Shown here piece by piece: positions 1 through 64,000 of a DNA stretch of 64,000 nucleotides; positions within the stretch are counted from its first letter, which is position 1; each line of letters starts with the position of its first letter. The notes under the pieces are model-generated. The model had not been told where the DNA came from. It saw only the letters and a list, made by a program, of their open reading frames with translations, and did not search any database. The stretch comes from an uncultured Methanospirillum sp. (GTDB taxonomy: Archaea; Halobacteriota; Methanomicrobia; Methanomicrobiales; Methanospirillaceae). Location: positions 24,662 to 88,661 of the forward strand of contig CAZUXC010000001.1 of assembly GCA_964624045.1 (NCBI GenBank), given 5' to 3'. The position numbers and the translations under genes are program-made.

Positions 1-450
1 TGCACTCTGTCAATTTTTGCAGATGAGATTCCAATGATTCCTGATGAAACTCTTGCAAAATATCAGGTCAAGAGTACCATCACTGCCGGAGATGATGTCG
101 AGTGGCAGGTCACCGTGGGGACAGAGTTTGTATTTCTTGAAGATCTCACCGAAATTGGGGAATTCCTTGAGGAGAACGAAATCTCAGAAGAGGAAGGAGC
201 ATCCTTTTTCCCTCGGATTCAGATTAAACACATGCTCGTAGCCGAGATTCTTGAGATGATCAAGGATGAAGGAAAGGCAACACGAGAAGAGATCATTACC
301 GAATTCGCAGACAGGGACATTGAGACAAAGGATGACGATGCTGCAGTATCACTCCACTTGAGTCCATTCTTTATTGATTCAGTAATCGACGACCTGAAAA
401 AGGCCGGAGTTCTCAAAGGCAAAGATCAAAAACTTCGAATTGCCTTCTGA
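1..450 (+). CDS. Hypothetical acidic protein, 5'-truncated by the window edge; possible C-terminal winged helix
   Basis: Frame 1 is open from base 1 (CTLSIFADEIP) into the 34..450 ORF; the C-terminus IDSVIDDLKKAGVLKGKDQKLRI resembles a wHTH recognition helix plus wing. Confidence 0.55.
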   Translation, partial: CTLSIFADEIPMIPDETLAKYQVKSTITAGDDVEWQVTVGTEFVFLEDLTEIGEFLEENEISEEEGASFFPRIQIKHMLVAEILEMIKDEGKATREEIITEFADRDIETKDDDAAVSLHLSPFFIDSVIDDLKKAGVLKGKDQKLRIAF

Positions 451-459
451 CAAATTTCT

Positions 460-1041
460 TTATTTTCCATTTGAGTTCCAGTTACCTGAAAGAAGGTAAT
501 CAGGGTTAAATAAGGCAGTCAAGCTAAATACGAGGTTTTTTGACTTTTCTTCATCAATTATGGTCTGGATCATATCCTTAAAGTCAATCCAGACCACCTC
601 ATCACTCCCTGAAACAAATTTTCGGCTCGATTGACCGAGAAAACCCTCTATCGAAAATGAGAAAAATCCTATCATATAGTTACTCTGGACCTGCCCCCCA
701 CTCATATCGAGCCAGGTGACTTGATCATCAGGAACTTCCATAATTCCATATACCTCATCCACCACCATTCCAAACCGGGTCGCGGCCTGACTATCAGGAA
801 CAAATACGATCACTTTCTTTTTTGTTCCCTCCCCGGCAAGAGGAATAATAAGCCTGATGTCAATTACTTTCACCACATCACTGCGAAGATTAAAGACACC
901 GGGAATATAATCCGGGGCATTGGGGAGAGGAATCTTCTGCTGATCCGGGACGATTTCCCTGATAAAATCAACATTTGCTGCATAGATCCCCTCTCCCAGT
1001 GAAAAGAGGAGTAACCGGTGTGACTGGGCAGTTTTATCCAT
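460..1041 (-). CDS. cheW: CheW-like chemotaxis coupling protein
   Basis: LLLFSLGEGIYAANVDFIREIV, IPLPNAPDYIPGVFNLRSDVVKVID and FGMVVDEVYGI are CheW motifs. Start moved to ATG 1041 (MDKTAQ), preceded by GAGG. Confidence 0.8.
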   Translation of the reverse strand: MDKTAQSHRLLLFSLGEGIYAANVDFIREIVPDQQKIPLPNAPDYIPGVFNLRSDVVKVIDIRLIIPLAGEGTKKKVIVFVPDSQAATRFGMVVDEVYGIMEVPDDQVTWLDMSGGQVQSNYMIGFFSFSIEGFLGQSSRKFVSGSDEVVWIDFKDMIQTIIDEEKSKNLVFSLTALFNPDYLLSGNWNSNGK

Positions 1042-1241
1042 ATCCTCTATCTCATCCCCCAATTGTCCGGTGGCTATCAAGTGCCGGAGAGCAGGAATGA
1101 TCTGATATTAGCCATAAAGCAGGATAGACCTTTTGTTTCCCTCATCCATCTTCATGAGTATCACAGCCGAGGGGAAGGTATCAATACCGTAAAGATACAC
1201 AGATCAGAACATACGTCTCAACATAGAGACGAGGGGAAGAG

Positions 1242-1772
1242 ATGGAAGAACTCCTCACACTGGTGGAAATTCAATTGGGGAAAGATCATTACCTTATCGA
1301 TAGTGATATCATTGATAAATTTATTCAGCCAGTGGAGGCGACTGAGGTGTATGATGCCCCCCCTTATATCGAAGGGATGATCAACTGGAGTCAGGGTATG
1401 ATCCCAGCGATAAATGTTGCACCACTCCTGGGTATGGACAGGGCAAAAGAATCAAAACGAAAACGAACGATGATTCTCCCTGCTGGAAAAATTGCTGATG
1501 TTGCGATGGCCGTATCCGTGGACGAAGTATACCAGGTCAGAAAAATTGAACCCGCCGCAGTGATGCCAGTGGATATTTCTGCCTGCCAGGGAATTGAGGA
1601 TTACGTAAAAGGGATCGTCAGAATCAGAGAAGAAGAAGGACAGCAGATGGTGTTGTTGTACCTAAATCTTCAAAAGATGTTAAGGGAACTTTTGAAAGGG
1701 CGGATTGCAGAACCAGTCCCTGATTTCTATGTGTGGCGCTGGAACACCGATGCTTCAATAACGGCAGAATAG
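1242..1772 (+). CDS. cheW: CheW-like chemotaxis coupling protein
   Basis: EVYDAPPYIEGMINWSQGMIPAINVAPLLG and VAMAVSVDEVYQV match the CheW core. Confidence 0.8.
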   Translation: MEELLTLVEIQLGKDHYLIDSDIIDKFIQPVEATEVYDAPPYIEGMINWSQGMIPAINVAPLLGMDRAKESKRKRTMILPAGKIADVAMAVSVDEVYQVRKIEPAAVMPVDISACQGIEDYVKGIVRIREEEGQQMVLLYLNLQKMLRELLKGRIAEPVPDFYVWRWNTDASITAE

Positions 1773-1836
1773 TTCCTCTTACTGCATCCGGATATATCTC
1801 ACCCATTTTTTACCGGTCAAATACAAAATATACCTC

Positions 1837-3087
1837 ATGGTGTGGACTGCTCTCTCTCTTGATACCTGGCTCTCGCGTCAGCAGGAGACCCTCACAAATG
1901 TTTCCAGCGCTGTTCAGTCAATTATTGACGAGGTTGCTGAAGGAGGAGATTCCGCTCTTTTTGATCTCTGTGAGCGGTTCGACAAAATTCGACCTCAGGC
2001 CCTCCGGGTATCAAAAGAGGAGATAAAGGCTGCATATGGATCAGCAGATCCAGCAATTGTTAAGGCATTGCAGGAGGCGCATGAACGCATCAAGATGTTC
2101 CATGAGCAACAATGCCAGAAAGATCTCTGGTTGACAGAAAGTGGACCTGGAGTCACCCTCGGAGTAAAAACATCCCCGCTTGAGCGTATCGGGATGTATG
2201 TTCCAGGAGGTCGCGCAGCATACCCCTCTACCGTATTAATGTGTGCAGTTCCAGCCCAGGTCGCCGGAGTTGAAGAAATAGTCTGCTTCACCCCCCCACC
2301 AGCTAATCCTCTCACCCTGATTGCTGCAGACATTGCCGGCGTCCATGAGATTTATACCGTGGGAGGAGCGCAGGCAGTGGCAGCAATGGCACTGGGAACA
2401 GAGACCATCAAACCCGTCCAAAAGATCATCGGACCGGGTAATGCGTATGTAACTGCGGCCAAAATGGCTATGAGAACCAAAGTTGAGATTGATTTCCCTG
2501 CTGGACCTTCTGAAATAGCCATTATTGCAGATCAGACCGCTCGTCCGGATTTCATAGCAGCAGACATTCTTGCCCAGTCTGAACATGATCCCCAGGCAGC
2601 ATCAGTTCTCATAACCACTGACTCTGCTCTTCCGGGAAAAGTTGGAGTCTGGATTGAAGAACTATTGAAACAGTCTCCACGAAGAGAGATCATCATCCAG
2701 GCTTTGAAACAGTCAGGATACCTGGTGGTATCCGACCTGAATGAAGCAATACGGGTATCAGATCGAATCGCACCTGAACACCTATCAATCCAGGTTGAGG
2801 ATACCCTTTCAGTTCTCCAAAAAATCCGGAATGCAGGATCGATTTTTGTTGGAAAATATGCTCCGGTTGCTTGTGGTGATTATGCATCAGGAACGAATCA
2901 TGTTCTTCCGACGGCAGGTAATGCACGTTTCTTCTCCGGCCTTAACGTGGCTCATTTTACCAAAACCTCAACAGTGCAGATAATTACTCGGGAAGGGATT
3001 GATACAATTGGAGACATCGTTGAGAAACTCGCAACCGCCGAAGGTCTGCATGCCCATGCTGCTTCAACAAAAATCCGAAGAGATTGA
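1837..3087 (+). CDS. hisD: Histidinol dehydrogenase
   Basis: [56 protein letters not shown]. Confidence 0.97.
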
Positions 3088-3095
3088 CCACCGGA

Positions 3096-4394
3096 TTAAA
3101 ACCGGATCTCCATAACCGCTTTTTCTTCTTCGTTAAGCATCTCCTGAAGATGTCGTGTCTCTGGTTGATACAAACCCATTGGATCATAATCCGGATAGAG
3201 ATCACATTTATCCAGTACATCCACAAACTCCTTGAGAAAGAGACGGGGAATAACATCAATCCGCCCTCCAAATGCTGAACTCACCCGGCTCACCATGATT
3301 CGGATGAACCGGTTGGATATGCGGTCATGGTCAACCTCGCCGTACGCCCGTTCATAGACATCGCAGACTTTCCGGGCTACTTCCTCAAGACGGGAAGGAT
3401 CAAACGGAGGTAAACAGATCTGAGGCTGTCGAGGGTTGGGATATCTTTCATCTGATGATATCTGCCCTATACGATCAAAGAGAGGCGTTATCGGCCTCAT
3501 CCCACGTGGGCCATCATAGAGCATGGGCGTTCCGGCACAAATGAGATACCACCCGGGAAGCAATCCTCCATCAACGGCATCAATAATTCTGACAAGATTT
3601 TGAAATCCCCGCTCACGAAGATTCCGGGGGAAGGTCTGGGTAATTTCAAGTTCATCAATCGCAACCACGCATCCCCGATACCCTGCTCCACGTATAAAGA
3701 TGGGAAGTGCCTGAAGAAGTGACATAACAGATGAGTCCTCAATATCGCCCCGTATTCCTGCCTTCTGTTTTAATTCACGCCCAATATTTGGATCCCCGGA
3801 GAGCCAGCCTATAGCTGCCTGAGAAATCCGAAAATTTGCTGCATTATTTGCAAGATAATAGGTCCTTATTACTGCTGCAACCGGAACGCTCAGAATACTG
3901 ATCGTTGAGAGCCCTTCCTCAATTTCCTGGATCGTAAGTTCTTCAAGTTTTGCAGGGGAAATGTCAGAACCCTCCCGGGCAATAACCCGCTCTTCGATCC
4001 CATAGAGCCACGCATCAATGATCGATCGAAATGCGTGTTGCTCTCCTCCGGCATGAAGAGAAGATAATATCTGTGCATATATTGAGCGGAGCCGGTGTAA
4101 TGGAGTTATGGGAGAGATCGCAATGTGTGCGGTGACAAAACCTTTCTTCCGGGCAAGTTCCAGAGCCCGGGCGATCAGAAATGTCTTCCCACTCCCATAT
4201 TCTCCCCGGATAAATTTGAGATCTGAACCACCACGGCTGACAAGATCCATCTGATCTGCTATCACCTGTTCTTCAACATCCAGGCCAACAGCAAAACGGC
4301 CAAGTCCCTGCGCTGGAACTGTCCCTCTCCGGAGTGCATTAATAATCCCAACACTCTCCAGAATATCTTGATTCGACAAGTCAGGGGCCGACAT
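3096..4394 (-). CDS. brxD: BrxD-like / DUF2791 P-loop ATPase
   Basis: INALRRGTVP..GL..FAVGLD N-terminal signature, Walker A IRGEYGSGKT, TPLHRL, Walker B VVAIDELE, C-terminal PRLFLKEFVDVLD. Start refined to ATG 4394 (MSAPDL), preceded by strong SD GGTGAGGTG and overlapping the upstream stop by 14 nt. Confidence 0.85.
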   Translation of the reverse strand: MSAPDLSNQDILESVGIINALRRGTVPAQGLGRFAVGLDVEEQVIADQMDLVSRGGSDLKFIRGEYGSGKTFLIARALELARKKGFVTAHIAISPITPLHRLRSIYAQILSSLHAGGEQHAFRSIIDAWLYGIEERVIAREGSDISPAKLEELTIQEIEEGLSTISILSVPVAAVIRTYYLANNAANFRISQAAIGWLSGDPNIGRELKQKAGIRGDIEDSSVMSLLQALPIFIRGAGYRGCVVAIDELEITQTFPRNLRERGFQNLVRIIDAVDGGLLPGWYLICAGTPMLYDGPRGMRPITPLFDRIGQISSDERYPNPRQPQICLPPFDPSRLEEVARKVCDVYERAYGEVDHDRISNRFIRIMVSRVSSAFGGRIDVIPRLFLKEFVDVLDKCDLYPDYDPMGLYQPETRHLQEMLNEEEKAVMEIRF

Positions 4395-6171
4395 ATCGAT
4401 ACACCTCACCAAATTCCGAGTATCCATCCTTCTCGATTAGATGAACACCATATTCTTCTGCTCGTCGCATAATCCGATTCATGAGTCCGGCAATCCGATG
4501 AGTTCCGGAGATTTTACGAAGATCCAGTTCATTACAGACCCTATGCTTCTGAAGATAGAAAATGATCATCTCTTCTTCTGGTGATAGCCACGAGAAGGAA
4601 GGAGATGAAAGTGGCACCTTCATGATGTGATTTTCCTGGTTTCGTTGATGAAGATATTCAGGGAGATGATCAGGGAGTGTCTGATCTTTACATGCGATGA
4701 GAAGAGCAAACAGGGTATTGGCAACCTGAACTGAATCGGCAGGAACAATTGATAAACCTGAAAGGGCAAAATCAAGCCCTTCATCCGGATGGCCACTCGA
4801 AAGGGCAGAATCAGATGCGATAGACAGAATTCTGGCATAGATTTCTTTTCCATCCATAGAGAGTGAAGTAATTCTCTCTGAAAGCCGATAGAGCATAAAT
4901 GCGATCACCTCATCATCACAGAGAGATAAGTCCAGAATTTTTTTTCCGATAAATGCGATATCCCGGGTATTTTTCAAAGTTTTCAGGATATACATCAGGG
5001 TTTTTGTCTGTTCCCTGGTTTCTCCTCTCCTTCCAAGATATAGAACATACTCAAAGCCGGACTTCACAAGATCAGATTTGAAGGCGGTGAAATACTGCCG
5101 CCGTGCATCTTCATGACGCCCGAGGCCTTCACATATTCGCCCAACGTCAGTTATTAAGGCCGGGTGGTGTTCTGATGATAAAAGAGAAAGCATATGGTCA
5201 CATGCCCCATGCAAGTCATACACCTGTTTTAACAGATCCTGATAAAGGGAGAATACCGATCTGATATCCGGATAATCAGCACTCTTCTCGTGAAAGAGCA
5301 TCTCTTCTGCTAAGGAGAGTGCATGCGGGCAGTTGCCAGCCGATTGAAATAGTGATACTCCCATCGCACGAAATTCGGGGCACGTACTTTTCGAAAGGTG
5401 AGACGACCAGAGCTCGCATGCTTCAGATAATCGACCCTGGAAGGACAAGAATGAGATATATCGTTCAATAGGATGATCGCCATCAACTGTTTCGATGAGA
5501 GAGATGAACTCCTGTTCGGCCATTACCGGGCTTGTGCCTGCAAGTGCTTCAGCATAAAGAAGCCGAATTTCAGGGTCAGTTCTGGCAGATGAGTTACCCC
5601 TATAAATCCGGATAATCTCGTCATACTGTCTGACAGAGGAGAGAAGAGAAACATACGATTTGACACACGAAATAGGGGATCCAGCCCTGATATATGCCAA
5701 CATTCCTTCCTGAGCGCGATCCAGAGCCAGGCAACAATTCATAAATGCGGATAGATCATCAGGGCAGGTATCCAGAGTTACAAGTTTTTTGAGAAGAGGG
5801 AATGCTGCTGCATTATCACCGGCATTCATGAGATACCGGATATACCCCCGGATAGCTTCCGGGTGATCCGGGGCAAGCCTGACTGCTTCTGCATATTCAG
5901 ATCTCGCTGATTCATCCAATCTTTTCTCAAGGATTTTTGCCAGATACAGGGAGATATCAACAGAAGATGGAACCCGGGCTTTGAGATCCCGCAGACAAAT
6001 CTCTGCTTCCTGAAATTCTTCAAGATTGTACAAACATACAGCTTCGAGAATTCTCACCGGTGTCGGACAGATATGGGGAGGTATCTTTCTGATGAGACTG
6101 CAGCACTCCTGGTACTTTCCTTGTTCAAAGAGGAGAAAGGTTCTGTTCTGAAGAGAATTACTATCATTCAT
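4381..6171 (-). CDS. TPR-repeat protein with C-terminal winged-helix domain
   Basis: TPR-like helical repeats (LYNLEEFQEAEICLRDLKARVP; YAEAVRLAPDHPEAIRGYIRYLMNAGDNAAA; CEGLGRHEDARRQYFTAFK). The last ~69 aa have a helix-HTH-wing pattern. Start refined to ATG 6171 (MNDSNS), in an ATGAATGA overlap with the upstream stop. Confidence 0.7.
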   Translation of the reverse strand: MNDSNSLQNRTFLLFEQGKYQECCSLIRKIPPHICPTPVRILEAVCLYNLEEFQEAEICLRDLKARVPSSVDISLYLAKILEKRLDESARSEYAEAVRLAPDHPEAIRGYIRYLMNAGDNAAAFPLLKKLVTLDTCPDDLSAFMNCCLALDRAQEGMLAYIRAGSPISCVKSYVSLLSSVRQYDEIIRIYRGNSSARTDPEIRLLYAEALAGTSPVMAEQEFISLIETVDGDHPIERYISFLSFQGRLSEACELWSSHLSKSTCPEFRAMGVSLFQSAGNCPHALSLAEEMLFHEKSADYPDIRSVFSLYQDLLKQVYDLHGACDHMLSLLSSEHHPALITDVGRICEGLGRHEDARRQYFTAFKSDLVKSGFEYVLYLGRRGETREQTKTLMYILKTLKNTRDIAFIGKKILDLSLCDDEVIAFMLYRLSERITSLSMDGKEIYARILSIASDSALSSGHPDEGLDFALSGLSIVPADSVQVANTLFALLIACKDQTLPDHLPEYLHQRNQENHIMKVPLSSPSFSWLSPEEEMIIFYLQKHRVCNELDLRKISGTHRIAGLMNRIMRRAEEYGVHLIEKDGYSEFGEVYRYVGP

Positions 6172-6856
6172 AAGAGAGCAGACCAAGGCGGAGCCGAATA
6201 AGCGTAGTGAACATCGAGAAGGCATCAGAAGGCTGAAGTCTTGAATCACCCGTATCATCCCAGACAGATGGCGTTTCAAACACCCGGAAGCCTGCTCTCC
6301 GGAGCTGCCAGAGGAGTTCAACATCAAATTCAAATCCTCTTGCACAAAGTTGAGGCATCACCCGATCAATAGCCTCTTTACGAAAAACCTTCGCACCACA
6401 CTGGGTATCATAGTAGGGAAGGGAGAAGAGTAGCCGGATGAGAAGATTAAATGCCCGACTCTGAAAACGGCGTAATAGTGGCTGATGGATCTTTATCTGA
6501 GATCCCGGCATATGCCGGGATCCAATAACCCCGTCATACACTCCCACCATAGATAGCAACCGGTGCATCTCCTGATATGGAGTGGAATTATCAGCATCCA
6601 TAAACCCGATAAGCGATGAAGTAGCTGCTCGAAAGCCTTCATAAACTCCTCCCCCTTTTCCAAGTCTATGATCATACGTCAGGCATCTTACGGTGAGATC
6701 GGGATGGGAATCCGCAAAATCGCGTATAACTTCAGGAGTTCTATCTGAACCATCACATACGAAGATAAATTCTGCCTCCGGGTCAGAAAGTGCTTTGAGC
6801 AGTCTTCCTATCCGATTCTCTTCATTGTATGCCGGTATAATGATACTATATTTCAT
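6164..6856 (-). CDS. GT2 glycosyltransferase, dolichyl-phosphate hexose synthase (DPM/Alg5)-like
   Basis: SIIIPAYNEE, DGSDRT, GKGGGV, FMDAD (DxD), GSR, DTQCGAKVFR, FEFDVELL. Confidence 0.88.
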   Translation of the reverse strand: MKYSIIIPAYNEENRIGRLLKALSDPEAEFIFVCDGSDRTPEVIRDFADSHPDLTVRCLTYDHRLGKGGGVYEGFRAATSSLIGFMDADNSTPYQEMHRLLSMVGVYDGVIGSRHMPGSQIKIHQPLLRRFQSRAFNLLIRLLFSLPYYDTQCGAKVFRKEAIDRVMPQLCARGFEFDVELLWQLRRAGFRVFETPSVWDDTGDSRLQPSDAFSMFTTLIRLRLGLLSYE

Positions 6857-6975
6857 TCGTCTCTGAACGCCTGATTATCTGTTTTTATTTCTATTGGTCT
6901 GCGAGTTCCATAATCCGTCAAGAACAATACTAGTATGATTCTCCCCGGACATCGGATTTTATCCTGGGATGAAAA

Positions 6976-7383
6976 TCATCGCAGCATAAATGATGCGCTA
7001 CAGCGTGCAAGTTCTGTCATTCCATCCTGACTCAAAATTTTCCCTTCGGTGAATATGATCTGTCGTCCTTTCCGGATAACTTCTGCATCCGCAATGATTG
7101 TTTCATCTGCCCTGACCCCGCGAAGAAAACTCGTTGTGCACGATATCGTAGCGATCATCTCCCCCTCGCGAAGAAGAGTGTAGATGGCAAGTGCCATACT
7201 CTCATCAACCAGAGCCGTATACATCCCGCCCTGCAGCCACCCTTCCCCATTAGTCATATCAGGACGAACTTTCATCTGAAGACGAGCCTTTCCGTCCCCC
7301 CAGGTAATCGGTTCGATCCCCATGAGACAAAAGAATGGATTTGCCTGCTGACCTTTCTGATTGATATCATCAAGATATGACAT
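6976..7383 (-). CDS. PaaI-family (hotdog-fold) thioesterase
   Basis: NGEGWLQGGMYTALVDESM, TISCTTSFLRGV, EVIRKGRQIIFTEG; ATG at 7383 preferred over TTG 7392. Confidence 0.85.
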   Translation of the reverse strand: MSYLDDINQKGQQANPFFCLMGIEPITWGDGKARLQMKVRPDMTNGEGWLQGGMYTALVDESMALAIYTLLREGEMIATISCTTSFLRGVRADETIIADAEVIRKGRQIIFTEGKILSQDGMTELARCSASFMLR

Positions 7384-7575
7384 CGTGTACAAGGCTTAAC
7401 CGGTCCGATGGAAAAATCTGACGGTACCTCCGGACATTTCAGCCATAGCAATTATTTCTTTCATTAGTCAGGAGATATTCATGAATAACCTTCGAGTACC
7501 TATCTTCTCCATACGATCGTCGGATATTAGAGGGATCATAACCAACTCTTCTGCTGAGTTTTCTGAGGGTAGGGT

Positions 7576-9159
7576 ATGAAGTACATTTTTATTACCGGCG
7601 GCGTAATGAGCGGACTAGGAAAGGGTATCACTGCGGCTTCAATAGGTCGGCTTTTAGAAAACCGGGGATATAATGTAACCGCAGTTAAGATCGACCCCTA
7701 CCTGAATATCGATGCAGGAACAATGAACCCGGCTCAGCATGGGGAAGTATTTGTCCTCCATGACGGGGGGGAAGTGGATCTGGATCTCGGGAACTATGAG
7801 AGGTTTCTCGATATCGAACTAAACTCATCCCATAATATTACAACAGGGAAGGTTTATCGCCTGGTTATCGAAAAAGAGCGAAAGGGGGATTATCTCGGAC
7901 AGACAGTTCAGATCATCCCTCATATCACCGACCAGATAAAGGATTGCATCAAATCAGCGGCGAATGAAAAGGTATTTGAGGGAAAGTCAGCGGATATATG
8001 CATCGTTGAAGTTGGGGGAACGGTAGGTGACATTGAAAGTATGCCTTTCCTTGAATCAGTGAGACAGATGCGTAGTGATTTACCATCCGAAGACCGCGCA
8101 CTGGTTCATGTCACCCTGATGCCGTCAGACTCAATGGGGGATCTGAAAACCAAACCAACCCAGCACTCAGTGAAAGCATTGCGGGAACTCGGACTGTTCC
8201 CGGATATTATTGTAGGAAGAAGTGAACGGCCAATATCATCTCACGTAAAAAAGAAACTATCCTCACTTTGTGATCTTCCCCAGTTTGCGGTGATCAGTGC
8301 AACAACTGCTCCTGATATTTACCAGGTCCCCATGGAACTGGAAAAGGAGGGACTTTCAGAGGTCCTCTGTCAGCATCTGAAACTCGGAAATGAAGCATTG
8401 GATCCGGACTGGTACCGTATCGTCACCCGGGAATATACTCACAGGGTGATTGTCGGGATCGTCAGTAAATATGGAAAAGAAGATGTTTATCTTTCGATTA
8501 AGGAGGCACTCAGACATGCCGGACGTGCCCTCTCAACAGAAGTAACCATCCGATGGCTCGACGCTGAACGAGTGGAAACTACAGATCTTCGAGAGTGTGA
8601 CGGAATCCTGATCCCCGGAGGTTTTGGAGTCCGGGGAATCGAAGGCAAGATCAATGCAATTCAACTTGCCAGAGAAGAGAAAATTCCACTCCTCGGACTT
8701 TGTCTGGGATTCCAACTTTCCGTAGTAGAGTATGCCCGAAATGTCCTCGGATGGAAAGATGCCTGTAGCAGTGAATGTGCTGAAGGGACAGAAGTTATCA
8801 CCATCCTCCCGGAACAAAACGAAGTGGAAGATCTCGGAGGCACAATGAGACTCGGGGACTATCCGGTTACCGTTAAGGAAGGGACCTTGGCCAAGAAACT
8901 CTATGGAGTCGGGCAGATAACCGAGCGCCACCGTCACCGCTATGAAGTGGACCCAGCTTATATTGCAGAGTTTGAGGCAGCAGGGCTTATCTTTTCGGGA
9001 ACATGGGGCAACCGGATGGAGATTGCTGAGATCCGTGATCATCCATTCTTCTTTGCGACTCAGTTCCACCCAGAATTCAGATCACGTCCAACACGTCCAT
9101 CACCACCATTTGTCGGTTTTGTCGGGGCTGCATTGAAGATGAAAAAAGGGGGAGAATAA
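7576..9159 (+). CDS. pyrG: CTP synthase
   Basis: [52 protein letters not shown]. Confidence 0.98.
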
Positions 9160-10076
9160 TGGTAAAAGTTGAGAAATTTATCACTGATACAATCCAGAAG
9201 ATCAAAGAGGAAGCAGGGGGAGAACACATCGTAATTGCACTCTCTGGAGGAGTCGACAGTTCAGTCTGTGCAGAGCTGGCATCCCGTGCAATTGGAGAAC
9301 GCCTGATTCCGATTTACGTAGATACCGGCCTGATGAGAAAAGGTGAAACCGCCCGGATTCGTGAAATATTCGACCACATAGGAGTCAGAGTTATTGATGC
9401 CAGTGAGGAATTTCTCTCGGCACTTGTTGGAGAAGCAGATCCGGAAAAAAAGCGCAAGATAGTGGGCGAGAAATTTATCCGCGTATTTGAACGGGAAGCT
9501 CGTTCAACCGGGGCTAAATTTCTGCTACAGGGCACTATCTATCCGGACTGCATCGAAAGTGAAGGCGGGATTAAAAGCCACCATAATGTCGGAGGAATGC
9601 CCCTTGCAATGGAGTTTTCCAAGGTTATCGAGCCACTTCGGGAGCTTTACAAAGATGAAGTCAGAGAAGTAGCTGAGGCACTTGGACTCCCGAATGAGAT
9701 CGCTCACCGGATGCCATTCCCAGGGCCAGGGCTTTCAGTCAGGGTTGTCGGAGCCATAACTCCAGAAGCAGTGGAAGTTGTCAGAGAAGCGAATGCCATC
9801 GTTGAGGACGTGTTGGTTGAAAAATACCGGCCTTGGCAATGTCTGGCAGCTCTTGTAGGTCTTGGAACCGGCGTAAAAGGAGATAACCGGCTGCACGGAT
9901 GGATCGTAGCAGTCCGGGCGGTGAATTCCCGGGATGGAATGACCGCGGATCCCATTGAAATCTCATGGGAGGATCTTGCTGAAATCCAGTCACGGATAAC
10001 GTCCGGGATCCCTGCAGTATCCCGGGTTGTATATGACATCACTCCAAAACCACCTGCAACCATCGAATACGAATGA
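9159..10076 (+). CDS. guaAB: GMP synthase subunit B (ATP pyrophosphatase subunit)
   Basis: [48 protein letters not shown]; no GATase domain (split archaeal enzyme). Confidence 0.95.
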
Positions 10077-10085
10077 GATGATAAT

Positions 10086-11240
10086 GTGAATACTGAGTCC
10101 GATTACCGGAAACTAGAATCCGAATATATTATGCCTGCATTCAGCAGGGAGATTATGATAACCAGAGGATCCGGATGCACTGTCACTGATGCTGACGGGA
10201 AGCAGTACCTGGATCTTGTAGCAGGGATTGCTGTCTGCAGTACCGGTCACTGCCACCCAAAGGTGGTAAAAGCTATTTCAAATCAGGCAGAAAGCCTGAT
10301 TCACTGTTCAAATCTTTATTACGTCCCCCATCAGGGAGAACTAGCCAAAAAACTTGTTGAAATATCAGGGTTTCCCGGAAAAGCGAAAGCCTTTTTTTCC
10401 AACTCGGGAGCTGAAGCTATGGAAGCAGCCCTCAAACTCGCCCGTGTAAGAACCGGGAAGAAGGAGGTAGTTGCATGTGAAGGAGGATTTCATGGAAGGA
10501 CAATGGGGTCTTTAGCCTGTACCCACAAACCTGCGATTCGGGATCCCTTTATGCCCCTCCAACCTTTCAGCAAGTTCGTTCCTTTCGGCGATATTGAAGC
10601 AATAAAAGCCGCTATCACTTCAGATACTGCAGCAGTCATACTGGAACCGGTACAGGGAGAGGGAGGGGTGATCACCCCGCCAGTCGGATATCTGAAAAAG
10701 GTAAGAGAAGTGTGTGACGAGAACGATGTTCTCTTAATCCTAGATGAAATTCAGACCGGCATGGGCCGCACAGGCAAATGGTTCGCATACCAGCAGGAAG
10801 GAGTAATCCCCGATATTGTTACAATTGCAAAAGGAATTGCAAGTGGATTTCCCATGGGTGCAATTATTGCACGAGAGGGGCTTGAATTCGGGAAGTCTGA
10901 ACATGGTAGTACATTTGCCGGGGGCCCTGTCGCTTGTGCCGTGGCTCTTGCTACAATCGAGGTTATCGAGGAATGTCTTCCTGATGTGAAAGGAAAGGGA
11001 GAAAGATTCAGAGCAGCTCTCGCTGATCTGCACCCCCGGGTGAACGGTCTTATGATTGGCATCTCCATCGGAGACAACTGTGGAACTATCCAGAAAGAAT
11101 GTGCAGCTCAGGGACTTCTGGTCAATTGTGCAGCAAATGGGAATCTCCGGCTGGTCCCGCCACTGACCATCACCAATGCCGAGATTGATCAGGCAACAGA
11201 GATTATCAATGCAACAGTCAGAAAATTCGCGAATTCGTGA
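10086..11240 (+). CDS. argD: Acetylornithine aminotransferase (class III PLP)
   Basis: YLDLVAGIAV, FSNSGAEAMEAALKLAR, FHGRTMG, EPVQGEGG, DEIQTGMGRTG, AKGIASGFP, HGSTFAG. GTG start. Confidence 0.93.
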   Translation: MNTESDYRKLESEYIMPAFSREIMITRGSGCTVTDADGKQYLDLVAGIAVCSTGHCHPKVVKAISNQAESLIHCSNLYYVPHQGELAKKLVEISGFPGKAKAFFSNSGAEAMEAALKLARVRTGKKEVVACEGGFHGRTMGSLACTHKPAIRDPFMPLQPFSKFVPFGDIEAIKAAITSDTAAVILEPVQGEGGVITPPVGYLKKVREVCDENDVLLILDEIQTGMGRTGKWFAYQQEGVIPDIVTIAKGIASGFPMGAIIAREGLEFGKSEHGSTFAGGPVACAVALATIEVIEECLPDVKGKGERFRAALADLHPRVNGLMIGISIGDNCGTIQKECAAQGLLVNCAANGNLRLVPPLTITNAEIDQATEIINATVRKFANS

Positions 11241-12288
11241 CCTCTACCGCCAGGAGGGATATGTATACGCCAGGTCACCGGAGGAGATTGCCAGAACCTA
11301 TGGGCTCACCCGGATTGCACGACTGGCCAGTAATGAGAACCCCTTTGGTCCGTCAGATCTTGCGATAGCAGAGGTGAAGAAAACCTTATCCAACATTCAC
11401 CGGTACCCGGGAACAGAAACAGAAGCTCTCAGGGGGGCTCTCATCAACCATCACGGAGAGTTCGATTTCGTTACGGGTGTTGGGATGGACGGGGTGATTG
11501 AAACCTGTATCAGGGTTCTCGTTAATCCTGGTGAGAAGGTTGCAGTATCCGTCCCTACGTTCTCCTTCTATGGACTTGCATCTCAGGCACAGGGAGCTGA
11601 AGTCATCAGGATACCACGAAGAGATGATTTCTCGGTTGACATAGATACATTCATCAGAGAAGCAAAGGGAGCGAAGATATCTTTCCTCTGCAGTCCGAAT
11701 AATCCAACCGGAACGGTAACTCCAATAGATGAGGTCGAGATGATAGCCGAATCGCTTGAAGGAATGCTATTTTTAGACAACGCATACGTGGAGTTTTCTG
11801 ATGTCGACTACCGTCCCCTGATGAAAAAATATGATAATCTGATCATCGGTAGAACGATGTCCAAGGTTTTTGGTCTTGCCGGTTGCCGAATCGGGTATGC
11901 ATTTGTCCCGTCATGGCTGAAATCAGTATATGAGAAGGCCGCAACCCCTTTCACAGTCAATAATCTATCCGCAGCGGCGGCCATGGGGGCTTTGGCAGAT
12001 GAACCTTATATTCATCGAACCATCCAGCACGTTCGAACCTGGATCCAAAGATTCCATGAGGAGTGCAGTATGCCCGTACTTCCCGGGGGAGCGAACTTTG
12101 TGATGATCGATACCGCACCTATGACCGGAGATGATTGCGCGGCAGCTCTTGCAGAGAAAGGAGTCATTGTGAGATCCTGCAGGTCTTTCCCTGGCCTTGC
12201 AGATCATTATATCAGAGTCTGTGTTGGAGAAGACTGGGAATGTGAACTATTTCTCACTGCAATCAACCAATTATGTTCATCGCATTAA
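11209..12288 (+). CDS. hisC: Histidinol-phosphate aminotransferase
   Basis: LASNENPFG, RYP, GVGMDGVI, CSPNNPTG, LDNAYVEF, RTMSKVFGLAGCRIGY. Start uncertain (11176 or 11209). Confidence 0.92.
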   Translation: MQQSENSRIRDLYRQEGYVYARSPEEIARTYGLTRIARLASNENPFGPSDLAIAEVKKTLSNIHRYPGTETEALRGALINHHGEFDFVTGVGMDGVIETCIRVLVNPGEKVAVSVPTFSFYGLASQAQGAEVIRIPRRDDFSVDIDTFIREAKGAKISFLCSPNNPTGTVTPIDEVEMIAESLEGMLFLDNAYVEFSDVDYRPLMKKYDNLIIGRTMSKVFGLAGCRIGYAFVPSWLKSVYEKAATPFTVNNLSAAAAMGALADEPYIHRTIQHVRTWIQRFHEECSMPVLPGGANFVMIDTAPMTGDDCAAALAEKGVIVRSCRSFPGLADHYIRVCVGEDWECELFLTAINQLCSSH

Positions 12289-12785
12289 CCGGAACTCCAG
12301 GTACGGGAAAATCCACCGTTGCTGATGAACTTCAGAAAAGAGGGCATCCCATTGTCCGGGTCGTTGACACAATCGGCCCGTATATTACCCAAAAAGATGA
12401 GAGTCGTGATGCCAGAATTGTTGATGTCGATCAATGGGCATCTGATTTCCCTATCCACGAAGGGATTGTTGAAGGACACCTCTCTCATTTTCTATCTGCA
12501 GAACAGATCATTGTCCTTCGCTGTCGGCCGGATATCCTGAAAAACCGGTTAACTATCCGGGGATATCATGAGGAGAAAGTCAGGGAGAATGTTGAGGCGG
12601 AGATGCTTGATGTACTGCTGATTGAAGCACTGGATGAGCATACCCCTGAGCAGATATATGAGATAGATGTAACCGATATGACAGTTTCAGAGGTGGCAGA
12701 TATGGTAGAAGCAATCATAACCGGCGATATTGCTCCATCACATGGTACGGTGGACTGGCTCTCACTCTGTGCGGATGTATTATGA
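12273..12785 (+). CDS. Adenylate kinase, AK6/Fap7 family
   Basis: IALTGTPGTGKST, VEGHLSH, LRCRPDILKNRL..RGY..EKVRENVEAE. Confidence 0.9.
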   Translation: MFIALTGTPGTGKSTVADELQKRGHPIVRVVDTIGPYITQKDESRDARIVDVDQWASDFPIHEGIVEGHLSHFLSAEQIIVLRCRPDILKNRLTIRGYHEEKVRENVEAEMLDVLLIEALDEHTPEQIYEIDVTDMTVSEVADMVEAIITGDIAPSHGTVDWLSLCADVL

Positions 12786-13378
12786 CCCTTGATTCATATC
12801 GTAATCAGGTAAAACCAATCATTGATCCTGTAGTATCAGCATCAGTCAGGGTAGGTCTCACCCCAAACATGTGCACGGTATTTTCTCTGATTGTTGCAGC
12901 AGGGGGAGGGTATGCGTTCCTGCGTGGAGATATTCTCCTTGGAACCTTTGGTGTGATTCTCAACGCTTTTTTTGATGCCCTGGACGGGGCAATCGCACGG
13001 ACCCTAAACCAACAGGGAGTGAGGGGAGATTTTTTGGATCATACTGTTGATCGATATGCCGATATTTTCATGCTTTGTGGAATATTTGCCGGACCTCTCT
13101 GCTCTTGGTGGATTGGAGTCTTTGGTCTTACCGGCGTTCTCATGTCGTCATACCTCGGCACCCAGGCTCAGGCGGTCGGAGTTGGCAGGTTTTACGGGGG
13201 ATTGCTCGGTCGGGCTGACCGAATGATGCTCCTGATCTGTGTCGGCATCGCCAGCCTTTTTTTTCAAAGTAGTGTGTTAGGACTCTCTCTTTTCGCCTGG
13301 CTTCTCCTCATTTTTGGAGTCTTCGGTCATATCACTGCTGCCCAGCGGTTCGCTCATGTCTGGCGGACCCTCCCCTGA
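12782..13378 (+). CDS. CDP-alcohol phosphatidyltransferase (archaetidylinositol-phosphate synthase-like)
   Basis: DALDGAIAR..GDFLDHTVDRYAD catalytic motif; SSYLGTQAQAVG; GLLGRADR. Confidence 0.9.
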   Translation: MTLDSYRNQVKPIIDPVVSASVRVGLTPNMCTVFSLIVAAGGGYAFLRGDILLGTFGVILNAFFDALDGAIARTLNQQGVRGDFLDHTVDRYADIFMLCGIFAGPLCSWWIGVFGLTGVLMSSYLGTQAQAVGVGRFYGGLLGRADRMMLLICVGIASLFFQSSVLGLSLFAWLLLIFGVFGHITAAQRFAHVWRTLP

Positions 13379-13384
13379 TATTTT

Positions 13385-13394
13385 AAAAAAAAAA
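13385..13394 (-). terminator. Oligo-T archaeal terminator candidate for the PKD gene
   Basis: A10 on + (T10 on -) immediately after the PKD stop, between convergent genes; TTTT on + at 13381-13384 may serve the opposite gene. Confidence 0.55.
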
Positions 13395-15956
13395 TCACAG
13401 ACCAGGAGTTACGAGCATACCTGGCTCTGCCATATATACCCAGAATCCTTCTCTGGGATCAATCATTCGTTCTCCAGAATTGCCATGTTCAATTGGTTCT
13501 TCAAACTTCTGGGTCAATGGATCATATCTGAGAATATATGACCAGCGTATGTCCCCCGGAAATGCAGCATCAGGTGCTGATGGGGCAATACCAGGGAAAC
13601 TTACAAGATTCCATCCTTTTGCCAGAGTCCGGGTAAGATTCCCTTCAGGATTTTTTAATGCCACAGGAAGGCTTACCGAGACAGGTTTATCAGAGTATAT
13701 CCAGACTGCAGCCAGGGGATCCAGAGGAGAATCCTTGGTAAGCCTGGTCCACTGTCCGGCTGCACTATTCCACGTAAAGAGAGAGTGAGTTGCAGTACCC
13801 ACATCCGCAAAGATGTTCACCGTATCCTGACCCGGCTCCAGGCTTACCGGTACTGAAACTAAATTCCATCCAGCAGTTAGCGTGAGATTCATGTAATTTT
13901 GGGGGATTGCAACGATATATCCTGGTTTTGTTATATCTTCACAGCCTGACTGATCACATGTATGAAACACAGGAGAATAGATGCCAGCGGTTTCAAAGCA
14001 GTGAAAAGGGTTTGGTTCTACCGTTGACTGTCCATCACCATAATCAATTGACCATTGATAAGGGGAACCGGTCATCTTAAAAGACGTACACAAGGGAGTT
14101 ACCCCACGATTTGGAAGACCATTCAGATCATATTTCACCACTTCGGGTTTCAGGACATGAATATCATGATATACTGTATTGTGACAGTCCCCTTCTCCCC
14201 AGACACTGAGTGATGCGTTAAAGACTCCCGGTTGAGCATACTGGTGATCCATCCTGGCGCTGGTTCCGGTAACCCCATCTCCAAAGTCCCAGAATCGTTT
14301 TGACTCATATCCGATAGTAGTATCAGTAAACGTGATCGTTACCGGCGCATCCCCAGATCCTGGATTCGTGGAAAAAGATGGTTGAGGAACGGCATATGCT
14401 GTTATCATGTCGGGTTTGGTAATATTTTCTTCATGATCCGTATACTCATTAATCAGAGTCACCGAATAAGTTCCGGGGAACTGGAAACAGTGGAAAGGGT
14501 TTTTGTCTTCACTTTTTTCCCCATCACCAAAGTCCCACTCCCTGCTCTTTGGAATGCTGGGTGATTGTTCACTGAACTGAACACAGTGGGGAGCACATCC
14601 TGATACCGGAGTTGCGGAAAAATCGAGAGGTTTTTTCGGCTTTACCGTAACGGTAGTTGCAGCTTTGGTAGTACAGCCACAGGTTCCAAGTACTGAGAGA
14701 GTAACATTGTAATCTCCTGGCTCCTCATACCGGTGTATAGGGGCTGCACTGTCTGATGAGGTCATATCACCAAAGTCCCAGATGTATTGCAGTCCTTCAC
14801 CTGCATCCGTCCTGAACTTGATTGTCGCATCATCGTCACCAGTGTCAGCAATGATACGAGGTTGCTGAACGGTGATATAATCCTGTTTTATAATATCATT
14901 GCAAAGGCCATTATAACAGGCATGAAGACCTGCATCATAACTCCCGGCGATTCCATAACAATGCATACCGTGTTCATCCGGAGATGTGATGTTGTCCCCA
15001 AACATCCACAACCATGAAAGAGGCCGGTTTATCATGTCAAACTCTACACATAGAGGAGCAATCCCTGCCCGGGGAGAAGCATTAAAATCAGGAGTGAATT
15101 TTGATCTGGCCTGTATGTAATCAGATTTTGTTATCGTATAACTTGCCCCGTCGATAGAATACGTAAGAGTGACTGTATAATTTCCAGGCTGGGTAAAATA
15201 ATGCCCGGGATCCTTTTCATATGAGGTGGTCCCGTCACCAAAATCCCAGGAGTATGTTTCAGCAGGGCCCACCACTACAAATTTCGTTGATAGAGGGGCG
15301 ACTCCTTCGGTTTTTTCCGCGTTGAACGTGACTTCCTCACCCGGTGAAACTTCAATATAATTATATTTAGATATTTTATCACATGACCCATCGATACAAT
15401 AGGTCAGGGTAGGACTATAGAGGCCGGATAGTTCATATTGATGACGTGGATTAAACTCAGTGCTGTCCCCGCCATCGCCAAAGTCCCAGTAAATATTTGT
15501 CGGAGCCCCGATAATCGAGAATTGAGCAGTAAGAGGAGCAGTCCCGTTAGATGGTTCGGCTTTATAATCGACAAAGGTCATCAGATCCTTCACTTTGATG
15601 AAGTTTTCTTTACTGACTTCTCCCGATATCTGTCCGACAAAATATTTCATTTTGACCCAGTATGATCCTTTCTTCTGATAACAGTGAACCGGGTTTCGGG
15701 AATTCGAAGTGCTACCATCACCAAAATCCCAAAAATAATCACCAAGCGGACCTTCCACGGTGAATTTCACACATAACGGAGGATATCCTTCCATCGGTGA
15801 TGCAGTAAAATCCACAGCCCATTCTGCCGTCATGGTTCCATTCTCATACTGAACCATCACTGAGGAATTATTTGCTGACAGGTCGGCGAAGACCGGTAAT
15901 GATACGACACAGAGTGACAGAATTAGAGTGCTGACGCAATACCTGAACAAACCCAT
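13395..15956 (-). CDS. Secreted PKD-repeat cell-surface protein (8 PKD domains plus C-terminal GWNL-repeat domain)
   Basis: Signal peptide (MGLFRYCVSTLILSLCVVSLPVFA); eight W-D/M-F/Y-G-D repeats with P-x-H/G-x-Y-x-V strands; two LxxGWNLVSxP repeats at the C-terminus. Confidence 0.88.
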   Translation of the reverse strand: MGLFRYCVSTLILSLCVVSLPVFADLSANNSSVMVQYENGTMTAEWAVDFTASPMEGYPPLCVKFTVEGPLGDYFWDFGDGSTSNSRNPVHCYQKKGSYWVKMKYFVGQISGEVSKENFIKVKDLMTFVDYKAEPSNGTAPLTAQFSIIGAPTNIYWDFGDGGDSTEFNPRHQYELSGLYSPTLTYCIDGSCDKISKYNYIEVSPGEEVTFNAEKTEGVAPLSTKFVVVGPAETYSWDFGDGTTSYEKDPGHYFTQPGNYTVTLTYSIDGASYTITKSDYIQARSKFTPDFNASPRAGIAPLCVEFDMINRPLSWLWMFGDNITSPDEHGMHCYGIAGSYDAGLHACYNGLCNDIIKQDYITVQQPRIIADTGDDDATIKFRTDAGEGLQYIWDFGDMTSSDSAAPIHRYEEPGDYNVTLSVLGTCGCTTKAATTVTVKPKKPLDFSATPVSGCAPHCVQFSEQSPSIPKSREWDFGDGEKSEDKNPFHCFQFPGTYSVTLINEYTDHEENITKPDMITAYAVPQPSFSTNPGSGDAPVTITFTDTTIGYESKRFWDFGDGVTGTSARMDHQYAQPGVFNASLSVWGEGDCHNTVYHDIHVLKPEVVKYDLNGLPNRGVTPLCTSFKMTGSPYQWSIDYGDGQSTVEPNPFHCFETAGIYSPVFHTCDQSGCEDITKPGYIVAIPQNYMNLTLTAGWNLVSVPVSLEPGQDTVNIFADVGTATHSLFTWNSAAGQWTRLTKDSPLDPLAAVWIYSDKPVSVSLPVALKNPEGNLTRTLAKGWNLVSFPGIAPSAPDAAFPGDIRWSYILRYDPLTQKFEEPIEHGNSGERMIDPREGFWVYMAEPGMLVTPGL

Positions 15957-16069
15957 ATTTTCCCTCTCCCATCGTGATCCTGACATATATCCCAGATTAT
16001 ATCAGGGGGAGATCAGAAAAATATGAGGGAAAATGTGCAGATAAATGGTAGATTCATGATCAGAATCTC

Positions 16070-17071
16070 TTAAAACCAACTATCAAGAGTTCTCTGCTTC
16101 CCTTTTCCAGATATCTTCTCCAGTATAGGCGTTATCCGATCTTCTGAAAACCCATATTCCCCACAAAGAAAGGAGATAATGCCATCAGAATCGAGGGGTT
16201 TCCATTCCAGTGAGTACTGTTCAGATACCGGAGGATTGAGAAAGAAATCCCGGATTGGATCAGGATCCAGATCAGGTAATTTTGTTGATAATACGGTATC
16301 AAATTCCCCGGCCTTCACTTTTTTCAGAGCGGTTTTCGCACCAACACCCGCAGCCCCTTCATTAAAATCGGTCCCAACAAGGATCGCTATATCAATCAGT
16401 TGTTCCCGACTCACCCCAAGCCCATCGAGAACATCCTGCAAGGAAACAGATTCTGGTTCAACGGTAACCATACGCCCATGAAGACGCCGTTTTCCCGATA
16501 CCGTTAGGTTTCTGATCAAAAGAGGCGCTCCAAAAAGAAGTGTATCATAATCCTGTGAAGCGACGTACCGGGCAGATCCGATGGATACCATATGGGAAGC
16601 TTCAGCCTCACCCTCTGATGAAGCATCGATAACCGGAACTCCAAGAAGGGCCAACAATTCACGGGCAGAGGAGAGTGTTGCCTCATCTAGTTTGGATGAC
16701 GCCATTGCATATTTGAATGCTCCAGCCTGGTCACCATCTCTTTTTGCCTGATCCCATTTTTCCTGTGCCTTCTCCCGGATGACACGACGCTCATTGACGG
16801 TACGTTCTTTGAGATCTGGAGATTTTCCATCAAATACCCACACCGGTTGTATCCCTTGCTGAAGGAAGTTGCCAGTCCGAAAGAAGATACCTGACAGGTG
16901 GGAAGTTACTCTGCCCTCCTTATCCATCAGCGGAGTTCCATCAGGCTGGCGAATGATTGAGAGGAACTGATACAAAGCATTGAATGCATCTAACGCAGCA
17001 ACACCGGAGAGATTTTGAGAATCTGCCGGGTGTTTATAGGGAGCGATGATATCACGCAGGGCTACTCCCAT
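16070..17071 (-). CDS. fen: Flap endonuclease 1
   Basis: [56 protein letters not shown] box QRTLDSWF. Confidence 0.97.
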
Positions 17072-17328
17072 GATTCAATCACCCCTAAAAAAACCGATTT
17101 GTAATAATGATAAACTGAAATCATAATGAATGCTCATATGGATCAGGATGCTGAAAGGTATCAGAATGTACACTCTATAGGTTTTCCCTGAGATTTAGGA
17201 TTTTCCAGAGAACACGTGCGCGATTGAAACCGAAGCAGAGGATGGAAAAAAACATGTCAAAAGGGATTGAGAGGCAAGACAGGAAGGAGATATGATTATG
17301 TACTCATCCGATTCTCCCTCTTAGGCAC

Positions 17329-18315
17329 ATGAGTCCGTTACCAGATATCCAATCAGCGAAGACTTCCTTTCCAGATGGAGGGAAGATAAATTCAATATTA
17401 GCACTTCTTGCGATGCCCATCATGCTTCTCCTCGTAGAGATTGGAGGAGTTATCCTGGCTGTACCCATGATCCAATCCGGTTATGCCGTCTTTGAAGATC
17501 CTTCATCAATGGAAAACCCGGTATGGTTCGTAGCAATGCTTCTCGGCTTTACCATAATTCTCCTCATATTAATGAAATACCGCCTGAAGAGAGTGATACA
17601 ACTAGTCATTTGGGCTTCTCTCTTCCTCTCATTCATTTATGTCTTCTCCGGACTGCTCACTCTTGCCGGGGCAGACGTGCTGGTCATAACTGTCGGGGGA
17701 TTGATCCTTTCAGTTGCTGCTACGGTTTTGCTCGCCCGATATCCGGAATGGTATGTAGTAGACGTACTGGGCGTTCTTCTTTCAGCGGGAATCGCTTCAA
17801 TATTCGGGATATCCATTGAGCCGGTTCCCGTCGTGGCACTTTTAGTTCTCCTCGCAGTGTATGATGCCATATCCGTATACCGGACAAAACACATGCTTAC
17901 CCTTGCAGAAGGGATAATCGAAAACCGCATGCCGATCATGGTTGTGGTTCCCAAACGTAGAGGATACTCATTCATCAGAGATGGTGTTGGAGCATCAGTA
18001 TCTGATTCAGGACCTGATATCCAAAGTCAGGAGACAAAACCATCCGAAGAAAAAACAGAGAGATCGGCATACCTGATGGGACTAGGGGATCTGATCATGC
18101 CAGCTATCCTCGTTGTTTCAGCAGCAGTATTTCTGCCAGGAAAAGGAGTGCTGGCATTTTCTTTGCCAGCAATAACGACGATAATCGGTTCAATGATCGG
18201 GATGGCTGTTCTTTTATCGTTCGTCTCGACGGGGAGGCCGCAGGCCGGTCTCCCTCCACTTAATGGAGGGGCGATCATAGGATTCCTCATCGGTTGGTTC
18301 CTGATCGGGATCTGA
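17329..18315 (+). CDS. Presenilin-family intramembrane aspartyl protease (PSH)
   Basis: Multi-TM; LAVYDAISVY..KHM (YD), MGLGDL (GxGD), PQAGLPPLN (PAL-like). Confidence 0.92.
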   Translation: MSPLPDIQSAKTSFPDGGKINSILALLAMPIMLLLVEIGGVILAVPMIQSGYAVFEDPSSMENPVWFVAMLLGFTIILLILMKYRLKRVIQLVIWASLFLSFIYVFSGLLTLAGADVLVITVGGLILSVAATVLLARYPEWYVVDVLGVLLSAGIASIFGISIEPVPVVALLVLLAVYDAISVYRTKHMLTLAEGIIENRMPIMVVVPKRRGYSFIRDGVGASVSDSGPDIQSQETKPSEEKTERSAYLMGLGDLIMPAILVVSAAVFLPGKGVLAFSLPAITTIIGSMIGMAVLLSFVSTGRPQAGLPPLNGGAIIGFLIGWFLIGI

Positions 18316-19281
18316 ATATCCCTGCCTGCCTGGATGGTGGGCTGCTCCGTACGCAGGTTTTTCTGCCATGAGCAGTGCCAGGGTCTCTTCAACCCCTTCA
18401 CCTGAGGCCGTTGACATAGAGGGATACCCTTCCAGAGTCTTAACATCCGATTTGTTCACGACGACAAACACCGGAACATGAACCATGGATTTCACTTCAT
18501 CAAGAAGGCGCATCTGATCATCAAGAGGAAACCCACAATAAGTACTGGGATCAAGGATGTAGAGGATTACATCTGCAGTATTTATTATTGCAGAAATTGC
18601 CTGCTTTTCAATAGCATTCCGCTCTTCTGCCGGACGGTCGAGGAGACCAGGGGTGTCAATCAGCTGGATCTTTTCACGTCGTTCATAACGGTGTCCGATG
18701 ATCACCCCTTTTGTGGTAAACGGGTACGAAGCAATCTCAGGTTCTGCCGATGACACTCTTCTGATAAAAGAGGACTTACCGACATTCGGGAACCCGGCAA
18801 CAACTATCGTAAAAACATCCTCAATGACCGGAAGTTTTCGCATGACATTCCTAACCTCATTGAGAAAGATGAGTTGATCGTCGATCTGGTGAACAACCGA
18901 TGCTATTCGTGCTACCGCTTTTTTCCGTGATGAGGTTGCGTCATCGTCACTGGAGTAGCGCACATCCTTGGCAAGACCCCCCCGGTGGTCTTTTGACCAT
19001 CGGGCTGCCCATCCGACAGCGCCAAGCGCTTTTCGAAGTCGATCAATCCCCCAGATGACCTCAAACAGATCCTGGTAAAACTGGGGTAGGTTATCCATCT
19101 CAGGAAAACCCTGAATGACTGACACCAGTTTATCATGAACAGAGAGATAGACCGCCCGTACAAATTCTTCAGACGCTCTCTTCTTCTGTTTCTTCTCACG
19201 CATCTTTGCCGCGGCACGCCGGAGTGCCCGGTCAAGAACTTCGTCTGCCGTGGGTACTGTGGGTATTCGCTCGAAATTCAT
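18214..19281 (-). CDS. NOG1-family GTPase
   Basis: FERIPTVPTADE, GFPNVGKSS, YPFTTK, DTPGLLDR, NKSD. Start refined to ATG 19281. Confidence 0.92.
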   Translation of the reverse strand: MNFERIPTVPTADEVLDRALRRAAAKMREKKQKKRASEEFVRAVYLSVHDKLVSVIQGFPEMDNLPQFYQDLFEVIWGIDRLRKALGAVGWAARWSKDHRGGLAKDVRYSSDDDATSSRKKAVARIASVVHQIDDQLIFLNEVRNVMRKLPVIEDVFTIVVAGFPNVGKSSFIRRVSSAEPEIASYPFTTKGVIIGHRYERREKIQLIDTPGLLDRPAEERNAIEKQAISAIINTADVILYILDPSTYCGFPLDDQMRLLDEVKSMVHVPVFVVVNKSDVKTLEGYPSMSTASGEGVEETLALLMAEKPAYGAAHHPGRQGYSDPDQEPTDEESYDRPSIKWRETGLRPPRRDER

Positions 19282-19413
19282 TGATTGAGGAGTATTTTTT
19301 CTATCCATAACGGGCTCTATTCTTAGTGGGATTAGTAGGGGTGCTGACGGGATAATTATTTACAACTTCGTCAACCTCATTACCCTCTCCGCGAAACAAT
19401 ATGATCGATCATT

Positions 19414-20292
19414 ATGGATCTATCTCTCATCCAGAACGATATCCTCATCACCCTCATCAGTCTCTATGAGAAGAAGTCGATACCGATCAAAGGGGAGGAG
19501 ATCGCCGATATCATACGACGAAACCCGGGAACGGTACGAAATCAGATGCAGGCTCTGAAAGCAATCGGCCTTGTGGATGGCATTCCCGGTCCGAAAGGGG
19601 GGTACCATCCGACAACTATTGCATACAAAGAGTTGAATCTGAAACGGGACGGGGAGATGTATGAGGTAAAGATCTCCCGCGACAGTGAGGTAATCCCCGG
19701 AGTCAAGGTTGCGGAGATTATTTTTACCACCCTTTCTCACGCAGACATCTGCCATGCAGAAATCAGGGTCATCGGAAGTGTGAAACTCTTCAATATTGGA
19801 GACGTCATCACCATCGGCCCGACCCCGATGAACAAACTGATGATCAAAGGAGAAATATTTGGCAAAGATGAAAATGAACCGGCCCTCATCGTTTCTATCC
19901 TGGAGATGGTATCTCTTCCCAAGAAACCGATACGCAATTACATGACCTCCCCCATCAAGATGCTTTCCACACGGTCCACCCTGATGGATGCAATTCATCT
20001 CTTTAACAAATACCGGATTCACGGGGCACCAGTAATGGAGGGGAGTTTTCTGATGGGGATCATCACGATGACTGATATTCTCGTAGCAATAGAAGAGAAG
20101 ATGAGTCTTGAAGCCCCCGTCAGTGAGGTGATGACAGAAGATGTAGTCCAGGCTGATGCATCAGTTCAGTTGTATGAGGTGATCCGTAAATACAAGGAGA
20201 AGCAGATCGGCAGACTCGTTGTTGTCGAAGATGGGAAACCTATCGGAATTTTAACCCAGTCAGATATCTTCCGGGTCATTCCGACCCATTAA
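19414..20292 (+). CDS. HTH-CBS domain putative transcriptional regulator (COG2524-like)
   Basis: IKGEEIA..I.RNPGTVRNQMQALKAIGLVDGIPGPKGGY wHTH, then a CBS pair (HGAPV; IGRLVVVEDGKPIGILTQSDI). Confidence 0.85.
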   Translation: MDLSLIQNDILITLISLYEKKSIPIKGEEIADIIRRNPGTVRNQMQALKAIGLVDGIPGPKGGYHPTTIAYKELNLKRDGEMYEVKISRDSEVIPGVKVAEIIFTTLSHADICHAEIRVIGSVKLFNIGDVITIGPTPMNKLMIKGEIFGKDENEPALIVSILEMVSLPKKPIRNYMTSPIKMLSTRSTLMDAIHLFNKYRIHGAPVMEGSFLMGIITMTDILVAIEEKMSLEAPVSEVMTEDVVQADASVQLYEVIRKYKEKQIGRLVVVEDGKPIGILTQSDIFRVIPTH

Positions 20293-20324
20293 TCGTACCA
20301 ATCCCGGATGTCCGAAATGAGGGA

Positions 20325-20792
20325 TCAGAAAGGATATCCTGATTTTTTTCCAGTCATTCCGGAGACGGTGATAACTATCACTGCCACGGATGCCAGATTT
20401 TTTTGAGAGAAGTCAGAAACCTGGTCCCGGGAATACTTTTCAGCAAGTCTGCAGAGAAGGTAGTTTTTTTCAATGGGGTCTTCTATAAACCCTGCAATGC
20501 CCTGACCTATCACTGAGCGATATCGCATACTGTACCCACAGGGGGTGCTGGCAGGAGCCATTTCGATACCGGTCTCAACTGCGAATGCAACGGCAGGATT
20601 TTTTTTCAGTATCCGAAGTTTCTCCCCGACGGATCCGGAATGGAGAGTAATCCTTCCATCATACCAGACATAATTCATCGGAACAAGATACGGAAGATTT
20701 CCATCAGATATTGCGATATGGCAGTACAAAGCCTGATGGAGAACCTGATCTATCCAGACCGGGTCGGTGATCTCCTTGTCTGAACGAATCAT
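20325..20792 (-). CDS. Pyridoxamine 5'-phosphate oxidase-like / NimA-family flavin-binding protein
   Basis: PYLVPMNY, LHSGSVGEKLRILKKNPAVAF, YRSVIGQG. Confidence 0.85.
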   Translation of the reverse strand: MIRSDKEITDPVWIDQVLHQALYCHIAISDGNLPYLVPMNYVWYDGRITLHSGSVGEKLRILKKNPAVAFAVETGIEMAPASTPCGYSMRYRSVIGQGIAGFIEDPIEKNYLLCRLAEKYSRDQVSDFSQKNLASVAVIVITVSGMTGKKSGYPF

Positions 20793-20800
20793 AAAAAAAA
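20793..20800 (-). terminator. Oligo-T terminator candidate after pycA
   Basis: A8 on + (T8 on -) in the 10-bp gap between the pycA stop and the next start. Confidence 0.4.
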
Positions 20801-20802
20801 GA

Positions 20803-22278
20803 TTATTCCCGGTTTTTCTCTATTACGGCGATCAAGCCGGCACTGATTGCTGCGATCTTTCGATCATTACGAAGAGGAGTTGCTAGTTGAGTCATCCGGG
20901 TCTCATCCTCCTGAATGTACCGTTTGAGCGTCTTTGAAATATGCTCCTCCTGAAGGAAGTGTGTGTGAGTATTCCCGGCGATAAATTCCTGATTATGCAT
21001 GATTGCATGATGCAGTGGCAAAGTAGTCTTGACACCAAGAATAACATACTCATAAATTGCCCTTCGCATCCGGGCAATGGCAAGATCCCGGTTCATTCCC
21101 CAGGCACAAAGTTTCGCAATCATCGAATCATAATGCGGAGGAATAGTATACCCTGCATGAATCCCGGAGTCAAGCCTGATACCCGGCCCGCCTGGAGACC
21201 GGTACCGGGTAATTTTTCCCGGGTCTGCTGCAAAATTATTCAAAGGGTCTTCGGCGTTAATACGGCATTCAATCGCATGGCCTCGGATGGAAATATCTTC
21301 CTGTGCGTACTCAAGAGGTTCGCCGGCTGCTACCACAATCTGCTGACGAACAAGGTCAATACCGGTGATCAGTTCGGTGATGGTGTGCTCAACCTGGAGC
21401 CGGGTATTCATCTCCATGAAATAGTAGTTCCCATTATCATACAGGAACTCAACAGTACCCGCATTGACATAGTCAACTGCTTCTGCAACCTTCAAAGCTG
21501 AATCGGTCATCTTCTCCCGAAGCTCAGGAGTCATAACCGGGCAGGGAGCCTCTTCAATCAGTTTCTGATGCCTGCGCTGAATCGAGCACTCACGCTCAAA
21601 CATATGGACCCGATCCTTGTGCTCATCACAAAAGACCTGCACTTCCACATGCCGGGGTTTTTGAAGATACTTCTCAATAAAGACAGTCCGATCTCCGAAT
21701 GCAGACTCTGCAATCCTCATCGCTCCAGCAATCGCTTCTTCAATGCCTGAGGGGTCATATACAATCTGCATCCCAATCCCTCCCCCTCCGGCACTGGCCT
21801 TGACAATCACCGGGTAGCCGATCTGATCTGCAATCTTAGCTGCAACCTCGAGATCATCGATCCCCCCATCTGTTCCTGGAAGAACAGGAACACCGGCTTC
21901 TTTCATCGTCTGCTTGGAACGGATCTTTGAGCCCATTGCAGCGATGGTCTTCTGTTTCGGACCGATGAAGGTGATCCCTTCTTCAGCGCAAAGACCAGAG
22001 AATGCGGCATTTTCTGCGAGAAATCCATATCCCGGATGAATCGCTTCCGCCCCCGAGGTTTTGGCAACCGAAATGATCCGCTCCATATTCAGATAGGACT
22101 TTGAGGGTGGAGCCGGGCCCACCGGGAACGCCTCATCTGCATAATGCACAAAAAGAGAGTTCTTATCAGCCTCTGAGTAGATAGCAACGGTGTCAATCCC
22201 CAGTTCCCTGCAGGCCCGCATTACCCGGATGGAGATCTCACCACGGTTTGCGATGAGTATTTTATCAAAATACTTCAT
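20803..22278 (-). CDS. pycA: Pyruvate carboxylase subunit A (biotin carboxylase)
   Basis: KILIANRGEI, HPGYGFLAEN, KASAGGGGIGM, ERECSIQRRHQK, EMNTRLQVEH, YDSMIAKL. Confidence 0.95.
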   Translation of the reverse strand: MKYFDKILIANRGEISIRVMRACRELGIDTVAIYSEADKNSLFVHYADEAFPVGPAPPSKSYLNMERIISVAKTSGAEAIHPGYGFLAENAAFSGLCAEEGITFIGPKQKTIAAMGSKIRSKQTMKEAGVPVLPGTDGGIDDLEVAAKIADQIGYPVIVKASAGGGGIGMQIVYDPSGIEEAIAGAMRIAESAFGDRTVFIEKYLQKPRHVEVQVFCDEHKDRVHMFERECSIQRRHQKLIEEAPCPVMTPELREKMTDSALKVAEAVDYVNAGTVEFLYDNGNYYFMEMNTRLQVEHTITELITGIDLVRQQIVVAAGEPLEYAQEDISIRGHAIECRINAEDPLNNFAADPGKITRYRSPGGPGIRLDSGIHAGYTIPPHYDSMIAKLCAWGMNRDLAIARMRRAIYEYVILGVKTTLPLHHAIMHNQEFIAGNTHTHFLQEEHISKTLKRYIQEDETRMTQLATPLRNDRKIAAISAGLIAVIEKNRE

Positions 22279-24011
22279 TCAATCACCATGAGCACATCGC
22301 CGCTCAGGACCGTGTCACCGGTGTCGACAAAGATATCAGAGACTGTTCCATCACGCGGACTCGTAATCGGATTCTCCATCTTCATCGCTTCAAGAACCAG
22401 CAGGACCTGACCTGCCTTTACCTCATCACCCCGACCGACCTTCATCTCAAGGATCATACCCTGCATGTTGCTCTTGACACCACCAGGCACCTCGGTTTTC
22501 GGAGGTCCTGACACTTTCGGACGGTCACTAACCGGAGTGTCTCCAACAGCGAGAATCCGGACTGTGAACGTCTCGCCGTCCACCTCTACCTGCATACTCT
22601 CCGGCATCTCAAACCCGGAGTTCTTCTTCTGGGATTTGGTTGGAATCTTTTCAGCCAGTCGTTCGCCCTTCAGAAATGATGGAGCAATAGCCGGATACAG
22701 GATGTAGGTGAGGACATCTTCCTCTTTCTTTATGAGCCCTGCATCAATGGCTTCTGTTTTCATCTTTTCATACATCGGTTCAAGGAGATCGGCAGGACGT
22801 TCGGTAATGACATCTTCATCGCCGATGATGAGTGTTCTGATGGCATCAGAAATGGTCCCTGGAGGACATCCGTACAGACCCTTGATGTAATCCCGGACCT
22901 CCTTGGTGACATTTTTATACCGCTCTCCACCGATAAGGACATTGAAGACCGCCTGGCTGCCGACAATCTGAGAGGTGGGAGTGACAAGAGGAGGATATCC
23001 CAGATCCCTTCGGACTTCAGGGATCTCTTTGATAACATCTTCCAGCCTTTCCTGCGCATCCTGCTCTTGAAGCTGGGAGATCAGATTGGTGATCATCCCT
23101 CCGGGAAGTTGATAGATCAGGACATCACTATCCACCCGTTCCGCTACTGGAGTGAAAAGTGCATCATATTTCTCCCGGATCTTCATACACTCATTTCGTG
23201 CATCCCGAAGAGTAAGAAGATCAATCCCGGTATCGCGAGGAGTCCCCTTCACTGCGGCAACGGTACTTTCCGTGGGGGGCTGACTCGTACCAAGTGCAAA
23301 CGGAGACATGGCCGTATCAAGGATATCAACACCTGCTTCTATTGCAGCCTGATACGACATGGATGCGATCCCACTGGTCGAATGACAGTGGAGATCAACC
23401 AGGACATCCATCTCATCCTTGATTCCCGTAATAAGTTCCCGTGCATCCTCCGGCATAATAAGGCCGGCCATGTCCTTGATGCATATGGAATCGCAGTCTA
23501 GGGAGTAAAGCTCACGGGCAAATTCGATGAAACCCTTGGTTGAGTGGACCGGGCTGGTTGTATATGAGATTGTGGCCTGCAGGTGGGCACCGGTCTGTTT
23601 TACCCGGGTTATGGAGCGCTCCATATTCCTGATATCGTTGAGCGCGTCGAAAACCCGGAAGATATCCACCCCGTTTTTATGAGAAAGATCGATGAAGTGA
23701 TCCACTACATCGTCAGAGTAATGCCGGTATCCAACCAGGTTCTGGCCGCGGAGCAGCATCTGGATCGGGGTATGCTTCAGCTCCTCCTTCAGAGTGACAA
23801 GGCGTTCCCAGGGGTCTTCATTCAGAAACCTGATGCAACTGTCGAATGTTGCACCTCCCCAGGCTTCAGCTGAGAAGAACCCTGCCTTGTCTATCGCCCG
23901 TGCAAGAGGGAGCATGTCCTCGGTCCTCATCCTGGTTGCGATGAGAGATTGATGTGCATCCCTAAGTGTAGTATCGGTGATCTGAAGCTTTGTATTCCGG
24001 GCTGAACTCAT
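22275..24011 (-). CDS. pycB: Pyruvate carboxylase subunit B (carboxyltransferase plus biotinyl domain)
   Basis: DTTLRDAHQSL, WGGATFD, CIKDMAG, HCH, PGGM, LVTPTSQIVG, biotinylation site EAMKM. Confidence 0.95.
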   Translation of the reverse strand: MSSARNTKLQITDTTLRDAHQSLIATRMRTEDMLPLARAIDKAGFFSAEAWGGATFDSCIRFLNEDPWERLVTLKEELKHTPIQMLLRGQNLVGYRHYSDDVVDHFIDLSHKNGVDIFRVFDALNDIRNMERSITRVKQTGAHLQATISYTTSPVHSTKGFIEFARELYSLDCDSICIKDMAGLIMPEDARELITGIKDEMDVLVDLHCHSTSGIASMSYQAAIEAGVDILDTAMSPFALGTSQPPTESTVAAVKGTPRDTGIDLLTLRDARNECMKIREKYDALFTPVAERVDSDVLIYQLPGGMITNLISQLQEQDAQERLEDVIKEIPEVRRDLGYPPLVTPTSQIVGSQAVFNVLIGGERYKNVTKEVRDYIKGLYGCPPGTISDAIRTLIIGDEDVITERPADLLEPMYEKMKTEAIDAGLIKKEEDVLTYILYPAIAPSFLKGERLAEKIPTKSQKKNSGFEMPESMQVEVDGETFTVRILAVGDTPVSDRPKVSGPPKTEVPGGVKSNMQGMILEMKVGRGDEVKAGQVLLVLEAMKMENPITSPRDGTVSDIFVDTGDTVLSGDVLMVIE

Positions 24012-24079
24012 TTTGCCACCTCTGTATCGCCAAATGACGATTCAAACAGTAAAGATTCGACCGGAGACCTTAAAAAGCC

Positions 24080-24706
24080 TCAGGCTAGAAAGGATACAGT
24101 AAAAACCAGTAAGCAGAGAATTCCTGCGGCAATATCAGAGTACAGGGTCAAAAATGACGGGCATAAGCTTCCTCCTCCCTGGTAACCTCGTATCGCCAGA
24201 ATACCTGCCCGCTCACGGGCGAGACGGAGTTGCCTGATGAGCAGACCGCTCATTATCGGGTGGAGATTTCGTGCTGAGAGTTTTTGACCTTTTTGAGAGA
24301 GCGCAATCCGGGTATGTCGAAGCTCATCAATCACTACTTCTGCATTAGAAAGACTCATCTCCCCAATTAGCCCAACATCAAATCCAGTTTTTCGCCCAAG
24401 CAACCAGACCGAAAAGTCAAGAAAATCTCCGGGATATCGTTCACTATAAGCCCAGGATGCTATCAGAAGAATTGAAGCAATCCGGATAAAGTAGGAGATG
24501 CCGTCTCCCCCTGAAAACATGGTTGCACATGCAGCAATTCCAGGAAGAATCAGTACCAGAAGGAAAACCCGTGGACTTCCAAAGGAAGTGGTTCTTCGGG
24601 TACAGACAAGCCACCAGAGTACCGTGAGCAGTGCACCAGTAATCGAGAAGAACGCAGCAACCGAGAGAAGAATCGTAACCCCAAGCCTTATTCGTGGATC
24701 CTGCAT
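24080..24706 (-). CDS. ECF transporter transmembrane (T)-like component
   Basis: Hydrophobic N-half, AIRGY motif near the C-terminus; downstream of two ABC ATPases and bioY; SD GGAGG before ATG 24706. Confidence 0.65.
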   Translation of the reverse strand: MQDPRIRLGVTILLSVAAFFSITGALLTVLWWLVCTRRTTSFGSPRVFLLVLILPGIAACATMFSGGDGISYFIRIASILLIASWAYSERYPGDFLDFSVWLLGRKTGFDVGLIGEMSLSNAEVVIDELRHTRIALSQKGQKLSARNLHPIMSGLLIRQLRLARERAGILAIRGYQGGGSLCPSFLTLYSDIAAGILCLLVFTVSFLA

Positions 24707-25386
24707 ACTGCCTCCACCAGATCCTGCCATGCAAGCCCTGCAAGGGGAACATGATTACGACACAGATAATGGATCAGAGGAGGGGCATGTTTCCATGATG
24801 GAAGAGATTCTGGGATCAAACCAATACGTACCAGATTCCCCCCATCCATCTCCCAGAGATGAGTAATTCCTGGCAGGGTGGTAATATCATGACTAATGAT
24901 AATAATAATCCCATTAGAAATCGTTTCAAGTTGTGATGCGATCCAGTATCGTGCCTCATCATCAAGACCTGCAAAGGGTTCATCAAAAATCATCAGATCA
25001 TATCGCCCGGTGAGGAGGCATGCAAGATGAAGACGTTTCATTTCACCCCGGGATAAGGTAAGCAGATCGTCAGTTCCTCTCCCCATAAGACCTGCAATAG
25101 GAAGGATGTCAGCCGGATCCGCTCCCCAACTTTGGATTTCTTCTCTCACTGTGGAGGTTGTAACATGATATTCAGGAAACTGCATCGACAGAACAGAAGA
25201 ACCAATGCCTTCGAAAAAAATCCGCCCGGATACAGGTTGCAATACACGGGCCAGAATCTCCCCCATTGTTGATTTTCCCGATCCTATCCGTCCGGTAAGG
25301 AGATGTATTCCCGGGCCAAAGATGCCTGATGCCCGGAGGGTAAACTCTCCCCTCCGGACCACAATCCGGTCAAGAGTGATCTGCAT
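24688..25386 (-). CDS. ECF-type ABC ATP-binding protein
   Basis: GRIGSGKST, QFPEY (Q-loop), LSRGE signature variant, FDEP, SHD. Confidence 0.85.
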   Translation of the reverse strand: MQITLDRIVVRRGEFTLRASGIFGPGIHLLTGRIGSGKSTMGEILARVLQPVSGRIFFEGIGSSVLSMQFPEYHVTTSTVREEIQSWGADPADILPIAGLMGRGTDDLLTLSRGEMKRLHLACLLTGRYDLMIFDEPFAGLDDEARYWIASQLETISNGIIIIISHDITTLPGITHLWEMDGGNLVRIGLIPESLPSWKHAPPLIHYLCRNHVPLAGLAWQDLVEAVCRIHE

Positions 25387-26080
25387 ACACCGCCCGCCAT
25401 AATGCAGGATCCCGAAGTAACCGTATTGAAGGCGTCACCTCATTATCTGAAGGATATTGATGGTACACTTCATTAGGAGTTCCTTCCCTGATTACAGACC
25501 CTTCTTTCATCACCAGAACATGGTCTGCACCAGCTACGCGATCAGGCCGGTGAGTCGCAAAAAGAACCAGAGGAACCCCGGATCCGCGGATCAGATTATC
25601 CACCTGGCAAAGGGTTGTTGCATCAAGATGAGAATCAGTCTCATCAAGAATCAGGAGTTCAGGCCTGCTGATGAGGGCTGCTGCGATGGAAACCATCACC
25701 TTCTCCCCACCTGAAAGACTGCGAACAGGGCGTTCAAGGAGGTTTTCCATACCAAAGGAACAGGCCATGGTCATTACAGATGAGGTAATGAGGTCACAGG
25801 GCAGATGGGCGAACCGGAGAGGGGAGGATATCTCATCAATTACCCGGGTGAAGGTCATATTCAGATCTGGAAATTCTCCAATCCATCCGATCATACTCGC
25901 GCCAGGTTCTTTTCCATTGATACGAACGCTCCCCTGCCGGGGGATGACAAGTCCGGCTACCATCTCAAGGAGGGTAGTCTTTCCGGATCCGTTTGGGCCA
26001 GTAACCGCTACAAGACCTGGCCTGATAGTTAGATCTGGGAGTGAAAGGCAACCACAGGAGACTGAGCGGATCTCAATCAT
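25370..26080 (-). CDS. ECF-type ABC ATP-binding protein
   Basis: GPNGSGKTT, LSGGEK, LILDE, THR. Confidence 0.88.
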   Translation of the reverse strand: MIEIRSVSCGCLSLPDLTIRPGLVAVTGPNGSGKTTLLEMVAGLVIPRQGSVRINGKEPGASMIGWIGEFPDLNMTFTRVIDEISSPLRFAHLPCDLITSSVMTMACSFGMENLLERPVRSLSGGEKVMVSIAAALISRPELLILDETDSHLDATTLCQVDNLIRGSGVPLVLFATHRPDRVAGADHVLVMKEGSVIREGTPNEVYHQYPSDNEVTPSIRLLRDPALWRAVYADHS

Positions 26081-26625
26081 CGCACTGCCGGCCAGTCCGG
26101 ATATTTTTCAAGACGTGCAGCAATCAGATACACCGCAATCCCTTTCACTCCATCACCGGGGAGAAATGGAAGCATTCCGGAGATGATCGCTGCAGACACT
26201 GACATTCCCGTTGAGAGCATCAACCAGCTAATACCAAAAAGGTAAATGAGCAGTGTTGCCAGAGTAAGACCAAGAACACGGGCAAGGTGGCTGGAGCGTT
26301 CATACGCTAATCCGGCAACCAGAACCGCGGGAATAAAACCGAGAAGATACCCTCCGGTAGGACCAAGAAGTACCCCAAGTCCGGCCATCCCATTGTGAAA
26401 AACCGGCAAACCAAGTAATCCCAGAACCAGGTAGAGAACAATCGGGATGATGGAGTGTCGTTTCATGACCGCTGCTGCCAGAAGGACGGCAAGTGTCTGC
26501 AGGGTGACTGGGACAGGAAAGAGGGGTATGGGGATAGGGATAGAAATCCACGAGAATACTGCGATAAGGGCAATAAATAGAGAACTATGGGTAATGATTA
26601 TTGAGCGGGTCAGGTTTCCAAACAT
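26077..26625 (-). CDS. bioY: Biotin transporter S component BioY
   Basis: PVPVTLQT, LYLVLGLLGLPVF, GPTGGYLLGF, PFLPGD. Confidence 0.95.
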   Translation of the reverse strand: MFGNLTRSIIITHSSLFIALIAVFSWISIPIPIPLFPVPVTLQTLAVLLAAAVMKRHSIIPIVLYLVLGLLGLPVFHNGMAGLGVLLGPTGGYLLGFIPAVLVAGLAYERSSHLARVLGLTLATLLIYLFGISWLMLSTGMSVSAAIISGMLPFLPGDGVKGIAVYLIAARLEKYPDWPAVR

Positions 26626-26627
26626 TC

Positions 26628-27608
26628 TCAAATATGTACGCAGTCACCTGCAATGACCTTCTCGATCTTCCCATTATCTTTTCTGACCACCAGAGCACCA
26701 GTAGGATCAATATCCACTGCTTCGCCTTCAAAACTATTACGTAGTGTGTTAATCCGGACCCTCCTGCCGATGGTAGAGGAGAAATTTTTCCATTCTCTTA
26801 TGACAGCGTCATACTCTCCCTGGGCAATCATATCATATCGTGCCTCAAATTCTTTGAGAATGGCTGCAAGAAGAGCGGCTCGATCAACATCATGATTCAC
26901 CTCATGACTGATCGAGGTTATCATATGCCGAATGGATTCATTCAGATTCTCAACACTGATGTTGGCATCTATACCCATACCAACAAGACAGTACTTTACC
27001 TGATCCCCTTGGGCACCAAGTTCCAGAAGAATCCCTGCAACCTTTTTATCTCCAATAATAATGTCATTTGGCCATTTGATGAGCGCACCAATATCAAACA
27101 TTTTACGCAGAACGCGGGCTACTGAAACAGAACCTGCCAGGGTGAGCATAAAGAGATGATCAATGGGAACTTTTGGCTGCATCACAATGGTTACCCAGAT
27201 ACCCCCACTTGGAGAGACCCAGGCCCTTCCCATCCTTCCAACTCCCCCCGTCTGTTCTTCAGCGATAATAACCAGCCCATGAAGATCATCCAGACCCCCC
27301 TGATCTGCCAGATCTTTTCCATACCAGATCGTTGAAGGGATACTCTCAAAGAACCGCATCCTTCTTCCAATAACCTTGGTCTTGAGATGCCGGTAGATCG
27401 CATGCGGCCTGAAGTCCATAAGGGTCTTGGCGAGCAGATACCCCTCTTCATCAGTGGCAGTTATATCGTATCCAATAAGCCTGAGTTCGTTGATATGTTT
27501 CCAGACCGCGGACCCGGATATCGAAAGTGCACTGCTGATCTCTGCGCTGGTTACCGGTTTTTCACTGTTTTCAAGAATTTCGAGAACTTTAAAGGCAGTA
27601 GAGTACAT
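26628..27608 (-). CDS. birA: Biotin protein ligase with N-terminal HTH (bifunctional BirA type)
   Basis: HTH (SAEISSALSISGSAVWKHINELRLIGY), EEQTGGVGRMGRAW.SP, IKWPNDI, KKVAGIL, C-terminal SH3-like domain ending AGD. Start ATG 27608 with GGTGA SD. Confidence 0.93.
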   Translation of the reverse strand: MYSTAFKVLEILENSEKPVTSAEISSALSISGSAVWKHINELRLIGYDITATDEEGYLLAKTLMDFRPHAIYRHLKTKVIGRRMRFFESIPSTIWYGKDLADQGGLDDLHGLVIIAEEQTGGVGRMGRAWVSPSGGIWVTIVMQPKVPIDHLFMLTLAGSVSVARVLRKMFDIGALIKWPNDIIIGDKKVAGILLELGAQGDQVKYCLVGMGIDANISVENLNESIRHMITSISHEVNHDVDRAALLAAILKEFEARYDMIAQGEYDAVIREWKNFSSTIGRRVRINTLRNSFEGEAVDIDPTGALVVRKDNGKIEKVIAGDCVHI

Positions 27609-27612
27609 AGAT

Positions 27613-28035
27613 TCACCGTTTCGAATTGATCTGCTCCGACGGGAGCGGACAGGGATCCTTCCCACAGACCTGTTTCAGGATCATGCTTTGATGTTCCATG
27701 AGGGTTGCAAGGTCAAATATCCCGGTAATATCAACAAGACCGATAGCAGCGATGGCACTCCCTGATGCATCAAGAACCGGACCGACAACAACTGGAACCC
27801 CCTTATATGGCCCGGAGCGAGGAGTATCTTTCACCGTTCGGTTTACAGATAACACCTCATCGAGAACCGGGCCATAGTAATTACGATCAACAACATTCCC
27901 TTCTTCTATCCTGATGCCAGGTGCATTCCTGGCTCTTGCAGTAATCGGGAGTCTGCCGACAATCTCATGAATTGCCATGCAGACCGGAATGAGATCGTCT
28001 GCTGATGAGTCAGCTGATATCGTATAGTGCTCCAT
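27613..28035 (-). CDS. DUF2111-family protein (methanogen-associated)
   Basis: IHEIVGRLPITAR....GIRIEEG.VVD.NY.GPVL, GPYKGVPVVV, AAIGLVD. Confidence 0.75.
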   Translation of the reverse strand: MEHYTISADSSADDLIPVCMAIHEIVGRLPITARARNAPGIRIEEGNVVDRNYYGPVLDEVLSVNRTVKDTPRSGPYKGVPVVVGPVLDASGSAIAAIGLVDITGIFDLATLMEHQSMILKQVCGKDPCPLPSEQINSKR

Positions 28036-28065
28036 CGGTATCCCTCATATTTCCCTCGCATTCAG

Positions 28066-28671
28066 CTACAATAAGGTTTCGCTATCACTATCACAAATTC
28101 GAGTGAGAAATCCCCGTGAGGGATACTCATGGAGACTTGTCAGGATAATCCGACCTGAACCAACCATGTACTCAAGAAGAACCGGAAAGTCATGCATCTT
28201 CATATGGACAAGGGGGATCACTGGGGATTCAGCATTCCCATGAGCGAAACCCCCCATCTCAAATGTTCCATCAATCGAGACCGTATCCGGGCATTCTTCA
28301 ATAATACAACAGAGAGGGTTATCTTTCTCCCAGGAAGGAACACCCTCGGTAAACCCGAACCGATAACGGATCTGCACAGGCAGCCAGTCATAGGCATCAG
28401 GACGATCTATACCTGCACCAAATGCAATTACCACTCCCCCATTCGTAACAAATTTCCTGATACGCCCTTCACAGGCCCGGAGTGCCGGAAGGACAGAAGA
28501 GTAAGAAGGGTTGGCAAATCCTCCCGGTATAATGATAGTAGAATACGATCTTCGAAAAAAGGGGGCTGCCAGGAGTTGTGGGGAGACAAGTTCAGGGATC
28601 TGTCCACAGTCTTCAACCAGGCGGGTAAACATGAGCGGACAGTCCCAGATAATTCCGACGCGTCCCCCCAT
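28066..28671 (-). CDS. Class I glutamine-amidotransferase-like fold protein lacking the nucleophile Cys
   Basis: IIIPGGF...Y, IRKFVTNGGVVIAFGAG (CAG elbow replaced by GAG), GSGRIILTSLHE. Confidence 0.55.
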   Translation of the reverse strand: MGGRVGIIWDCPLMFTRLVEDCGQIPELVSPQLLAAPFFRRSYSTIIIPGGFANPSYSSVLPALRACEGRIRKFVTNGGVVIAFGAGIDRPDAYDWLPVQIRYRFGFTEGVPSWEKDNPLCCIIEECPDTVSIDGTFEMGGFAHGNAESPVIPLVHMKMHDFPVLLEYMVGSGRIILTSLHEYPSRGFLTRICDSDSETLL

Positions 28672-28676
28672 GATCG

Positions 28677-30122
28677 TTATCCTTTAATGACTCCGAGAGG
28701 ATCGAACCGGACAACAAGCCGGGATATCCCAAGACGATCCACCACAGAGACCACTTCACTACTGGACTTGTATGCACCCGGCGCCTCTTCCGCAATGGCA
28801 CCGTCATGGGGGGCTTTGATCATGATACCTTCTCGTCCGAGATCCTCCCTGACCTTTTGACCCTTAATCGTCTTCTTTGCCTGAGAACGAGAAAGGATCC
28901 GACCGGCACCATGACAAGTGGAGCCAAAGGTTCTGGACATTGCCTCGGTTGTTCCTTTCAGAAGATATGATGATGACCCCATACTTCCCGGGATGATAAC
29001 CGGTTGTCCAACCCGGGAATAATCTGGAGGTACATCCGGACAACCGGGTCCAAAAGCACGAGTTGCTCCTTTCCTATGAACACACACTTTTGTCGGCTTT
29101 CCTAAAACATCATGTACCTCAATCTTGGCTACGTTATGAGCAACATCATAGACGAGCCGTACATCATCATACCCAATCCCGCAGCATTTTGTAAGAACAT
29201 TGCGGATCTGATGAGTAATCACCTGCCGGTTGGCCCATGCATAGTTTGCTGCAGCGGCCATTGCACCAAAGTACGCTTTTCCCTCCGGGGAAGTGAGTGG
29301 AGCGCAAGCCAGCTGACGGTCAGGAAGAGAGATATGATATTTGTCAACTGCTCGTTCAAGTGTCTGGAGATGGTCGGTGCAGACCTGGTGACCAAGACCC
29401 CGGGAACCACAGTGAACCATGATACAGATCTGTCCCTCCTCAACACCATAAACCTCTGCTGCATCAGGATCCAGAATCTCTGAAGCCACCTGAATCTCAA
29501 GAAAGTGGTTTCCAGCTCCTAGGGTTCCACTCTGAGGGACTCCCCGTGATCGGGCCTTTTGGGATACATGTGTTGGATCCGCACCCTTCATACTCCCTCC
29601 CTCTTCACAATGAGCGACATCATCCCGATTTCCAAACCCTTCCTCAACTGCCCAGGACGAACCATCGGTCATCATTGCATCAAGTTGTTTTGGAGAGAGG
29701 CGAAGAGAGGAGCGAGCACCTACCCCGACAGGAACGGCATCGTAGAGTTCGTCCAGAATTTCCTTCTTTTTTGTAATATCCTTTACCGTGAGAGGAGTTG
29801 TCAGCAGCCGCACACCGCAATTGATATCAAATCCAACGCCTCCGGGAGAGATCACACCGGTTTCATAATCAAAGGCCGCAACCCCTCCGATGGGAAACCC
29901 ATACCCCCAGTGAATGTCAGGCATCGCCAGAGAATGACCGATAATTCCCGGCATTGTTGCGACATTGGCTAACTGAGTTACTGCACCATCCTCAAGAGAG
30001 TCGGTAAGAGCGTCAGAGAGAAAGAATCTCCCGGAAACATGCATCCCTTCTACAAACCCGATGGGAACCTCCCACTCAAGGTCACCTATCCGTTTCATAC
30101 CATCAATCATAGGAGGACTCAC
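28677..30122 (-). CDS. rtcB: RtcB tRNA-splicing / RNA ligase
   Basis: PDIHWGYGFPIGG, DINCG, GNHFLE, HCGSRG, HNVAK, HRKGAT, HGAGR. Confidence 0.97.
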   Translation of the reverse strand: MSPPMIDGMKRIGDLEWEVPIGFVEGMHVSGRFFLSDALTDSLEDGAVTQLANVATMPGIIGHSLAMPDIHWGYGFPIGGVAAFDYETGVISPGGVGFDINCGVRLLTTPLTVKDITKKKEILDELYDAVPVGVGARSSLRLSPKQLDAMMTDGSSWAVEEGFGNRDDVAHCEEGGSMKGADPTHVSQKARSRGVPQSGTLGAGNHFLEIQVASEILDPDAAEVYGVEEGQICIMVHCGSRGLGHQVCTDHLQTLERAVDKYHISLPDRQLACAPLTSPEGKAYFGAMAAAANYAWANRQVITHQIRNVLTKCCGIGYDDVRLVYDVAHNVAKIEVHDVLGKPTKVCVHRKGATRAFGPGCPDVPPDYSRVGQPVIIPGSMGSSSYLLKGTTEAMSRTFGSTCHGAGRILSRSQAKKTIKGQKVREDLGREGIMIKAPHDGAIAEEAPGAYKSSSEVVSVVDRLGISRLVVRFDPLGVIKG

Positions 30123-30526
30123 ACATCGAATAGTATATCAAGTACATAGTCATGGTTCTGCCTACTGACCTCAAGTCCAAAGAATGAAATCCCTTTTACT
30201 TCCGTGCCTCCACCGTGAATCTGCCGATCAAACGGTTGTCCGGATAGATCTGCAGTCAGACATCCTTCTCCAAAGGTAACCGAGATATCAGAGAAGACCA
30301 TATTTTCAATTTCGGTAAGGCAGAGGAGTTCAGATAAAAACGCCTGGAGGAGTTGTTCAGTGTCAGAGCCAGTAACCGTAAAAGAATAGGTATTTTCAGG
30401 CCGGGCATCACCCCGATACATGGTTGTCATCAAGGCCCTCCCACACTCAGAAAAAAGTGTCGGGAGATCACATGCCCACACATGCATCAAAATGTCAGCG
30501 GTGTGCTCACGTTCTTCAAAAGGCAT
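30119..30526 (-). CDS. Archease (RtcB activator)
   Basis: EHTADI, LQAFLSELL, EVKGISF, ILFDV; coupled to rtcB by a 4-nt overlap. Confidence 0.92.
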   Translation of the reverse strand: MPFEEREHTADILMHVWACDLPTLFSECGRALMTTMYRGDARPENTYSFTVTGSDTEQLLQAFLSELLCLTEIENMVFSDISVTFGEGCLTADLSGQPFDRQIHGGGTEVKGISFFGLEVSRQNHDYVLDILFDV

Positions 30527-30527
30527 A

Positions 30528-30821
30528 TCAGAGAGCGCCTTCGATCATCGAACCCAGATGATAGGGAATCAACCCCATGTGAATATGATCAATATACCGT
30601 GCCTGGTACATAGAAATATAGATCAAATGATTTCCTGCTTTGAGAGCAAGATCAGTAGATTTTGCAGGTTTGTACGTAACAGGGAGAAGGACCGGACCAC
30701 CACAGGATGTTGATATCCGGAAGTTGGTATCTCGTTCGTTAATATATGCAATCACTTCATCATCGATGAAGATTGAATGGGAGCCAGTGTCTTCAGGATT
30801 CCCGGGGTAGAGATCAGACAT
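30528..30821 (-). CDS. Small conserved protein with SCGGP motif (possible HesB/IscA-like fold)
   Basis: IDDEVIAYI....FRISTSCGGPVLLP...KP..D; 1-bp gap to archease and 8-nt overlap with DUF2551. Confidence 0.5.
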   Translation of the reverse strand: MSDLYPGNPEDTGSHSIFIDDEVIAYINERDTNFRISTSCGGPVLLPVTYKPAKSTDLALKAGNHLIYISMYQARYIDHIHMGLIPYHLGSMIEGAL

Positions 30822-31233
30822 CTTCCAGACAGGTCATACCGTGAGGGAAAAAATGCTTGTGCTTTTTTTCCATGGATTTATCCTCTGTATGTCCGGATCT
30901 GCATACAGATACAATCCGGCGCACAATGGGTTTGTGTTTGTCACGAAGGCGGTATAACCGACAGCGATGGGTTTCACTGCGGATCCCGGTGATAATACCA
31001 ATCCTTGAGGAAACGATCCCAATCATTCCGGAAACAGAGTGATAACTGATGGAAAAAGAACAAGAGAGTTTTTCATAGATCTCCTGGATGGAGAGATCAT
31101 TATGGGTGAGAAGGATGCGGATAATCGCATGTCTGATTCCTTCTTGATCACCGGCAAGCCAGGAACTCAGGCGCTCCTCAACAATATCAGAACGCTTGTC
31201 TGGATCTGTCATTATCCGACGTATCTTATACAT
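30814..31233 (-). CDS. DUF2551-family winged-helix protein
   Basis: RL..WL..D..GIRH, IYEKL...F.ISYHSVSGMIG.VSSRIGII. Start may be 31212. Confidence 0.7.
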   Translation of the reverse strand: MYKIRRIMTDPDKRSDIVEERLSSWLAGDQEGIRHAIIRILLTHNDLSIQEIYEKLSCSFSISYHSVSGMIGIVSSRIGIITGIRSETHRCRLYRLRDKHKPIVRRIVSVCRSGHTEDKSMEKKHKHFFPHGMTCLEDV

Positions 31234-31334
31234 CGGCTAAATGGTTTCTTCTCTCTCAATCCAGAGATTTTTTGCCCGCTATCCGCGCAGATGGCTGATG
31301 GTTTAATCACCATACGTGACTAACTCTGTACTGT

Positions 31335-32216
31335 ATGGTTCTTTTCAGATACGATATCAGCTCCATTTCTCCCATGAAACTCTGCATTATCCCGTTGATA
31401 GTGCTGTTTATTTCATTGGGTTCTCTGGGGATGACGTATATTCAGACGGGACTTCCAATCCAGCCAGGATTAGATTTTAAAGGTGGAATAGCCGTCAGTA
31501 TCGTCACCGATGAGTCGGTGGACCAGATTAAATCATATTTCGCTGACTATCCACTGATTAGTGTCGATGAGGGGATTAACCAGGGACGATATATCAAATT
31601 TGGTCCGATGGATGATTCCAAAGTCATGTCTCTTACCAGTGCGATAGAATCCAAATATAAAGATGCTAAAATAGATCACATCGGATCTTCTTTCGGGAAG
31701 ACTCTTCAGGATCAGGCAGTCATTGCTCTTTTGTTATCCTTTATCGGAATGGCAATAGTGGTTTTCCTTATCTTCAGATCCTTTGTTCCATCTGCAGCAG
31801 TGGTGATATCAGCATTTGCTGATATGGTCATGTCTGCAGGAGCGATGAATCTTCTGGGAATCCAGCTTTCTCTGGGGACCACTGCCGCACTCCTGATGCT
31901 TATCGGTTATTCTGTAGATAGTGACATTCTGCTCACTTCCCGAGTTCTCAAGCGCCAGGGTCGTTTTGATGAAAAGATCCAGGGGGCATTTCGTACCGGT
32001 CTGATTATGACGACTACCACCTTTAGTGCCACACTTGCAATGTGGGTAGTGTCATGGTTTGGAGGGATTCACATAATCTGGGAAATCTCAACCGTGCTCC
32101 TCATCGGTCTGGTGTTTGACGTGATGAATACCTGGCTCACAAATGCCGGTATCCTAAAGTGGTATATTGTTGAAGGGAAAGGAAAACTTTCCACCAACCA
32201 GAAGGGAGGTGTCTAA
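31335..32216 (+). CDS. secF: Protein translocase subunit SecF
   Basis: GLDFKGG, IGSSFGKTLQDQA, LLMLIGYSVDSDILL, NTWLTNAGIL. Confidence 0.93.
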   Translation: MVLFRYDISSISPMKLCIIPLIVLFISLGSLGMTYIQTGLPIQPGLDFKGGIAVSIVTDESVDQIKSYFADYPLISVDEGINQGRYIKFGPMDDSKVMSLTSAIESKYKDAKIDHIGSSFGKTLQDQAVIALLLSFIGMAIVVFLIFRSFVPSAAVVISAFADMVMSAGAMNLLGIQLSLGTTAALLMLIGYSVDSDILLTSRVLKRQGRFDEKIQGAFRTGLIMTTTTFSATLAMWVVSWFGGIHIIWEISTVLLIGLVFDVMNTWLTNAGILKWYIVEGKGKLSTNQKGGV

Positions 32217-33671
32217 GTGGATAAAGAGAAAGTGATAGAGACGATCAAGGATTACCGGGTCGCCATCTATCTGGTTATGATCATAGCTTCTCTGATAATC
32301 ATTTACCCCCACCCAGGTCCTAATGGTCTTGAAACCCGTCTCCAGTATGGACTTGACTTGTCCGGTGGATCCTGGATTCAACTCGAATTCAACTCTTCAG
32401 TTGTCACATTCAAGACAAATCAACCAGTAGACCAGTTTGTTACCGACTTAGGAAAGAAGCTCGATGCTGAGGTCACTCTGGTTGATACAGATAAAATTGA
32501 GATCAGAAAGGGAGTATCAGAACAGGAACTCCGGGATATTTTCAGCGAAAATAAGACAGAACTGGTTGCATACAACCAGGGAGTCACCAAAGATACTGCT
32601 GATGATATCAAGAGAATTCTTGAGAACAAAATCAACAACCTCGGTACCCGGGATGCGAAGATCTACGTAATTACCGGACTCAACGGAGTGTGCCGGTATG
32701 TCAGGATGGAACTTGCCGGTGTCTCGATGAGCCAGGCACAAGAGATCGTTGGAAAGCAGGGGAAGTTCGAGATCCGGGTTGTCACTACCGGAAACCAGAC
32801 TGAACATGTTGTCTTTGGCGATTCTATTGAGAGTGTTGCCAACCCGGCACAGAACCCACCAAACAGTAACAACTGGGGAGTATCTTTCGCTCTCAACCCT
32901 GAAGGAGCAGAAGAGTTCAGACAGGCAGCAATAAAGTACGGGGCGGTTCAGGATCCATCTAATCACAACCTTGCAATGATTCTGGACGGGAAGATGGTGT
33001 ACAGCGCCCCGCTTTCCCCAGACCTTGCAGGAACTCTGCAGTCACGGGCGAGCCCGAACCTGATTGCCTCTACCGGGAGTGGAGACAGCGGAAAGGAAGA
33101 TGCCAAGATGCTGGAAATCCACCTCCGAAATGGTGCGTTGCCAGTTGAAGTCAAGATAGCTGGATCCGGGTCAGTTTCAGCGGAACTTGGGGAGACGTTT
33201 AAATTCTGGTGTCTGATTGCGGGTATATTTGCATTAATTGCCGTAGGAATCAGTATTTTTGTCCGGTACCATGAGCCGGCGATCGTGTTACCGATGGTCC
33301 TGATCAATGCGTCAGAGATCATAATCCTTCTCGCAATCACTTCATTCTTCCTGCAGCTCGATCTGGCAACCATTGCCGGTCTGATAGCTGTGCTTGGGAC
33401 AGGTATTGACCAGTTGGTCATCCTGACCGATGAGATCCTGCACGAAGGAAAGGTACCATCACCCAACATCTATCTCAAGCGATTGAAACGGGCACTGGCC
33501 ATTATCGTTGCATCTGCAGCAACCGTGTTTATCGCAATGCTGCCACTGGCACTCATGGATCTCTCATCCCTCCGAGGATTTGCAATCATCACCATTCTTG
33601 GTGTTTTGGTTGGAGTGATCGTGACCAGACCTGCGTATGGCAGAATTATCATGGCTATCCTCTCCAAATAA
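32217..33671 (+). CDS. secD: Protein translocase subunit SecD
   Basis: GLDLSGGSW, GKFEIR, LRNGALPV, GTGIDQLVILTDE, ITRPAYG-type C-terminus; GTG start. Confidence 0.93.
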   Translation: MDKEKVIETIKDYRVAIYLVMIIASLIIIYPHPGPNGLETRLQYGLDLSGGSWIQLEFNSSVVTFKTNQPVDQFVTDLGKKLDAEVTLVDTDKIEIRKGVSEQELRDIFSENKTELVAYNQGVTKDTADDIKRILENKINNLGTRDAKIYVITGLNGVCRYVRMELAGVSMSQAQEIVGKQGKFEIRVVTTGNQTEHVVFGDSIESVANPAQNPPNSNNWGVSFALNPEGAEEFRQAAIKYGAVQDPSNHNLAMILDGKMVYSAPLSPDLAGTLQSRASPNLIASTGSGDSGKEDAKMLEIHLRNGALPVEVKIAGSGSVSAELGETFKFWCLIAGIFALIAVGISIFVRYHEPAIVLPMVLINASEIIILLAITSFFLQLDLATIAGLIAVLGTGIDQLVILTDEILHEGKVPSPNIYLKRLKRALAIIVASAATVFIAMLPLALMDLSSLRGFAIITILGVLVGVIVTRPAYGRIIMAILSK

Positions 33672-33726
33672 CCCATACCATACTTTTATCTGTTTTTTTA
33701 ACGCATTTTCTGATTAGGTTATCACT

Positions 33727-33999
33727 ATGGGAAAACCGATTCTTATCGACTTTTTTGCAGAGTGGTGCGGCCCCTGCAAACGGATGGGTCCGATCATTGA
33801 TGAACTTAAGACCATGATGGGCGACAAGGTTGAGATAAAAAAACTCAATGTGGATGAACATATGGCAGAAGCCCAGAAATATCATGTATCCGTCGTCCCA
33901 ACGATAATTATCGAGAAGGACGGGGTTGTAGCACAGAAATTCCAGGGAGTTACTGATGCAGAAACCCTGGCATCCGTGCTAAAACCGCTGGTGGAGTAA
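33727..33999 (+). CDS. trxA: Thioredoxin
   Basis: DFFAEWCGPC, VSVVPT (cis-Pro). Confidence 0.93.
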   Translation: MGKPILIDFFAEWCGPCKRMGPIIDELKTMMGDKVEIKKLNVDEHMAEAQKYHVSVVPTIIIEKDGVVAQKFQGVTDAETLASVLKPLVE

Positions 34000-34000
34000 C

Positions 34001-34651
34001 GTGAAGATCGGGATCATCGGGGGAACTGGAAAGATCGGAGAGGGGATGGCAATGCGCCTCTCACAGATCTATGAGGTTCTTATTGGCTCTCGTGATGAAG
34101 AGAAAGCAAGATGCACTTGTGAAATATGCCTTTCGTCTGCGCATGAACGTGGGTTACCGTGCAACGTCACATGGGTGTCAAACCAGGAGGCAGTTGAAGG
34201 AGCTGATGTCATCATCCTTGCAATTCCTTATAAACATCTCGACTCCACCATTGCCAGTCTTCAGGGGTTTGAAGGAAAAATTGTCATCAGTCCCATCAAT
34301 CCAATGGAAAGACGGAGTTACTTTGAATATATCCCCCCGGCAGAAGGATCAGCAGCGCAGCATCTGAAAACACTCCTTCCGGGATCGGCCCGAATCTGTG
34401 TGGCATTTAACAATATCGCAGGGAGTAGATGGCGCGATATTGATGCAGAACTAGAATATTCAGTAGCGGTATGTGGGGATGATGAAGAGTGCAAACTCAT
34501 CGTTATGGACATTATTGATCGGATCTCTCTCCTGAAATCCTATGATGCCGGTCCGCTCACCATGGCGCCAATTATTGAGGGGCTGACGGCTCTGGTGAAC
34601 AACATAGCCAAGTGTAATAAAATGAAAGACGTAGGAGTCAAATTCGTCTGA
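34001..34651 (+). CDS. npdG: F420H2:NADP+ oxidoreductase (NpdG/Fno)
   Basis: KIGIIGGTGKIG, IGSRDEEKA, ISPINP, AFNNI, VCGDD, DAGPL, IEGLTA; GTG start. Confidence 0.88.
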   Translation: MKIGIIGGTGKIGEGMAMRLSQIYEVLIGSRDEEKARCTCEICLSSAHERGLPCNVTWVSNQEAVEGADVIILAIPYKHLDSTIASLQGFEGKIVISPINPMERRSYFEYIPPAEGSAAQHLKTLLPGSARICVAFNNIAGSRWRDIDAELEYSVAVCGDDEECKLIVMDIIDRISLLKSYDAGPLTMAPIIEGLTALVNNIAKCNKMKDVGVKFV

Positions 34652-34669
34652 CATCAGGGGTTACAGGGA

Positions 34670-35221
34670 ATGGATATCGGGGAGATGCAAACTGAATTTA
34701 CCCGGATAGGCAACAGACTTGTCATCGAGCACCTAATCGGCGGTAATTTTGGTAACATGAGTGTGCGAATGACCGAAGAGGGGTTTTTTATAACCCGGAC
34801 GGGTTCTTTCCTTGACGAACCAGGGGATCTGGTATTCGCGCCTATTTTCGGAGATATGCCCAGGGAGGCATCGAGTGAATGGCGTGTTCACCGGACAGTA
34901 TACCAGAATACCCGTCATGGGGCAATTGTTCATGCTCATCCCCCCTACGCAGTGGCAGCATCACTCCTCATGGATGAAATCATTCCCCTTGATAGTGAAG
35001 GGAAGATGTTCTGTCCGAAAATACCAGTGGCACTGGGAGAACCTGGCACTCAGGATCTTGCTGATGATGTGGCTGAGTATCTGGCACTCGCTCCCCTATG
35101 TATTGCACGCGGGCATGGAACTTTCGCAGCAGGAAAGACATTGCAGGAAGCGTATCTTTTTACCTCACTTGCTGAACATGCGTGCCGGGTTCTCTCTTTG
35201 ATAGCCACTTTACAGAGGTGA
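34670..35221 (+). CDS. Class II aldolase/adducin family protein (FucA-like)
   Basis: GNMSVR, ASSEWRVH, HAH, RGHGTFAAG. Confidence 0.88.
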   Translation: MDIGEMQTEFTRIGNRLVIEHLIGGNFGNMSVRMTEEGFFITRTGSFLDEPGDLVFAPIFGDMPREASSEWRVHRTVYQNTRHGAIVHAHPPYAVAASLLMDEIIPLDSEGKMFCPKIPVALGEPGTQDLADDVAEYLALAPLCIARGHGTFAAGKTLQEAYLFTSLAEHACRVLSLIATLQR

Positions 35222-35226
35222 AGTCC

Positions 35227-35589
35227 TTGGAAATTGAAGAGAAATTTTCCAGGCTTAGTCCTGAAGCGCAGAATGCAGTTACAGCCTTTATTGATTTTTT
35301 GATATCCCGCGGTGGGGAATCAGAAAAAGCAGAAATTCATGATGGAGAAATCTGGGATGAAAACCTGGACGAAGATGTTCAGTCAGTTCGTGATGATGTG
35401 CAGCCTTCTTCCCAGAAGGATCAGGAGATGACGAATCCCTCCGGGATAATTCTTGCAGAAGAACGTCCAATTGATGAATCCGAGAGTATAATCGATTTTG
35501 CAGATATTAATACCAGGTTTGCGCCAAAAAATCCTGAATCAGAGAAGAAAGGGCAGGTAAAACAGCGAAAAATGTTTGACTGGTTATAA
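35227..35589 (+). CDS. Acidic hypothetical protein with DUF2281-like N-terminus
   Basis: FSRLSPEAQNAVTAFIDFL; TTG start 5 nt after SD GAGGTGA. Confidence 0.55.
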   Translation: MEIEEKFSRLSPEAQNAVTAFIDFLISRGGESEKAEIHDGEIWDENLDEDVQSVRDDVQPSSQKDQEMTNPSGIILAEERPIDESESIIDFADINTRFAPKNPESEKKGQVKQRKMFDWL

Positions 35590-35605
35590 TCTGACCTTCA
35601 CCATT

Positions 35606-36226
35606 TCATACCACCCTCGTGGTTGTCGAGAGTTCAATTCCCTTTTCTGCTAAAATGAATGGAAGAACCCGGCCTGGTGGTTGCATCCCAGATAATTTTT
35701 TAATCTCAAGTGCTTTGATAATCTCAGAACCCCTGAGTTCCTCATGAAGCTCGATGACGGTATCACAGAGCCTGATGAGAAGAATTTCATTATACGGAGC
35801 ATGAAGACCACGATAGAGAGTAAAGAATGCATGATCTTTTGCCTCCTTGATGATCTGTCGACAGGAGACTATACCCATAAGAACCTGATCGATGCCATCT
35901 TTCATAATCAGGGTAGACAACGAATCAACTACCAGCCCCTTTCCCTGCTCCCCCCTGAAGATGTCCTGAGCAGGCATAGCCCTTGCATAGACCATACCTT
36001 CATCAAGATATCCATCTAGCATATAAAAAACCCTTTTTTCAGGAGATACTGACCAAAACTGTTTTGCGAACTGATCCAATCCGGATGTTGCCGAACCAAT
36101 GAGAAGAATGGAGCTCCCGGGGATGAAACCTCCTTCAAGCGCGAGATCCAACCCGTTTATTCCGGTAGAACTCCTCCCCTTGTAAGCCCGGATCACCGGC
36201 TGGCGTTCACCACCCTCATCTGCCAT
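35606..36226 (-). CDS. Single-domain KaiC/RAD55/ArlH-like RecA-fold protein with degenerate Walker A
   Basis: STGINGLDLALEGGF, LLIGSATSGLDQF (no Lys), LVVDSLS, LEIKKL.G, FILAEKGIE. Confidence 0.8.
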   Translation of the reverse strand: MADEGGERQPVIRAYKGRSSTGINGLDLALEGGFIPGSSILLIGSATSGLDQFAKQFWSVSPEKRVFYMLDGYLDEGMVYARAMPAQDIFRGEQGKGLVVDSLSTLIMKDGIDQVLMGIVSCRQIIKEAKDHAFFTLYRGLHAPYNEILLIRLCDTVIELHEELRGSEIIKALEIKKLSGMQPPGRVLPFILAEKGIELSTTTRVV

Positions 36227-36306
36227 ATATATCTCCTGAGTGTATTGTTCAGTCTCAGTACGGTATCATTATATTTTCGCCTTTGTAATTAGATATTATA
36301 CCAGTA

Positions 36307-36401
36307 CGGCAGGGGTCCTTGCCTGCCGATAGATAGCAAAGCCGGGGGGGCAAGCATATACCAACGCAGAGAGGGTCAGAACACTCTCACGGATATGAGA
36401 G
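36307..36401 (+). promoter_or_regulatory. Structured 5' leader candidate of the pilus ATPase operon
   Basis: Stem CGGCAGG/CCTGCCG (36307-36328); CTCTC(A) at 36384-36389 can pair with either GAGAG (36369-36373) or TGAGAG (36396-36401) next to the ATG. Confidence 0.35.
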
Positions 36402-38306
36402 ATGGCACTTAAAATAACAATAGGAAAAGGAAAGAAGACGACAGAAGGAGGAGCGAATAGCAAAGCAGAAGAATCTGGGTCGAGTGAGATAGGATCTACA
36501 AGCCCACCTGTAGTTCCCCGGATTAGAAGAATAAAACCAGAAACAGTAAAATCAGAAACTCCACAGGACATTTCGACTAATGAGGGGGAGATTGAGAAGA
36601 CGAGTAGTAAAATTCCCGGGCTTTTGAAGAAAAAGAAACAAGAGAAGAAGATAGGCTCCACTGAGCCCATAGAAGGGAGTGGAAGCGGCAGAACTGATGA
36701 AAGTGGGCAAAAAAAGGTCGGGCTCCTGAGCAGATTAACGAGTATTAAACCACAAAAAGCACGGGAGACGTATGATCCGCAAATCCATGGGGAGTTAATC
36801 GATCTGACCTATGTTCCCCCACAGGGCGTGGAACAGATCGAGGTGTACCCAGTAAATCCTCCATTTTCTTACATCAGAATAACGTACAACTACCCTAACC
36901 ATGAGTATCTTTATGAAGTAGTTGAACCGGATTACACTGAATCTGAGAAGAAACTCCTGGAAGAGCTGAAAAAGGGAATATTTGAGCGTGTTAATGTTAA
37001 CACCCGTCAGATATCACGGGAACACGCGGCAGATCTTCTCGAAGAGATGATGAACGAGGTCTTTGCAGACTACGCAATTCACCTGGATCCTAAGACATAC
37101 GCAAAAATTCATTATCAGTTGCATAAAGATTTCCTTGGAAACGGTATGGTTGATGCAATCATGCATGACCAGTTCATCGAGGATATCTCCTGCGATGGCG
37201 TGGAACGGTATCTCTTTGTCTACCACTCAAAATATGAATCGATGGAGACAAATCTGAAATATACCGATTCCGGAGAACTTGACTCTTTTGTAACGAAATT
37301 AGCCCAGAGAGCAGGAAAACATATTTCAGTAGCTGAGCCCATGCTTGATGCAACGATGTCAGATGGATCGCGTATCCAGATGACTTTGGGAACGGAAGTA
37401 ACTGCTCACGGTTCCACCTTCACGATTCGTAAATTTAAAGAAGTTCCAATCACTCCAACGGATCTCATTGAATGGGGCACTTTCTCTCCTTTGTCCATCG
37501 CGTTTCTCTGGCTTGCCGTGGAAAATGCAAAATCATGCATATTTGCCGGGGGGACGGCATCTGGAAAGACCACTTCGCTCAACGCAATATCACTCTTCAT
37601 CCCACCGTTGGCAAAGATTGTCACTCTTGAAGATACCCGTGAGTTAAAACTTCCCCATTCGAACTGGATTCCCAGCGTAACCAGGGAATCTTTTGATATC
37701 GCTGGAAAGGGGGAGATCGATATGTACGAACTCCTTAAGGCGGCTTTAAGGCAGCGCCCGGAGTACCTGATTGTCGGTGAAGTACGTGGAAAAGAAGCAC
37801 TCACCCTCTTTCAGGCAATGAGTACTGGTCACGTTACCTATTCTACCATGCATGCAGACTCAGTTGCAAGTGCAGTTCACCGGCTTGAAAATCCCCCAAT
37901 ATCTGTTCCAAGAAACATGTTATCTGCCCTGAATTTAATCTGCGTCCAGGTCCAGGCAAGGGTAGGAGGACAGAGAATACGAAGAAACAAACAGATTATT
38001 GAGATTCTGGATATTGACCCAAGAACGAATGAACTTATTACCAATGAGGTCTTCCGGTGGAGACAGGCAACTGATGAGATCACCTATTCAGGGAAATCAT
38101 ACATCCTGGAGGAGATCATGGAGGCGCATGGCTGGGATGAGGAAAGAGTCAGGAGGGATCTCATGCAACGTCAGGAAGTTCTGGAGTGGATGCGTCAGAG
38201 AAACATTCGTGACTATCGGGAAGTGAGCAACATCGTCGTCTCGTACTTCCGGGACTCAGAGGGGCTGATGGAACAGATCCGATCCGGTGCCAATGAACTC
38301 ATATGA
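36402..38306 (+). CDS. Type II/IV secretion (type IV pilus assembly) ATPase, ArlI/TadA-like
   Basis: IEDISCDG, DGSRIQ, TIRKF, Walker A GGTASGKTT, Asp box LEDTRE, LRQRPEYLIVGEVRG, His box STMHA. Confidence 0.95.
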   Translation: MALKITIGKGKKTTEGGANSKAEESGSSEIGSTSPPVVPRIRRIKPETVKSETPQDISTNEGEIEKTSSKIPGLLKKKKQEKKIGSTEPIEGSGSGRTDESGQKKVGLLSRLTSIKPQKARETYDPQIHGELIDLTYVPPQGVEQIEVYPVNPPFSYIRITYNYPNHEYLYEVVEPDYTESEKKLLEELKKGIFERVNVNTRQISREHAADLLEEMMNEVFADYAIHLDPKTYAKIHYQLHKDFLGNGMVDAIMHDQFIEDISCDGVERYLFVYHSKYESMETNLKYTDSGELDSFVTKLAQRAGKHISVAEPMLDATMSDGSRIQMTLGTEVTAHGSTFTIRKFKEVPITPTDLIEWGTFSPLSIAFLWLAVENAKSCIFAGGTASGKTTSLNAISLFIPPLAKIVTLEDTRELKLPHSNWIPSVTRESFDIAGKGEIDMYELLKAALRQRPEYLIVGEVRGKEALTLFQAMSTGHVTYSTMHADSVASAVHRLENPPISVPRNMLSALNLICVQVQARVGGQRIRRNKQIIEILDIDPRTNELITNEVFRWRQATDEITYSGKSYILEEIMEAHGWDEERVRRDLMQRQEVLEWMRQRNIRDYREVSNIVVSYFRDSEGLMEQIRSGANELI

Positions 38307-39228
38307 GCGTTTCTGCTTCAATCTGCTCGGAAGCAGGATGGTTGCCAAGAGGGATAATTACTTTGACCTGATTGCAAATCTCCGTTCAGCCCGAATGGGC
38401 ATCACCTTTGAAGCTTATCTTGCAACGGCTACCATCACCTCAGCGATTGTCGGAGTACTGGGATCCATTATCGTCGCATTGATCGTGTATCTGCTCAACA
38501 TTCCTGCATTGATTACCTTCAAAGGAAATATTCCTCTGGATATTGCAACGGGGATCAATCAATTTTCCGTGTATTCATTGATCATCGGGACTTTAATTGC
38601 AGGAGTGGGATCATTTGTGATATTTGGGGGGTTTACGTACCTGGCTTACCTCATTTATCCATCCATAGTAGCCGGTTCCAGGCGCCGGGATATTGAGTCA
38701 AGCCTGCCGTATGCGATCAATTATCTGGCGGCCATGTCAACCGCAGGAATTCCTCCTGCTGAAGTTTTCAGGCAACTCGGAAATTCTTCGATTTATGGAG
38801 AGTCGTCAGTGGAGGCAAGATATGTTACCCTCGAAGTGGATGTTTTTGGAAAAGACCTCATCGAAGCATTAAAAAATGTCTCAATGGCAACTCCAAGTCC
38901 ACGAATGAGGGAGTTCATGCAAGGTGCTATTGGAAGCGTAGCATCAGGATCTAACATCTCTGAATATTTTAAAACCAAAGCAGAGCAATATACCTTTGAA
39001 AACCGTCAGACCCAAAAGCAGTTTCTTGATACACTGGCCCTGGTTTCGGAGAGTTATGTAACAGCTCTGGTTGCCGGAACTCTTTTTCTGATCCTGATCC
39101 AGTCAGTCATGTCAATCCTTTCAGGTGAAGGAACACCGTTCTTTCTCTATATTATCATCTATCTGATTATTCCATTCGGCAGTGTTATGTTCGTCGTTAT
39201 GATAGATGCGATGACCCCGGAGTGGTAA
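38287..39228 (+). CDS. Type II secretion system F-family (TadC/ArlJ-like) platform protein
   Basis: IESSLPYAINYLAAMSTAG, FGKDLIEAL, TPSPRMREF, SGS; 3 TM segments. Confidence 0.9.
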   Translation: MPMNSYERFCFNLLGSRMVAKRDNYFDLIANLRSARMGITFEAYLATATITSAIVGVLGSIIVALIVYLLNIPALITFKGNIPLDIATGINQFSVYSLIIGTLIAGVGSFVIFGGFTYLAYLIYPSIVAGSRRRDIESSLPYAINYLAAMSTAGIPPAEVFRQLGNSSIYGESSVEARYVTLEVDVFGKDLIEALKNVSMATPSPRMREFMQGAIGSVASGSNISEYFKTKAEQYTFENRQTQKQFLDTLALVSESYVTALVAGTLFLILIQSVMSILSGEGTPFFLYIIIYLIIPFGSVMFVVMIDAMTPEW

Positions 39229-40232
39229 ATATGGGCTTACTTGATCGATTTAAAAAGAAAGATGAGGTTTTACTTAGCCCAGAGGAGGAAGCTGCGAGGA
39301 GAATTCTTGATAAGATAGAACTTCACCGGGAGTATTCAGAAGGAAATCTTCGGATCATCAGACATCCGATACGAACTCTGACCGAAAAACCAGTGAATAT
39401 TCTTTTTGCGTCCGTACCTATAGGAATCATTGTCTTCATCCTTGGATTTGCCATGGCAATTCAGGAAGGGGGAATTGAATCACTTCTGACGAAATCATTC
39501 ATTGACGATGTTGTAGTCATTACCCTACTGGTTATTCTTACTCCTCTTGTCATTCTGGATCTCCGGGAAGCACGAAGAGTAAGAAGCATCGAAACCGCTC
39601 TTCCGAATTTTTTCAGAGATCTCGCAGGAATGCACGAGAGTGGGATGACTCTGCAGGGAGCAGTTCATCTGGTTTCGATGAGTGAATATGGAGCCCTGAC
39701 ACCCCATATCAGACAGATGGATCAACGAATATCCTGGAATTTCCCATTCATTGATGCGGTCAGAGCACTTGGTGATGAGATCCCGATCCCCCTGGTCCGT
39801 CGAAGTGTAGATCTTATCGCCAGAGCAAGCGAAGCAGGAGGAGACATTGTTGAAGTTCTTCGAGCTGCAGCAAAAGATTCGTTTGAGTATGTTACCCAGA
39901 ACACAGACCGTCGCAATAATATGTTCATCTATGTGGTCATCGTTCTTGCATCATTTGGAGTATTTCTCTTCGTGATGCTTATCCTTGTCTCCTCATTTCT
40001 TAAAACCATGGCTGATCTCGGTACAACAAGTGCATCCGGTGCTCCGGGATTTAATATGGGAGCATTCGACCTGGCATTATATATCAGGATTTTTTCTCAT
40101 GGAGCCATGTTTCAGGGATTTTTCTCTGGTCTGGTAGCAGGGGTTATGGGGGAAGGCAGGGTTACTGCCGGGCTCAAATATTCAGTTATTATGCTCCTCA
40201 TCGCCTGGATTGTTTTCAGAGTGGCTGTCTGA
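39222..40232 (+). CDS. Second T2SS F-family (TadC-like) platform protein
   Basis: IETALPNFFRDLAGMHESGMTL, YGALTP, AGGDIVEVL, QGFFSGLVAGVMGEG...AGLKYS. Confidence 0.9.
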   Translation: MVNMGLLDRFKKKDEVLLSPEEEAARRILDKIELHREYSEGNLRIIRHPIRTLTEKPVNILFASVPIGIIVFILGFAMAIQEGGIESLLTKSFIDDVVVITLLVILTPLVILDLREARRVRSIETALPNFFRDLAGMHESGMTLQGAVHLVSMSEYGALTPHIRQMDQRISWNFPFIDAVRALGDEIPIPLVRRSVDLIARASEAGGDIVEVLRAAAKDSFEYVTQNTDRRNNMFIYVVIVLASFGVFLFVMLILVSSFLKTMADLGTTSASGAPGFNMGAFDLALYIRIFSHGAMFQGFFSGLVAGVMGEGRVTAGLKYSVIMLLIAWIVFRVAV

Positions 40233-40262
40233 TATATTATTGGATTTCCTTTTTCCAGAGTT

Positions 40263-42320
40263 TTAAAGGCTGTCAGATGTCTCATCAACATCACGGGGCA
40301 GTCCCTGACTCGATGGCCGAAATATACCATCAGGAATTGTAATAATAAATTCTGCACCGATACCATAAGTTCCCCGTTCACAAATCCTCATCCCCGTAAG
40401 ATCAAGTACCTCTTTTACAAAAAAGAGCCCCCAACCAGTTCCAGTCCCTACCCCCCTTTCGAAGATACGTTCTTTCATGGTATCAGGAATCCCTCCCCCG
40501 TCATCTTCATAGATGACTAGGAGATCTGAACCATCACGCTTTGAGGATACTGTAATATAAAAAACGTCTTTTCCATGTCGCAGAGTATTATCGATAAGAT
40601 TGTAGAAGACTTTCTGAAGGAGTTGATCCGCGTAAATCTCATAATCTTCTCCAGTAATGGAAAAAGTGAGCCCTCTCCTTCTTGACATGGCATAAGCGAG
40701 ATTCCAGGTTGTTCGGACATCCTGCCACCGGGGCTCTTCAATTCCTGCCTTCTGATACTCTTTGGAGAACTCGATATGCTTGTTAATCTTCTCAGCTGCA
40801 TCCTCCGCCCCCCCAATTAATTGAATCAGGGAAGAGTCAGTATTTTTTCGTTTTATTAGCCCTATCATCCCCCTGATGGTAGTAAGCTGATTGACAATAT
40901 CATGTCGGGTCATGCTCCCTAAAAGGGCTAATTTTTTGTTTGATAATAATAATTCCCGCTCTGCAGTTCGAAATTGAGTAATATCTGTGATAACACAGAG
41001 TTTCCCCATCTTCCCGGTATCAAGAGGATATGGAGCCAGAGTCACCCTGACCCAGAGATCCTTTCCCCCAGACGTTTTGGTGTGAATTTCATGGTGTCCC
41101 TGATCAATATTGGTAATACACTGACCATTCTGATTTTCTGATTCCCCTTCTTTGAAAAGATCCTCAAGACATGTTCCATTCAGAGCATGAGGTGTAGTTT
41201 CAAACATGGTTCCGACGGTTGCATTCGCAAACCAGATGAGGTTGTCAGGACCGACTAGGCAGATACCCTCTTCAACCAGTTCTACCAACCGGGCCAGACG
41301 ATGTTCCGAGGTAAGGCGCTCCCGGTGAGATGCCTCAAGAGATCCAATCATCGAGTTGATCGAAGAAGTCAAATCTCCAATCTCATCATCCCTGTTAAGC
41401 GGTATTCTTCCAGAGAGGGAACCAGATCTCCCAATGGAGAGAAGATCCCGATTCAAATCCTGTAGAGGAGTAATAATGATCCGATTCAAAAGCCATGAGG
41501 CGAGTCCCATAAAAAGGAGAGTCAAAAGAAGAAGTGAAGTTATCAGAAATGCCCGGGAGTAAAGCCCACTTTTGTTCAGATCCTCTCGTTCATGAATCTT
41601 TAGGAGAAGAACCGGTTTTCCCGTAATGTCATTGATCACTTTCTGACTACTGGAAACCGGCATATCAGGTAAAGCAGGTGAGATGTTACCAGAGGAAAGT
41701 AGCAGAGGAGTAATAGTTATGTTCTGCAAAACATTCCGCGACATATCAGAGATCATCCCGTTGTCCAGAGGGTTGATAATAACTACAACACCCCGGGAAG
41801 GCCCCTCCATATCAGAATTCAAAATATCATGGGAGGCAACCATCAGAGGGGAATCATTACCCATAAGAATGCCGGAGTACCCATCTTTTGGAGGGTGAAG
41901 AAGGGATGAATGCAATATGATCTGATTCAGGGATTCTGAAATTGGGAGAGCATATTTATCATTCCAGTTTTTTACTATACCCCCTACAATAGAGCCATTC
42001 GTATCATATAATGCAATTGCGTAGATGTTTTGCCCTTTTAGAGCCGAAGGCACAAAATTTGAGGAGAGGTAACTAGAATTCCCGGACTCCATAAATGAAT
42101 ATGTATCATCCCAGATCCCCCAATCCCGGGAAATCCCAGCCAGACGAGATGATTCTGAAAAGATTACATTTTCTGCTCTCTGGAGATCTTCAGAGATGTA
42201 ATCACGCTCAAGCGATGAAAGACTGCCCATCACCGTTAATTCAAATGTGACGAGAAGAATAGCAGCAACAGCCAGAACAGTGATCCCAACAATGAGGATA
42301 GTTTGTGCATATAACCGCAT
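40263..42320 (-). CDS. Sensor histidine kinase: CHASE4-HAMP-PAS-HisKA-HATPase
   Basis: TM1, DWGIWDDTYSF (CHASE4), TM2, HAMP (DEIGDLTSSINSM), PAS, H-box RHDIVNQL, N-box NLIDNTLRHG, DDGGGI, GTGWGL. Confidence 0.92.
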   Translation of the reverse strand: MRLYAQTILIVGITVLAVAAILLVTFELTVMGSLSSLERDYISEDLQRAENVIFSESSRLAGISRDWGIWDDTYSFMESGNSSYLSSNFVPSALKGQNIYAIALYDTNGSIVGGIVKNWNDKYALPISESLNQIILHSSLLHPPKDGYSGILMGNDSPLMVASHDILNSDMEGPSRGVVVIINPLDNGMISDMSRNVLQNITITPLLLSSGNISPALPDMPVSSSQKVINDITGKPVLLLKIHEREDLNKSGLYSRAFLITSLLLLTLLFMGLASWLLNRIIITPLQDLNRDLLSIGRSGSLSGRIPLNRDDEIGDLTSSINSMIGSLEASHRERLTSEHRLARLVELVEEGICLVGPDNLIWFANATVGTMFETTPHALNGTCLEDLFKEGESENQNGQCITNIDQGHHEIHTKTSGGKDLWVRVTLAPYPLDTGKMGKLCVITDITQFRTAERELLLSNKKLALLGSMTRHDIVNQLTTIRGMIGLIKRKNTDSSLIQLIGGAEDAAEKINKHIEFSKEYQKAGIEEPRWQDVRTTWNLAYAMSRRRGLTFSITGEDYEIYADQLLQKVFYNLIDNTLRHGKDVFYITVSSKRDGSDLLVIYEDDGGGIPDTMKERIFERGVGTGTGWGLFFVKEVLDLTGMRICERGTYGIGAEFIITIPDGIFRPSSQGLPRDVDETSDSL

Positions 42321-42428
42321 TCTTAGCCACCTAAATTCTCCAGATTAAGGATCCGTTCTCAAAACGAAAGCATTATGAAAGACCAGGGATTCAGAATTTT
42401 ATCCTCATCCGGGCCTTTAGGGTCTAGG

Positions 42429-43877
42429 TCACGCAAGTTCCACAATGTGAGAAGACTCCGGTTCTCGTACCTGAAATGCGAATGTATGAAGATTTCCATT
42501 ATCCGTTAAAACAACACCGGAGTAATCCCCAAACAAAAGTTGAAAGCTTACCTGACCAGAACCCGAGGTAATATCATTGCCTACGATCTTTCCTCCACTT
42601 TTTATCGTGATTCGTATCCCAGAGACAGGTTTTCCACTCTTTCGAAGGTCGAGAGTGATATTTCCAATACCCTTCCTCACAGAGATTTCAGGTATGGCAT
42701 AGGTATTTGGAGCACGGATGTGGCTTTTATCATAGATGCGACAACCAGTAATAAAGCGGGTGGCAATCTCCGCAGGCGTGGGATACAGAGTAAACTGATG
42801 ACTATCTTTGAGAAAAAGAGTACTTTTATCCCCATATAGTACCCCGGATCGATCAATATAAATTCCTCCTTCGGGTTCCCCATTCAGAAATATCAAAAAC
42901 GCCCGATGCCCATCCTGGCCAGTTGCCGATGCGATACCATCGGTTTTAGAGCTCCGTGCATGTCGCACTAGATCTGGTAATGAAAAAGATCCTGCTGGAC
43001 GGGTATTTTCAATGATAAAGTTTAGAGGAACATTCTCATCGAAATCCCCTAAATCACGGGGAATATCAGTAGCTTTCTCCTGATATTTCTCTTCATACTG
43101 CCTGATATCATCCCGGGCCTGGTCTCGGACACTGATATCCCGCCCAGTTGCTTTACAGCTGACAAGTATTCCATCTGAAGAGAAGACACCCTCAATGTGC
43201 CAGGAAAAGGTCAGAGATCTTCCATCAGGAGAGTTCAATGTCTGTTGCAGTTCTACGGTGGACGATTCAGGATTGAGGAGGCTGATAGCACTCTGAAGTT
43301 CATCCTGATCCTCATATGAGAGATCTGAGAGAAATTTCCTCCCAATCATATCGGTGGGTCCAAACCCATAGAGTGATGAGAATGCCTCATTCGAGCGGAT
43401 TATTGTCAAATCCGGAAGAAAATCTACAATCAACTCATTCTGCACACTGAGGACAGAATGATAGAGTTGTTCCCGGGCAGCCAGCTCTTCCTGCACGTCT
43501 TTCCGATCAGCAACCTGAATAATCCTCTGCTCAAGGATGCTGAACTGCTCAAAGGGATCACTCCCCTTTCGAATATAATAGTCAGCACCATGATTGAGTG
43601 CTTCAATTACCACTTCTTCTTTTCCTTTTCCGGTAAAGAGAAGAAATGGGATGTTGCCAAAATTTTTGCGTATATACTTCAGGAGGGAAACCCCGTCCAT
43701 ATCCTGCATCTGATAATCCGATACAACAACCTGGAAGGTAGCTTTTCCCAGAGCCTCTATGGCTTCCCGGCCTGAACTAACACAGGTGAGCTCAACCTTA
43801 CCGGAGTGTCCTAAATATTCCTGGGCAAGCATCAGATGCGGGATCTCGTCATCGACATATAGGACCTGAATGGGCAT
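42429..43877 (-). CDS. Response regulator: REC-PAS-DUF4388/PATAN-like-beta-sandwich
   Basis: REC intact (VDDE, D54 in SDYQM, FTG, YIRK); PAS aa ~140-250; FSLPDL..SKTDGI..IFLNGE..LYGD pattern at aa ~297-368; prealbumin-like C-terminus. Confidence 0.8.
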   Translation of the reverse strand: MPIQVLYVDDEIPHLMLAQEYLGHSGKVELTCVSSGREAIEALGKATFQVVVSDYQMQDMDGVSLLKYIRKNFGNIPFLLFTGKGKEEVVIEALNHGADYYIRKGSDPFEQFSILEQRIIQVADRKDVQEELAAREQLYHSVLSVQNELIVDFLPDLTIIRSNEAFSSLYGFGPTDMIGRKFLSDLSYEDQDELQSAISLLNPESSTVELQQTLNSPDGRSLTFSWHIEGVFSSDGILVSCKATGRDISVRDQARDDIRQYEEKYQEKATDIPRDLGDFDENVPLNFIIENTRPAGSFSLPDLVRHARSSKTDGIASATGQDGHRAFLIFLNGEPEGGIYIDRSGVLYGDKSTLFLKDSHQFTLYPTPAEIATRFITGCRIYDKSHIRAPNTYAIPEISVRKGIGNITLDLRKSGKPVSGIRITIKSGGKIVGNDITSGSGQVSFQLLFGDYSGVVLTDNGNLHTFAFQVREPESSHIVELA

Positions 43878-43975
43878 ATTTGAGCCTATGGTGTTAGTTT
43901 AGTGTTCGGAGTGATAATTGTTTCCTTGTCTCAAATCAATCCAGGAGAGATACATTTCTGATCTATTGATATCAT

Positions 43976-44007
43976 AAGAAAAACAGAATCGGGGAAATAT
44001 CCCCTAT
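43976..44007 (-). terminator. Hairpin plus U-tract terminator candidate ending the pilin array
   Basis: GGGG-AAATAT-CCCC at 43991-44004, followed on - by TTCTGTTTTTCTT. Confidence 0.45.
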
Positions 44008-44071
44008 TTACAAAAAATGACACTTTGGAGACATTAGAATGGAGAAATAGAAAGAAAGGTGAGATTTAAGT

Positions 44072-46210
44072 TTAATGTTGAACATTAAACGAACTGCTTA
44101 CAGCGTACATGGAATTTCCCGCAGCATCATATGCAATGACTTTAAATTTCGCATTGGAATAAGAGCGCCCAGGAGTCCAGGAATATGAATCAGTCTTTGT
44201 TTGCCCGGCTGTCGTTGTCCAGGAACTGCTTCTAAGAATATATGGATAGGTAGATCCTCCATCATCAGAAAGACGTATCTCAATCTTTGTTACCCCGAAA
44301 TTGTCACTGGCAGTCCATCCAATAATTACGGGTTTGGTTTTATTCTGCTGAGACCGGGTAATTCCACTCACACTTGGGGGGGTCGTATCAGGAGCCGGAG
44401 TTACCGTCGGAGCCGGAGTGGGTGTTGGGGTTGGAACCACATTCAGGGAGACATTGCCATTCACATAGAACTCCACATCATTATAATCCTTATCACCACC
44501 CCCATAGAAATCCTCAAACGTGATGAGATATTTGTGATAGGTTCCTGTAGAATTTTTCAAGGATATCGCCCCATGAACTATCCCATCCGGGTTTCTGGAT
44601 GCCGGGCCGGTTTTATAGGTGCGTCCATTTGCAACATCAGCAAAGATGAGTTCCTGATTTGTTGCGAATTTTCCCAACGTCCAGCTGGTTCCAACTTTGG
44701 TTGTCTTTGAGTTCCCGAGGGCGACGGTACGGGGACTATCCAATCGGAATACATTTTCATATCCTGCATCAGAGAAAGCGAAGTCCACTGATACGTCCGT
44801 AGTATCATCAGCAGCATATAACTGTGCCCCGACACCGCCTTCATTTATCGGAATGACGGTTGGTGATACCGTTGGTGTGGGTGTGGGTGTTGGAGTGACT
44901 TCAACTGCTTTTGCCACTACACCAAAATCGACTTGAGGAGGATTCTTCTTGTCCTGACCGGTTAGTTTATTATCATAATTCAGATACGAATTATTGGTAT
45001 AGTAGCCACTTGGAAGATCTGCGATAAGATCAAACGCCCAGCCAGACATCTGAATGCATCTTGAATTCCATCCACCAGTCTGTAAAGGAGTGTACAAGTC
45101 TACAAAATTCTCCACATTTGGATTATTCTTATATCTTCCCGTCAGGTTTACTTTGCCTTCAGTGAATCCGGGCTCACCCGCATCTTTTAGACCATTATTA
45201 TTGGTATCATAGTACATATATCCCCAGATGCAGGTTTCTGATGCACCACAACTGCACTTCACCGAATCACATTTGGCAATAGCACTTACCGAGTTTCCTA
45301 GCCTCCATTGGATCCAGTTTTTAAAGGGCACCGTAAATGAACGGGATGCTTTGCTACTTTCACTATTTGCCAGAAACTCTTTTGGCTGACCCATGTCCTT
45401 TTTGAGATAGTTGAAATCTCCAGTTCCAATGCCAACAAACTCATTCCAGGGTTGTGGGCAGGAGGTATTTCTTATTGGATTTCCATTCTCATCGATTATC
45501 GAGGCTTCTCCAGTACATGGGGAGACCTTCAGAGTCATGTCAAGAGTGTTATCATAATAAAAGGTAGCATTACAGAACCCGTAATCCCCACTAGACACAG
45601 AATTATTCTCTAGCACCGGGGTGAACTTTCCCGTCATCAGCTCCTTCATGGATGCTTCCTGAACAGAGCTAGTTGTGTCATTATAACTCGTCTCATCTTT
45701 TACCCGATCAAAATACTGCGTCCCTGTCCCACCCGGACCTGTCTGACCGTTGTTTAGAATAATAATTCCTTTTGGAATATCTCCTTCAGTCTCATTTATC
45801 CCTTTATTGACGATCACCTTTGCAATCATCCCGGGTCCAAAAGAACTGATGCTTTCCCAATTGTATTTGATACCTCCACTTGGCGACAATGACGATTTGG
45901 CGCTACACTCTGGGGGCTCTTTGGTATATACCTCCACAGCATCCGGGCTCACAGTTTGACCGTTTCGCTTTAAAACTTTAAATTCAGTGGAATCTGTGGG
46001 AAATGATTCTCCTGCATCGTGTTTGACGATAACTTCATACGATGATTCGCATTCAACACAATATGACCCTGTAGTTGCCGTGGGAAATTTTACCCCCTGA
46101 TCAGGTGATGAGCCCATTAGATATGTACCAATTACAGCAAAGGCCACAACAACTATTCCAATTAAAAATACTGCACCAAGAACTTCAGAAACTGCTCTAT
46201 CATACCTCAT
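44072..46210 (-). CDS. Giant type IV pilin-like adhesin (class III signal peptide, DUF1628-like, SdrD-B-like, DUF4114-like, Ig-like)
   Basis: MRYDRA/VSEVLG plus hydrophobic helix; IVKHDAGE; GYMYYDTNNNGLKDAGEPG; FEDFYGGGDKDYND; two PT linkers; DTTPP..WTASDNFGV. Confidence 0.8.
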   Translation of the reverse strand: MRYDRAVSEVLGAVFLIGIVVVAFAVIGTYLMGSSPDQGVKFPTATTGSYCVECESSYEVIVKHDAGESFPTDSTEFKVLKRNGQTVSPDAVEVYTKEPPECSAKSSLSPSGGIKYNWESISSFGPGMIAKVIVNKGINETEGDIPKGIIILNNGQTGPGGTGTQYFDRVKDETSYNDTTSSVQEASMKELMTGKFTPVLENNSVSSGDYGFCNATFYYDNTLDMTLKVSPCTGEASIIDENGNPIRNTSCPQPWNEFVGIGTGDFNYLKKDMGQPKEFLANSESSKASRSFTVPFKNWIQWRLGNSVSAIAKCDSVKCSCGASETCIWGYMYYDTNNNGLKDAGEPGFTEGKVNLTGRYKNNPNVENFVDLYTPLQTGGWNSRCIQMSGWAFDLIADLPSGYYTNNSYLNYDNKLTGQDKKNPPQVDFGVVAKAVEVTPTPTPTPTVSPTVIPINEGGVGAQLYAADDTTDVSVDFAFSDAGYENVFRLDSPRTVALGNSKTTKVGTSWTLGKFATNQELIFADVANGRTYKTGPASRNPDGIVHGAISLKNSTGTYHKYLITFEDFYGGGDKDYNDVEFYVNGNVSLNVVPTPTPTPAPTVTPAPDTTPPSVSGITRSQQNKTKPVIIGWTASDNFGVTKIEIRLSDDGGSTYPYILRSSSWTTTAGQTKTDSYSWTPGRSYSNAKFKVIAYDAAGNSMYAVSSSFNVQH

Positions 46211-46409
46211 TTTTCTATTCCCCCTTTGGAATGATGCAACATATTCCTGCAATAGTATTTAATAGTATGGGAGAATATTATTAATGAATTTTAATATTTT
46301 AAAATTGTACTCTCCATATTTAAATGCTCCCCAATTACCCCTCAATAGGATCCATATTAAAGTCCTACGAATTCGCAAATAAAATTGAAGACAGTCCTAT
46401 TGGGAGGAT

Positions 46410-47303
46410 TTAATATGCAAGACAGGTTACTTGTCTCGTTGACATACTGCCTAAATTATAAACAACTTTCCCTTTGAACTTCGTAATTCTCACTGCAACA
46501 GCTCCCGACATTTCCGGTTCAAATGAACTTTTGGGAGTGCCATTGAGTTCCCAGGTTGAATAAAACCCCTCTACTGGTTCGAGAAAATTCCACATGCTCT
46601 GAAGCCTGTTCCCATAGGCAAATTCTCGGGTGCTCTGACCGGTATTTTTGTAACCAAATTCGACATCACAACCATCCGCTGACCATGATGAGACAGAACT
46701 CACGTATGGGACCATATCAAACATTACCGGATCCGTGTTGTTTAATACAATATATCCAGTGCCGGTGTTTGGACTTGTGATATTGCGGACATAGGATACT
46801 CTAAGTTGAGAAACCGTAGAATATCCAAATGAAGATGGTTCTTGAACCAGAATTGTTGTGGGGAGTTCACTTACTCCCCCCACATAACTGAATTTTAATG
46901 ACTTTCCAGTACTCAGGGTTCCACTTGCTCCAGGCCAGGTATCCCCTGTTACCCCATCACAGGAATAGGGAGGCTTGCCATTTGGATCGCTAATACGAGG
47001 AAAGAGTGTGATATTACTCACGGGATCAATAATCAATGCAGAATTATTTTGAATAACACTAACCCGAAGACCACTAAGGTCGACAATCTGACCACCTTCG
47101 TGATCAATAAGAATATCATACTGGGTAGGATTCAGATTCGGACAATAACTACACTTCACCCCAAGGACCGCCTTGAGAGAACTCGAAGGAGGAGGGATTG
47201 AGAGGAGCATAACTGTTATGATTGTCAGTCCGGTCATCAACATGGTAACGAGAAGTAATGCACCGACAATCTCAGATACAGCAGCCTCCCTAGGTGTGCA
47301 CAT
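46410..47303 (-). CDS. Type IV pilin-like protein (DUF1628-like)
   Basis: REAA/VSEIVGALLLV plus hydrophobic helix; ILIDHEGG; ends in a domain resembling the middle of the giant pilin (FGYKN; NLGSM vs FYYDN; RLGNS). Confidence 0.8.
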   Translation of the reverse strand: MCTPREAAVSEIVGALLLVTMLMTGLTIITVMLLSIPPPSSSLKAVLGVKCSYCPNLNPTQYDILIDHEGGQIVDLSGLRVSVIQNNSALIIDPVSNITLFPRISDPNGKPPYSCDGVTGDTWPGASGTLSTGKSLKFSYVGGVSELPTTILVQEPSSFGYSTVSQLRVSYVRNITSPNTGTGYIVLNNTDPVMFDMVPYVSSVSSWSADGCDVEFGYKNTGQSTREFAYGNRLQSMWNFLEPVEGFYSTWELNGTPKSSFEPEMSGAVAVRITKFKGKVVYNLGSMSTRQVTCLAY

Positions 47304-47417
47304 CGTATTCTATCGATATGTACCTATCCCAATGATAAAGATATCACTAATTCCTTGGCACTCTCAAAAGGAGATCATAATAAAGATTCATGCCAAAAAA
47401 AGAAAGATTTACAATTA

Positions 47418-48044
47418 TTAAAATTTCTTACTGACAAGCACATACTCATTACCAGATCGATAATCCTGATAATTAATAATAACGATGTTGGGTGGCTCGG
47501 TAATCGGCAACCGCATTACTTCCCCTGCTTTAAATTGACCAGTAGTTAAATCCCGATGAAATGTCGTTTGATTCTCATAAATATCGTATTTTTTGGGAAT
47601 TATTTTTCCATTTATGCGTATTGACAATTGATCAATATTCAGCGAATCACCCCCGTTATGACAAATAAATAACATATTACAGGAACTAAGAATCGTTTTA
47701 TTGACGCAATTTGGTTGCTCTTCACACTGAGCCATACAAGTTTTATATTGGGGATTGCTAACTGCAGGACAGGCATTTTTACAAGCGCCATAATTTATAG
47801 AAACATTATGGTCACAACTGATCATCCCCGTACGACATGAGAAATCACAGGGTATTCTTGGATCAGTACAATTACTATTACCAGTGCCATTTCCACAACC
47901 AATTTCTATATTGATATAAGGAGGGGAGGATGTTGGAATTTGACCAATCCATTGGGCACCAATAATCCCAATAACTATGGCAATTATCCCAGTAAGGACA
48001 ATTGCTCCAATCATCTCTGCAGAACCCTGATCTCTCGTTACCAT
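47418..48044 (-). CDS. Cys-rich type IV pilin-like protein (DUF1628-like)
   Basis: DQG/SAEMIG plus hydrophobic helix; ICHNGGDSL; FKAGEVM; 12 Cys in aa 50-128. Confidence 0.78.
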   Translation of the reverse strand: MVTRDQGSAEMIGAIVLTGIIAIVIGIIGAQWIGQIPTSSPPYINIEIGCGNGTGNSNCTDPRIPCDFSCRTGMISCDHNVSINYGACKNACPAVSNPQYKTCMAQCEEQPNCVNKTILSSCNMLFICHNGGDSLNIDQLSIRINGKIIPKKYDIYENQTTFHRDLTTGQFKAGEVMRLPITEPPNIVIINYQDYRSGNEYVLVSKKF

Positions 48045-49765
48045 CAGAGTGCCCCACTCTGAATCACTAAAGATACGCGTGATTTAGAGTAATCATAAAA
48101 GAAAGGCCGCAATGCTGAGCCAGCAATACAACCCGCATGCCCAGGACCACTATGATCAGGAGTTTCGTCAGCAGCACAGGCGTTTAATCTGGCCACATAA
48201 TCTTCTAGGTTATTTGTGCCAATACCGGAGAGATGCTCCCATACATCATTACCAATAATCAATGATGCAGATAGAGGATCAGAATCATATAACGTAAGCA
48301 TTTTATGTGCAGGATCGATCGACATCTGTCTATCTGACATCGTCTTCTGGGTGATAACGTACACCTGATCAAATGCCCGCTTCCAAAGATTGGTAGTGAT
48401 GCTATCACCAGTATTCTGAGGCTTAAAAGTAATTATGACGTACTTGGCATTCGGTTCCCCGGAAATCAGGGCGTAAGGTATTATTTGTGCACCTTGATTA
48501 TCTGAGATCTGGTTTTTAACAACAGAATCTACCTTTGCGAAAACCTGGGCTGTCTTTGAACCACTTACATCATTCGTATCAGTTATTGAAACCCCAACAA
48601 GAGAAGCTTTGATATTTGGACCTAATGCATCAGCAGTGTCAACCGGGGTGACCGCAAGGGAGGGAATGAGCATAATTGATACCCCTTCATTCTGCTTCAA
48701 AAATAATCCACCCATCTCATACAATAACTCCTGATTGATCCAATACCGATTTTGAGACCAGTATTGAAGAGAACCCAGAGGTTGATCCGCCTCAATTATA
48801 TGGTTCCATGTGGGTTCTCCCATACCATTAGATAGGCCAGTAGCGAGATTAAATTCCAACATCCCTGGATCTGTTGTCATAATCTCATTGATCTTCGAAA
48901 GATCAAATATGTGAGACTGGTTTGTTGCATTTTCCTGAAGGGTACGCCGATACTGAATGACATCATTCTGAGTCTGTTCAGTCCAGTTATAAAAATCAAA
49001 AATAATATCGGTTTGCTCTTTAATTGCAACATAATCAGTAGTATTGGGACCAGGTGAGTGCGTGGTATTATTTACCCAGCTGATAATATTCTTATTAAAA
49101 ACCCTTGGGTCAGGATAGGCACTGAGATCCACATCATACTTCGTCTCAATTTCATACTTGGTTTCAGGATGAATAACGAATTTTCCGTACTTTTCTTTGA
49201 TGATGGTAACATTGGTCTGATTACTGACCATAGTGTATGAATAATTCAAATGGTGGATAGTTCCATTAATTGTATTATTAATACTTTGAATCCCGGGATA
49301 ATTGACATACAGATGTTCTCCATCAACCCATTGGGCAGGGATATCTGCATTCGCAGGGGGATCAACAAATTGATCTACGATCAAGGGAGGGGTAACGGTT
49401 TTAAATACCCCTTGAACGGTCAACGTATCCATCTGTTCATTCACCAGCAAAGTACCTGCTGCCTCGATAAAACCCTGAATCGGCACTATCGATAAAGCAC
49501 CCTGACCAGTTGAGGCTAATGTTCCAAGTTCAAATGAACGAGCAATCGGTACATTTACTCGTTCATTAATAATGAGGGAGTCAACATCGGATTTAAGATC
49601 GATAAATTGCTGAGTCACATATTTCATGTGGGCAATTTCAGCATCTTTTCCCTGTATTGGGACCACATACAGGAGGTACATTGAGAATAATATGCCAAGC
49701 AGAGCTACGATCATCAAAAACCCAATAACTTCGGACAGCCCCTGCTCCTTCGTACATCCCGCCAT
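48044..49765 (-). CDS. Large pilin-like protein with class III signal peptide
   Basis: KEQG/LSEVIGFLMIVALL, VP..GKDAEIAHM..V..QF.DLK pattern typical of euryarchaeal pilin-like proteins; many N-x-S/T sequons. Confidence 0.72.
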   Translation of the reverse strand: MAGCTKEQGLSEVIGFLMIVALLGILFSMYLLYVVPIQGKDAEIAHMKYVTQQFIDLKSDVDSLIINERVNVPIARSFELGTLASTGQGALSIVPIQGFIEAAGTLLVNEQMDTLTVQGVFKTVTPPLIVDQFVDPPANADIPAQWVDGEHLYVNYPGIQSINNTINGTIHHLNYSYTMVSNQTNVTIIKEKYGKFVIHPETKYEIETKYDVDLSAYPDPRVFNKNIISWVNNTTHSPGPNTTDYVAIKEQTDIIFDFYNWTEQTQNDVIQYRRTLQENATNQSHIFDLSKINEIMTTDPGMLEFNLATGLSNGMGEPTWNHIIEADQPLGSLQYWSQNRYWINQELLYEMGGLFLKQNEGVSIMLIPSLAVTPVDTADALGPNIKASLVGVSITDTNDVSGSKTAQVFAKVDSVVKNQISDNQGAQIIPYALISGEPNAKYVIITFKPQNTGDSITTNLWKRAFDQVYVITQKTMSDRQMSIDPAHKMLTLYDSDPLSASLIIGNDVWEHLSGIGTNNLEDYVARLNACAADETPDHSGPGHAGCIAGSALRPFFYDYSKSRVSLVIQSGAL

Positions 49766-50108
49766 CGAATATGTTACAGTGTACCTTCAAAACTCATGAA
49801 TCTATTGAAGAATTACCTACCCCATAAGAGGTAATCTAGTGAAGAGAATTGAAGGCCAAATCATCCCCCGATTGGGCAAATTTTGGGGAATATTTATAAG
49901 TAAAATCCTTCACTGGACAGCCTCATAAAGGGTCAATAATAGGCCAATATTTTGATGATATTTGTTGGTAGATTGATTTCTGGCTTCTAACAAGAAGCAA
50001 TGTTCAACTAAGAACTCATAATAAGTATGTGTTACCGGCTCATAGTCAAGTGCACTTCTGAGATGAATATTAACCCCTAAAAACCCCACTTCTGTAGAGG
50101 AATCCATC

Positions 50109-51041
50109 ATGATCACTCAGTACATCACGACACCCGAAGGTCTCACTGAGATCGAGGATTTCAGGCCAGGATGCTGGGTGAAGGTAGTCAATCCCACAGA
50201 GAAAGAGATTGCATCACTGGTGAACCATTTTGGGATGCCGATAGATTTCCTTACGGATCCTCTGGATGTAGATGAACGGGCCCGATTCGAGGTTGACGAA
50301 GGACATACACTCATCCTGATCAGATCAGCCAGGCGTGAACCAGAAGAAGCAGCAATCCCCTACATCACCCTGCCCATTGGGATTATTCTCACCAATGAAC
50401 TGCTCATCACTGTTACTCTCGCTGAAGTTGATGTCATGGAAGAGTTCCTCTCCGGATGGGTTCGGAACCATGATACAAGCCAGCAGACAAGATTTGTTCT
50501 TCAACTCTGTTACCGGACGGCATTACGATTTCTGCGCTATCTCAAAGAGATCAATCGAATGACCGGGGTAATTGAACGGAATCTTCACCGGTCAACTACC
50601 AATGATCAACTTCTTGGCCTCTTCAATTTACAAAAGAGCCTTGTCTATTTTACCACATCTCTCAGGTCAAATTCTCTTATGGTCGAGAAATTCTCCTACC
50701 AGAGTGTTCTTGACATGACCGATGAAGAACATGATCTCTACGAAGAGATGGTCATTGAAAATAAACAGGCGCTTGAGATGGCAAATATCTATACATCCAT
50801 CATTACCGGGATGACCGGTACTTTCGCCTCAATTATCAACAACAATGTCAATGTGGTGATGAAACTTCTCACAAGCGTAACAATCCTTATCGCTTTACCA
50901 ACGATGATCGCCAGCATTTATGGTATGAACATTCCTCTCCCGCTCCAACAGTATTCTTACGCATTTCCCGTGGTCATGGGTTCAGCACTTGGGCTTTCAG
51001 CAATCGGCCTATTTGTCCTGATCCGCTGGAAAGTGCTATAA
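50109..51041 (+). CDS. corA: CorA-family Mg2+/Co2+ transporter
   Basis: DPLDVDERAR, NNNVNVVMKLLT, GMN signature (YGMNIPLP), 2 C-terminal TMs. Confidence 0.93.
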   Translation: MITQYITTPEGLTEIEDFRPGCWVKVVNPTEKEIASLVNHFGMPIDFLTDPLDVDERARFEVDEGHTLILIRSARREPEEAAIPYITLPIGIILTNELLITVTLAEVDVMEEFLSGWVRNHDTSQQTRFVLQLCYRTALRFLRYLKEINRMTGVIERNLHRSTTNDQLLGLFNLQKSLVYFTTSLRSNSLMVEKFSYQSVLDMTDEEHDLYEEMVIENKQALEMANIYTSIITGMTGTFASIINNNVNVVMKLLTSVTILIALPTMIASIYGMNIPLPLQQYSYAFPVVMGSALGLSAIGLFVLIRWKVL

Positions 51042-51101
51042 TCTTTTTATTCTCCTGTAGGATCCATAAATCACGGATCATCAGAGTGAGAAATAACTAA
51101 C

Positions 51102-51125
51102 TTATGTTAGATCCACATAACATAA
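51102..51125. promoter_or_regulatory. Perfect inverted repeat, putative XRE operator
   Basis: TTATGTTA-N8-TAACATAA, 28 bp upstream of the DUF2178-XRE pair. Confidence 0.55.
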
Positions 51126-51153
51126 TGAGACAAATTTATCACATGGAGAACTC

Positions 51154-51723
51154 ATGAGGAAAAAGGACATTATTCACATAGAATTGCTTATAGCTGCCAT
51201 AATTATCACGTTCATATTTATTCAGGCAATACATCCGGGAAACATCAATGTAATTGGAACAACCCTGAGCCTCATTTCGGCAATAATTCTGATAATTCAC
51301 ACGCTGAAACAACAGAGGAGTCTCTGGATTTCTTCATTTGCGATCATTTGTGGTTTTGTGCTGATATGTGCCGGAGGAATTACAGCGATGGGATTAGAAA
51401 TATTCGGATCAACATCCTCAGAGTCCATAATTTCAGTGATACTCATTTCATCAGGGTTAATCCTTATCACCCTTGCTGTTCGTTCAAGAACCCACCCAAA
51501 GGATTATGGAATACGGGATGAGAGAACACTTCGTATCGGTACTTATGGCCTGTCTTATTCCTGGTACCTAACTTACCTCACCATTGTCATCATCGGATGG
51601 ATGATGGGCACCAGGGCAATAACAGTAGATGGAACTCAGATCTGTCTCCTGCTCATTATTCTGATGCCGGTAAGTGCTCTCCTCTTCCAATGGTACTTCA
51701 ACACAAAGGGAGACGTCTACTGA
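51154..51723 (+). CDS. Membrane protein with DUF2178-like C-terminus
   Basis: Multiple TMs; RDERT..I...G.SYSW motif. Confidence 0.7.
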
Positions 51724-51728
51724 GGATC

Positions 51729-51965
51729 ATGAAAACCCGTATCAAAGAATATCGGGCACGTTTTAACTATACTCAAGCAGATCTCGCGGAGAGGGTTGGA
51801 GTCAGAAGAGAGACGATTGTTTTTCTTGAAAAAGGAAAATACAACCCCTCTCTCCGTCTTGCACATCAGATAGCAAGAGCTCTCCAGGCGACAATTGATG
51901 ATATCTTCTCTTTCGATGATGAAGAATCAATAAAACAAGATGAAAATCCGGATACATCCACATAG
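51729..51965 (+). CDS. XRE-family HTH transcriptional regulator
   Basis: [40 protein letters not shown]; start refined to ATG 51729. Confidence 0.92.
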
Positions 51966-52001
51966 GGAGCATCTACCTTAAAAAGAGTGTGCGAAATGGG
52001 G

Positions 52002-54074
52002 CTACCAGACCCTTGCCCGGGCACTCTCGTTGCGATAGAGCAGATTGTCCGGACTAATTTCAGGAAATGCCAGGTAAAACTCATTCAGATTGAATGGAAT
52101 GGTATTTACTCGGTACCGGTTCCACGGATGTTCTTCAATCAGCACCATGTTTCTCAATTCTTCATCACGGATTGTTCCACGCCAGGCTTGTGCATATGCA
52201 ATAAAGAACCGCTGTTCATCAGTAAAGGAGTCAGAGTCAGGAATCTCAATTTCCTTCGAATAATTATCTTCAAAATTACCAAATGAAGAATTATCTGGTA
52301 AACGGGTATTCTGCCAGGCCTGCCAGGCAACCATCATTCCCCCAAGATCTGCTGCATTTTCTGCGAGGGTGCGAGTACCATTCAAATATAATTCCGGAAG
52401 AGCCTCCATCTGATCATATTGCACCACCAGAGGGAGGGTTGCCTCCTCAAATCGCACAGTATCATTTCGATTCCAGAGTAGGGTCTCATTTCCATTTTCA
52501 ATAAATTTTCGTAAAGGACTGTCGAATCCATGAATCAATTCATGCCCAATCACTGCTCCGATAGCCCCATAATGCTCGACATCATCTACCGAAGGATCAT
52601 AGAATGGAGGTTGAAGCACACCTGCAGGAAGAACGATCTTGTTGCGATTGGTATCATAATACGCATTCACTGAGTGCGGCGATAGATACCAGGTGTCAGG
52701 GTTTGATGGAGTATCTGCAATCTGCAGACTCGCCATGTAGTAATAGGCAGTGATATTGAGAATATTATCAAGATAAGAACTATCTGATACCTCAAGATTA
52801 CGGTAGTCCCCAAACTGATCCGGATAACCAATCTGAATACCCATGGAGTCGAGTTTCTTGGTCGCATTTATCCGGGTTTCCGGCTCCATCCAGGTTATGT
52901 TGTCGATCCGTGTTCTAAAGGTACTCTTGAGGTTTTCCACAATTTCCCGGACATGAGTCTTCTCTTCAGGGGTGAAGTATTTCAGAACATAGAGTTTGCC
53001 AATAACCCCACCCATCAGGGAGTCCATAGTAGCAATAACCCGTTTCCACCGGGGCTCCATATCCTGCTGACCTGAGAGAACACGATTATAGAAATTAAAA
53101 TTCTCCTGTTCAAAAGCAAGACTGCTGTATGGAGCAGCATACTGGAGTACTTTAAATTTTAGGAACGTTTTTAGATCTCTGACAGATTCTTCCTTAAGAA
53201 CACTGCCAACTTCCCGTACATAAAGAGGTTGATACAGATCAATGATCTCCAGATCTGTCCGGTTCACAGAGGTAAGTAATCCTTCCCAGTCAATCCCATC
53301 TGTTACCTCATTTAACCGACGTACCGGACAAGGGAAATACCGGCGATCCGGTTTTCCATATCCATGAGAGGGAGCTGAAGCATTTGCAAGCCGGGTTTCA
53401 ATTCGAAGGACTGTTTCAGCATCGATATCTGCCTGTTCTGGGGACTCATTTATCAGAACGAACAAACGGGAGACATGGCCCTTAAATTCATCGCGTACCC
53501 GCTGACTTTCTGCATCATCACGGAAATAATACTCACGATCCGGAAGAGAGGTTCCACTCTGTTCAATCGTCGCAATGAGCATACTGCTGTTGCCAGGATC
53601 TTCATCAGCATAAAATGAAAAGAACGGAGTAATACCAAGCGTCATGAGATCAATCGTAATATTGCGGATATCCTCACGATTCTCTGCTTGATTGATATGC
53701 TCTAGAGCCGGCTGGAGCGGTTCAATCCCAACCTGATCTGCCAGGTCCTGATCAATAGCAGTTGCATAGAAAGTTCCGAGCAGTTTCTGTTCATATCCCT
53801 CTGATTGCTCAGGATTTGCTGCAGCATCTTCGATTATTTCCCGAACCCGTTCATTCACAGAATCCTGAACCTCAGTAACAGAACTGTACCATACCAGATC
53901 TCCAGGAACCGGGTTTCTTTCAAGCCAGTTTCCATTGGCATACGTGAAGAGATCATCACCAGGATTTACAGAGAGGTCCATATCATCGGGAGTCAGTGCA
54001 GTAACAGGTCCAAAATAACAGATCAATACTAGGATCCATATCCCGGTCATGAGATTCAGGGGGTATTTTTGCAT
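52002..54074 (-). CDS. Secreted M13-family (neprilysin/PepO-like) zinc metallopeptidase
   Basis: Signal peptide; PGDDLFTYANGNW, VNAYY, GHELIHGFD (HExxH), ENAAD, HP...YRVN. Confidence 0.92.
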   Translation of the reverse strand: MQKYPLNLMTGIWILVLICYFGPVTALTPDDMDLSVNPGDDLFTYANGNWLERNPVPGDLVWYSSVTEVQDSVNERVREIIEDAAANPEQSEGYEQKLLGTFYATAIDQDLADQVGIEPLQPALEHINQAENREDIRNITIDLMTLGITPFFSFYADEDPGNSSMLIATIEQSGTSLPDREYYFRDDAESQRVRDEFKGHVSRLFVLINESPEQADIDAETVLRIETRLANASAPSHGYGKPDRRYFPCPVRRLNEVTDGIDWEGLLTSVNRTDLEIIDLYQPLYVREVGSVLKEESVRDLKTFLKFKVLQYAAPYSSLAFEQENFNFYNRVLSGQQDMEPRWKRVIATMDSLMGGVIGKLYVLKYFTPEEKTHVREIVENLKSTFRTRIDNITWMEPETRINATKKLDSMGIQIGYPDQFGDYRNLEVSDSSYLDNILNITAYYYMASLQIADTPSNPDTWYLSPHSVNAYYDTNRNKIVLPAGVLQPPFYDPSVDDVEHYGAIGAVIGHELIHGFDSPLRKFIENGNETLLWNRNDTVRFEEATLPLVVQYDQMEALPELYLNGTRTLAENAADLGGMMVAWQAWQNTRLPDNSSFGNFEDNYSKEIEIPDSDSFTDEQRFFIAYAQAWRGTIRDEELRNMVLIEEHPWNRYRVNTIPFNLNEFYLAFPEISPDNLLYRNESARARVW

Positions 54075-54224
54075 TCTATTTAATTCTCCATATATTTCCG
54101 GATTACTTCTTTCAACAAGGGGTGATCAGATACAGAATATATCTGGCAAAACCACGGCTTAAAGGCACTATATGAAAAGAACGTATATCCGGATTCGTGT
54201 TCATCATCTCCAAAAAAATAGGAG

Positions 54225-55160
54225 TTATTCGTGAGAAACAAAAAAGAGAGTATTACTCTCTGCAGACCGGTAGGTGTCATCTCCTTCAAACGATGCTACA
54301 AGACCTACCGAATTTGAGAACATTACCGAGAGAGAGGTCTCGAACCGTCCATCTGATCCGGTAACAACTGTAGCAAATGGATCAGATCCAGATGCTCCCG
54401 GATACCCGGTCTCGTCAATACCAATTGTTGCTCCGCTGATACCCTTTCCATCCTGATCGGTAAGCCGACCCGAAATCACGACATCTTCACCGACTTTCGG
54501 ATTCATGGTTTGAGCACTGATGGTAAGTTGAGTTAAAACCGGGAGAGATGAAGGGTGATTACCCGCGGTCTGCATGGGAATAATTGTCTGAACAGGAGTG
54601 ATGACCGGCTTAATTACTGGCTCTTTACCTGGATCAGTAAACCGTATGGCATTTGAAAGGTATTGAGAAGTTCCGGATTTCGCATTCACACGGAACAGAT
54701 CAAGGTGCTGATACGTGGCCGGTACGGCCCAGACAAAGAGCCCGTTTTCATCAGGCTTGAGGGTAGTAAGATCTGAATAATCAGAGTCAGAACCCCCTCT
54801 CCCCTGGATCGTTAACACAGCATCATTACGCACTCCGCTCAGATATCCGACGATCATAAATGTCTCCTGACCACTCAGGGATGCAGTAAATGGAGATATG
54901 GTAACCCAGGCGGATCCGGTTTTCTGAGAGGAAGGAGATGATAGTGAAGGGGTTGTATCATCCTTTGGTTCAATGGTGACAGTAGGAAATATTCCCAGAC
55001 CGACGGTAGCTGCATCCTCAACATTCCAGTCATCATATCTGCCGATAACACTTCCGGAGAAGTCTTCGGCACTAGCAGGGAAGATACATACCAGAGCCAG
55101 TATCAGGGAGAGGGCACTAAAAAGATGAATTTTTCGATGTGATTGATACTGATAAACCAT
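54225..55160 (-). CDS. Secreted Ig-like domain protein
   Basis: Signal peptide; GEDVVISGRLTDQDGKGISGATI, TGSDGRF, ASFEGDDTYRSAES (Big-like). Confidence 0.65.
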   Translation of the reverse strand: MVYQYQSHRKIHLFSALSLILALVCIFPASAEDFSGSVIGRYDDWNVEDAATVGLGIFPTVTIEPKDDTTPSLSSPSSQKTGSAWVTISPFTASLSGQETFMIVGYLSGVRNDAVLTIQGRGGSDSDYSDLTTLKPDENGLFVWAVPATYQHLDLFRVNAKSGTSQYLSNAIRFTDPGKEPVIKPVITPVQTIIPMQTAGNHPSSLPVLTQLTISAQTMNPKVGEDVVISGRLTDQDGKGISGATIGIDETGYPGASGSDPFATVVTGSDGRFETSLSVMFSNSVGLVASFEGDDTYRSAESNTLFFVSHE

Positions 55161-55204
55161 GGTGATAATGTTGAGAGCCGTTACTCAATAAGTTGCTGAG
55201 GAGA

Positions 55205-56410
55205 TCATCTCCCCAGTTCTTTGTGAGCCCGGGCAAGATGCTGAGCTGCCTGAGCGCCGAGGAGAGAGAGCTCTCCTGCAAGAACTCCAGTAGCAACAAT
55301 TTCTGCCAGTTTTTTTGCGTGAGAACCCGGGGGGTCCCCTCCTCCTGAAACTCCAAGAATCTGAAGGCACTCCGCCTGGGTTGCCACACTGGTTCCACCA
55401 CCAACAGTCCCTACCGGAAGAGCAGGCAGGGTGACGGAAACATATACTCCATCAGGGGTTGGATCGATGGTAGTGATACAAAGGGATCCCTCTACAACGT
55501 GAGCAGGATCCTGACCACATGCAATGAACATAGCTGCGATGATATTCGCTGCATGAGCATTAAATCCAAGAGCGCCTGCTCTGGCTGAACCTACCAGATT
55601 TTTACGGGTATTTACCTCAAGCAGGGAGGCAGCATTAGTCTTGAGGATCGTGGTGATCTGATCATTGGTAAGGCTCACTCCTGCAGACACCGTCTTTCCT
55701 CTGCCCAGAATAACATTCACCGCTGCAGGCTTTTTGTCAGTGCAGAAATTACCAGATAATGCAACAAGTCGGGCACCAGTCTTCTCACTGATGAACTCTG
55801 CGGCTTTCTCACTGGCAATAGTGACCATATTCATTCCCATGGCATCACCAGTAGTAAAACTGAACCTGACATAGACTGATGTCCCCGCAGTGGTTGTGTG
55901 GATTGCAGTGAGTTTTCCATGCCGCGTGGTTGCCTGGGCAATGTCACGGATGGCATCTTCATGTTCTTGGATGAACACAGTCACCGTATGAGCATGCGCA
56001 ATACTATCGGTTGCAAATACCGGAGCCCGGGTCATCCCGTCAGAGAAAATCCGCACTTCAGCCCCTCCTGCAGCAGATATGAGTGCACACCCCCGGTTCA
56101 CTGAAGCGACCAGTGCACCTTCAGTCGTTGCCAGAGGGAGGAAGAACGATCCATTCGCATATTCTCCCAGTACCTGAACCGGGCCAGCAACGCCAAGCGG
56201 GACCTGAATCGTTCCAATCATATTTTCGCAGTTTTTCTTCACCACTGCGTCAAGATCAATTGAACAATCCCCAATGCGGGGAAGATGAACCCCGGTCTCT
56301 TCCTCGACATACTGCCTGCGCAGGCGAACTGCCTCTTCAGGAGGAAGGTCCTTTTCTAGGGCATAGAGTTTAAGCGACCCCTCCCGGATCCTGCGGAGAT
56401 ATTCGTCCAT
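55205..56410 (-). CDS. hmgA: HMG-CoA reductase (class I, NADPH)
   Basis: CENMIG, PLATTEGALVAS, DAMGMNM, GNFCTDKK, GTVGGGT, GELSLL, LARAH. Start refined to ATG 56410. Confidence 0.96.
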   Translation of the reverse strand: MDEYLRRIREGSLKLYALEKDLPPEEAVRLRRQYVEEETGVHLPRIGDCSIDLDAVVKKNCENMIGTIQVPLGVAGPVQVLGEYANGSFFLPLATTEGALVASVNRGCALISAAGGAEVRIFSDGMTRAPVFATDSIAHAHTVTVFIQEHEDAIRDIAQATTRHGKLTAIHTTTAGTSVYVRFSFTTGDAMGMNMVTIASEKAAEFISEKTGARLVALSGNFCTDKKPAAVNVILGRGKTVSAGVSLTNDQITTILKTNAASLLEVNTRKNLVGSARAGALGFNAHAANIIAAMFIACGQDPAHVVEGSLCITTIDPTPDGVYVSVTLPALPVGTVGGGTSVATQAECLQILGVSGGGDPPGSHAKKLAEIVATGVLAGELSLLGAQAAQHLARAHKELGR

Positions 56411-56450
56411 GCATACCTGTTTGTACCCGAACTGCAATAACAGCTGAGGA

Positions 56451-57356
56451 ATGGGGGAGAACCAGTGGTGCCTTCGTGTACACCGAAGCGGAGCTGAAGA
56501 AATCAGAAGAAGGCTTCTGGAGGAAGGAATCCTTGACCGAACACTCAAAATTCGTCCAGATGGAGATGAACTCCTCTTTCCGATACATCGAGAGATCGAA
56601 GGGGCTGAGCGGGCTGAATTTGAGGCACTTCGCCAAAGGGCAGACCTTCCACGTCATGAGTTAGTGGGAGGAATAGCCATCCTGGCTGAAGATGATCCTG
56701 CAGGTGCAGCGCTCATTCTGAAAGAGCGTCCATCCGTGCACACAGTACTCTTTGCAGAAAGTGCTGTGGAGGGAGAATTCAGAACAAAGCGTTTTCGGGT
56801 GCTTGCAGGTCAGGATACAACAGCAACAGTTCATACAGAATATGGCAGAACATTCTGGATTGATCTGGAAAAGGCATATTTTTCAGCACGTCTTGCATCT
56901 GAACGGCAACAGATTGTTACAATGATGGGCGACGATGAAGACGTGCTTGACATGTTCGCTGGTGTCGGGCCATTTGCAGTCATGCTTGCTGCAAAGGCCA
57001 GGTTAGTATATGCCTGTGACCTCAACCCCGGGGCAATCTCCCTCCTTATTCGAAATATTTCCCAAAATAAAATACAGAATGTTCTTCCCATGCTTGGAGA
57101 TGCTTCCTCACTTGCTGAGATCTTTGGGAGACGTTTTGACCGGGTAATTATGAATCTGCCTTTGGCTGCAGAATCATTCCTCCCTGCGGCATTTTCCCTC
57201 TGCAAGTCTGGAGGCATGATACATCTCTATGTGCTTGAAGCGGATGAAGATACAAGAGGTTTCGACCAATTGCCGATACAAGCGGTATGTAAGCGATTCG
57301 TCAGGTCATATGCCCCCGGACGATCCCACCAGGTCTATGATATCCGGGTTAGATAA
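56451..57356 (+). CDS. Trm5/Tyw2-family SAM-dependent tRNA methyltransferase
   Basis: HTEYG, YFSARLASER, VLDMFAGVGPF, DLNP, DRVIMNLP. Confidence 0.85.
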   Translation: MGENQWCLRVHRSGAEEIRRRLLEEGILDRTLKIRPDGDELLFPIHREIEGAERAEFEALRQRADLPRHELVGGIAILAEDDPAGAALILKERPSVHTVLFAESAVEGEFRTKRFRVLAGQDTTATVHTEYGRTFWIDLEKAYFSARLASERQQIVTMMGDDEDVLDMFAGVGPFAVMLAAKARLVYACDLNPGAISLLIRNISQNKIQNVLPMLGDASSLAEIFGRRFDRVIMNLPLAAESFLPAAFSLCKSGGMIHLYVLEADEDTRGFDQLPIQAVCKRFVRSYAPGRSHQVYDIRVR

Positions 57357-57364
57357 CCCGGGTA

Positions 57365-57748
57365 CTACGTCGTACCCGTCTTTTGAGGGACACACTGTTT
57401 ACAGACGATAGCAACACTTTGAGCTTTGGTCGATGAGTAACCAAGAGTCTGATCACCAGTCACATTTCGAAGCACCTGGTAATCCTGCTGTGCTCCCTGT
57501 TTTAACTGAAACAATTTTCGTGCCGACATCTCTCCTCCGCGACGAGTCTGGTTAACTGAAGCATTCGTATCCAGAGTGTCTGCAGAGAGGTTTTCTACAC
57601 TATCAGCGGGATTTAATTCATCATCAAAGGATATGAGCGCATATTCACGAACGGTATACTCAGTTGCGCTGGCATTCCCTCCATCGATCCCTATTACCGG
57701 AAAAACCAGCACACTTCCCAGAAGAATGAACATGCACAGCCGGATCAT
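57365..57748 (-). CDS. Small secreted hypothetical protein
   Basis: N-terminal hydrophobic signal; several N-x-S/T sequons; C-terminal CKQC. Confidence 0.5.
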   Translation of the reverse strand: MIRLCMFILLGSVLVFPVIGIDGGNASATEYTVREYALISFDDELNPADSVENLSADTLDTNASVNQTRRGGEMSARKLFQLKQGAQQDYQVLRNVTGDQTLGYSSTKAQSVAIVCKQCVPQKTGTT

Positions 57749-57796
57749 ACCTACAATAATCTTCGCACTTTGGGAACAAGAAAGAGTTGGTCGGGA

Positions 57797-59515
57797 TTAT
57801 GTATCCCGCTTCATTAAGAGAAACGCAACTGCGAGACCTGTAGGAACCAGCAAAATAGAGAGAGGTGACCTCGCTTCAGTCTGAGTCGAGGTTGGAATTG
57901 TGGTTGGAACCGGTGTTCCGATGGGGGTCAGGTTTACTGATGCAACAGTTGACATCCCGGCTGCAACCTGAACCTTGTTAACATAGTCAGTATACCCTGA
58001 CATCTTCAAAACCAGATCATACTGGCCTGGTTTTACGGTAGCCAAACTCAGGGGAGTTATTCCGACAAAGAGATTATCAAGGAGTACCTGTGCCCCTGAG
58101 GGAACTGAGTTCACACTCAAAGTCCCATTGATTGAAGAGGAGGTTGCCGCGGCCTTTAAATCTACCTGCACAGGAGTTGTCTGACCTGCAACCACGGTTA
58201 TCGTTGCTGAGTAATCTTCCCGCTGGGGATCGCTGAGCAGGATAGTATATACTCCCGGCACGAGATCTGAAAGATCAAGATATCCGGTTTGGGGTGTTAC
58301 CCCCTGGTAGTCATTATTCAAATAAACAGATGCTCCCGGGGGATTACTAATGACGGTAACCGAACCGGTTTTGATATCAGGGGGGTTTCGCTGAAGAGTG
58401 GGAGTGATCCGGGTCTCCTGACCGGTATTGATCATCACATCCTGGGTGATCGTCTGATATCCGGAAAGTTGGAGTTTCAACATGTGAGTCCCTTTCGCCA
58501 GATTTCCGATCCTCTGTGGAGTCTGTCCCTGCCAGTAATTATCTACCTTAATATCCGCACCCTGTGGATCCGAGTCCACATACAGAGTACCCACCGTCTG
58601 AATCGGGGTGAGTGGCGCATAAACTCTCGGTTGAGTATTAAAACTTACCTGAACCTGTGTGGTATATGTTGAATATCCTGACTTGCTGACGGTTATGGTA
58701 TGTAATCCGGAAATCACATTGGAGAAGGTGCAGGGGGTCAGATACTGGATCCCGGAGTCCAAGGTTGCAAGAGCCCCAGAGGGATCAGAAGTCACGACAA
58801 CGCTTCCATACGGTGATAGGGGGGTGAGGGGTGCAAAAATGGGGATCGTTTCAGTGTTCCCCGGATTACTCGAAAGATGCTGAGCGTAATCCTTGTACCC
58901 GCTCATTGAAACTCTCAGATCATGAGAAGGGGTTCCAGCAACGAAAACTTTGATTAAAGCCGGAGTAGTTCCCCGATATGTGCCATCAAAAGTTACATCT
59001 GCTCCCTGAGGGGCAGAATCGATCTTAAAAAAGCCTGACTCATCACCAATGATCGTGGGTTCGACAGTAATCGTAGGCTGGATCTCTACCAGGTTGGCAA
59101 CCTGATAGAGAGTCTCACCAGGTGCAGGGTTCCCTGACATATGGCTTGTCCAGTCCTGATACCCACTCATGGACACTTTTATCGAATGGGATGGATCTCC
59201 GGTTGAGAGGACCCGCGTGGTAGCAGGAGTCATCCCAATAAACGAGCCATCAAAATATGCTTCCGCACCCTGGGGTACCGAATCAATTGAGACCCAACCA
59301 ACATCGCCGCCAATCTTTGTTGGTTCAATGGTGATAGTCGGTTCCAGGGTAGGAAAATCAGTAGGTCCAATGGTTATCGGTGGTTGTTCTGGGGGCAGGG
59401 CATCCGGATTATCAACCGGGTATGGAACAGAATTACTGTTCAAACCAGAAGTGCCGGCAATACACAAAGAAAAGAAAACAACCAACAGAATAAGAGAGAG
59501 ATGTAACCGCCTCAT
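57797..59515 (-). CDS. PEGA-repeat cell-surface protein (6 PEGA) with C-terminal TM anchor
   Basis: Six G-x-x-x-[VI]-x-S-x-P-x-G-A repeats; Thr/Pro linker, SPL, TM helix, KRDT tail. Confidence 0.88.
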   Translation of the reverse strand: MRRLHLSLILLVVFFSLCIAGTSGLNSNSVPYPVDNPDALPPEQPPITIGPTDFPTLEPTITIEPTKIGGDVGWVSIDSVPQGAEAYFDGSFIGMTPATTRVLSTGDPSHSIKVSMSGYQDWTSHMSGNPAPGETLYQVANLVEIQPTITVEPTIIGDESGFFKIDSAPQGADVTFDGTYRGTTPALIKVFVAGTPSHDLRVSMSGYKDYAQHLSSNPGNTETIPIFAPLTPLSPYGSVVVTSDPSGALATLDSGIQYLTPCTFSNVISGLHTITVSKSGYSTYTTQVQVSFNTQPRVYAPLTPIQTVGTLYVDSDPQGADIKVDNYWQGQTPQRIGNLAKGTHMLKLQLSGYQTITQDVMINTGQETRITPTLQRNPPDIKTGSVTVISNPPGASVYLNNDYQGVTPQTGYLDLSDLVPGVYTILLSDPQREDYSATITVVAGQTTPVQVDLKAAATSSSINGTLSVNSVPSGAQVLLDNLFVGITPLSLATVKPGQYDLVLKMSGYTDYVNKVQVAAGMSTVASVNLTPIGTPVPTTIPTSTQTEARSPLSILLVPTGLAVAFLLMKRDT

Positions 59516-59535
59516 GTATCAAAAACCTCGAAAAA

Positions 59536-59578
59536 ATGAATTATCGGGAGGTCAGATGAACCTTTCGATAAAATTCAT
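59536..59578. promoter_or_regulatory. Long imperfect palindrome between the divergent PEGA and HTH genes
   Basis: ATGAAT TATCGGGAGGT-CAGATGA-ACCTTTCGATA AA ATTCAT. Confidence 0.45.
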
Positions 59579-59620
59579 GAACATCACAGCGTGAATGATC
59601 TTATCTTCCCAGACATCCAT

Positions 59621-59962
59621 ATGTCATGTATGGAGAAACTTCCCTGTGAACATGTAGTCTGGGAGTCATTACCTGCAATCAGGGCTGCAATCGCTGGAGA
59701 GATGGTATCTTTAGGATTATCACAAAAATCAGTGGCGAACATTCTTGATATGGCACCCTCTGCTGTCTCGCAATACCTCACCAGAAAGAGAGGATACCGA
59801 ATTGAATTTACCCATGAAGTAAAGGAGTCTATCGCATCACTTGCCAATGATCTCGCTAAAGGAAAAATTACGAATCCCGGACCCAGAATCTGTTCTATTT
59901 GCACCCTTATTCGAGGAGTCTCATCATGTGGAGCCTGTGATGAGAAAGAATGCATAGAATGA
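59621..59962 (+). CDS. HTH transcriptional regulator (COG2522-like) with Cys motifs
   Basis: LPCE..V...LPAIRA.IA..M...GLSQ..VA.IL....SAVSQYL..KRG; C-terminal CSIC and CGAC. Start 59621 or 59630. Confidence 0.8.
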   Translation: MSCMEKLPCEHVVWESLPAIRAAIAGEMVSLGLSQKSVANILDMAPSAVSQYLTRKRGYRIEFTHEVKESIASLANDLAKGKITNPGPRICSICTLIRGVSSCGACDEKECIE

Positions 59963-59979
59963 CCTGGAGTCTGCCGGAA

Positions 59980-61251
59980 TTATGGTTCACGCCAGATAAG
60001 GGCGATCATACTGATCTGCCCTTCATGATCCGGGACGATTGCCGTGGAGAGAAGAACCTTTTTCTTTCTTCCCCCCTTTGCCCGAATTGTATACTTGAGA
60101 TCCCTGACCTGTGTACCCCTCACCGCATCAACAATCACATCCTGACCTCCATTGAGTTCTGGAGGGATAATCGTCTGGGCGATCCCACCAAGAAGTTCTT
60201 CAGCAGGATACCCGGTAATCATCTCAGCACCTTTATTCCAGGATAGAATCGTTCCCCCCACTGTTACCGTGAGGACACCTTCTTCCATTGTGGTAAGAAG
60301 AACATTGAGGAGTGATGATGCAGATCCCCCTTCCTGCAATCCGGTAACTTCCCGGTTAATAGCAAGAATATACTGAAGTTCCCCATTTGTTCCTAGAACT
60401 GGATATAACCGCTGATCGAGCCACCGAGGTTGATTATGCAGATCCATAACAGGAAATACATGCCTCCGGGGAGCCAGGGAATTGACAACCTGTTCCACAG
60501 AGTCTCGGATCATCCGGGAAGCATGTTTGTCATAGGGTTCCAGAAGATTTTTCCCGGTCAAATCAGCACCTCTCCCATCCTGGAGGTTGTACTGAGGATT
60601 TGTATAGAGAATTTTGTAATCAGGAGAAAAAATACAGATCTGTTCCCAGGATTCACGGGCGATAGTTGAAAAGAGGAAACCCCGGATTTGCTTTCCCTGT
60701 TCAGCATCTTTCCAGTCGGTAATATCCTCAAGGATGAACATATGACCATGCACCCCATCATACATGACCATATCGGCAACGGTCAGCCAGAAATTCCGCT
60801 TCTTTCCATCATGCTGAATCACGATATCAGATGCGAAGGCAGCCTCCCGATCTGGATTAATGATCGTTGCCCTCATCTCTCCAGACAATCCCTGGATGCC
60901 AAGCACATCGAGAAGATTCCGTCCACAAAGATCATCTTCATTTGAACCCAGAAGATCCTGAGCAGATAGATTTATATTTACGATTCGATATCGATCATCA
61001 GTCTGGATCACCGCATCAGAGAGATAACTGAGTACTCTCGTGACCGGAACGCGAGGAGCAAGATAATAAAGTTTTGCTTTACCCACTGTCCTGACATCGA
61101 CCATTCCAGAGAGAAACATAAGTTCAAGATATTTTCCGATAGTATTTCTGGACATATTGAGGACGAGGGAGATTTCAGATACCGTCATCCCCCTATGGTT
61201 GTCCTGAAGTATCTCCTCGATGCTGGAGATGTAATAATCATAATTGTCCAT
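59980..61251 (-). CDS. wHTH-PAS-PAS-PAS one-component regulator
   Basis: GMTVSEIS..LNMSRNTIGKYLELM...G.V....VGKAKLYYL, followed by three PAS repeats; no kinase domain. Confidence 0.82.
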   Translation of the reverse strand: MDNYDYYISSIEEILQDNHRGMTVSEISLVLNMSRNTIGKYLELMFLSGMVDVRTVGKAKLYYLAPRVPVTRVLSYLSDAVIQTDDRYRIVNINLSAQDLLGSNEDDLCGRNLLDVLGIQGLSGEMRATIINPDREAAFASDIVIQHDGKKRNFWLTVADMVMYDGVHGHMFILEDITDWKDAEQGKQIRGFLFSTIARESWEQICIFSPDYKILYTNPQYNLQDGRGADLTGKNLLEPYDKHASRMIRDSVEQVVNSLAPRRHVFPVMDLHNQPRWLDQRLYPVLGTNGELQYILAINREVTGLQEGGSASSLLNVLLTTMEEGVLTVTVGGTILSWNKGAEMITGYPAEELLGGIAQTIIPPELNGGQDVIVDAVRGTQVRDLKYTIRAKGGRKKKVLLSTAIVPDHEGQISMIALIWREP

Positions 61252-61351
61252 TGGTAGAAGTGATTTGTAGACGAGGGTATTTAATTAATAGGGTACTTCA
61301 GCCTGAATGTTTACCTGTCCGGGAGACATTGATAACACCAGAGAGATGTGC

Positions 61352-63499
61352 ATGATTAATAACCGATTGATCCACGAGCATAGCCCATATCTCCTCCAAC
61401 ATGCCCAAAACCCGGTTGACTGGTATCCCTGGGGAGAGGAGGCTTTTACCCAGGCACGGGAGAAGGACCTTCCCTTGTTTCTCTCCATCGGGTATGCGGC
61501 CTGCCACTGGTGTCATGTGATGGAGCGGGAATGCTTCATGAATGAAGAAGTTGCTGCATTACTAAATAAGAGTTTTATTGCAGTCAAAGTTGACCGGGAA
61601 GAATATCCCGAGATAGATCGAATCTACATGACTGTCTGCCAACTCATGACAGGAACCGGGGGTTGGCCATTGAGTATCTTCCTCACTCCCGATCTCAAAC
61701 CATTTTATGCAGCAACCTACATCCCCCGGACTTCGGGAAACGGGATGCCAGGAATGCTTGATCTCCTCCCCTACCTCAACCAGATCTGGAAAGAGAGACG
61801 TGAGGAGGTCCATGTGGCAGGAGAGAGGATATTTAACGCCCTCAAAGGAGAAGACAAAGAGCCAGGATCTTCCAAAGAGAAGGAATTCACTCCAATCAAG
61901 GCTGCTCATGAAGCGTTCTCCATCCTTACCAGGACATTTGATAAAGAGTTCGGGGGATTCGGATCGGCTCCGAAATTTCCTTCAATACCCCAAGTCCTTT
62001 TTCTTCTTGATTATGGGGAAATATTTCAGAGTAAGTCAGCTCACAATATGGCAATAGAAACACTTCAGGCTATCAGTAAGGGAGGAATTCGGGATCATAT
62101 TGGATATGGATTTCATCGGTATGCAACAGATCGTGCCTGGAAGATCCCTCACTTTGAGAAGATGCTCTATGATCAGGCACTCAATGCGGTAGCCTTCACC
62201 TACGCCTGGCAGATCACCAGTGATCCCGATATGCGAAATGCTGCAGAAGAGATTTTCCAATATATCTGTAACAATCTTACCAGCCCGGAAGGAGCCTTTT
62301 ATTCTGCAGAAGATGCAGACAGTCCGGAAGGAGAAGGAGCATTCTATCTCTGGTCTGCTGCCGAACTACAGGAAATTCTCAGCAGGGATGAATACCTCAT
62401 AGCGGAACAATACTGGAATATCAAAACTGAAGGAAATGTGCCTTTGGCAAGTGGCATTCCGACAGGTAATAATATAATCGCTTCAGATTCCCGGATTAAA
62501 AGAGATCTGAAAGGAGGAAGAGAACTTTTTCTTCCTGAAATAGAGAGGATACGCAAAAAACTCTACAAAAACCGGGAAAAGCGTGTTCACCCCCGCTTAG
62601 ATGATAAAGTCCTCGCTGACTGGAACGGTTTGACCATTGAGGCTTTCGCCACAGCAGCCCGGGTTATGGATGAACAATGGATGATTTCAAAAGCACAACG
62701 TGCTGTTGCATTTATTTTTTCATCAATGAGGGACGCAGATGGAAACCTATATCATCGATGGAGAAATGGCCATGTTGCAATAACCGGGACAGCTCATGAT
62801 TACGTCTTTCTGGCAGCAGGACTTCTCAGCCTTTTCCAGACAACCGGAGATCCCAATAACCTTATTCAGGCCATACAAATCACTGATGCCGTTGTAACCA
62901 ATTTTACTGATGAGAAAGGGGGAGGACTTTTTGGTACAGACGAGAGGGATACTCAGGTTCCTATTCGTATCAGGGATGAGTATGACGGTCCTACTCCTTC
63001 AGCAAGTGGAAAGGCCTTTCAACTGCTAAATGAACTGGCGATTATTACCGGGAATAACAGATATGCGGAGCTGGCTGAAAAGGTTGTCTCCGGAATGAAT
63101 GATATTATGATTCGGGCACCTCATGGAGTCCTCAGCCTGCTATCCGGAGTGTGTAAAGAGCAGAATCTGATACGGGCAGTCATTACCGGTGACAAAACAG
63201 ATCCAATGCGGCAGGAGTTGTGGAGAGTTCTAAATAGCCGGTATATTCCTGGACTCGTACCAATCCCATTAATTCCGGAACACTACAAACAGGTATCTCC
63301 GTATATAACTGATCTGCCCGTTCAGGAGTCAGCCCAGAGAACTGCAATATGGATATGTGCAGGACATTCCTGCCTCCCCCCCGTATCGGATCCCAGGGAA
63401 CTCGCAAATCTTCTGGATCAAATTACACATTCTTCAGAGCAACAAGACTTCTTACTCCGTTCAGGCGCCAGACCAGAGAACGTTCCTCCCGACAGATAG
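61352..63499 (+). CDS. YyaL/SPATA20-family thioredoxin-domain (alpha/alpha)6-barrel protein
   Basis: [60 protein letters not shown]. Confidence 0.93.
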
Positions 63500-63899
63500 A
63501 CTCAGGAGCATCCTCCGGGGAATGACCAAGAGCTGCAAGAATATTTGATGAGAGATGGTGATGCTGAATCAGATCCACAAACTTCCCTCTTATGATCTTT
63601 TTCTCAATGGAATCAGTCACCTCTTCCAGATATCCCTGGAGAGTAACAAACATAAATTCTGATAGATCAGATTCATATTTCTCAATTTCCACGGAGACAT
63701 ACGGGGATTTTCTAAAATATTCTATCTTACGTCCATACTTGGTTGAAAGAAAATACAGATGTTTTCCATCGTAGACATACATGAACGGTGCGATATAGGG
63801 ATATTTTTCCCCTTGAAATGCTATCCGGGCCATGAAGCGATTATGAATCAGAGCATCATACTCTTCCTTCTCCATCCGGGGAATCTTGACGATCTCCAT
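63423..63899 (-). CDS. Pyridoxamine 5'-phosphate oxidase-like flavin-binding protein
   Basis: [36 protein letters not shown]; start refined to ATG 63899. Confidence 0.82.
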
Positions 63900-64000
63900 G
63901 GTATAGAACAGAGATACACCCGGAGAAATATAAACCATCCCAACTGAATCAGGAGAGAAAAAAAATAAAAGTCAGGATTTTTCTCCAAAAAAAACCTGAA

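Follow-up and report, generated by a model that had tools for sequence, protein, structure and literature searches.

Gene Organization of the Locus

The stretch of DNA analyzed here (the window; 64,000 nucleotides of contig C1 of an uncultured Methanospirillum genome) carries a pair of overlapping genes on its minus strand. The upstream gene (4381–6171, with its ATG at 6171 and TGA at 4381–4383) encodes a protein of 596 amino acids composed of a TPR-like α-solenoid (residues 1–498; 4678–6171), a flexible linker (residues about 499–530; 4582–4677), and a C-terminal three-stranded winged helix-turn-helix domain (wHTH; residues 531–596; 4384–4581). The downstream gene (3096–4394) encodes a BrxD-type ATPase of 432 amino acids, in which the Walker A (GEYGSGKT) and Walker B (IDELE) motifs are both intact. 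The start of the ATPase gene lies within the end of the TPR gene, with an overlap of 14 nt (4381–4394), and a Shine-Dalgarno-like sequence, GGTGAGGTG (4402–4410, minus strand), can be read 7 nt upstream of its ATG, inside the TPR coding sequence. From this overlap, the two genes are predicted to be translationally coupled. The reading frame of the ATPase, which ends at 3096, also contains an earlier ATG at 4427 that would give 443 amino acids; the ATG at 4394 (MSAPDL...) is favored by the alignment of orthologues, because close relatives begin with MQAPDIS....

The first-pass annotation, which had proposed this pair with its coordinates, overlap, and Shine-Dalgarno sequence and had placed it among housekeeping-type genes, is confirmed in these respects. 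On one side, hisD (1837–3087, plus strand) ends 8 bp from the stop codon of the ATPase gene. On the other side, a co-directional gene for a GT2 glycosyltransferase (6164–6856, minus strand) overlaps the start of the TPR gene by 8 nt, and beyond it lies a gene for a 4HBT/PaaI-type thioesterase (6976–7392). The GT2 gene is probably the promoter-proximal gene ahead of the pair.

The BrxD-type ATPase

The assignment of the ATPase to the DUF2791/BrxD family is borne out by its profile scores. It matches Pfam PF10923 with 375 bits over profile positions 8–412 of 414 and the NCBIfam model BREX_BrxD (NF033438) with 376 bits, above the curated cut-off of 350, and among the PADLOC models it scores 379 bits for BrxD as against 135 bits for SngB. 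Residues G67, G69, K70, T71, D247, and E248 are invariant in an alignment of 18 BrxD orthologues. Columns of the orthologue alignment are on average 67% identical, other motifs besides Walker A and Walker B are invariant as well, and a dN/dS of 0.028 reflects very strong conservation. The nearest bacterial BrxD proteins (37–40% identity) are sited in canonical PglY-PglZ-BrxD-BrxHI loci, and in the tree the archaeal BrxD is sister to bacterial BREX-2 BrxD. A sequence search of the PDB with BrxD detected no relative. BrxD has been described as an ORC/Cdc6 AAA+ ATPase with an HEH insert, an arginine finger, and a C-terminal helical bundle, and it is from this description that the window ATPase is provisionally placed in the ORC/Cdc6 clade (PMC12839542). 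BrxD and BrxHI form a tight dyad, in which BrxD has been proposed to act as a helicase loader (PMC12839542).

A search of the whole genome with PF10923 yielded two proteins of about 440 amino acids, the window BrxD and the SngB of a complete and canonical Shango locus that lies separately on contig 17 (SngB 532 bits, SngC 751 bits). The window ATPase was also considered as a displaced member of Shango, and this was rejected because the Shango locus of this genome has its own SngB. SngB-like matches are scattered among the relatives (about 9 of 61), unlike the pair.

Architecture of the TPR-wHTH Protein

Pfam TPR families match the N-terminus of the partner protein, and TerB, TerB_N, and TerB_C have no match in it. 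In the AF2 model, residues 1–498 form a solenoid of about 30 helices, or 15 hairpins, with a mean pLDDT of 89. Foldseek matched the model to TPR scaffolds (Ctr9, OGT, Ski3, Naa15, and APC subunits), and profile searches also gave matches to TPR chains in the PDB. Within the linker, residues 500–523 have a pLDDT below 50, and both sequence and length vary among orthologues, so that the alignment columns are gapped and unconserved. The C-terminus is predicted to fold as H1-b1-H2-H3-b2-b3 with a pLDDT above 90, and every top Foldseek match of this domain is a winged helix.

The winged helix is the most conserved region of the protein, with the motif GTRRvaGxxNRLIrK ... GExGEvYxY. A profile built from 37 tails of TPR proteins and searched against 1.84 billion proteins matched type-2-like PglZ proteins and a β-helix protein at their C-terminal tails, with library-wide E-values of 5e-10 to 5e-5. 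The PglZ matches (8e-8 to 5e-5) cover the last 65–70 residues of proteins that score 609–751 bits on the type-2 PglZ model PDLC02565. The β-helix protein (P0176; 587 amino acids) carries the same adaptor winged helix at its C-terminus; its head is a β-helix instead of a TPR solenoid. Comparison by hhalign with 11 mainly actinobacterial PglZ tails gave no similarity, and the homology is therefore limited to a subset of PglZ proteins. On profile evidence, the winged helix of the partner is thus detectably homologous to the C-terminal tail of this type-2-like subset, and type-2 PglZ is known to carry a wHTH (PMC12839542). The first-pass suggestion that a TPR protein replaces the PglZ or TerB partner agrees, as regards PglZ, with this homology and with the position of the gene, which is that of pglZ.

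An HMM of the C-terminus searched against six-frame ORFs of the same genome and of 11 BREX-2 loci matched only the protein itself; the SngA of the genome was not matched. With the single TPR protein as query, a search for related loci found no relative and a word-index search for homologues gave three matches. An alignment of 20 TPR sequences was too poorly conserved for scanning, and loci were found with the BrxD alignment, after which the upstream gene was read. Among 301 sampled genomes from the phylum, the TPR protein is confined to three families of Methanomicrobiales.

Linkage and Synteny of the Pair

The TPR gene is directly upstream of brxD in all 79 Methanomicrobiales loci examined, and the linkage of TPR and BrxD genes that the first-pass annotation had proposed to survey holds in every pair-positive relative. 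Of 218 genomes in the order, 146 carry the pair, in a single copy; it occurs in about 96% of three families and is lacking from three other families and from several Methanospirillum species with large genomes. Across families it sits in conserved housekeeping synteny outside defense islands. It is neither patchy nor mobile, nor is it placed beside defense or mobile genes, and the BrxD and helicase trees, which are monophyletic and congruent with the host, give no sign of horizontal transfer.

A conserved third gene beside the pair was also considered and rejected, because the downstream genes vary by lineage; they encode an OB-HD protein, TPR proteins, small unknown proteins, or a thymidylate-synthase-like protein. 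No repair gene is linked to either the pair locus or the helicase locus described below.

An Unlinked BrxHI/Lhr-like Helicase

A gene for a BrxHI/Lhr-like SF2 helicase is located about 275 kb from the pair (contig C1, 302868–304964), between thioredoxin and subtilase genes. Among the PADLOC models the protein scores 444 bits for BrxHI and 317 bits for SngC, where a canonical BrxHI reaches 996 bits; its helicase motifs are intact, and it is 32% identical over its full length to the BrxHI of a bacterial BREX-2 locus (L142). The branching of the archaeal helicase relative to BrxHI and SngC has a support of 0.025. In the bacterial locus the helicase gene is next to brxD, yet in the 79 archaeal loci it is never within 6 kb, and the adjacent BrxD-BrxHI dyad of type-2 BREX is not found here. 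None of the BrxHI-like helicase matches of the genome falls within the window (contig positions 24662–88661), as the first-pass annotation had stated for the 64 kb. The thioredoxin gene that precedes the helicase gene is kept in helicase-negative genomes and was excluded from the module on this ground.

All three genes are under purifying selection, with a dN/dS of 0.156 for the TPR protein and 0.161 for the helicase in addition to the value given above for BrxD. Evolution is about five times faster in the TPR head and in the helicase than in BrxD, and it also outpaces that of all neighbors; in the same pair of genomes, their amino-acid identity is 69–72%, compared with 86–95% for the slower genes.

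Co-occurrence and Co-loss of the Pair and the Helicase

Among 61 relatives, an orthologue of the helicase is present in 32 of the 35 pair-positive genomes and in none of the 26 pair-negative genomes; the three pair-positive exceptions are MAGs of 64–79% completeness. In a sample of 218 Methanomicrobiales genomes with a completeness of 90% or more, both are present in 143, BrxD alone in 3, the helicase alone in 2, and neither in 70, so that 213 genomes are concordant. The Fisher test for the association gives a p of about 1e-50, a statistic that ignores phylogeny; as the genomes are phylogenetically non-independent, the co-occurrence rests on about five or more independent events and not on 218. 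The five discordant genomes comprise two MAGs of 90–91% completeness, two with a broken BrxD, and one that is unexplained. The broken copies belong to two of the three BrxD-only genomes (G080 and G084), in which the gene is frameshifted or interrupted by a stop, and these could be assembly errors. In G200 (94% complete), the pair is present and no helicase orthologue was found.

Pair-negative Methanospirillum genomes show a clean absence at both collinear loci, with GT2 adjoining hisD at one and thioredoxin adjoining subtilase at the other. Because a species tree of five proteins places these genomes in two distinct clades, at least two independent co-losses have occurred. In the BrxD tree and in the helicase tree, Methanomicrobiales are monophyletic, and the internal topologies are nearly identical and mirror the host tree. 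This co-occurrence, co-loss, and co-diversification with an unlinked helicase strongly support the early suggestion that a helicase may act in trans. The same results do not fit the terms "orphan" and "minimal two-gene", since the unit that is inherited and lost together comprises three genes at two loci. Its further designation as a defense or stress module is unproven, as vertical, single-copy, syntenic inheritance outside a defense island is atypical for defense.

Comparison with Type-2 BREX, Shango, and Ski

The trio resembles type-2 BREX in four respects: the ATPase passes the BrxD equivalog cut-off and is sister to the bacterial protein, the partner gene lies directly upstream of brxD as pglZ does there, the partner ends in a three-stranded wHTH homologous to the tail of type-2-like PglZ, and the co-inherited helicase is nearest to BrxHI. 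It differs in the absence of a PglZ phosphatase domain and of BrxC/PglY, in its TPR solenoid head, in its unlinked helicase gene, and in being vertically fixed rather than mobile. The lack of PglZ noted for the window extends to the whole genome, which is 99.9% complete and in which PglZ (PF08665) has no match and a PF10923 protein of BrxC/PglY size is absent; PglX and PglW adjoin neither the pair nor the helicase locus. The lineage is also archaeal, whereas type-2 BREX has been reported in 1309 taxa, none of them archaea (PMC12839542).

Shango, which consists of SngA (TerB), SngB (DUF2791 ATPase), and SngC (DEAD/DEAH helicase), is a validated anti-phage system (10.1101/2022.11.11.516204). Both designs combine a non-enzymatic head, an ATPase of the DUF2791/BrxD family, and an Lhr-like SF2 helicase, and both lack a methyltransferase and a nuclease. 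The head of the trio, however, is TPR-wHTH instead of TerB, its ATPase and helicase score higher as BrxD and BrxHI than as SngB and SngC, and its genes are not in a single operon. The trio would work like Shango without being a member of it. By analogy only, it also recalls the Ski2-Ski3-Ski8 complex, in which a long TPR superhelix scaffolds an SF2 helicase of the Ski2/Lhr type, and BrxHI has been classed as Ski2-like (PMC12839542). The match of the TPR model to Ski3 is a generic TPR similarity (TM 0.2–0.4) without sequence homology, and the Ski complex is eukaryotic, acts on RNA, and has no AAA+ loader.

A Probable Three-component Machine and its Possible Function

Because the pair is inherited and lost together with the distant helicase, the window genes likely belong to a three-component ATPase-helicase machine (TPR-wHTH, BrxD, and the BrxHI/Lhr-like helicase) that is split over two loci. 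In three families of Methanomicrobiales this arrangement has become fixed and is passed on vertically, yet it is dispensable. The best reading of its homologies is that the trio branched off from the PglZ(wHTH)-BrxD-BrxHI arm of type-2 BREX as a stand-alone system without methylation, in which the PglZ body would have been swapped for a TPR head and the helicase gene relocated. The three proteins presumably interact physically: the winged helix would link the TPR head with BrxD, with nucleic acid, or with both, the head would pick out the nucleic-acid substrate, and ATP-bound BrxD would oligomerize and load or activate the helicase there. Since no conserved nuclease accompanies the trio, the helicase itself may be the effector. 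The genes for parts of one molecular machine usually lie together, and a split as stable as this one is unusual; possibly the helicase has an additional, independent role.

That the trio is a domesticated or ancestral genome-maintenance machine, in which a dedicated loader and adaptor serve an Lhr-like repair helicase on DNA or RNA:DNA hybrids of the cell itself (stalled forks, R-loops, repair), comes close to being probable. It behaves like a set of core genes in its vertical, syntenic, single-copy presence in about 96% of three families, it co-diversifies with the host, and its BrxD is under very strong constraint. Helicases of the Lhr family repair DNA and process forks in both archaea and bacteria (PMC7437997, PMC5758891), and the aLhr2 paralogue, widespread elsewhere, is missing from Methanomicrobiales (PMC8301817), both of which count in favor of this role. 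Three other families of the order and several large-genome Methanospirillum species nevertheless thrive without the trio, repair genes are linked to neither locus, and all of the nearest homologues are associated with defense.

It is also quite possible, if somewhat short of probable, that the trio is an immune system against viruses or plasmids, namely a motor similar to those of Shango and BREX-2 that became fixed in the lineage and whose fast-evolving TPR head would sense a viral protein. The nearest relatives of all three parts belong to validated defense systems, BREX-2 and Shango (10.1101/2022.11.11.516204), the module is dispensable and has been lost repeatedly, and rapid evolution of the TPR head and helicase is expected of proteins that face a counter-evolving partner. 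Against this role, the trio is single-copy, near-universal, and syntenic through three families with no transfer seen, whereas the true Shango ATPase is scattered in the same genomes; it is set among housekeeping genes outside a defense island; and its components are unlinked, which is rare among defense systems. A dN/dS of 0.16 indicates purifying and not diversifying selection overall, and an effector nuclease or toxin is absent from the trio.

A self-sufficient two-gene defense or stress module, in which a TPR sensor and BrxD need no helicase, would account for the translational coupling and strict linkage of the pair, for the lack of a helicase within 6 kb in any archaeal locus, and for G200. 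It is improbable, because the presence or absence of the pair is shared with the helicase in nearly all of the 218 genomes, both were co-lost on two or more occasions through clean deletions at their separate loci, two of the three BrxD-only genomes have a broken BrxD, and neither protein has a recognizable effector domain; moreover, every characterized BrxD or SngB context includes a helicase (PMC12839542; 10.1101/2022.11.11.516204).

A partnership of the pair with the upstream GT2, in which a TPR scaffold and an ATPase would regulate, for example, glycosylation of the envelope or S-layer with nucleic acids uninvolved, could draw on the 8-nt overlap, on the position of GT2 directly upstream in most loci across families, and on the resemblance of the solenoid to the TPR domain of OGT (among other generic matches), but it is very improbable and already largely refuted, because GT2 remains intact where the pair is deleted and was rejected as a module member on this ground; in one family a PAS histidine kinase takes the place of GT2, Methanocorpusculum-type loci have no GT2, the distribution of the pair tracks the helicase and not GT2, and the wHTH is homologous to the PglZ tail of BREX-2.

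Implications

With regard to the three-component machine, it is tentatively proposed that a BREX-2-type motor with a PglZ-tail adaptor was exapted as a core-like genome-maintenance machine, or that a cellular version was the ancestral source of the ATPase-helicase arm of BREX-2 and Shango, a proposal that may well prove wrong. If it is true, BrxD would act as an ORC/Cdc6-type loader dedicated to an Lhr-like helicase, substrates within the cell itself (stalled forks or R-loops, for example) would be picked by the TPR head, the split loci would resemble those of ordinary replication and repair factors, and the trio would provide a first functional handle on the mechanism of BrxD-BrxHI and SngB-SngC. 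Because the motor occurs here without methyltransferase, phosphatase, kinase, or TerB parts, the trio isolates the ATPase-helicase function with one adaptor, and the presence/absence polymorphism in Methanospirillum offers natural comparison strains.

Together with BrxD, the small winged helix of the PglZ tail has moved to an unrelated head, the TPR solenoid; a defense-type module can become fixed and vertically inherited through the depth of an archaeal order; and parts that are probably coupled in function can lie hundreds of kilobases apart. PADLOC, DefenseFinder, and other operon-based tools, as well as neighborhood surveys, would report an orphan BrxD here. In public annotation these proteins are named "BREX system ATP-binding protein BrxD", although the genomes lack BREX, or are mislabeled as "adenosylhomocysteinase".

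Organization and conservation of the gene pair

The first-pass annotation described a minus-strand TPR gene followed by a DUF2791/BrxD-type ATPase gene, and this description proved accurate with respect to the reading frames, their 14-nt overlap, the Shine-Dalgarno sequence and the Walker motifs. The TPR-wHTH (winged helix-turn-helix) gene, as read from the sequence, encodes 596 amino acids between an ATG at 6171 and a TGA at 4381-4383, and the ATPase gene, placed by sequence reading and orthologue alignment, encodes 432 amino acids from 4394 to a stop at 3096. The earliest ATG of the ATPase frame is at 4427; the orthologue alignment favors the ATG at 4394, which produces the overlap with the TPR stop, and the Shine-Dalgarno sequence GGTGAGGTG of this gene lies at 4402-4410 on the minus strand. 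The ATPase carries a Walker A motif (GEYGSGKT) and a Walker B motif (IDELE), and the profile searches assign it to BrxD, with scores of 375 bits (PF10923) and 376 bits (NCBIfam BREX_BrxD; cut-off 350) and, among the PADLOC models, 379 bits for BrxD vs 135 bits for SngB. The convergent hisD gene is separated from the ATPase stop by 8 bp, the GT2 gene overlaps the TPR start by 8 nt, and further neighbors encode a 4HBT thioesterase, PyrG and GuaA. Two divergent CheW-domain genes (460-1080, minus strand; 1242-1772, plus strand) beside hisD are kept in Methanospirillum synteny and have no connection with the pair.

Across 60 relatives, the BrxD orthologue, where present, always has the TPR gene next to it. 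When 80 BrxD-centered loci were examined, the TPR gene was found directly upstream of BrxD in all 79 archaeal loci, which come from Methanospirillum, Methanoregula, Methanolinea, Methanocalculus, Methanocorpusculum and other Methanomicrobiales, and was absent from the sole bacterial locus. The gene order common to the families is pyrG-guaA ... 4HBT-GT2-TPR-BrxD-(variable)-hisD. Among 218 genomes of the order, all at least 90% complete, a single-copy BrxD orthologue occurs in 146, comprising nearly every member of three families and no member of the remaining families. A search of 301 genomes from 104 genera of the phylum found the TPR-wHTH protein in the same three families only, with no score between 540 bits and the cut-off of E = 1e-25. 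In the BrxD tree the Methanomicrobiales are monophyletic and sister to bacterial type-2 BREX (BREX-2) BrxD, and the closest bacterial relatives (37-40% identity) sit in textbook PglY-PglZ-BrxD-BrxHI loci. Strict linkage, vertical inheritance and a restriction to one lineage thus set the pair apart from the SngB-like matches, which are scattered over about 9 of 61 genomes in the usual pattern of defense systems.

The pair also forms a distinct cassette that can be dispensed with: collinearity is kept in three Methanospirillum genomes that lack it, one of them a complete genome of 3,544,738 bp, with GT2 abutting hisD. Because GT2 is retained there, it was rejected as a functional member of the module. 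A PAS histidine kinase stands in place of GT2 in one family, and the genes downstream of BrxD vary by lineage. In this family, labelled f3 here, the kinase in the upstream GT2 position is a multi-PAS hybrid of 1730-1860 amino acids, and a protein of about 320 amino acids with an OB-fold and an HD domain is encoded directly downstream of BrxD in the same direction (10441-11403 in locus L054, 10485-11462 in L055 and 6780-7742 in L057); the Pfam scan covered the L054 proteins, and the equivalents in L055 and L057 are assumed from size and position.

A helicase encoded in trans

The first-pass annotation suggested that a helicase may act in trans, and a search of the source genome for an Lhr/BrxHI-like protein located an SF2 helicase of 699 amino acids at 302868-304964 of contig C1, which also contains the window (24662-88661). 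This protein scores 444 bits on PADLOC BrxHI and 317 bits on SngC, matches no NCBIfam equivalog and has intact motifs I, II, III and VI. Its orthologues (E <= 1e-92, as against E >= 1e-61 for paralogous Lhr proteins) have a phyletic profile identical to that of the pair. Among 61 relatives the helicase was found in 32 of the 35 pair-positive genomes, the other three being metagenome-assembled genomes (MAGs) that are 64-79% complete, and in 0/26 pair-negative genomes. In the 218 genomes of the order, by counts uncorrected for phylogeny, 143 have both BrxD and the helicase, 3 BrxD only, 2 the helicase only (MAGs of 90-91% completeness) and 70 neither. The helicase is cleanly missing from pair-negative Methanospirillum, between the thioredoxin and subtilase genes that usually flank it. 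A species tree of five flanking proteins places the pair-negative genomes in two separate well-supported clades, so that the unlinked loci were lost together at least twice. The order is monophyletic in the helicase tree, whose internal topology nearly matches that of the BrxD tree; this tree gives no clear placement of the archaeal helicases with respect to BrxHI and SngC.

In complete genomes the pair and the helicase are separated by distances that start at 46 kb and exceed 1 Mb, and none of the 79 archaeal loci has a helicase closer than 6 kb to BrxD. Locus L142, from bacterial BREX-2, has the helicase next to BrxD (32% identity over residues 5-671). The shared distribution, joint losses and tree topology strongly support the suggestion, and the probable partner helicase of the pair is encoded in trans.

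Two of the three BrxD-only genomes, small single-contig genomes of family f6, have damaged pairs: in G084 (locus L174, 3383-6458) the TPR gene ends short of the wHTH and stop codons interrupt BrxD, and in G080 (L175, 4490-7578) BrxD is frameshifted. The pair appears to be decaying in these genomes, which could reflect either real pseudogenes or long-read assembly errors. In the complete 2.09-Mb genome G026 (L051, about 9400-10726), BrxD is broken into an N-terminal part of 83 amino acids and a part of 387 amino acids in a different frame, and the helicase is kept despite this frameshift or mis-assembly. A DDE transposase gene (PF01609) is inserted between the thioredoxin and helicase genes of another Methanospirillum genome (L154, 4410-6110), where the helicase frame is intact.

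Relationship to Shango and BREX

The source assembly (3.95 Mb, 99.9% complete) contains exactly two PF10923 proteins, the window ATPase and SngB on contig 17. The latter belongs to a complete and canonical Shango locus outside the window (contig 17, 49655-56350, minus strand; 7154-13850 in locus L003), in which SngA has TerB_N, TerB and TerB_C domains and SngB and SngC score 532 and 751 bits. The check for a complete Shango locus from which the window ATPase had been displaced thus found such a locus with its own SngB, which rules out that origin. SngA is unusually long (1055 amino acids), with the TerB domains confined to its C-terminal two thirds; SngB and SngC have 440 and 728 amino acids, and two frames of 1036 and 186 amino acids just upstream match no Pfam or PADLOC model.

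Profile searches of the source genome found neither PglZ nor a BrxC-sized PF10923 protein, so that no BREX is present, and no type-2 BREX has been reported in archaea (PMC12839542). NCBI labels the archaeal orthologues "BREX system ATP-binding protein BrxD" despite genomes without BREX, and many JGI records call them "adenosylhomocysteinase", a clear mis-annotation.

The putative PglZ-type adaptor of the TPR protein

The AF2 model of the TPR-wHTH protein (mean pLDDT 89, pTM 0.74) comprises a TPR-like solenoid of about 30 helices in 15 hairpins (residues 3-498), a disordered linker (500-523) and a winged helix of the order H1-b1-H2-H3-b2-b3 (531-593), which adopts the same fold when modeled alone (pLDDT > 90). 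Foldseek matches of the tail are all winged helices (Nse1, cullin WHB, MarR, ScpB and Z-beta), and those of the solenoid are a range of generic TPR scaffolds, one of which, Ski3, serves the Ski2 helicase complex. Conservation along the protein is highest in the wHTH, which carries the motif GTRRvaGxxNRLIrK ... GExGEvYxY.

A profile built from 37 tails was run against 1.84 billion representative proteins, and the matches after the TPR family itself were the extreme C-termini of proteins of 830-1030 amino acids (library-wide E of 5e-10 to 5e-5). These proteins also hit the PADLOC model for PglZ, PDLC02565 (609-751 bits for five of them), on which the canonical Rhodococcus BREX-2 PglZ scores 705 bits; a three-stranded wHTH is reported at the end of type-2 PglZ (PMC12839542). 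A set of 11 PglZ tails, most of them actinobacterial, gave no match in an hhalign comparison, and detectable homology is therefore limited to a subset of PglZ proteins. A further match of the profile is to the C-terminal end of a beta-helix protein of 587 amino acids. Two other proteins, P0182 (445 amino acids) and P0185 (480 amino acids), match only the end of the type-2 PglZ model, over its last 110-125 or so positions (about 785-905 out of 910), with an adaptor-type wHTH after this part, and may be additional "headless" or re-headed BrxD partners.

Possible mechanism and role

Judged from sequence, the pair and the helicase are the parts of a predicted three-part machine, in which a TPR head bearing a PglZ-type wHTH as adaptor is combined with the BrxD ATPase and the BrxHI-like helicase. 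This trio is equivalent to the PglZ-BrxD-BrxHI arm of BREX-2 minus any modification or phosphatase function, and follows the logic of Shango in joining a DUF2791 ATPase and a helicase to a head protein; it belongs to neither system, as a PglZ domain, BrxC, TerB and an operon are all absent. A full-text literature search found no description of a TPR partner for BrxD or of a split BrxD-helicase module. From what is known of the family (PMC12839542), BrxD, an ORC/Cdc6-type AAA+ ATPase, would oligomerize and load or activate the helicase, the wHTH may couple the TPR head to BrxD and/or DNA, and the head would choose the target.

Some evidence favors a domesticated maintenance function of the trio, namely its fixation, synteny and vertical descent, its split loci and its lack of an effector, together with the part that Lhr helicases play in repair (PMC7437997, PMC5758891); aLhr2 is missing from Methanomicrobiales (PMC8301817). 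Some evidence likewise favors a role in defense, to which the homology of the parts, the dispensability of the trio and the fast evolution of its head and helicase all point. In one close genome pair, where dS is about 1 and the ratios are comparative only, dN/dS is 0.028 for BrxD (94% amino-acid identity), 0.156 for the TPR protein (69%), 0.161 for the helicase (72%) and 0.03-0.10 for seven neighboring genes (86-95%). Selection maintains all three genes of the trio, and the TPR protein and the helicase have the same elevated evolutionary rate.

What the first reader, a model, noticed from the sequence alone, without database searches (positions are those of the whole stretch)
4381..4590. C-terminal winged helix may be a shared docking module for DUF2791 ATPases
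Seen: the last 69 aa (WLSPEEEMIIFYLQKHRVCNELDLRKISGTHRIAGLMNRIMRRAEEYGVHLIEKDGYSEFGEVYRYVGP) read as helix, HTH, long helix (G..N), LIE, beta-wing. Inference, from my recollection of family consensus and not an alignment: type 2 PglZ and Shango TerB-C proteins, each encoded just upstream of their DUF2791 ATPase, end in a similar small wHTH. If so, this wHTH is a portable adaptor connecting different sensors (phosphatase, TerB, TPR) to one ATPase engine.
Basis: inference. Interest (0 to 1): 0.62.

Follow-up and report, generated by a model that had tools for sequence, protein, structure and literature searches.

The report
Winged-helix tail marking BrxD partner proteins
The last 69 residues of a methanogen repeat protein form a small winged-helix domain. 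The same domain ends many unrelated proteins encoded just before BrxD-type ATPases, so it is probably the exchangeable handle that couples different "head" proteins to that ATPase, though binding is untested.

Summary
Window 4381-4590 encodes the C-terminal 69 aa of a 596-aa TPR protein (4381-6171). An AlphaFold2 model folds it as a three-stranded winged helix (pLDDT 93.5).

The next gene overlaps it by 14 nt and is a BrxD/DUF2791 ATPase.

An exhaustive profile search found about 130 true relatives. Nearly all carry the domain at their extreme C-terminus, on at least six unrelated heads: TPR, PglZ, an SF1 helicase-nuclease-FHA protein, beta-helix proteins, AT-hook-like repeat proteins and a McrC-like nuclease.

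Of seven relatives with informative context, found without reference to BrxD, five are followed by BrxD.

Profile-profile comparison links the family to the C-terminal domain of BREX type 2 PglZ (probability 93-95%). A 2026 paper already describes that domain as a three-stranded wHTH.

In a BrxD tree, the wHTH subtype follows the ATPase clade, not the head.

The Shango SngA (TerB_C) tail also models as a three-stranded wHTH. It shows no significant sequence similarity, lacks the family signature and is strongly acidic.

Portability and tight coupling to BrxD are therefore well supported. The PglZ link is homology; the TerB-C link is fold-level only. Physical docking remains inferred.

In Methanomicrobiales the pair is a vertically inherited, syntenic locus, not a defence island.

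The parts
4381..4590 (-). C-terminal three-stranded winged helix (residues 528-596 of the TPR protein) plus the TGA stop at 4383-4381. This is the finding itself.
   Evidence: Translation. AlphaFold2 pLDDT 93.5. Foldseek returns winged-helix hits. The family profile search found 147 hits.
4453..4497 (-). The invariant Arg (R559 of the protein; R32 of the 69-mer) followed by helix H3 (IAGLMNRIMRRAEE). Contains G562. The family signature is R-x2-G-x12-G-x15-Y.
   Evidence: In the 130-sequence family alignment: Arg 100%, Gly 98%, second Gly (G575) 95%, Tyr (Y591) 92%. Helix limits.
4393..4437 (-). Beta-hairpin wing (b2 IEKDGYS, b3 GEVYRY). Its last codons contain the BrxD ribosome-binding site and start codon.
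   Evidence: Secondary structure from DSSP on the model. Sequence.
4402..4410 (-). Shine-Dalgarno-like GGTGAGGTG for brxD, lying inside the wHTH coding sequence.
   Evidence: Read directly from the sequence.
4381..6171 (-). Whole TPR-wHTH protein, 596 aa. TPR repeats lie in the N-terminal third, followed by a helical body and then the wHTH.
   Evidence: Pfam TPR_14, ANAPC3 and TPR_19 hits. Homologues of 594-596 aa.
3096..4394 (-). BrxD/DUF2791 ATPase, 432 aa. Its ATG at 4394-4392 overlaps the TPR gene by 14 nt.
   Evidence: Pfam PF10923 at 4.9e-112. PADLOC BrxD at 1e-113. NCBIfam BREX_BrxD scores 376 bits against a cutoff of 350. Homologues are 432 aa.
6164..6856 (-). GT2 glycosyltransferase. 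Its stop overlaps the TPR start by 8 nt, and it is the first gene of the conserved GT2/TPR-wHTH/BrxD run.
   Evidence: Pfam Glycos_transf_2 at 1e-22. The same gene order occurs in Methanoregula loci.

Best explanation
The 69-aa tail is a three-stranded winged helix. It belongs to a distinct family of C-terminal modules with the signature R-x2-G-x12-G-x15-Y.

This module ends otherwise unrelated "head" proteins that are encoded directly in front of BrxD/DUF2791 ATPases. BrxD is an ORC/Cdc6-clade AAA+ ATPase that has no winged helix or DNA-binding domain of its own.

The module and the ATPase are inherited and exchanged as one cassette, while the head is swapped. Heads seen here are TPR, PglZ, an SF1 helicase-nuclease-FHA protein, beta-helix proteins and AT-hook-like repeat proteins.

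The most likely mechanism is that the wHTH is the handle by which the head protein engages the BrxD oligomer. It may act as the winged-helix domain supplied in trans that initiator-type ATPases normally carry in cis. Whatever the TPR head binds would then be coupled to ATP-driven BrxD activity.

Shown: the fold; family membership; homology to the type 2 PglZ tail; strict C-terminal position; gene adjacency and overlap; co-variation with ATPase clades; vertical inheritance in Methanomicrobiales.

Inferred: direct wHTH-BrxD contact, and any role in DNA binding.
For: **Fold**
- AlphaFold2 pLDDT 93.5 with H-b-H-H-b-b order. Foldseek hits are winged helices.

**Family**
- 147 hits at E <= 1e-3 in 1.84 billion representatives. 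About 130 are true members, and almost all end within 10 residues of the C-terminus.

**Heads**
- PglZ; DUF4011-SF1 helicase-REase-FHA; DUF2357/PD-(D/E)XK; beta-helix; AT-hook-like repeat proteins; unknown proteins of 445-480 aa.

**Context of hits found without reference to BrxD**
- BrxD overlaps or abuts P0356, P0288 and P0337. It lies 173 nt after P0318, and after two small genes for P0296.
- A 77-aa free-standing wHTH ORF sits between a beta-helix gene and a BrxD start.

**Context of hits found through BrxD**
- 73 of 78 loci with upstream sequence have a wHTH-ended ORF abutting BrxD. The other 5 have one within 5 kb.

**Homology to the type 2 PglZ tail**
- hhalign probabilities of 93.6-95.5%. 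The canonical motif RLGGxxxxLxxxLNVDGY keeps R, G, L, L and G in register.

**Co-variation (BrxD tree)**
- The archaeal clade groups with the Caldilineales PglZ locus that has the archaeal-type tail (support 100/97).
- The helicase-FHA locus nests among myxobacterial PglZ loci with the same tail type (100/99).
- Canonical PglZ-2 and SngB form separate clades.

**Conservation in archaea**
- wHTH 47.8%, TPR body 27.9%, BrxD 54.0% identity between families.

**Other**
- The stop and start codons overlap by 14 nt.
- BrxD has no DNA-binding or regulatory domain of its own (PMC12839542).
Against: - No physical or predicted interaction was obtained. The structure tool folds single chains only.
- Two family members are not next to BrxD: P0316, a McrC-like nuclease, and P0327, on a short contig.
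- No natural wHTH-BrxD fusion appeared among the 147 hits.
- The archaeal tail is mildly basic (net +3, pI about 9.2) and has an invariant Arg just before the recognition helix.
- Its H1-H3 region weakly resembles LuxR/GerE DNA-binding HTHs (E 0.02). DNA binding is therefore not excluded and may be the main role.
- The Shango tail is not demonstrably homologous.
Confidence: 0.55

Rival explanations
1. The tail is an ordinary DNA-binding winged helix that places the head protein (TPR, PglZ and so on) on DNA. Its position next to brxD only reflects operon inheritance, and it makes no specific contact with BrxD. This is essentially the reading given for the type 2 PglZ wHTH in the 2026 BREX survey.
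For: - MarR-like fold.
- Net charge +3 in the archaeal and myxobacterial types, with an invariant Arg and a conserved Lys/Arg flanking helix H3.
- Weak LuxR/GerE-like profile match.
- PMC12839542 treats these terminal domains as DNA- or macromolecule-binding modules.
Against: - The charge is not conserved: canonical PglZ-2 tails are neutral on average, ranging from -5 to +6.
- The module is always at the extreme C-terminus and directly before BrxD, on at least five unrelated heads.
- Its subtype follows the ATPase clade rather than the head.
- It stays next to BrxD even when split from the head.
Confidence: 0.27
2. The tail is an autoregulatory domain that represses the operon's own promoter, as separate wHTH regulators such as BrxR or CapW do for other defence loci.
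For: wHTH regulators are common at defence loci (established knowledge; PMC9122601 was listed but was not read).
Against: - It is fused to large proteins rather than free-standing.
- In the methanogens it lies in a conserved housekeeping neighbourhood behind a GT2 gene.
- No operator-like repeat was looked for or seen.
- Its tight co-variation with the ATPase is not explained by this idea.
Confidence: 0.07
3. The tails of TPR, PglZ-2 and SngA proteins are unrelated winged helices acquired independently. The resemblance is only that of a very common fold.
For: - For SngA, only the fold is shared. hhalign P is 0.0018-0.09, the signature residues are absent, and the net charge is -12.
- The winged-helix fold is extremely common; Foldseek gave 1077 PDB matches at E <= 10.
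Against: For TPR versus PglZ-2 this is contradicted by three results: the profile-profile links at 93-95% probability, intermediate sequences such as the L024 GTRRIAGL tail, and retention of the R/G/L/L/G register.
Confidence: 0.1

Closest known systems
C-terminal three-stranded wHTH of BREX type 2 PglZ (described in PMC12839542; probably what the newer Pfam entry PF25863 PglZ_C models)
   Same: - Same fold.
- Same position: the extreme C-terminus, just before brxD with overlapping or abutting genes.
- Homologous by profile-profile comparison (93.6-95.5%).
- Keeps the R-x2-G ... L ... L ... G register.
   Different: - Attached to a TPR protein instead of the PglZ phosphatase.
- A divergent subtype (GTRRvxGxvNRl ... 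GEvYxY) that the archaeal-only profile cannot link directly to canonical tails (P 0.037).
- Precomputed Pfam lists for the archaeal proteins show no PglZ_C hit.
- No other BREX genes or helicase are in the locus.
- Vertically inherited in three Methanomicrobiales families.
TerB_C domain (PF15615) of Shango SngA
   Same: - It is the C-terminal end of the protein encoded directly upstream of a DUF2791 ATPase (SngB).
- Its last ~70 residues model as H-b-H-H-b-b, a three-stranded wHTH (pLDDT about 90).
   Different: - No Pfam hit of the window tail to TerB_C.
- hhalign is not significant.
- Lacks the invariant Arg and the second Gly.
- Carries an extra C-terminal helix.
- Net charge about -12 against +3.
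- SngB is a separate deep clade of the ATPase tree.
Winged-helix domain of Orc1/Cdc6-type initiators
   Same: BrxD belongs to the ORC/Cdc6 AAA+ clade but lacks the WHD that those ATPases carry. A WHD supplied by the neighbouring gene product would restore the usual AAA+ plus WHD pairing (inference).
   Different: - Here the wHTH is on a different polypeptide and precedes the ATPase gene rather than following the lid domain.
- No Orc1/Cdc6 WHD appeared in the top 50 Foldseek hits.
- No sequence similarity was shown.
MarR- and LuxR/GerE-type DNA-binding HTH domains
   Same: - Best structural matches are MarR family proteins (TM about 0.6).
- Best PDB sequence-profile match is DosR/GerE over H1-H3 (E 0.02).
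   Different: - The matches are not significant.
- There is no dimerisation helix as in MarR and no fourth helix as in GerE.
- The domain is fused to large non-regulator proteins.

Membership tests
BrxD-partner C-terminal wHTH family (type 2 PglZ tail and relatives) | Three-stranded winged-helix fold | tested here: met
   AlphaFold2 pLDDT 93.5, element order H-b-H-H-b-b. Foldseek hits are winged helices.
BrxD-partner C-terminal wHTH family (type 2 PglZ tail and relatives) | Significant profile similarity to the canonical BREX-2 PglZ C-terminal domain | tested here: met
   The 130-sequence family containing the window scores probability 93.6%, E 2.1e-7 against 50 PglZ-2 tails. A link via myxobacterial tails scores 94.6% and 95.5%. 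The direct archaeal-only comparison is not significant (P 0.037).
BrxD-partner C-terminal wHTH family (type 2 PglZ tail and relatives) | Located at the extreme C-terminus of a protein whose gene abuts or overlaps a DUF2791/BrxD gene | tested here: met
   14-nt overlap in the window. The same arrangement holds in 20 archaeal and about 50 bacterial loci.
BrxD-partner C-terminal wHTH family (type 2 PglZ tail and relatives) | Signature residues Arg before H3, Gly three residues later, Gly after H3, Tyr in b3 | tested here: met
   R559, G562, G575 and Y591 are present. Family frequencies are 100%, 98%, 95% and 92%.
Pfam PglZ_C (PF25863) | Hit to the Pfam model | tested here: inconclusive
   The model is not in the local library. 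Precomputed lists from a newer Pfam show PglZ_C on P0305, P0327 and P0318 but only TPR families on the archaeal TPR-wHTH proteins.
BREX type 2 PglZ protein | PglZ alkaline-phosphatase-like domain (PF08665 / NCBIfam BREX_PglZ_2) | tested here: not met
   Only TPR families hit the 596-aa protein.
TerB_C (PF15615), Shango SngA | Hit to the Pfam TerB_C model | tested here: not met
   No hit for the 69-aa or 99-aa tail at E <= 10. SngA tails score 2e-17 to 5e-27.
TerB_C (PF15615), Shango SngA | Profile-profile similarity to the SngA tail | tested here: not met
   hhalign P 0.0018-0.09, probability 15% or less.
TerB_C (PF15615), Shango SngA | Same fold as the last ~70 residues of SngA | tested here: met
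   SngA tail model: H55-64, E69-71, H72-81, H86-101, E106-109, E112-115, H117-124, pLDDT about 90. Foldseek gives winged-helix hits that overlap those of the window model.
BREX type 2 / Shango defence system (whole locus) | Presence of the other system genes (PglW/X/Y or the SngC/BrxHI helicase) and patchy, mobile distribution | tested here: not met
   The neighbours are GT2, a thioesterase and hisD, in conserved synteny. BrxD is present in every sampled genome of three families. TerB_C occurs in only 5 of 401 genomes of the phylum.
Adaptor that physically binds BrxD | Direct wHTH-BrxD contact | not testable with these tools
   No multimer prediction or experiment was available. Only genetic linkage and co-variation were shown.

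The most novel reading that the evidence does not exclude
The ~65-residue winged helix is a dedicated coupling adaptor for BrxD-type ATPases. It acts as the in-trans winged-helix domain of an ORC/Cdc6-like ring.

It defines a modular class, "X-wHTH + BrxD (with or without an Lhr-like helicase)", spanning Bacteria and Archaea. In that class the sensor or effector head is freely exchanged while the tail co-evolves with its ATPase.

The Shango TerB_C tail would be an extremely divergent acidic member of the same class.

In Methanomicrobiales the cassette has been domesticated into a core GT2-TPR-BrxD operon with a non-defence function.
Probability: 0.4. Interest if true: 0.7.

Novelty: new variant of a known kind. 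Interest (0 to 1): 0.55.

Why it matters
BrxD, SngB and other DUF2791 ATPases are required parts of BREX type 2, Shango and several unnamed systems. How they are connected to the rest of each system is unknown, and the 2026 BREX survey calls BrxD a stand-alone ATPase with an uncharacterised role.

A conserved partner tail that travels with the ATPase gives three things:
- A concrete, cheap hypothesis about the interface, testable with a 70-residue domain.
- A sequence signature for finding further "X-wHTH + BrxD" systems.
- A way to test specificity. This genome holds two DUF2791 ATPases, each with its own kind of tail.

It also shows a defence-derived cassette that has become a fixed core locus in three families of methanogens.

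Tried and rejected
**Searches with the 69-mer alone**
- Pfam, PADLOC and NCBIfam gave no hit.
- phmmer against PDB sequences gave only noise.
- A word-indexed homologue search on the tail found only Methanospirillum proteins, so an exhaustive profile search was used instead.

**Profile comparisons that were not significant**
- The direct archaeal-only profile against canonical PglZ-2 tails gave P 0.037. The link needed intermediate sequences.
- All attempts to link the SngA tail by profiles failed, even after adding four archaeal SngA tails.

**Other dead ends**
- The Pfam model PF25863 could not be searched because it is absent from the local library.
- The 2012 Ter-system paper that defined TerB-N and TerB-C could not be fetched.
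- Literature searches for DUF2791/TerB and Shango returned nothing on the tail.
- No wHTH-BrxD fusion was seen among the representative hits.
- Weak hits at the bottom of the representative list (P0369, P0375, P0367, P0374, P0333, P0290, P0278, P0339, P0306) are LuxR-type HTHs or repeats. They were excluded from the family.
- A mutual-information or mirror-tree test of wHTH against BrxD was considered and dropped, because about 85 phylogenetically clustered pairs cannot separate co-evolution from shared descent.
Full report
**1. What is at the coordinates**

Read on the minus strand, window 4381-4590 gives the quoted 69 residues followed by TGA. The plus strand is closed.

The residues end an ORF that the ORF lister starts at 6345. 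Thirteen Methanospirillum homologues are 594-596 aa long, so the real start is the ATG at 6171 (MNDSNS..., 596 aa). That start overlaps the stop of a GT2 glycosyltransferase gene (6164-6856) by 8 nt.

The N-terminal part of the protein carries TPR repeats.

The next gene (3096-4394) is a BrxD/DUF2791 ATPase:
- Pfam PF10923, 4.9e-112
- PADLOC BrxD, 1e-113
- NCBIfam BREX_BrxD, 376 bits against a cutoff of 350

Its ATG lies 14 nt inside the TPR gene, behind a GGTGAGGTG ribosome-binding site that is itself part of the wHTH wing codons.

**2. Fold**

An AlphaFold2 model of the last 74 residues, built with 19 aligned sequences, has mean pLDDT 93.5 and pTM 0.82. The element order is H1-b1-H2-H3-b2-b3, a three-stranded winged helix.

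Foldseek against the PDB returns MarR/BpsR, the Z-beta domain of DAI, Nse1/MAGE, ScpB and cullin WHB. Probabilities are about 0.99 and TM-scores about 0.6, but no hit is better than E 8e-3. The fold is certain and no close solved relative exists.

A profile search of PDB sequences gives only a weak LuxR/GerE-type match over H1-H3 (DosR, E 0.02).

**3. The locus is a fixed archaeal gene pair, not a defence island**

BrxD homologues at about 56% identity occur in Methanoregula, Methanolinea and Methanocorpusculum. They sit in the same gene order: pyrG, small TPR protein, thioesterase, 76-aa ORF, GT2, TPR-wHTH, BrxD, hisD.

PF10923 is present in every sampled genome of three Methanomicrobiales families and in almost none of the others (65 of 121 genomes). 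The archaeal BrxD clade is monophyletic, and its branching follows family taxonomy.

Between families the identities are:

| Segment | Identity |
|---|---|
| TPR body | 27.9% |
| wHTH | 47.8% |
| BrxD | 54.0% |

**4. What precedes BrxD elsewhere**

I fetched 80 genome loci around BrxD relatives and read the ORF that ends at the BrxD start.

- All 20 archaeal loci have a ~600-aa TPR protein ending in the same tail.
- About 50 bacterial loci have a 900-1000-aa BREX-2 PglZ ending in a conserved module...L.AL..RGGKL....LA..LG.p..RlxG.....RR.LNVDGY.VL..d....tv.LN..LL..QF.
- Three myxobacterial PglZ proteins end instead in a tail that visibly resembles the archaeal one.
- The five loci without an abutting partner all encode a PglZ with that module within 5 kb. 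In four of them it is separated from BrxD by an insertion; in the fifth (L054) it lies on the opposite strand.

In the Caldilineales locus L024, the BrxD is the closest bacterial relative of the archaeal ones. There the PglZ frame continues after an in-frame stop into ARLLQALAHRGEASEDELRRDLGTRRIAGLL...GAIYRF, an archaeal-type tail, ending just before BrxD.

**5. Statistical links (hhalign)**

| Comparison | Result |
|---|---|
| Archaeal tails vs myxobacterial tails | probability 94.6%, E 6.7e-8, 71 columns |
| Myxobacterial tails vs canonical PglZ-2 tails | probability 95.5%, E 1.4e-8, 57 columns |
| Archaeal tails vs canonical PglZ-2 tails, direct | P 0.037, not significant, same register |
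| 130-sequence family vs canonical PglZ-2 tails | probability 93.6%, E 2.1e-7 |

The canonical motif RLGGxxxxLxxxLNVDGY keeps the family's Arg, Gly, Leu, Leu and Gly in register.

In the sections read here (18 and 22) and in term searches of the text, the paper does not connect the wHTH with BrxD. It describes BrxD as a stand-alone ORC/Cdc6-clade ATPase without DNA-binding domains.

**6. Portability**

A profile of archaeal plus myxobacterial tails was run against 1.84 billion representative proteins. It found 147 hits at E <= 1e-3.

After removing a few LuxR-type and repeat hits, about 130 remain. In almost all of them the domain ends within 10 residues of the C-terminus.

The heads differ:
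- TPR
- PglZ
- DUF4011-SF1 helicase-REase-FHA (1678-1877 aa)
- DUF2357/PD-(D/E)XK
- Parallel beta-helix
- AT-hook-like repeat proteins
- Unknown 445-480-aa proteins that carry a PglZ_C-like module, a beta-hairpin and then the wHTH

The family signature is an invariant Arg before H3, Gly three residues later (98%), Gly after H3 (95%) and Tyr in b3 (92%).

**7. Is BrxD next to them?**

For hits chosen without reference to BrxD:

| Hit | Head | BrxD context |
|---|---|---|
| P0356 | helicase-FHA | overlaps by 4 nt, then an Lhr-like helicase |
| P0288 | AT-hook-like repeats | overlaps |
| P0337 | beta-helix | overlaps by 7 nt; no helicase follows |
| P0318 | PglZ | 173 nt downstream |
| P0296 | beta-helix | after two small genes |
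| P0316 | McrC-like | none within 6 kb |
| P0327 | unknown | none, on a 4.6-kb contig |
| P0305 | unknown | uninformative |

That is five of seven informative cases, for a gene family that is rare in genomes.

P0313 is a 77-aa free-standing wHTH ORF. It lies between a beta-helix gene and an ORF that starts MSSTLNLSKEVATTIINALRNGTVPPEG, the BrxD N-terminal motif.

**8. Co-variation**

In a maximum-likelihood BrxD tree:
- SngB proteins form a deep separate clade.
- The archaeal clade groups with the Caldilineales locus that has the archaeal-type tail (support 100/97), and then with a beta-helix locus.
- The helicase-FHA locus nests inside the myxobacterial PglZ group with the same tail subtype (100/99).
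- That group is sister to the canonical PglZ-2 clade (100/99).

The tail subtype therefore follows the ATPase, not the head. This is what a functionally coupled cassette would show.

**9. Shango**

SngA proteins end in Pfam TerB_C right to their last residue and abut SngB.

An AlphaFold2 model of the last 125 residues gives a disordered linker followed by H-b-H-H-b-b-H at pLDDT about 90. Its Foldseek hits are winged helices that overlap those of the window model.

The profile links are not significant, even with 19 diverse tails including four archaeal ones (P 0.0018, probability 14.9%). The invariant Arg and the second Gly are missing. The net charge is about -12, against +3 for the archaeal tail and 0 for canonical PglZ-2 tails.

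The Shango tail is thus a winged helix in the same position, but homology is not shown. Its acidity argues against DNA binding as the common function of these tails.

**10. Two systems in one genome**

The same genome carries a complete Shango-like locus on another contig:
- SngA: TerB_N-TerB-TerB_C, 1055 aa
- SngB: 440 aa
- DEAD helicase: 728 aa

TerB_C occurs in only 5 of 401 genomes of the phylum. Two DUF2791 ATPases with two different partner tails in one cell make tail-ATPase specificity a direct, testable question.

**11. Verdict**

It is right about gene order and well supported on portability. It is only fold-level for TerB-C, and untested on physical docking.

My best reading, at about 0.55, is that this is a BrxD-coupling handle, possibly the in-trans winged helix of an ORC/Cdc6-like ATPase. 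The main rival is a plain DNA-binding domain.

Other agents of this scan reached similar readings for a beta-helix partner and for a methanogen TPR partner. These are not independent evidence. I found both architectures here before reading those notes.

Noticed in passing
G000 contig C17, locus L099 5655-12351 (minus strand): The same genome holds a complete Shango-like system: SngA (TerB_N-TerB-TerB_C, 1055 aa), SngB (DUF2791, 440 aa, 1-nt overlap) and a DEAD-box helicase (728 aa). It lies next to a PAS histidine kinase gene. TerB_C is patchy in the phylum (5 of 401 genomes).
   Followed up: partly
L024 4690-4925: In a Caldilineales MAG, the PglZ frame is interrupted by an in-frame stop (LEPS*ARLLQAL) exactly at the start of an archaeal-type wHTH. 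This could be a sequencing error, a pseudogene, read-through or a genuinely split tail.
   Followed up: partly
L106 1671-1904: A 77-aa ORF with its own ATG encodes only the wHTH. It lies between a beta-helix protein gene and a BrxD start, so it may be a natural free-standing version of the module.
   Followed up: partly
L096 5001-8125: A beta-helix-wHTH protein plus an overlapping BrxD with no helicase downstream, next to MutS2 and histidine kinase genes. This is a bacterial two-gene analogue of the archaeal TPR-BrxD pair.
   Followed up: partly
L091 4278-6422 (P0316): A DUF2357/PD-(D/E)XK (McrC-like) protein ends in the same wHTH but has no DUF2791 gene within 6 kb. The module may also serve other ATPases, for example the unannotated 841-aa protein encoded upstream.
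   Followed up: no
P0295, P0305, P0327 (L092, L095): Proteins of 445-480 aa without a PglZ phosphatase domain (and P0295, a 191-aa fragment) carry a PglZ_C-like module, a conserved beta-hairpin (..v.vPf.L.p.Er) and then the GTRRvGGL-type wHTH. That makes two related winged helices in tandem.
   Followed up: no
L029 4567-4971: A 134-aa ORF with a PemK/MazF-like N-terminus (judged by eye, no family search) is inserted between the PglZ wHTH and BrxD in a Granulicoccus BREX-2 locus.
   Followed up: no
window 6164-6856 and 6976-7392: A GT2 glycosyltransferase is translationally coupled to the TPR-wHTH gene, and a 4HBT thioesterase lies upstream. Both are conserved in the Methanoregula loci that were checked, except that no GT2 gene was called in L001. 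This hints at a link between the BrxD pair and glycosylation or lipid metabolism.
   Followed up: partly
window 4453-4590 (H1-H3): The family profile weakly resembles LuxR/GerE-type HTHs (DosR, E 0.02; L-x2-x-E ... T-V-K-like turn). This suggests a possible origin from that HTH class, with a wing added.
   Followed up: partly

Follow-up and report, generated by a model that had tools for sequence, protein, structure and literature searches.

The question raised by this locus is whether a sensor kinase and a response regulator lying among the type IV pilus genes of a methanogen belong to the pilus machinery and, if so, how they might act on it. The post-transcriptional on/off switching of archaeal adhesion pili is a largely unknown field; the 2016 census of archaeal pili (Makarova, Koonin, Albers; PMC4858521) described little as known and listed no two-component link for non-archaellar pili. 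That census left signal-transduction genes aside, and we found in it no mention of a kinase-regulator pair, or of the output domain discussed below (domain X), as a component of such a locus (PMC4858521). The window, that is, the whole stretch of DNA analysed, comprises 64,000 nucleotides from an uncultured Methanospirillum sp. (GCA_964624045.1 CAZUXC010000001.1:24662-88661), and the locus occupies its positions 35606-49765. A preliminary description had placed ten genes there, all of which were recovered at the same positions, and had taken them for a type IV pilus locus other than the archaellum; family matches bear this out, and the archaellum is encoded on another contig.

Identity of the pilus assembly module

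Judged from its sequence, the segment belongs to the euryarchaeal clade-2 type IV pili and is an assembly module of the PilB3/afGspE type from a Methanospirillum species. The assembly ATPase (634 aa; 36402..38306, plus strand) belongs to the PilB3/afGspE branch of the VirB11/FlaI superfamily of secretion ATPases; its N-terminal ~140 aa are of low complexity, and it matches T2SSE (127 bits), PilB3_N and PilB3_C in Pfam. The nearest solved structure is Archaeoglobus fulgidus GspE (PDB 2OAP, 441 bits), with FlaI at 290 bits, and this closer affinity counts for the PilB3/afGspE identity of the core; the combination of PilB3_N and PilB3_C likewise recalls that protein and the PilB3-PilC3 pilus of Haloferax volcanii. 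The ATPase-TadC-TadC order given in the preliminary description stands, since two single-domain T2SSF proteins (PF00482) follow on the same strand. The first (313 aa; 38287..39228, plus strand; 49 bits), whose gene shares 20 nt with the ATPase gene, has three hydrophobic segments and spans positions 49-249 of the 555-position ArlJ model. The second (336 aa; 39222..40232, plus strand; 54 bits), overlapping the first by 7 nt, spans positions 269-543, so that the pair covers the N- and C-terminal halves of an ArlJ/UpsF platform.

Upstream of the ATPase gene and divergent from it, across a gap of 175 bp, lies a KaiC/ArlH-like gene (206 aa; 35606..36226, minus strand). The RecA-fold KaiC domain is clearly recognized (PF06745, 42 bits against a cut-off of 26.6) and the closest solved structures are KaiC (E 1e-5), whereas the ArlH/FlaH models score only 21.6-29 bits, far under their cut-offs. 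The gene had been called degenerate, and this holds: the P-loop reads GSATSGLD in the window and GSATSG[L/A/I]D, without Lys-Ser/Thr, in all of the 12 Methanospirillum orthologues, none of which has a functional Walker A motif (GxxxxGK[ST]). Despite the loss of the Walker A lysine, the remainder of the protein is 51-75% conserved in these orthologues. The dead Walker A corresponds to the notion of an inactivated KaiC, or "iKaiC" (Galperin et al. 2018; PMC5847659). The next gene beyond it, between an aldolase gene and the KaiC-like gene, encodes an acidic protein (135 aa; 35182..35589, plus strand) whose membership in the system is uncertain; Methanospirillum and genus g8 keep it at this position, with 30-54% identity, and it matches no known family, with only a sub-threshold match to DUF2281.

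The core is therefore of a known kind, and its association with KaiC in Methanomicrobia is already in print (PMC4858521). In euryarchaeal clade-2 pili there are two tadC genes, DUF1628/Pilin_N pilins and a prepilin peptidase encoded elsewhere, and in the clade-2 pili of Methanomicrobia a KaiC-family gene adjoins the ATPase/TadC operon and is co-transcribed with it (PMC4858521). The match of the present layout to this pattern, with two tadC genes and KaiC beside the operon, counts for the identity of the core; the window differs from the catalogued systems in that its KaiC-like partner is without the Walker A lysine.

The statement that this is not the archaellum was upheld on both sides. Pfam detects no archaellin, ArlF/G or ArlC/D/E in the locus, and neither the ATPase nor the KaiC-like protein reaches the ArlI or ArlH threshold (FlaI equivalog model 418.7 bits against 550; ArlH equivalog model 21.6 bits against 215). 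The genuine archaellum operon of the same genome, which comprises arlF-G-H-I-J, cheY/B/A and a weak match to archaellin, lies on contig C6 (G000:C6:22244-34848), and strong archaellin genes are found on contigs C21, C5 and C15. The sole close homologue of a prepilin peptidase (Peptidase_A24) found in this genome is also on C6 (G000:C6:101569-102393), amid unrelated neighbours and on a different contig from the pilus locus.

The pilin-like cassette and the product of the machine

Four genes with class III signal peptides had been noted on the minus strand, and all four stand, three by Pilin_N matches over the cut-off (25.2 bits) and the fourth by its N-terminus. The block begins with a 573-aa protein (48044..49765; motif KEQG/LSEVIGFLMIV) that has a single N-terminal hydrophobic helix and no Pfam match; its positional homologues in M. 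lacunae and genus g8 share the same N-terminus. Its gene overlaps by 1 nt that of a Cys-rich protein of 208 aa (47418..48044; DQG/SAEMIG; 30.2 bits), which is followed by a protein of 297 aa (46410..47303; REA/AVSEIVG; 30.5 bits), each with one N-terminal hydrophobic helix. The last is a large adhesin candidate (44072..46252; 42 bits), 726 aa when read from TTG, with a likely true start at M15 (nt 46210), a class III signal peptide DRA/VSEVLG and Pro-Thr linkers and repeats; Pfam gives DUF4114 at 33.6 bits, and the Ig-like Big_7 and SdrD_B under their own cut-offs. This cassette is fast-evolving and no fixed part of the locus, the block being absent at this site in M. stamsii, M. purgamenti and genome G029.

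The pilus may serve adhesion or syntrophy. The same regulation might instead govern a pilus-like apparatus with a different task, such as displaying large adhesin-like proteins at the surface, making cell-cell or sheath/end-plug contacts, or taking up or secreting material like the Sulfolobus bindosome. Pilin-like proteins of 208-726 aa, two of them very large and one with adhesin-type domains, would suit such a product, as would equivalent-site pilin-like genes of only 143 aa in M. lacunae and 156 aa in genus g8, and the genome paper on M. hungatei records that pili were never seen on it by electron microscopy (PMC4704411). The bindosome ATPase model does give the window ATPase 213 bits, but this is far under its 1000-bit cut-off; moreover, a PilB3-type ATPase with a split TadC assembles the adhesion pili of Haloferax, whose major pilins are encoded elsewhere (PMC4858521), and M. 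hungatei has ~11 further pilin paralogues (PMC4704411). A product other than an adhesion pilus is thus considered unlikely.

The kinase and the response regulator

The kinase (685 aa; 40263..42320, minus strand) is convergent with the second TadC gene across 30 bp, and its description as a CHASE4 histidine kinase is borne out by its Pfam domains and motifs. It comprises a transmembrane segment at ~5-30, an extracellular CHASE4 domain at 53-203, a second transmembrane segment at 254-277, HAMP, PAS, a dimerisation domain bearing H473, and a catalytic HATPase_c domain (51.8 bits) with its N, G1 and G2 boxes (NLIDNTLRHG, DDGGGIP, GTGTGWGL). Across 14 Methanospirillum orthologues the H-box TRHDIVNQL (H473) is invariant and conservation peaks in the dimerisation domain (66-88% identical), with CHASE4 at 25-49%. 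The regulator gene (482 aa; 42429..43877, minus strand) lies 108 bp upstream on the same strand. The encoded protein has a receiver domain (REC, 1-~120; Response_reg 69.9 bits) with D9, D10, D54, T82 and K103 present and D54 as the predicted phospho-acceptor, a PAS domain (~150-255) and a C-terminal domain of ~200 residues, domain X (284-482; nt 42432-43028). The invariant H-box, the intact catalytic boxes, the conserved dimerisation domain and the complete set of receiver residues are signs of a pair that is probably active.

A CHASE4-HAMP-PAS layout like that of the window kinase is found in FilI of another methanogen, Methanosaeta harundinacea, whose partners regulate the transcription of methanogenesis genes. 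FilI-FilR is not known to have a link to a pilus. The published account of this two-component system mentions CHASE4 (PMC3991700).

Domain X

Domain X of the window regulator matches no family in Pfam or NCBIfam, and we found no description of this output domain in the literature. AlphaFold models give an N-terminal alpha/beta subdomain (pLDDT 81, pTM 0.73) and a C-terminal transthyretin-like beta-sandwich; the linker between them, which carries the conserved GCRI[YF][DE]KSH..PE, is poorly modelled, so that the most conserved motif falls where confidence is low. No PDB analogue was found for the N-terminal subdomain (best Foldseek E 0.17), and its fold therefore offers no functional hint.

The preliminary description had called the regulator REC-PAS-PATAN-like. 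The REC and PAS parts are supported by Pfam; the PATAN part was not borne out, since PF14332 (DUF4388, PATAN) gives the window protein no match at E<=10, nor any protein of this genome at E<=1, nor any in 121 genomes of the phylum at E <= 1e-5. Among relatives, one of 14 matched at E 0.055, and a single tandem relative reached 18.9 bits (E 0.0016; cut-off 25 bits). No PATAN-named entry is among the PDB matches listed for the N-terminal subdomain model, the sequence pattern of which resembles PATAN by eye. The described archaeal output domains fit no better: X gives no Pfam match to MetOD1, MetOD2 or TackOD1 (PF18546, PF18548, PF18551), and their published descriptions, a 3-Cys HNOB-like domain, four helices and a domain with 11 Cys, respectively, suit it poorly (PMC5847659). 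Thaumarchaeal TackOD1 is a parallel in being a lineage-specific output domain that occurs in REC-TackOD1 proteins and also stand-alone in pilus loci (PMC5847659); however, it is a Cys-rich zinc-ribbon of the TACK group, whereas X has one conserved Cys and a different predicted fold.

Most characterised response regulators act on transcription, and the regulator gene comes immediately after the pilin block, transcribed in the same direction. X might accordingly be a transcription or RNA-binding module that sets expression of the pilin cassette or of the ATPase operon. We consider this improbable, because Pfam and NCBIfam show neither a helix-turn-helix nor any other nucleic-acid-binding family in the regulator, because the PDB matches of the beta-sandwich are mostly adhesin domains of the cell surface, pilins and enzyme-accessory domains, and because M. 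stamsii, M. purgamenti and genome G029 retain regulator and kinase without adjoining pilin genes.

Linkage of the pair to the pilus machinery

The distribution of X bears directly on the question. The family is tiny: a search of 1.84 billion representatives gives 55 clusters at E<1e-10, so that X does not exist apart from these pilus loci. Its members are confined to Methanospirillum, two sister genera and Methanoregulaceae. The forms of Methanospirillum and the two sister genera are fusions with REC-PAS. In about 43 genomes or loci of Methanoregula and Methanolinea X stands alone (~203 aa), 2-9 kb from the orthologous ATPase-TadC-TadC genes (66-75% identity) on every contig reaching far enough. 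The 24 fused and 48 stand-alone forms make up separate clades, which fits a single fusion event. A separate REC-PAS protein is encoded two genes from X in 25 of the 43 Methanoregulaceae loci, but its REC is only 27% identical to that of the window regulator, and fusion of X with that very neighbour therefore cannot be shown. X is also fused to TIR and, more remotely, placed N-terminally on PAS-HisKA kinases, in the manner of a signalling adaptor domain. Besides X and REC-PAS, the Methanoregula loci hold V4R, Roadblock and MinD genes.

The preliminary description had made its proposal depend on finding the pair at this locus in relatives. It is there: kinase and regulator adjoin TadC in all 15 Methanospirillum contigs that show the whole kinase and also in genus g12, where, as in Methanospirillum, the adjacency of the two genes on one strand is conserved. 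The order RR-HK-TadC-TadC-ATPase-KaiC is kept in 20 Methanospirillum loci wherever the contig reaches, while regulator identity drops to ~59% and kinase identity to 43%; gene order within a single genus is partly inherited and does not count as independent evidence. Regulator and orthologous ATPase occur together in six of seven high-quality Methanospirillum genomes, and the seventh (G047) has neither. In genus g8 the regulator is kept with no CHASE4 kinase beside it, from which it appears that the kinase partner is replaceable.

Conserved adjacency, shared presence and absence, and the status of X as a pilus-locus protein in Methanoregulaceae together tie the pair to the pilus machinery, and comparison of sequences and gene order supports the conclusion that it belongs to the locus and is no chance neighbour. 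Chance neighbours must be common in such genomes, M. hungatei alone having 82 kinases and 41 regulators (PMC4704411), and synteny from one genus would be weak evidence if it stood by itself. Yet X accompanies the same orthologous ATPase-TadC-TadC genes in two arrangements and across families, and was found nowhere else among the representatives searched, and the regulator was lost together with the ATPase in G047. We thus regard it as very improbable that kinase and regulator are unrelated to the pilus, their order merely inherited and X an unrelated cytoplasmic protein.

Proposed mode of control

The reading that we favour, and hold to be reasonably probable, is that of a clade-2 pilus module with a dedicated pair in which X would act on the machinery from its cytoplasmic side. 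The CHASE4 domain of the membrane kinase would sense an extracellular cue; the kinase would autophosphorylate at H473 and hand the phosphate to D54 of REC-PAS-X; phosphorylation would alter the availability of X; and X would bind the cytoplasmic face of the machinery, at the ATPase, the TadC N-terminal domains or the prepilin peptidase, thereby starting or stopping the processing of pilins or the assembly of filaments. Control of the pilus by the pair would then be post-translational, with protein-protein contact as its likeliest form. Four elements of this reading are our inference: that phosphotransfer takes place, what X binds, which way the effect goes, and that an adhesion pilus is the product.

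Control might act specifically on pilin maturation, with X serving the prepilin peptidase as cofactor or inhibitor and signal-peptide cleavage as the switch. Such a role is suggested by Methanoregulaceae, where a prepilin peptidase gene (Peptidase_A24 + Arc_PepC_II) lies directly upstream of stand-alone X in ~40 of the 43 loci, on the opposite strand with one exception, and the ATPase gene is several genes off. In Methanospirillum, however, the fused regulator is beside TadC and the ATPase, with the peptidase on another contig; this sole close homologue probably processes archaellins too, so that a pilus-specific switch exerted through it would have side effects. We therefore find this version rather unlikely.

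Binding of X to the machinery itself would have parallels elsewhere. In the bacterial PATAN-REC system a receiver is likewise joined to an adaptor that does not bind DNA and is encoded among genes for type IV pili, and phosphorylation governs its contact with the pilus motor (PMC11181946); here the order is reversed (REC-PAS-X), X has an additional beta-sandwich, the input would come from a CHASE4 kinase and not from one of the CheA type, and the mechanism is drawn by analogy. The archaellum switch (CheY-CheF-ArlCDE with ArlH-ArlI-ArlJ) also resembles the proposed chain in its receiver-domain signalling to a type IV filament machine and in the ArlH-like KaiC-fold partner, FlaI-superfamily ATPase and ArlJ-like platform; unlike it, the pilus locus is without archaellin, ArlF/G, ArlC/D/E and CheF. 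A bolder version can be offered only tentatively and is on the doubtful side: X may be an archaeal functional counterpart, possibly a very distant relative, of bacterial PATAN that docks on the pilus motor, REC-PAS-X may give the first instance of a non-archaellar type IV pilus gated directly by contact with an archaeal response regulator, and the Methanoregula X, V4R, Roadblock, MinD and REC-PAS proteins may make up an undescribed cytoplasmic control complex.

Significance

The locus offers a concrete candidate chain from an extracellular CHASE4 sensor through a receiver to a pilus-locus-specific output domain. Its kinase and regulator have an obvious target, as few such archaeal pairs do, those of M. 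hungatei being otherwise "generally unlinked". X represents a new small protein family in the cytoplasmic machinery of a lineage that includes Methanospirillum, Methanoregula and Methanolinea, key consumers of hydrogen and formate in wetlands and digesters, habitats in which it matters that cells attach to their syntrophic partners.

Core genes of the pilus locus

All ten genes that the preliminary description had listed between window positions 35606 and 49765 were recovered in place. The first encodes a KaiC-family protein (35606-36226, minus strand) that scores 42 bits against Pfam, and its matches to ArlH/FlaH lie far under the cut-offs. Its Walker A motif reads GSATSGLD and has no Lys-Ser/Thr pair, which bears out its naming as a degenerate KaiC. 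The pair is lost in 12 of 12 Methanospirillum orthologues with the remainder of the sequence conserved, which makes it a maintained pseudo-ATPase rather than a decaying gene; this inactivated protein may be a non-catalytic, ArlH-like partner of the secretion ATPase. The link of KaiC to the pilus locus has been noted for the Methanomicrobia (PMC4858521).

The secretion ATPase (36402-38306, plus strand) carries the PilB3_N and PilB3_C domains, scores 418.7 bits against the FlaI equivalog model, whose cut-off is 550, and among solved structures matches GspE of A. fulgidus (441 bits) better than FlaI (290 bits). It is followed by two overlapping genes with one T2SSF domain each, which align to the first and the second half of ArlJ/UpsF, respectively, indicating a platform protein split over two genes. 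The core is an ordinary clade-2 archaeal pilus locus. That it is not the archaellum, as proposed from the sequence alone, agrees with the position of the arlF-G-H-I-J operon outside the window, on contig C6 of the same genome (22244-34848), together with a weak archaellin match and cheY, cheB and cheA. The strong archaellin genes lie on contigs C21, C5 and C15, and the sole prepilin peptidase homologue of the genome is found at C6:101569-102393. Readings of the locus as an archaellum, a CheF/ArlCDE system or a bindosome were ruled out by model scores and gene content.

This 3.95 Mb genome has a second ATPase/TadC locus outside the window (C8:150539-160099), with a fused TadC of 643 aa and two KaiC-like genes divergently upstream; Walker A is intact in one of these (GCGKT) and reads GSGKI in the other. 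Convergently downstream, a coiled-coil protein of 735 aa is encoded along with a soluble HAMP-MCP chemoreceptor, so that both pilus loci of the genome end against signalling genes.

The window locus is embedded in a housekeeping backbone, flanked on the left by SecF/SecD, an F420-dependent oxidoreductase and a class II aldolase and on the right by CorA and an M13 peptidase; of this backbone, the left part (SecD, oxidoreductase, aldolase) is also present in a sister genus. Methanospirillum and a sister genus further share, in the space from the aldolase to the KaiC-like gene, a gene for an acidic, probably disordered 135-aa protein of no family (35182-35589, plus strand), which may or may not be part of the pilus system. 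An Rfam scan of the window from 33 to 52 kb found nothing.

The two-component pair and its conservation

The membrane kinase (40263-42320, minus strand) is composed of a transmembrane segment, CHASE4, a second transmembrane segment, HAMP, PAS, an H-box (H473), and N, G1 and G2 boxes that are all intact; its cytoplasmic portion covers residues ~280-685. The response regulator (42429-43877, minus strand) has a receiver domain (D9, D10, D54, T82, K103), then a PAS domain, then about 200 residues that belong to no family, here called X.

In the 20-kb regions around the regulator orthologues of four other Methanospirillum genomes, the order was F420 oxidoreductase, aldolase, 135-aa protein, KaiC-like gene (minus strand), ATPase, TadC, TadC, kinase and regulator (both minus strand). 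When each species was represented by a single genome, a scan gave 20 Methanospirillum loci, every one with the fused REC-PAS-X form, and the kinase, both TadC genes, the ATPase and the KaiC-like gene stood in constant order on every contig of sufficient length; the synteny of the pair with ATPase-TadC, put forward beforehand as a check, is therefore kept in the genus wherever the contig suffices. Regulator and orthologous ATPase were both detected in six of seven high-quality Methanospirillum genomes and neither in the seventh (G047), and the three mismatches between them occurred solely in assemblies that are 72-84% complete. The window regulator shares 82% identity with its M. lacunae counterpart, and the lowest identities over the loci are about 59% for the regulator and 43% for the kinase. 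The kinase H-box is invariant; within the kinase, conservation across the genus is highest in the dimerisation domain (66-88%) and lowest in the extracellular CHASE4 (25-49%). The fast evolution of CHASE4 parallels that of the pilins, both being exposed outside the cell, and the cues that it senses are expected to differ from species to species.

In two sister genera that carry the fused regulator, the arrangement varies: in g12 a kinase of matching architecture adjoins the regulator; in g8 the regulator and the pilin block are kept, with no kinase between regulator and TadC; beyond the pilins, one g8 genome encodes a soluble PAS kinase as well as a single-domain receiver. The preliminary reading of an integrated pilus locus with a dedicated pair is largely supported, with kinase and pilin cassette less fixed than the regulator and the PATAN label for the regulator unproven. 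The kinases of M. hungatei were called "generally unlinked" in its genome paper, and pili have never been seen on this species (PMC4704411).

The pilin cassette

Of the four downstream genes, three score above the Pilin_N cut-off, and the product of the fourth starts alike (KEQG/LSEVIG) and has one helix, at its N-terminus. Identity of the flanks to those of M. lacunae is about 90% (CorA 93%, regulator receiver domain 90%, ATPase core 96%), and positionally equivalent pilins share only 25-39%. The cassette (44072-49765) is hypervariable between conserved flanks in comparisons with two loci of relatives (L034, that of M. lacunae, and L039). The G+C content is 0.39-0.41 over 46-50 kb versus 0.44-0.49 around it, and the sole repeats found by a repeat scan were Pro-Thr linkers within the 726-aa pilin. 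CorA abuts the regulator in another genome (G029), with the pilins absent between them, and M. stamsii and M. purgamenti have no pilin-like ORFs upstream of their regulators. Since pilins are present at the equivalent site in g8 and g12, the arrangement is probably ancestral and was then repeatedly lost or replaced. Such a variable cassette agrees with a published account in which ATPase/TadC modules operate together with interchangeable sets of pilins, some of them encoded elsewhere (PMC4858521).

Distribution and origin of domain X

A search of the GTDB family revealed many other genera in which regulator residues ~284-482 are encoded on their own, as a protein of about 203 aa. In about 40 of 43 Methanoregula/Methanolinea loci with stand-alone X, a prepilin peptidase gene (Peptidase_A24 and Arc_PepC_II) lies just upstream and, with a single exception, runs on the opposite strand. 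Wherever the contig reaches, stand-alone X is 2-9 kb from an orthologue of the window ATPase (66-75% identity) and both TadC halves. The interval between peptidase and ATPase in these lineages (loci L053-L094, e.g., L058:8500-20500) holds a set of conserved cytoplasmic genes that includes X; in the Methanoregulaceae set the others are V4R (37 loci), REC-PAS (25), a MinD/ParA-type ATPase (33), a 181-aa protein (30), Roadblock/LC7 (31) and a Roadblock-containing 256-aa protein (26). An account of these genes as one unit was not found in the literature, and the window's genome has no homologue of the V4R, Roadblock, 176-aa or 256-aa proteins.

An X profile run against 1.84 billion representative proteins retrieved only 55 clusters at E<1e-10; the family is confined to the Methanospirillum/g8/g12 and Methanoregula/Methanolinea lineages. 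In the midpoint-rooted tree, X splits into a clade of fused forms (24, from Methanospirillum, g8 and g12) and a clade of stand-alone forms (48), with support of 0.71 and 0.98, a pattern that a single fusion fits. The neighbouring REC-PAS gene of Methanoregula was considered as the ancestor of the window REC-PAS, which would make the regulator a fusion of neighbours. This derivation was rejected as unproven: its receiver is 27% identical to that of the window regulator, below unrelated paralogues, and the PAS domains are unalignable. When profiles of the X N-subdomain and of the conserved 181-aa Methanoregula protein were compared, the result (P 4e-4, probability only 34%) was no more than suggestive. 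Rare relatives of X (P0138 and P0136) come fused to TIR (364 aa) or as a tandem (324 aa), in which the first copy is a weak match to DUF4388/PATAN. An X-like N-terminus also occurs on PAS-HisKA kinases (E about 1e-4).

Predicted structure of X and its relation to PATAN

AlphaFold modelling gave X a pLDDT of 75 with 14 sequences, and its N-terminal part a pLDDT of 81 and a pTM of 0.73 with 62 sequences. In the prediction, X falls into three parts: an alpha/beta subdomain (about 95 residues), a linker that is modelled poorly although the best conserved motif, GCRI[YF][DE]KSH..PE, lies in it, and a transthyretin/carboxypeptidase-regulatory-like beta-sandwich. GEPEG and LYGDKA are further conserved motifs of X. 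Fold searches with the whole model returned only generic transthyretin, CnaB or carboxypeptidase-regulatory beta-sandwiches, the profile gave only a weak beta-sandwich match among PDB sequences, and Foldseek found no PDB analogue of the N-subdomain (best E 0.17, TM about 0.3). A 311-aa protein encoded downstream of the M13 peptidase (54225-55160, minus strand) weakly matches a carboxypeptidase-regulatory-like beta-sandwich and has its fold class in common with the C-terminal half of X.

A PATAN-like pattern is visible in X by eye, and the regulator had been labelled accordingly. This label was not borne out: PF14332 matched neither the window protein nor anything in its genome, nor, at E <= 1e-5, any protein among 121 genomes of the phylum. 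Just two sub-threshold matches were obtained, one in 14 relatives (E 0.055) and one tandem relative (18.9 bits), and the filing of X as PATAN was rejected. PATAN is accordingly kept as an analogy and not as a membership. The closest worked-out case for REC-PAS-X is that of the cyanobacterial PATAN-REC regulators (PMC11181946). The archaeal two-component census recorded lineage-specific output domains, MetOD1-5 and TackOD1, of which TackOD1, a pilus-locus domain fused to a receiver, is a precedent for X (PMC5847659); X itself matches none of them. Signal-transduction genes were left out of the archaeal pilus census listing (PMC4858521). A full-text literature search of incomplete coverage found no description of the regulator or of X, which is absence of evidence only.

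A possible route from signal to pilus

In the proposed mechanism, the CHASE4 kinase would pass phosphate to D54 of the regulator, and X would then dock on ATPase/TadC, or on the prepilin peptidase, so that assembly would be gated. Such a docking chain is favoured by the lack of a recognisable DNA-binding part in the regulator, by the place of X as a cytoplasmic pilus companion in relatives, and by the PATAN-REC precedent. The observations themselves consist of the parts list and the genomic linkage only; the phosphotransfer, the partner of X and the sign of the effect are what we infer. Of the genomic arguments for an action of the pair on the pilus, the capture of a pilus-locus protein as a receiver output is at present the strongest.
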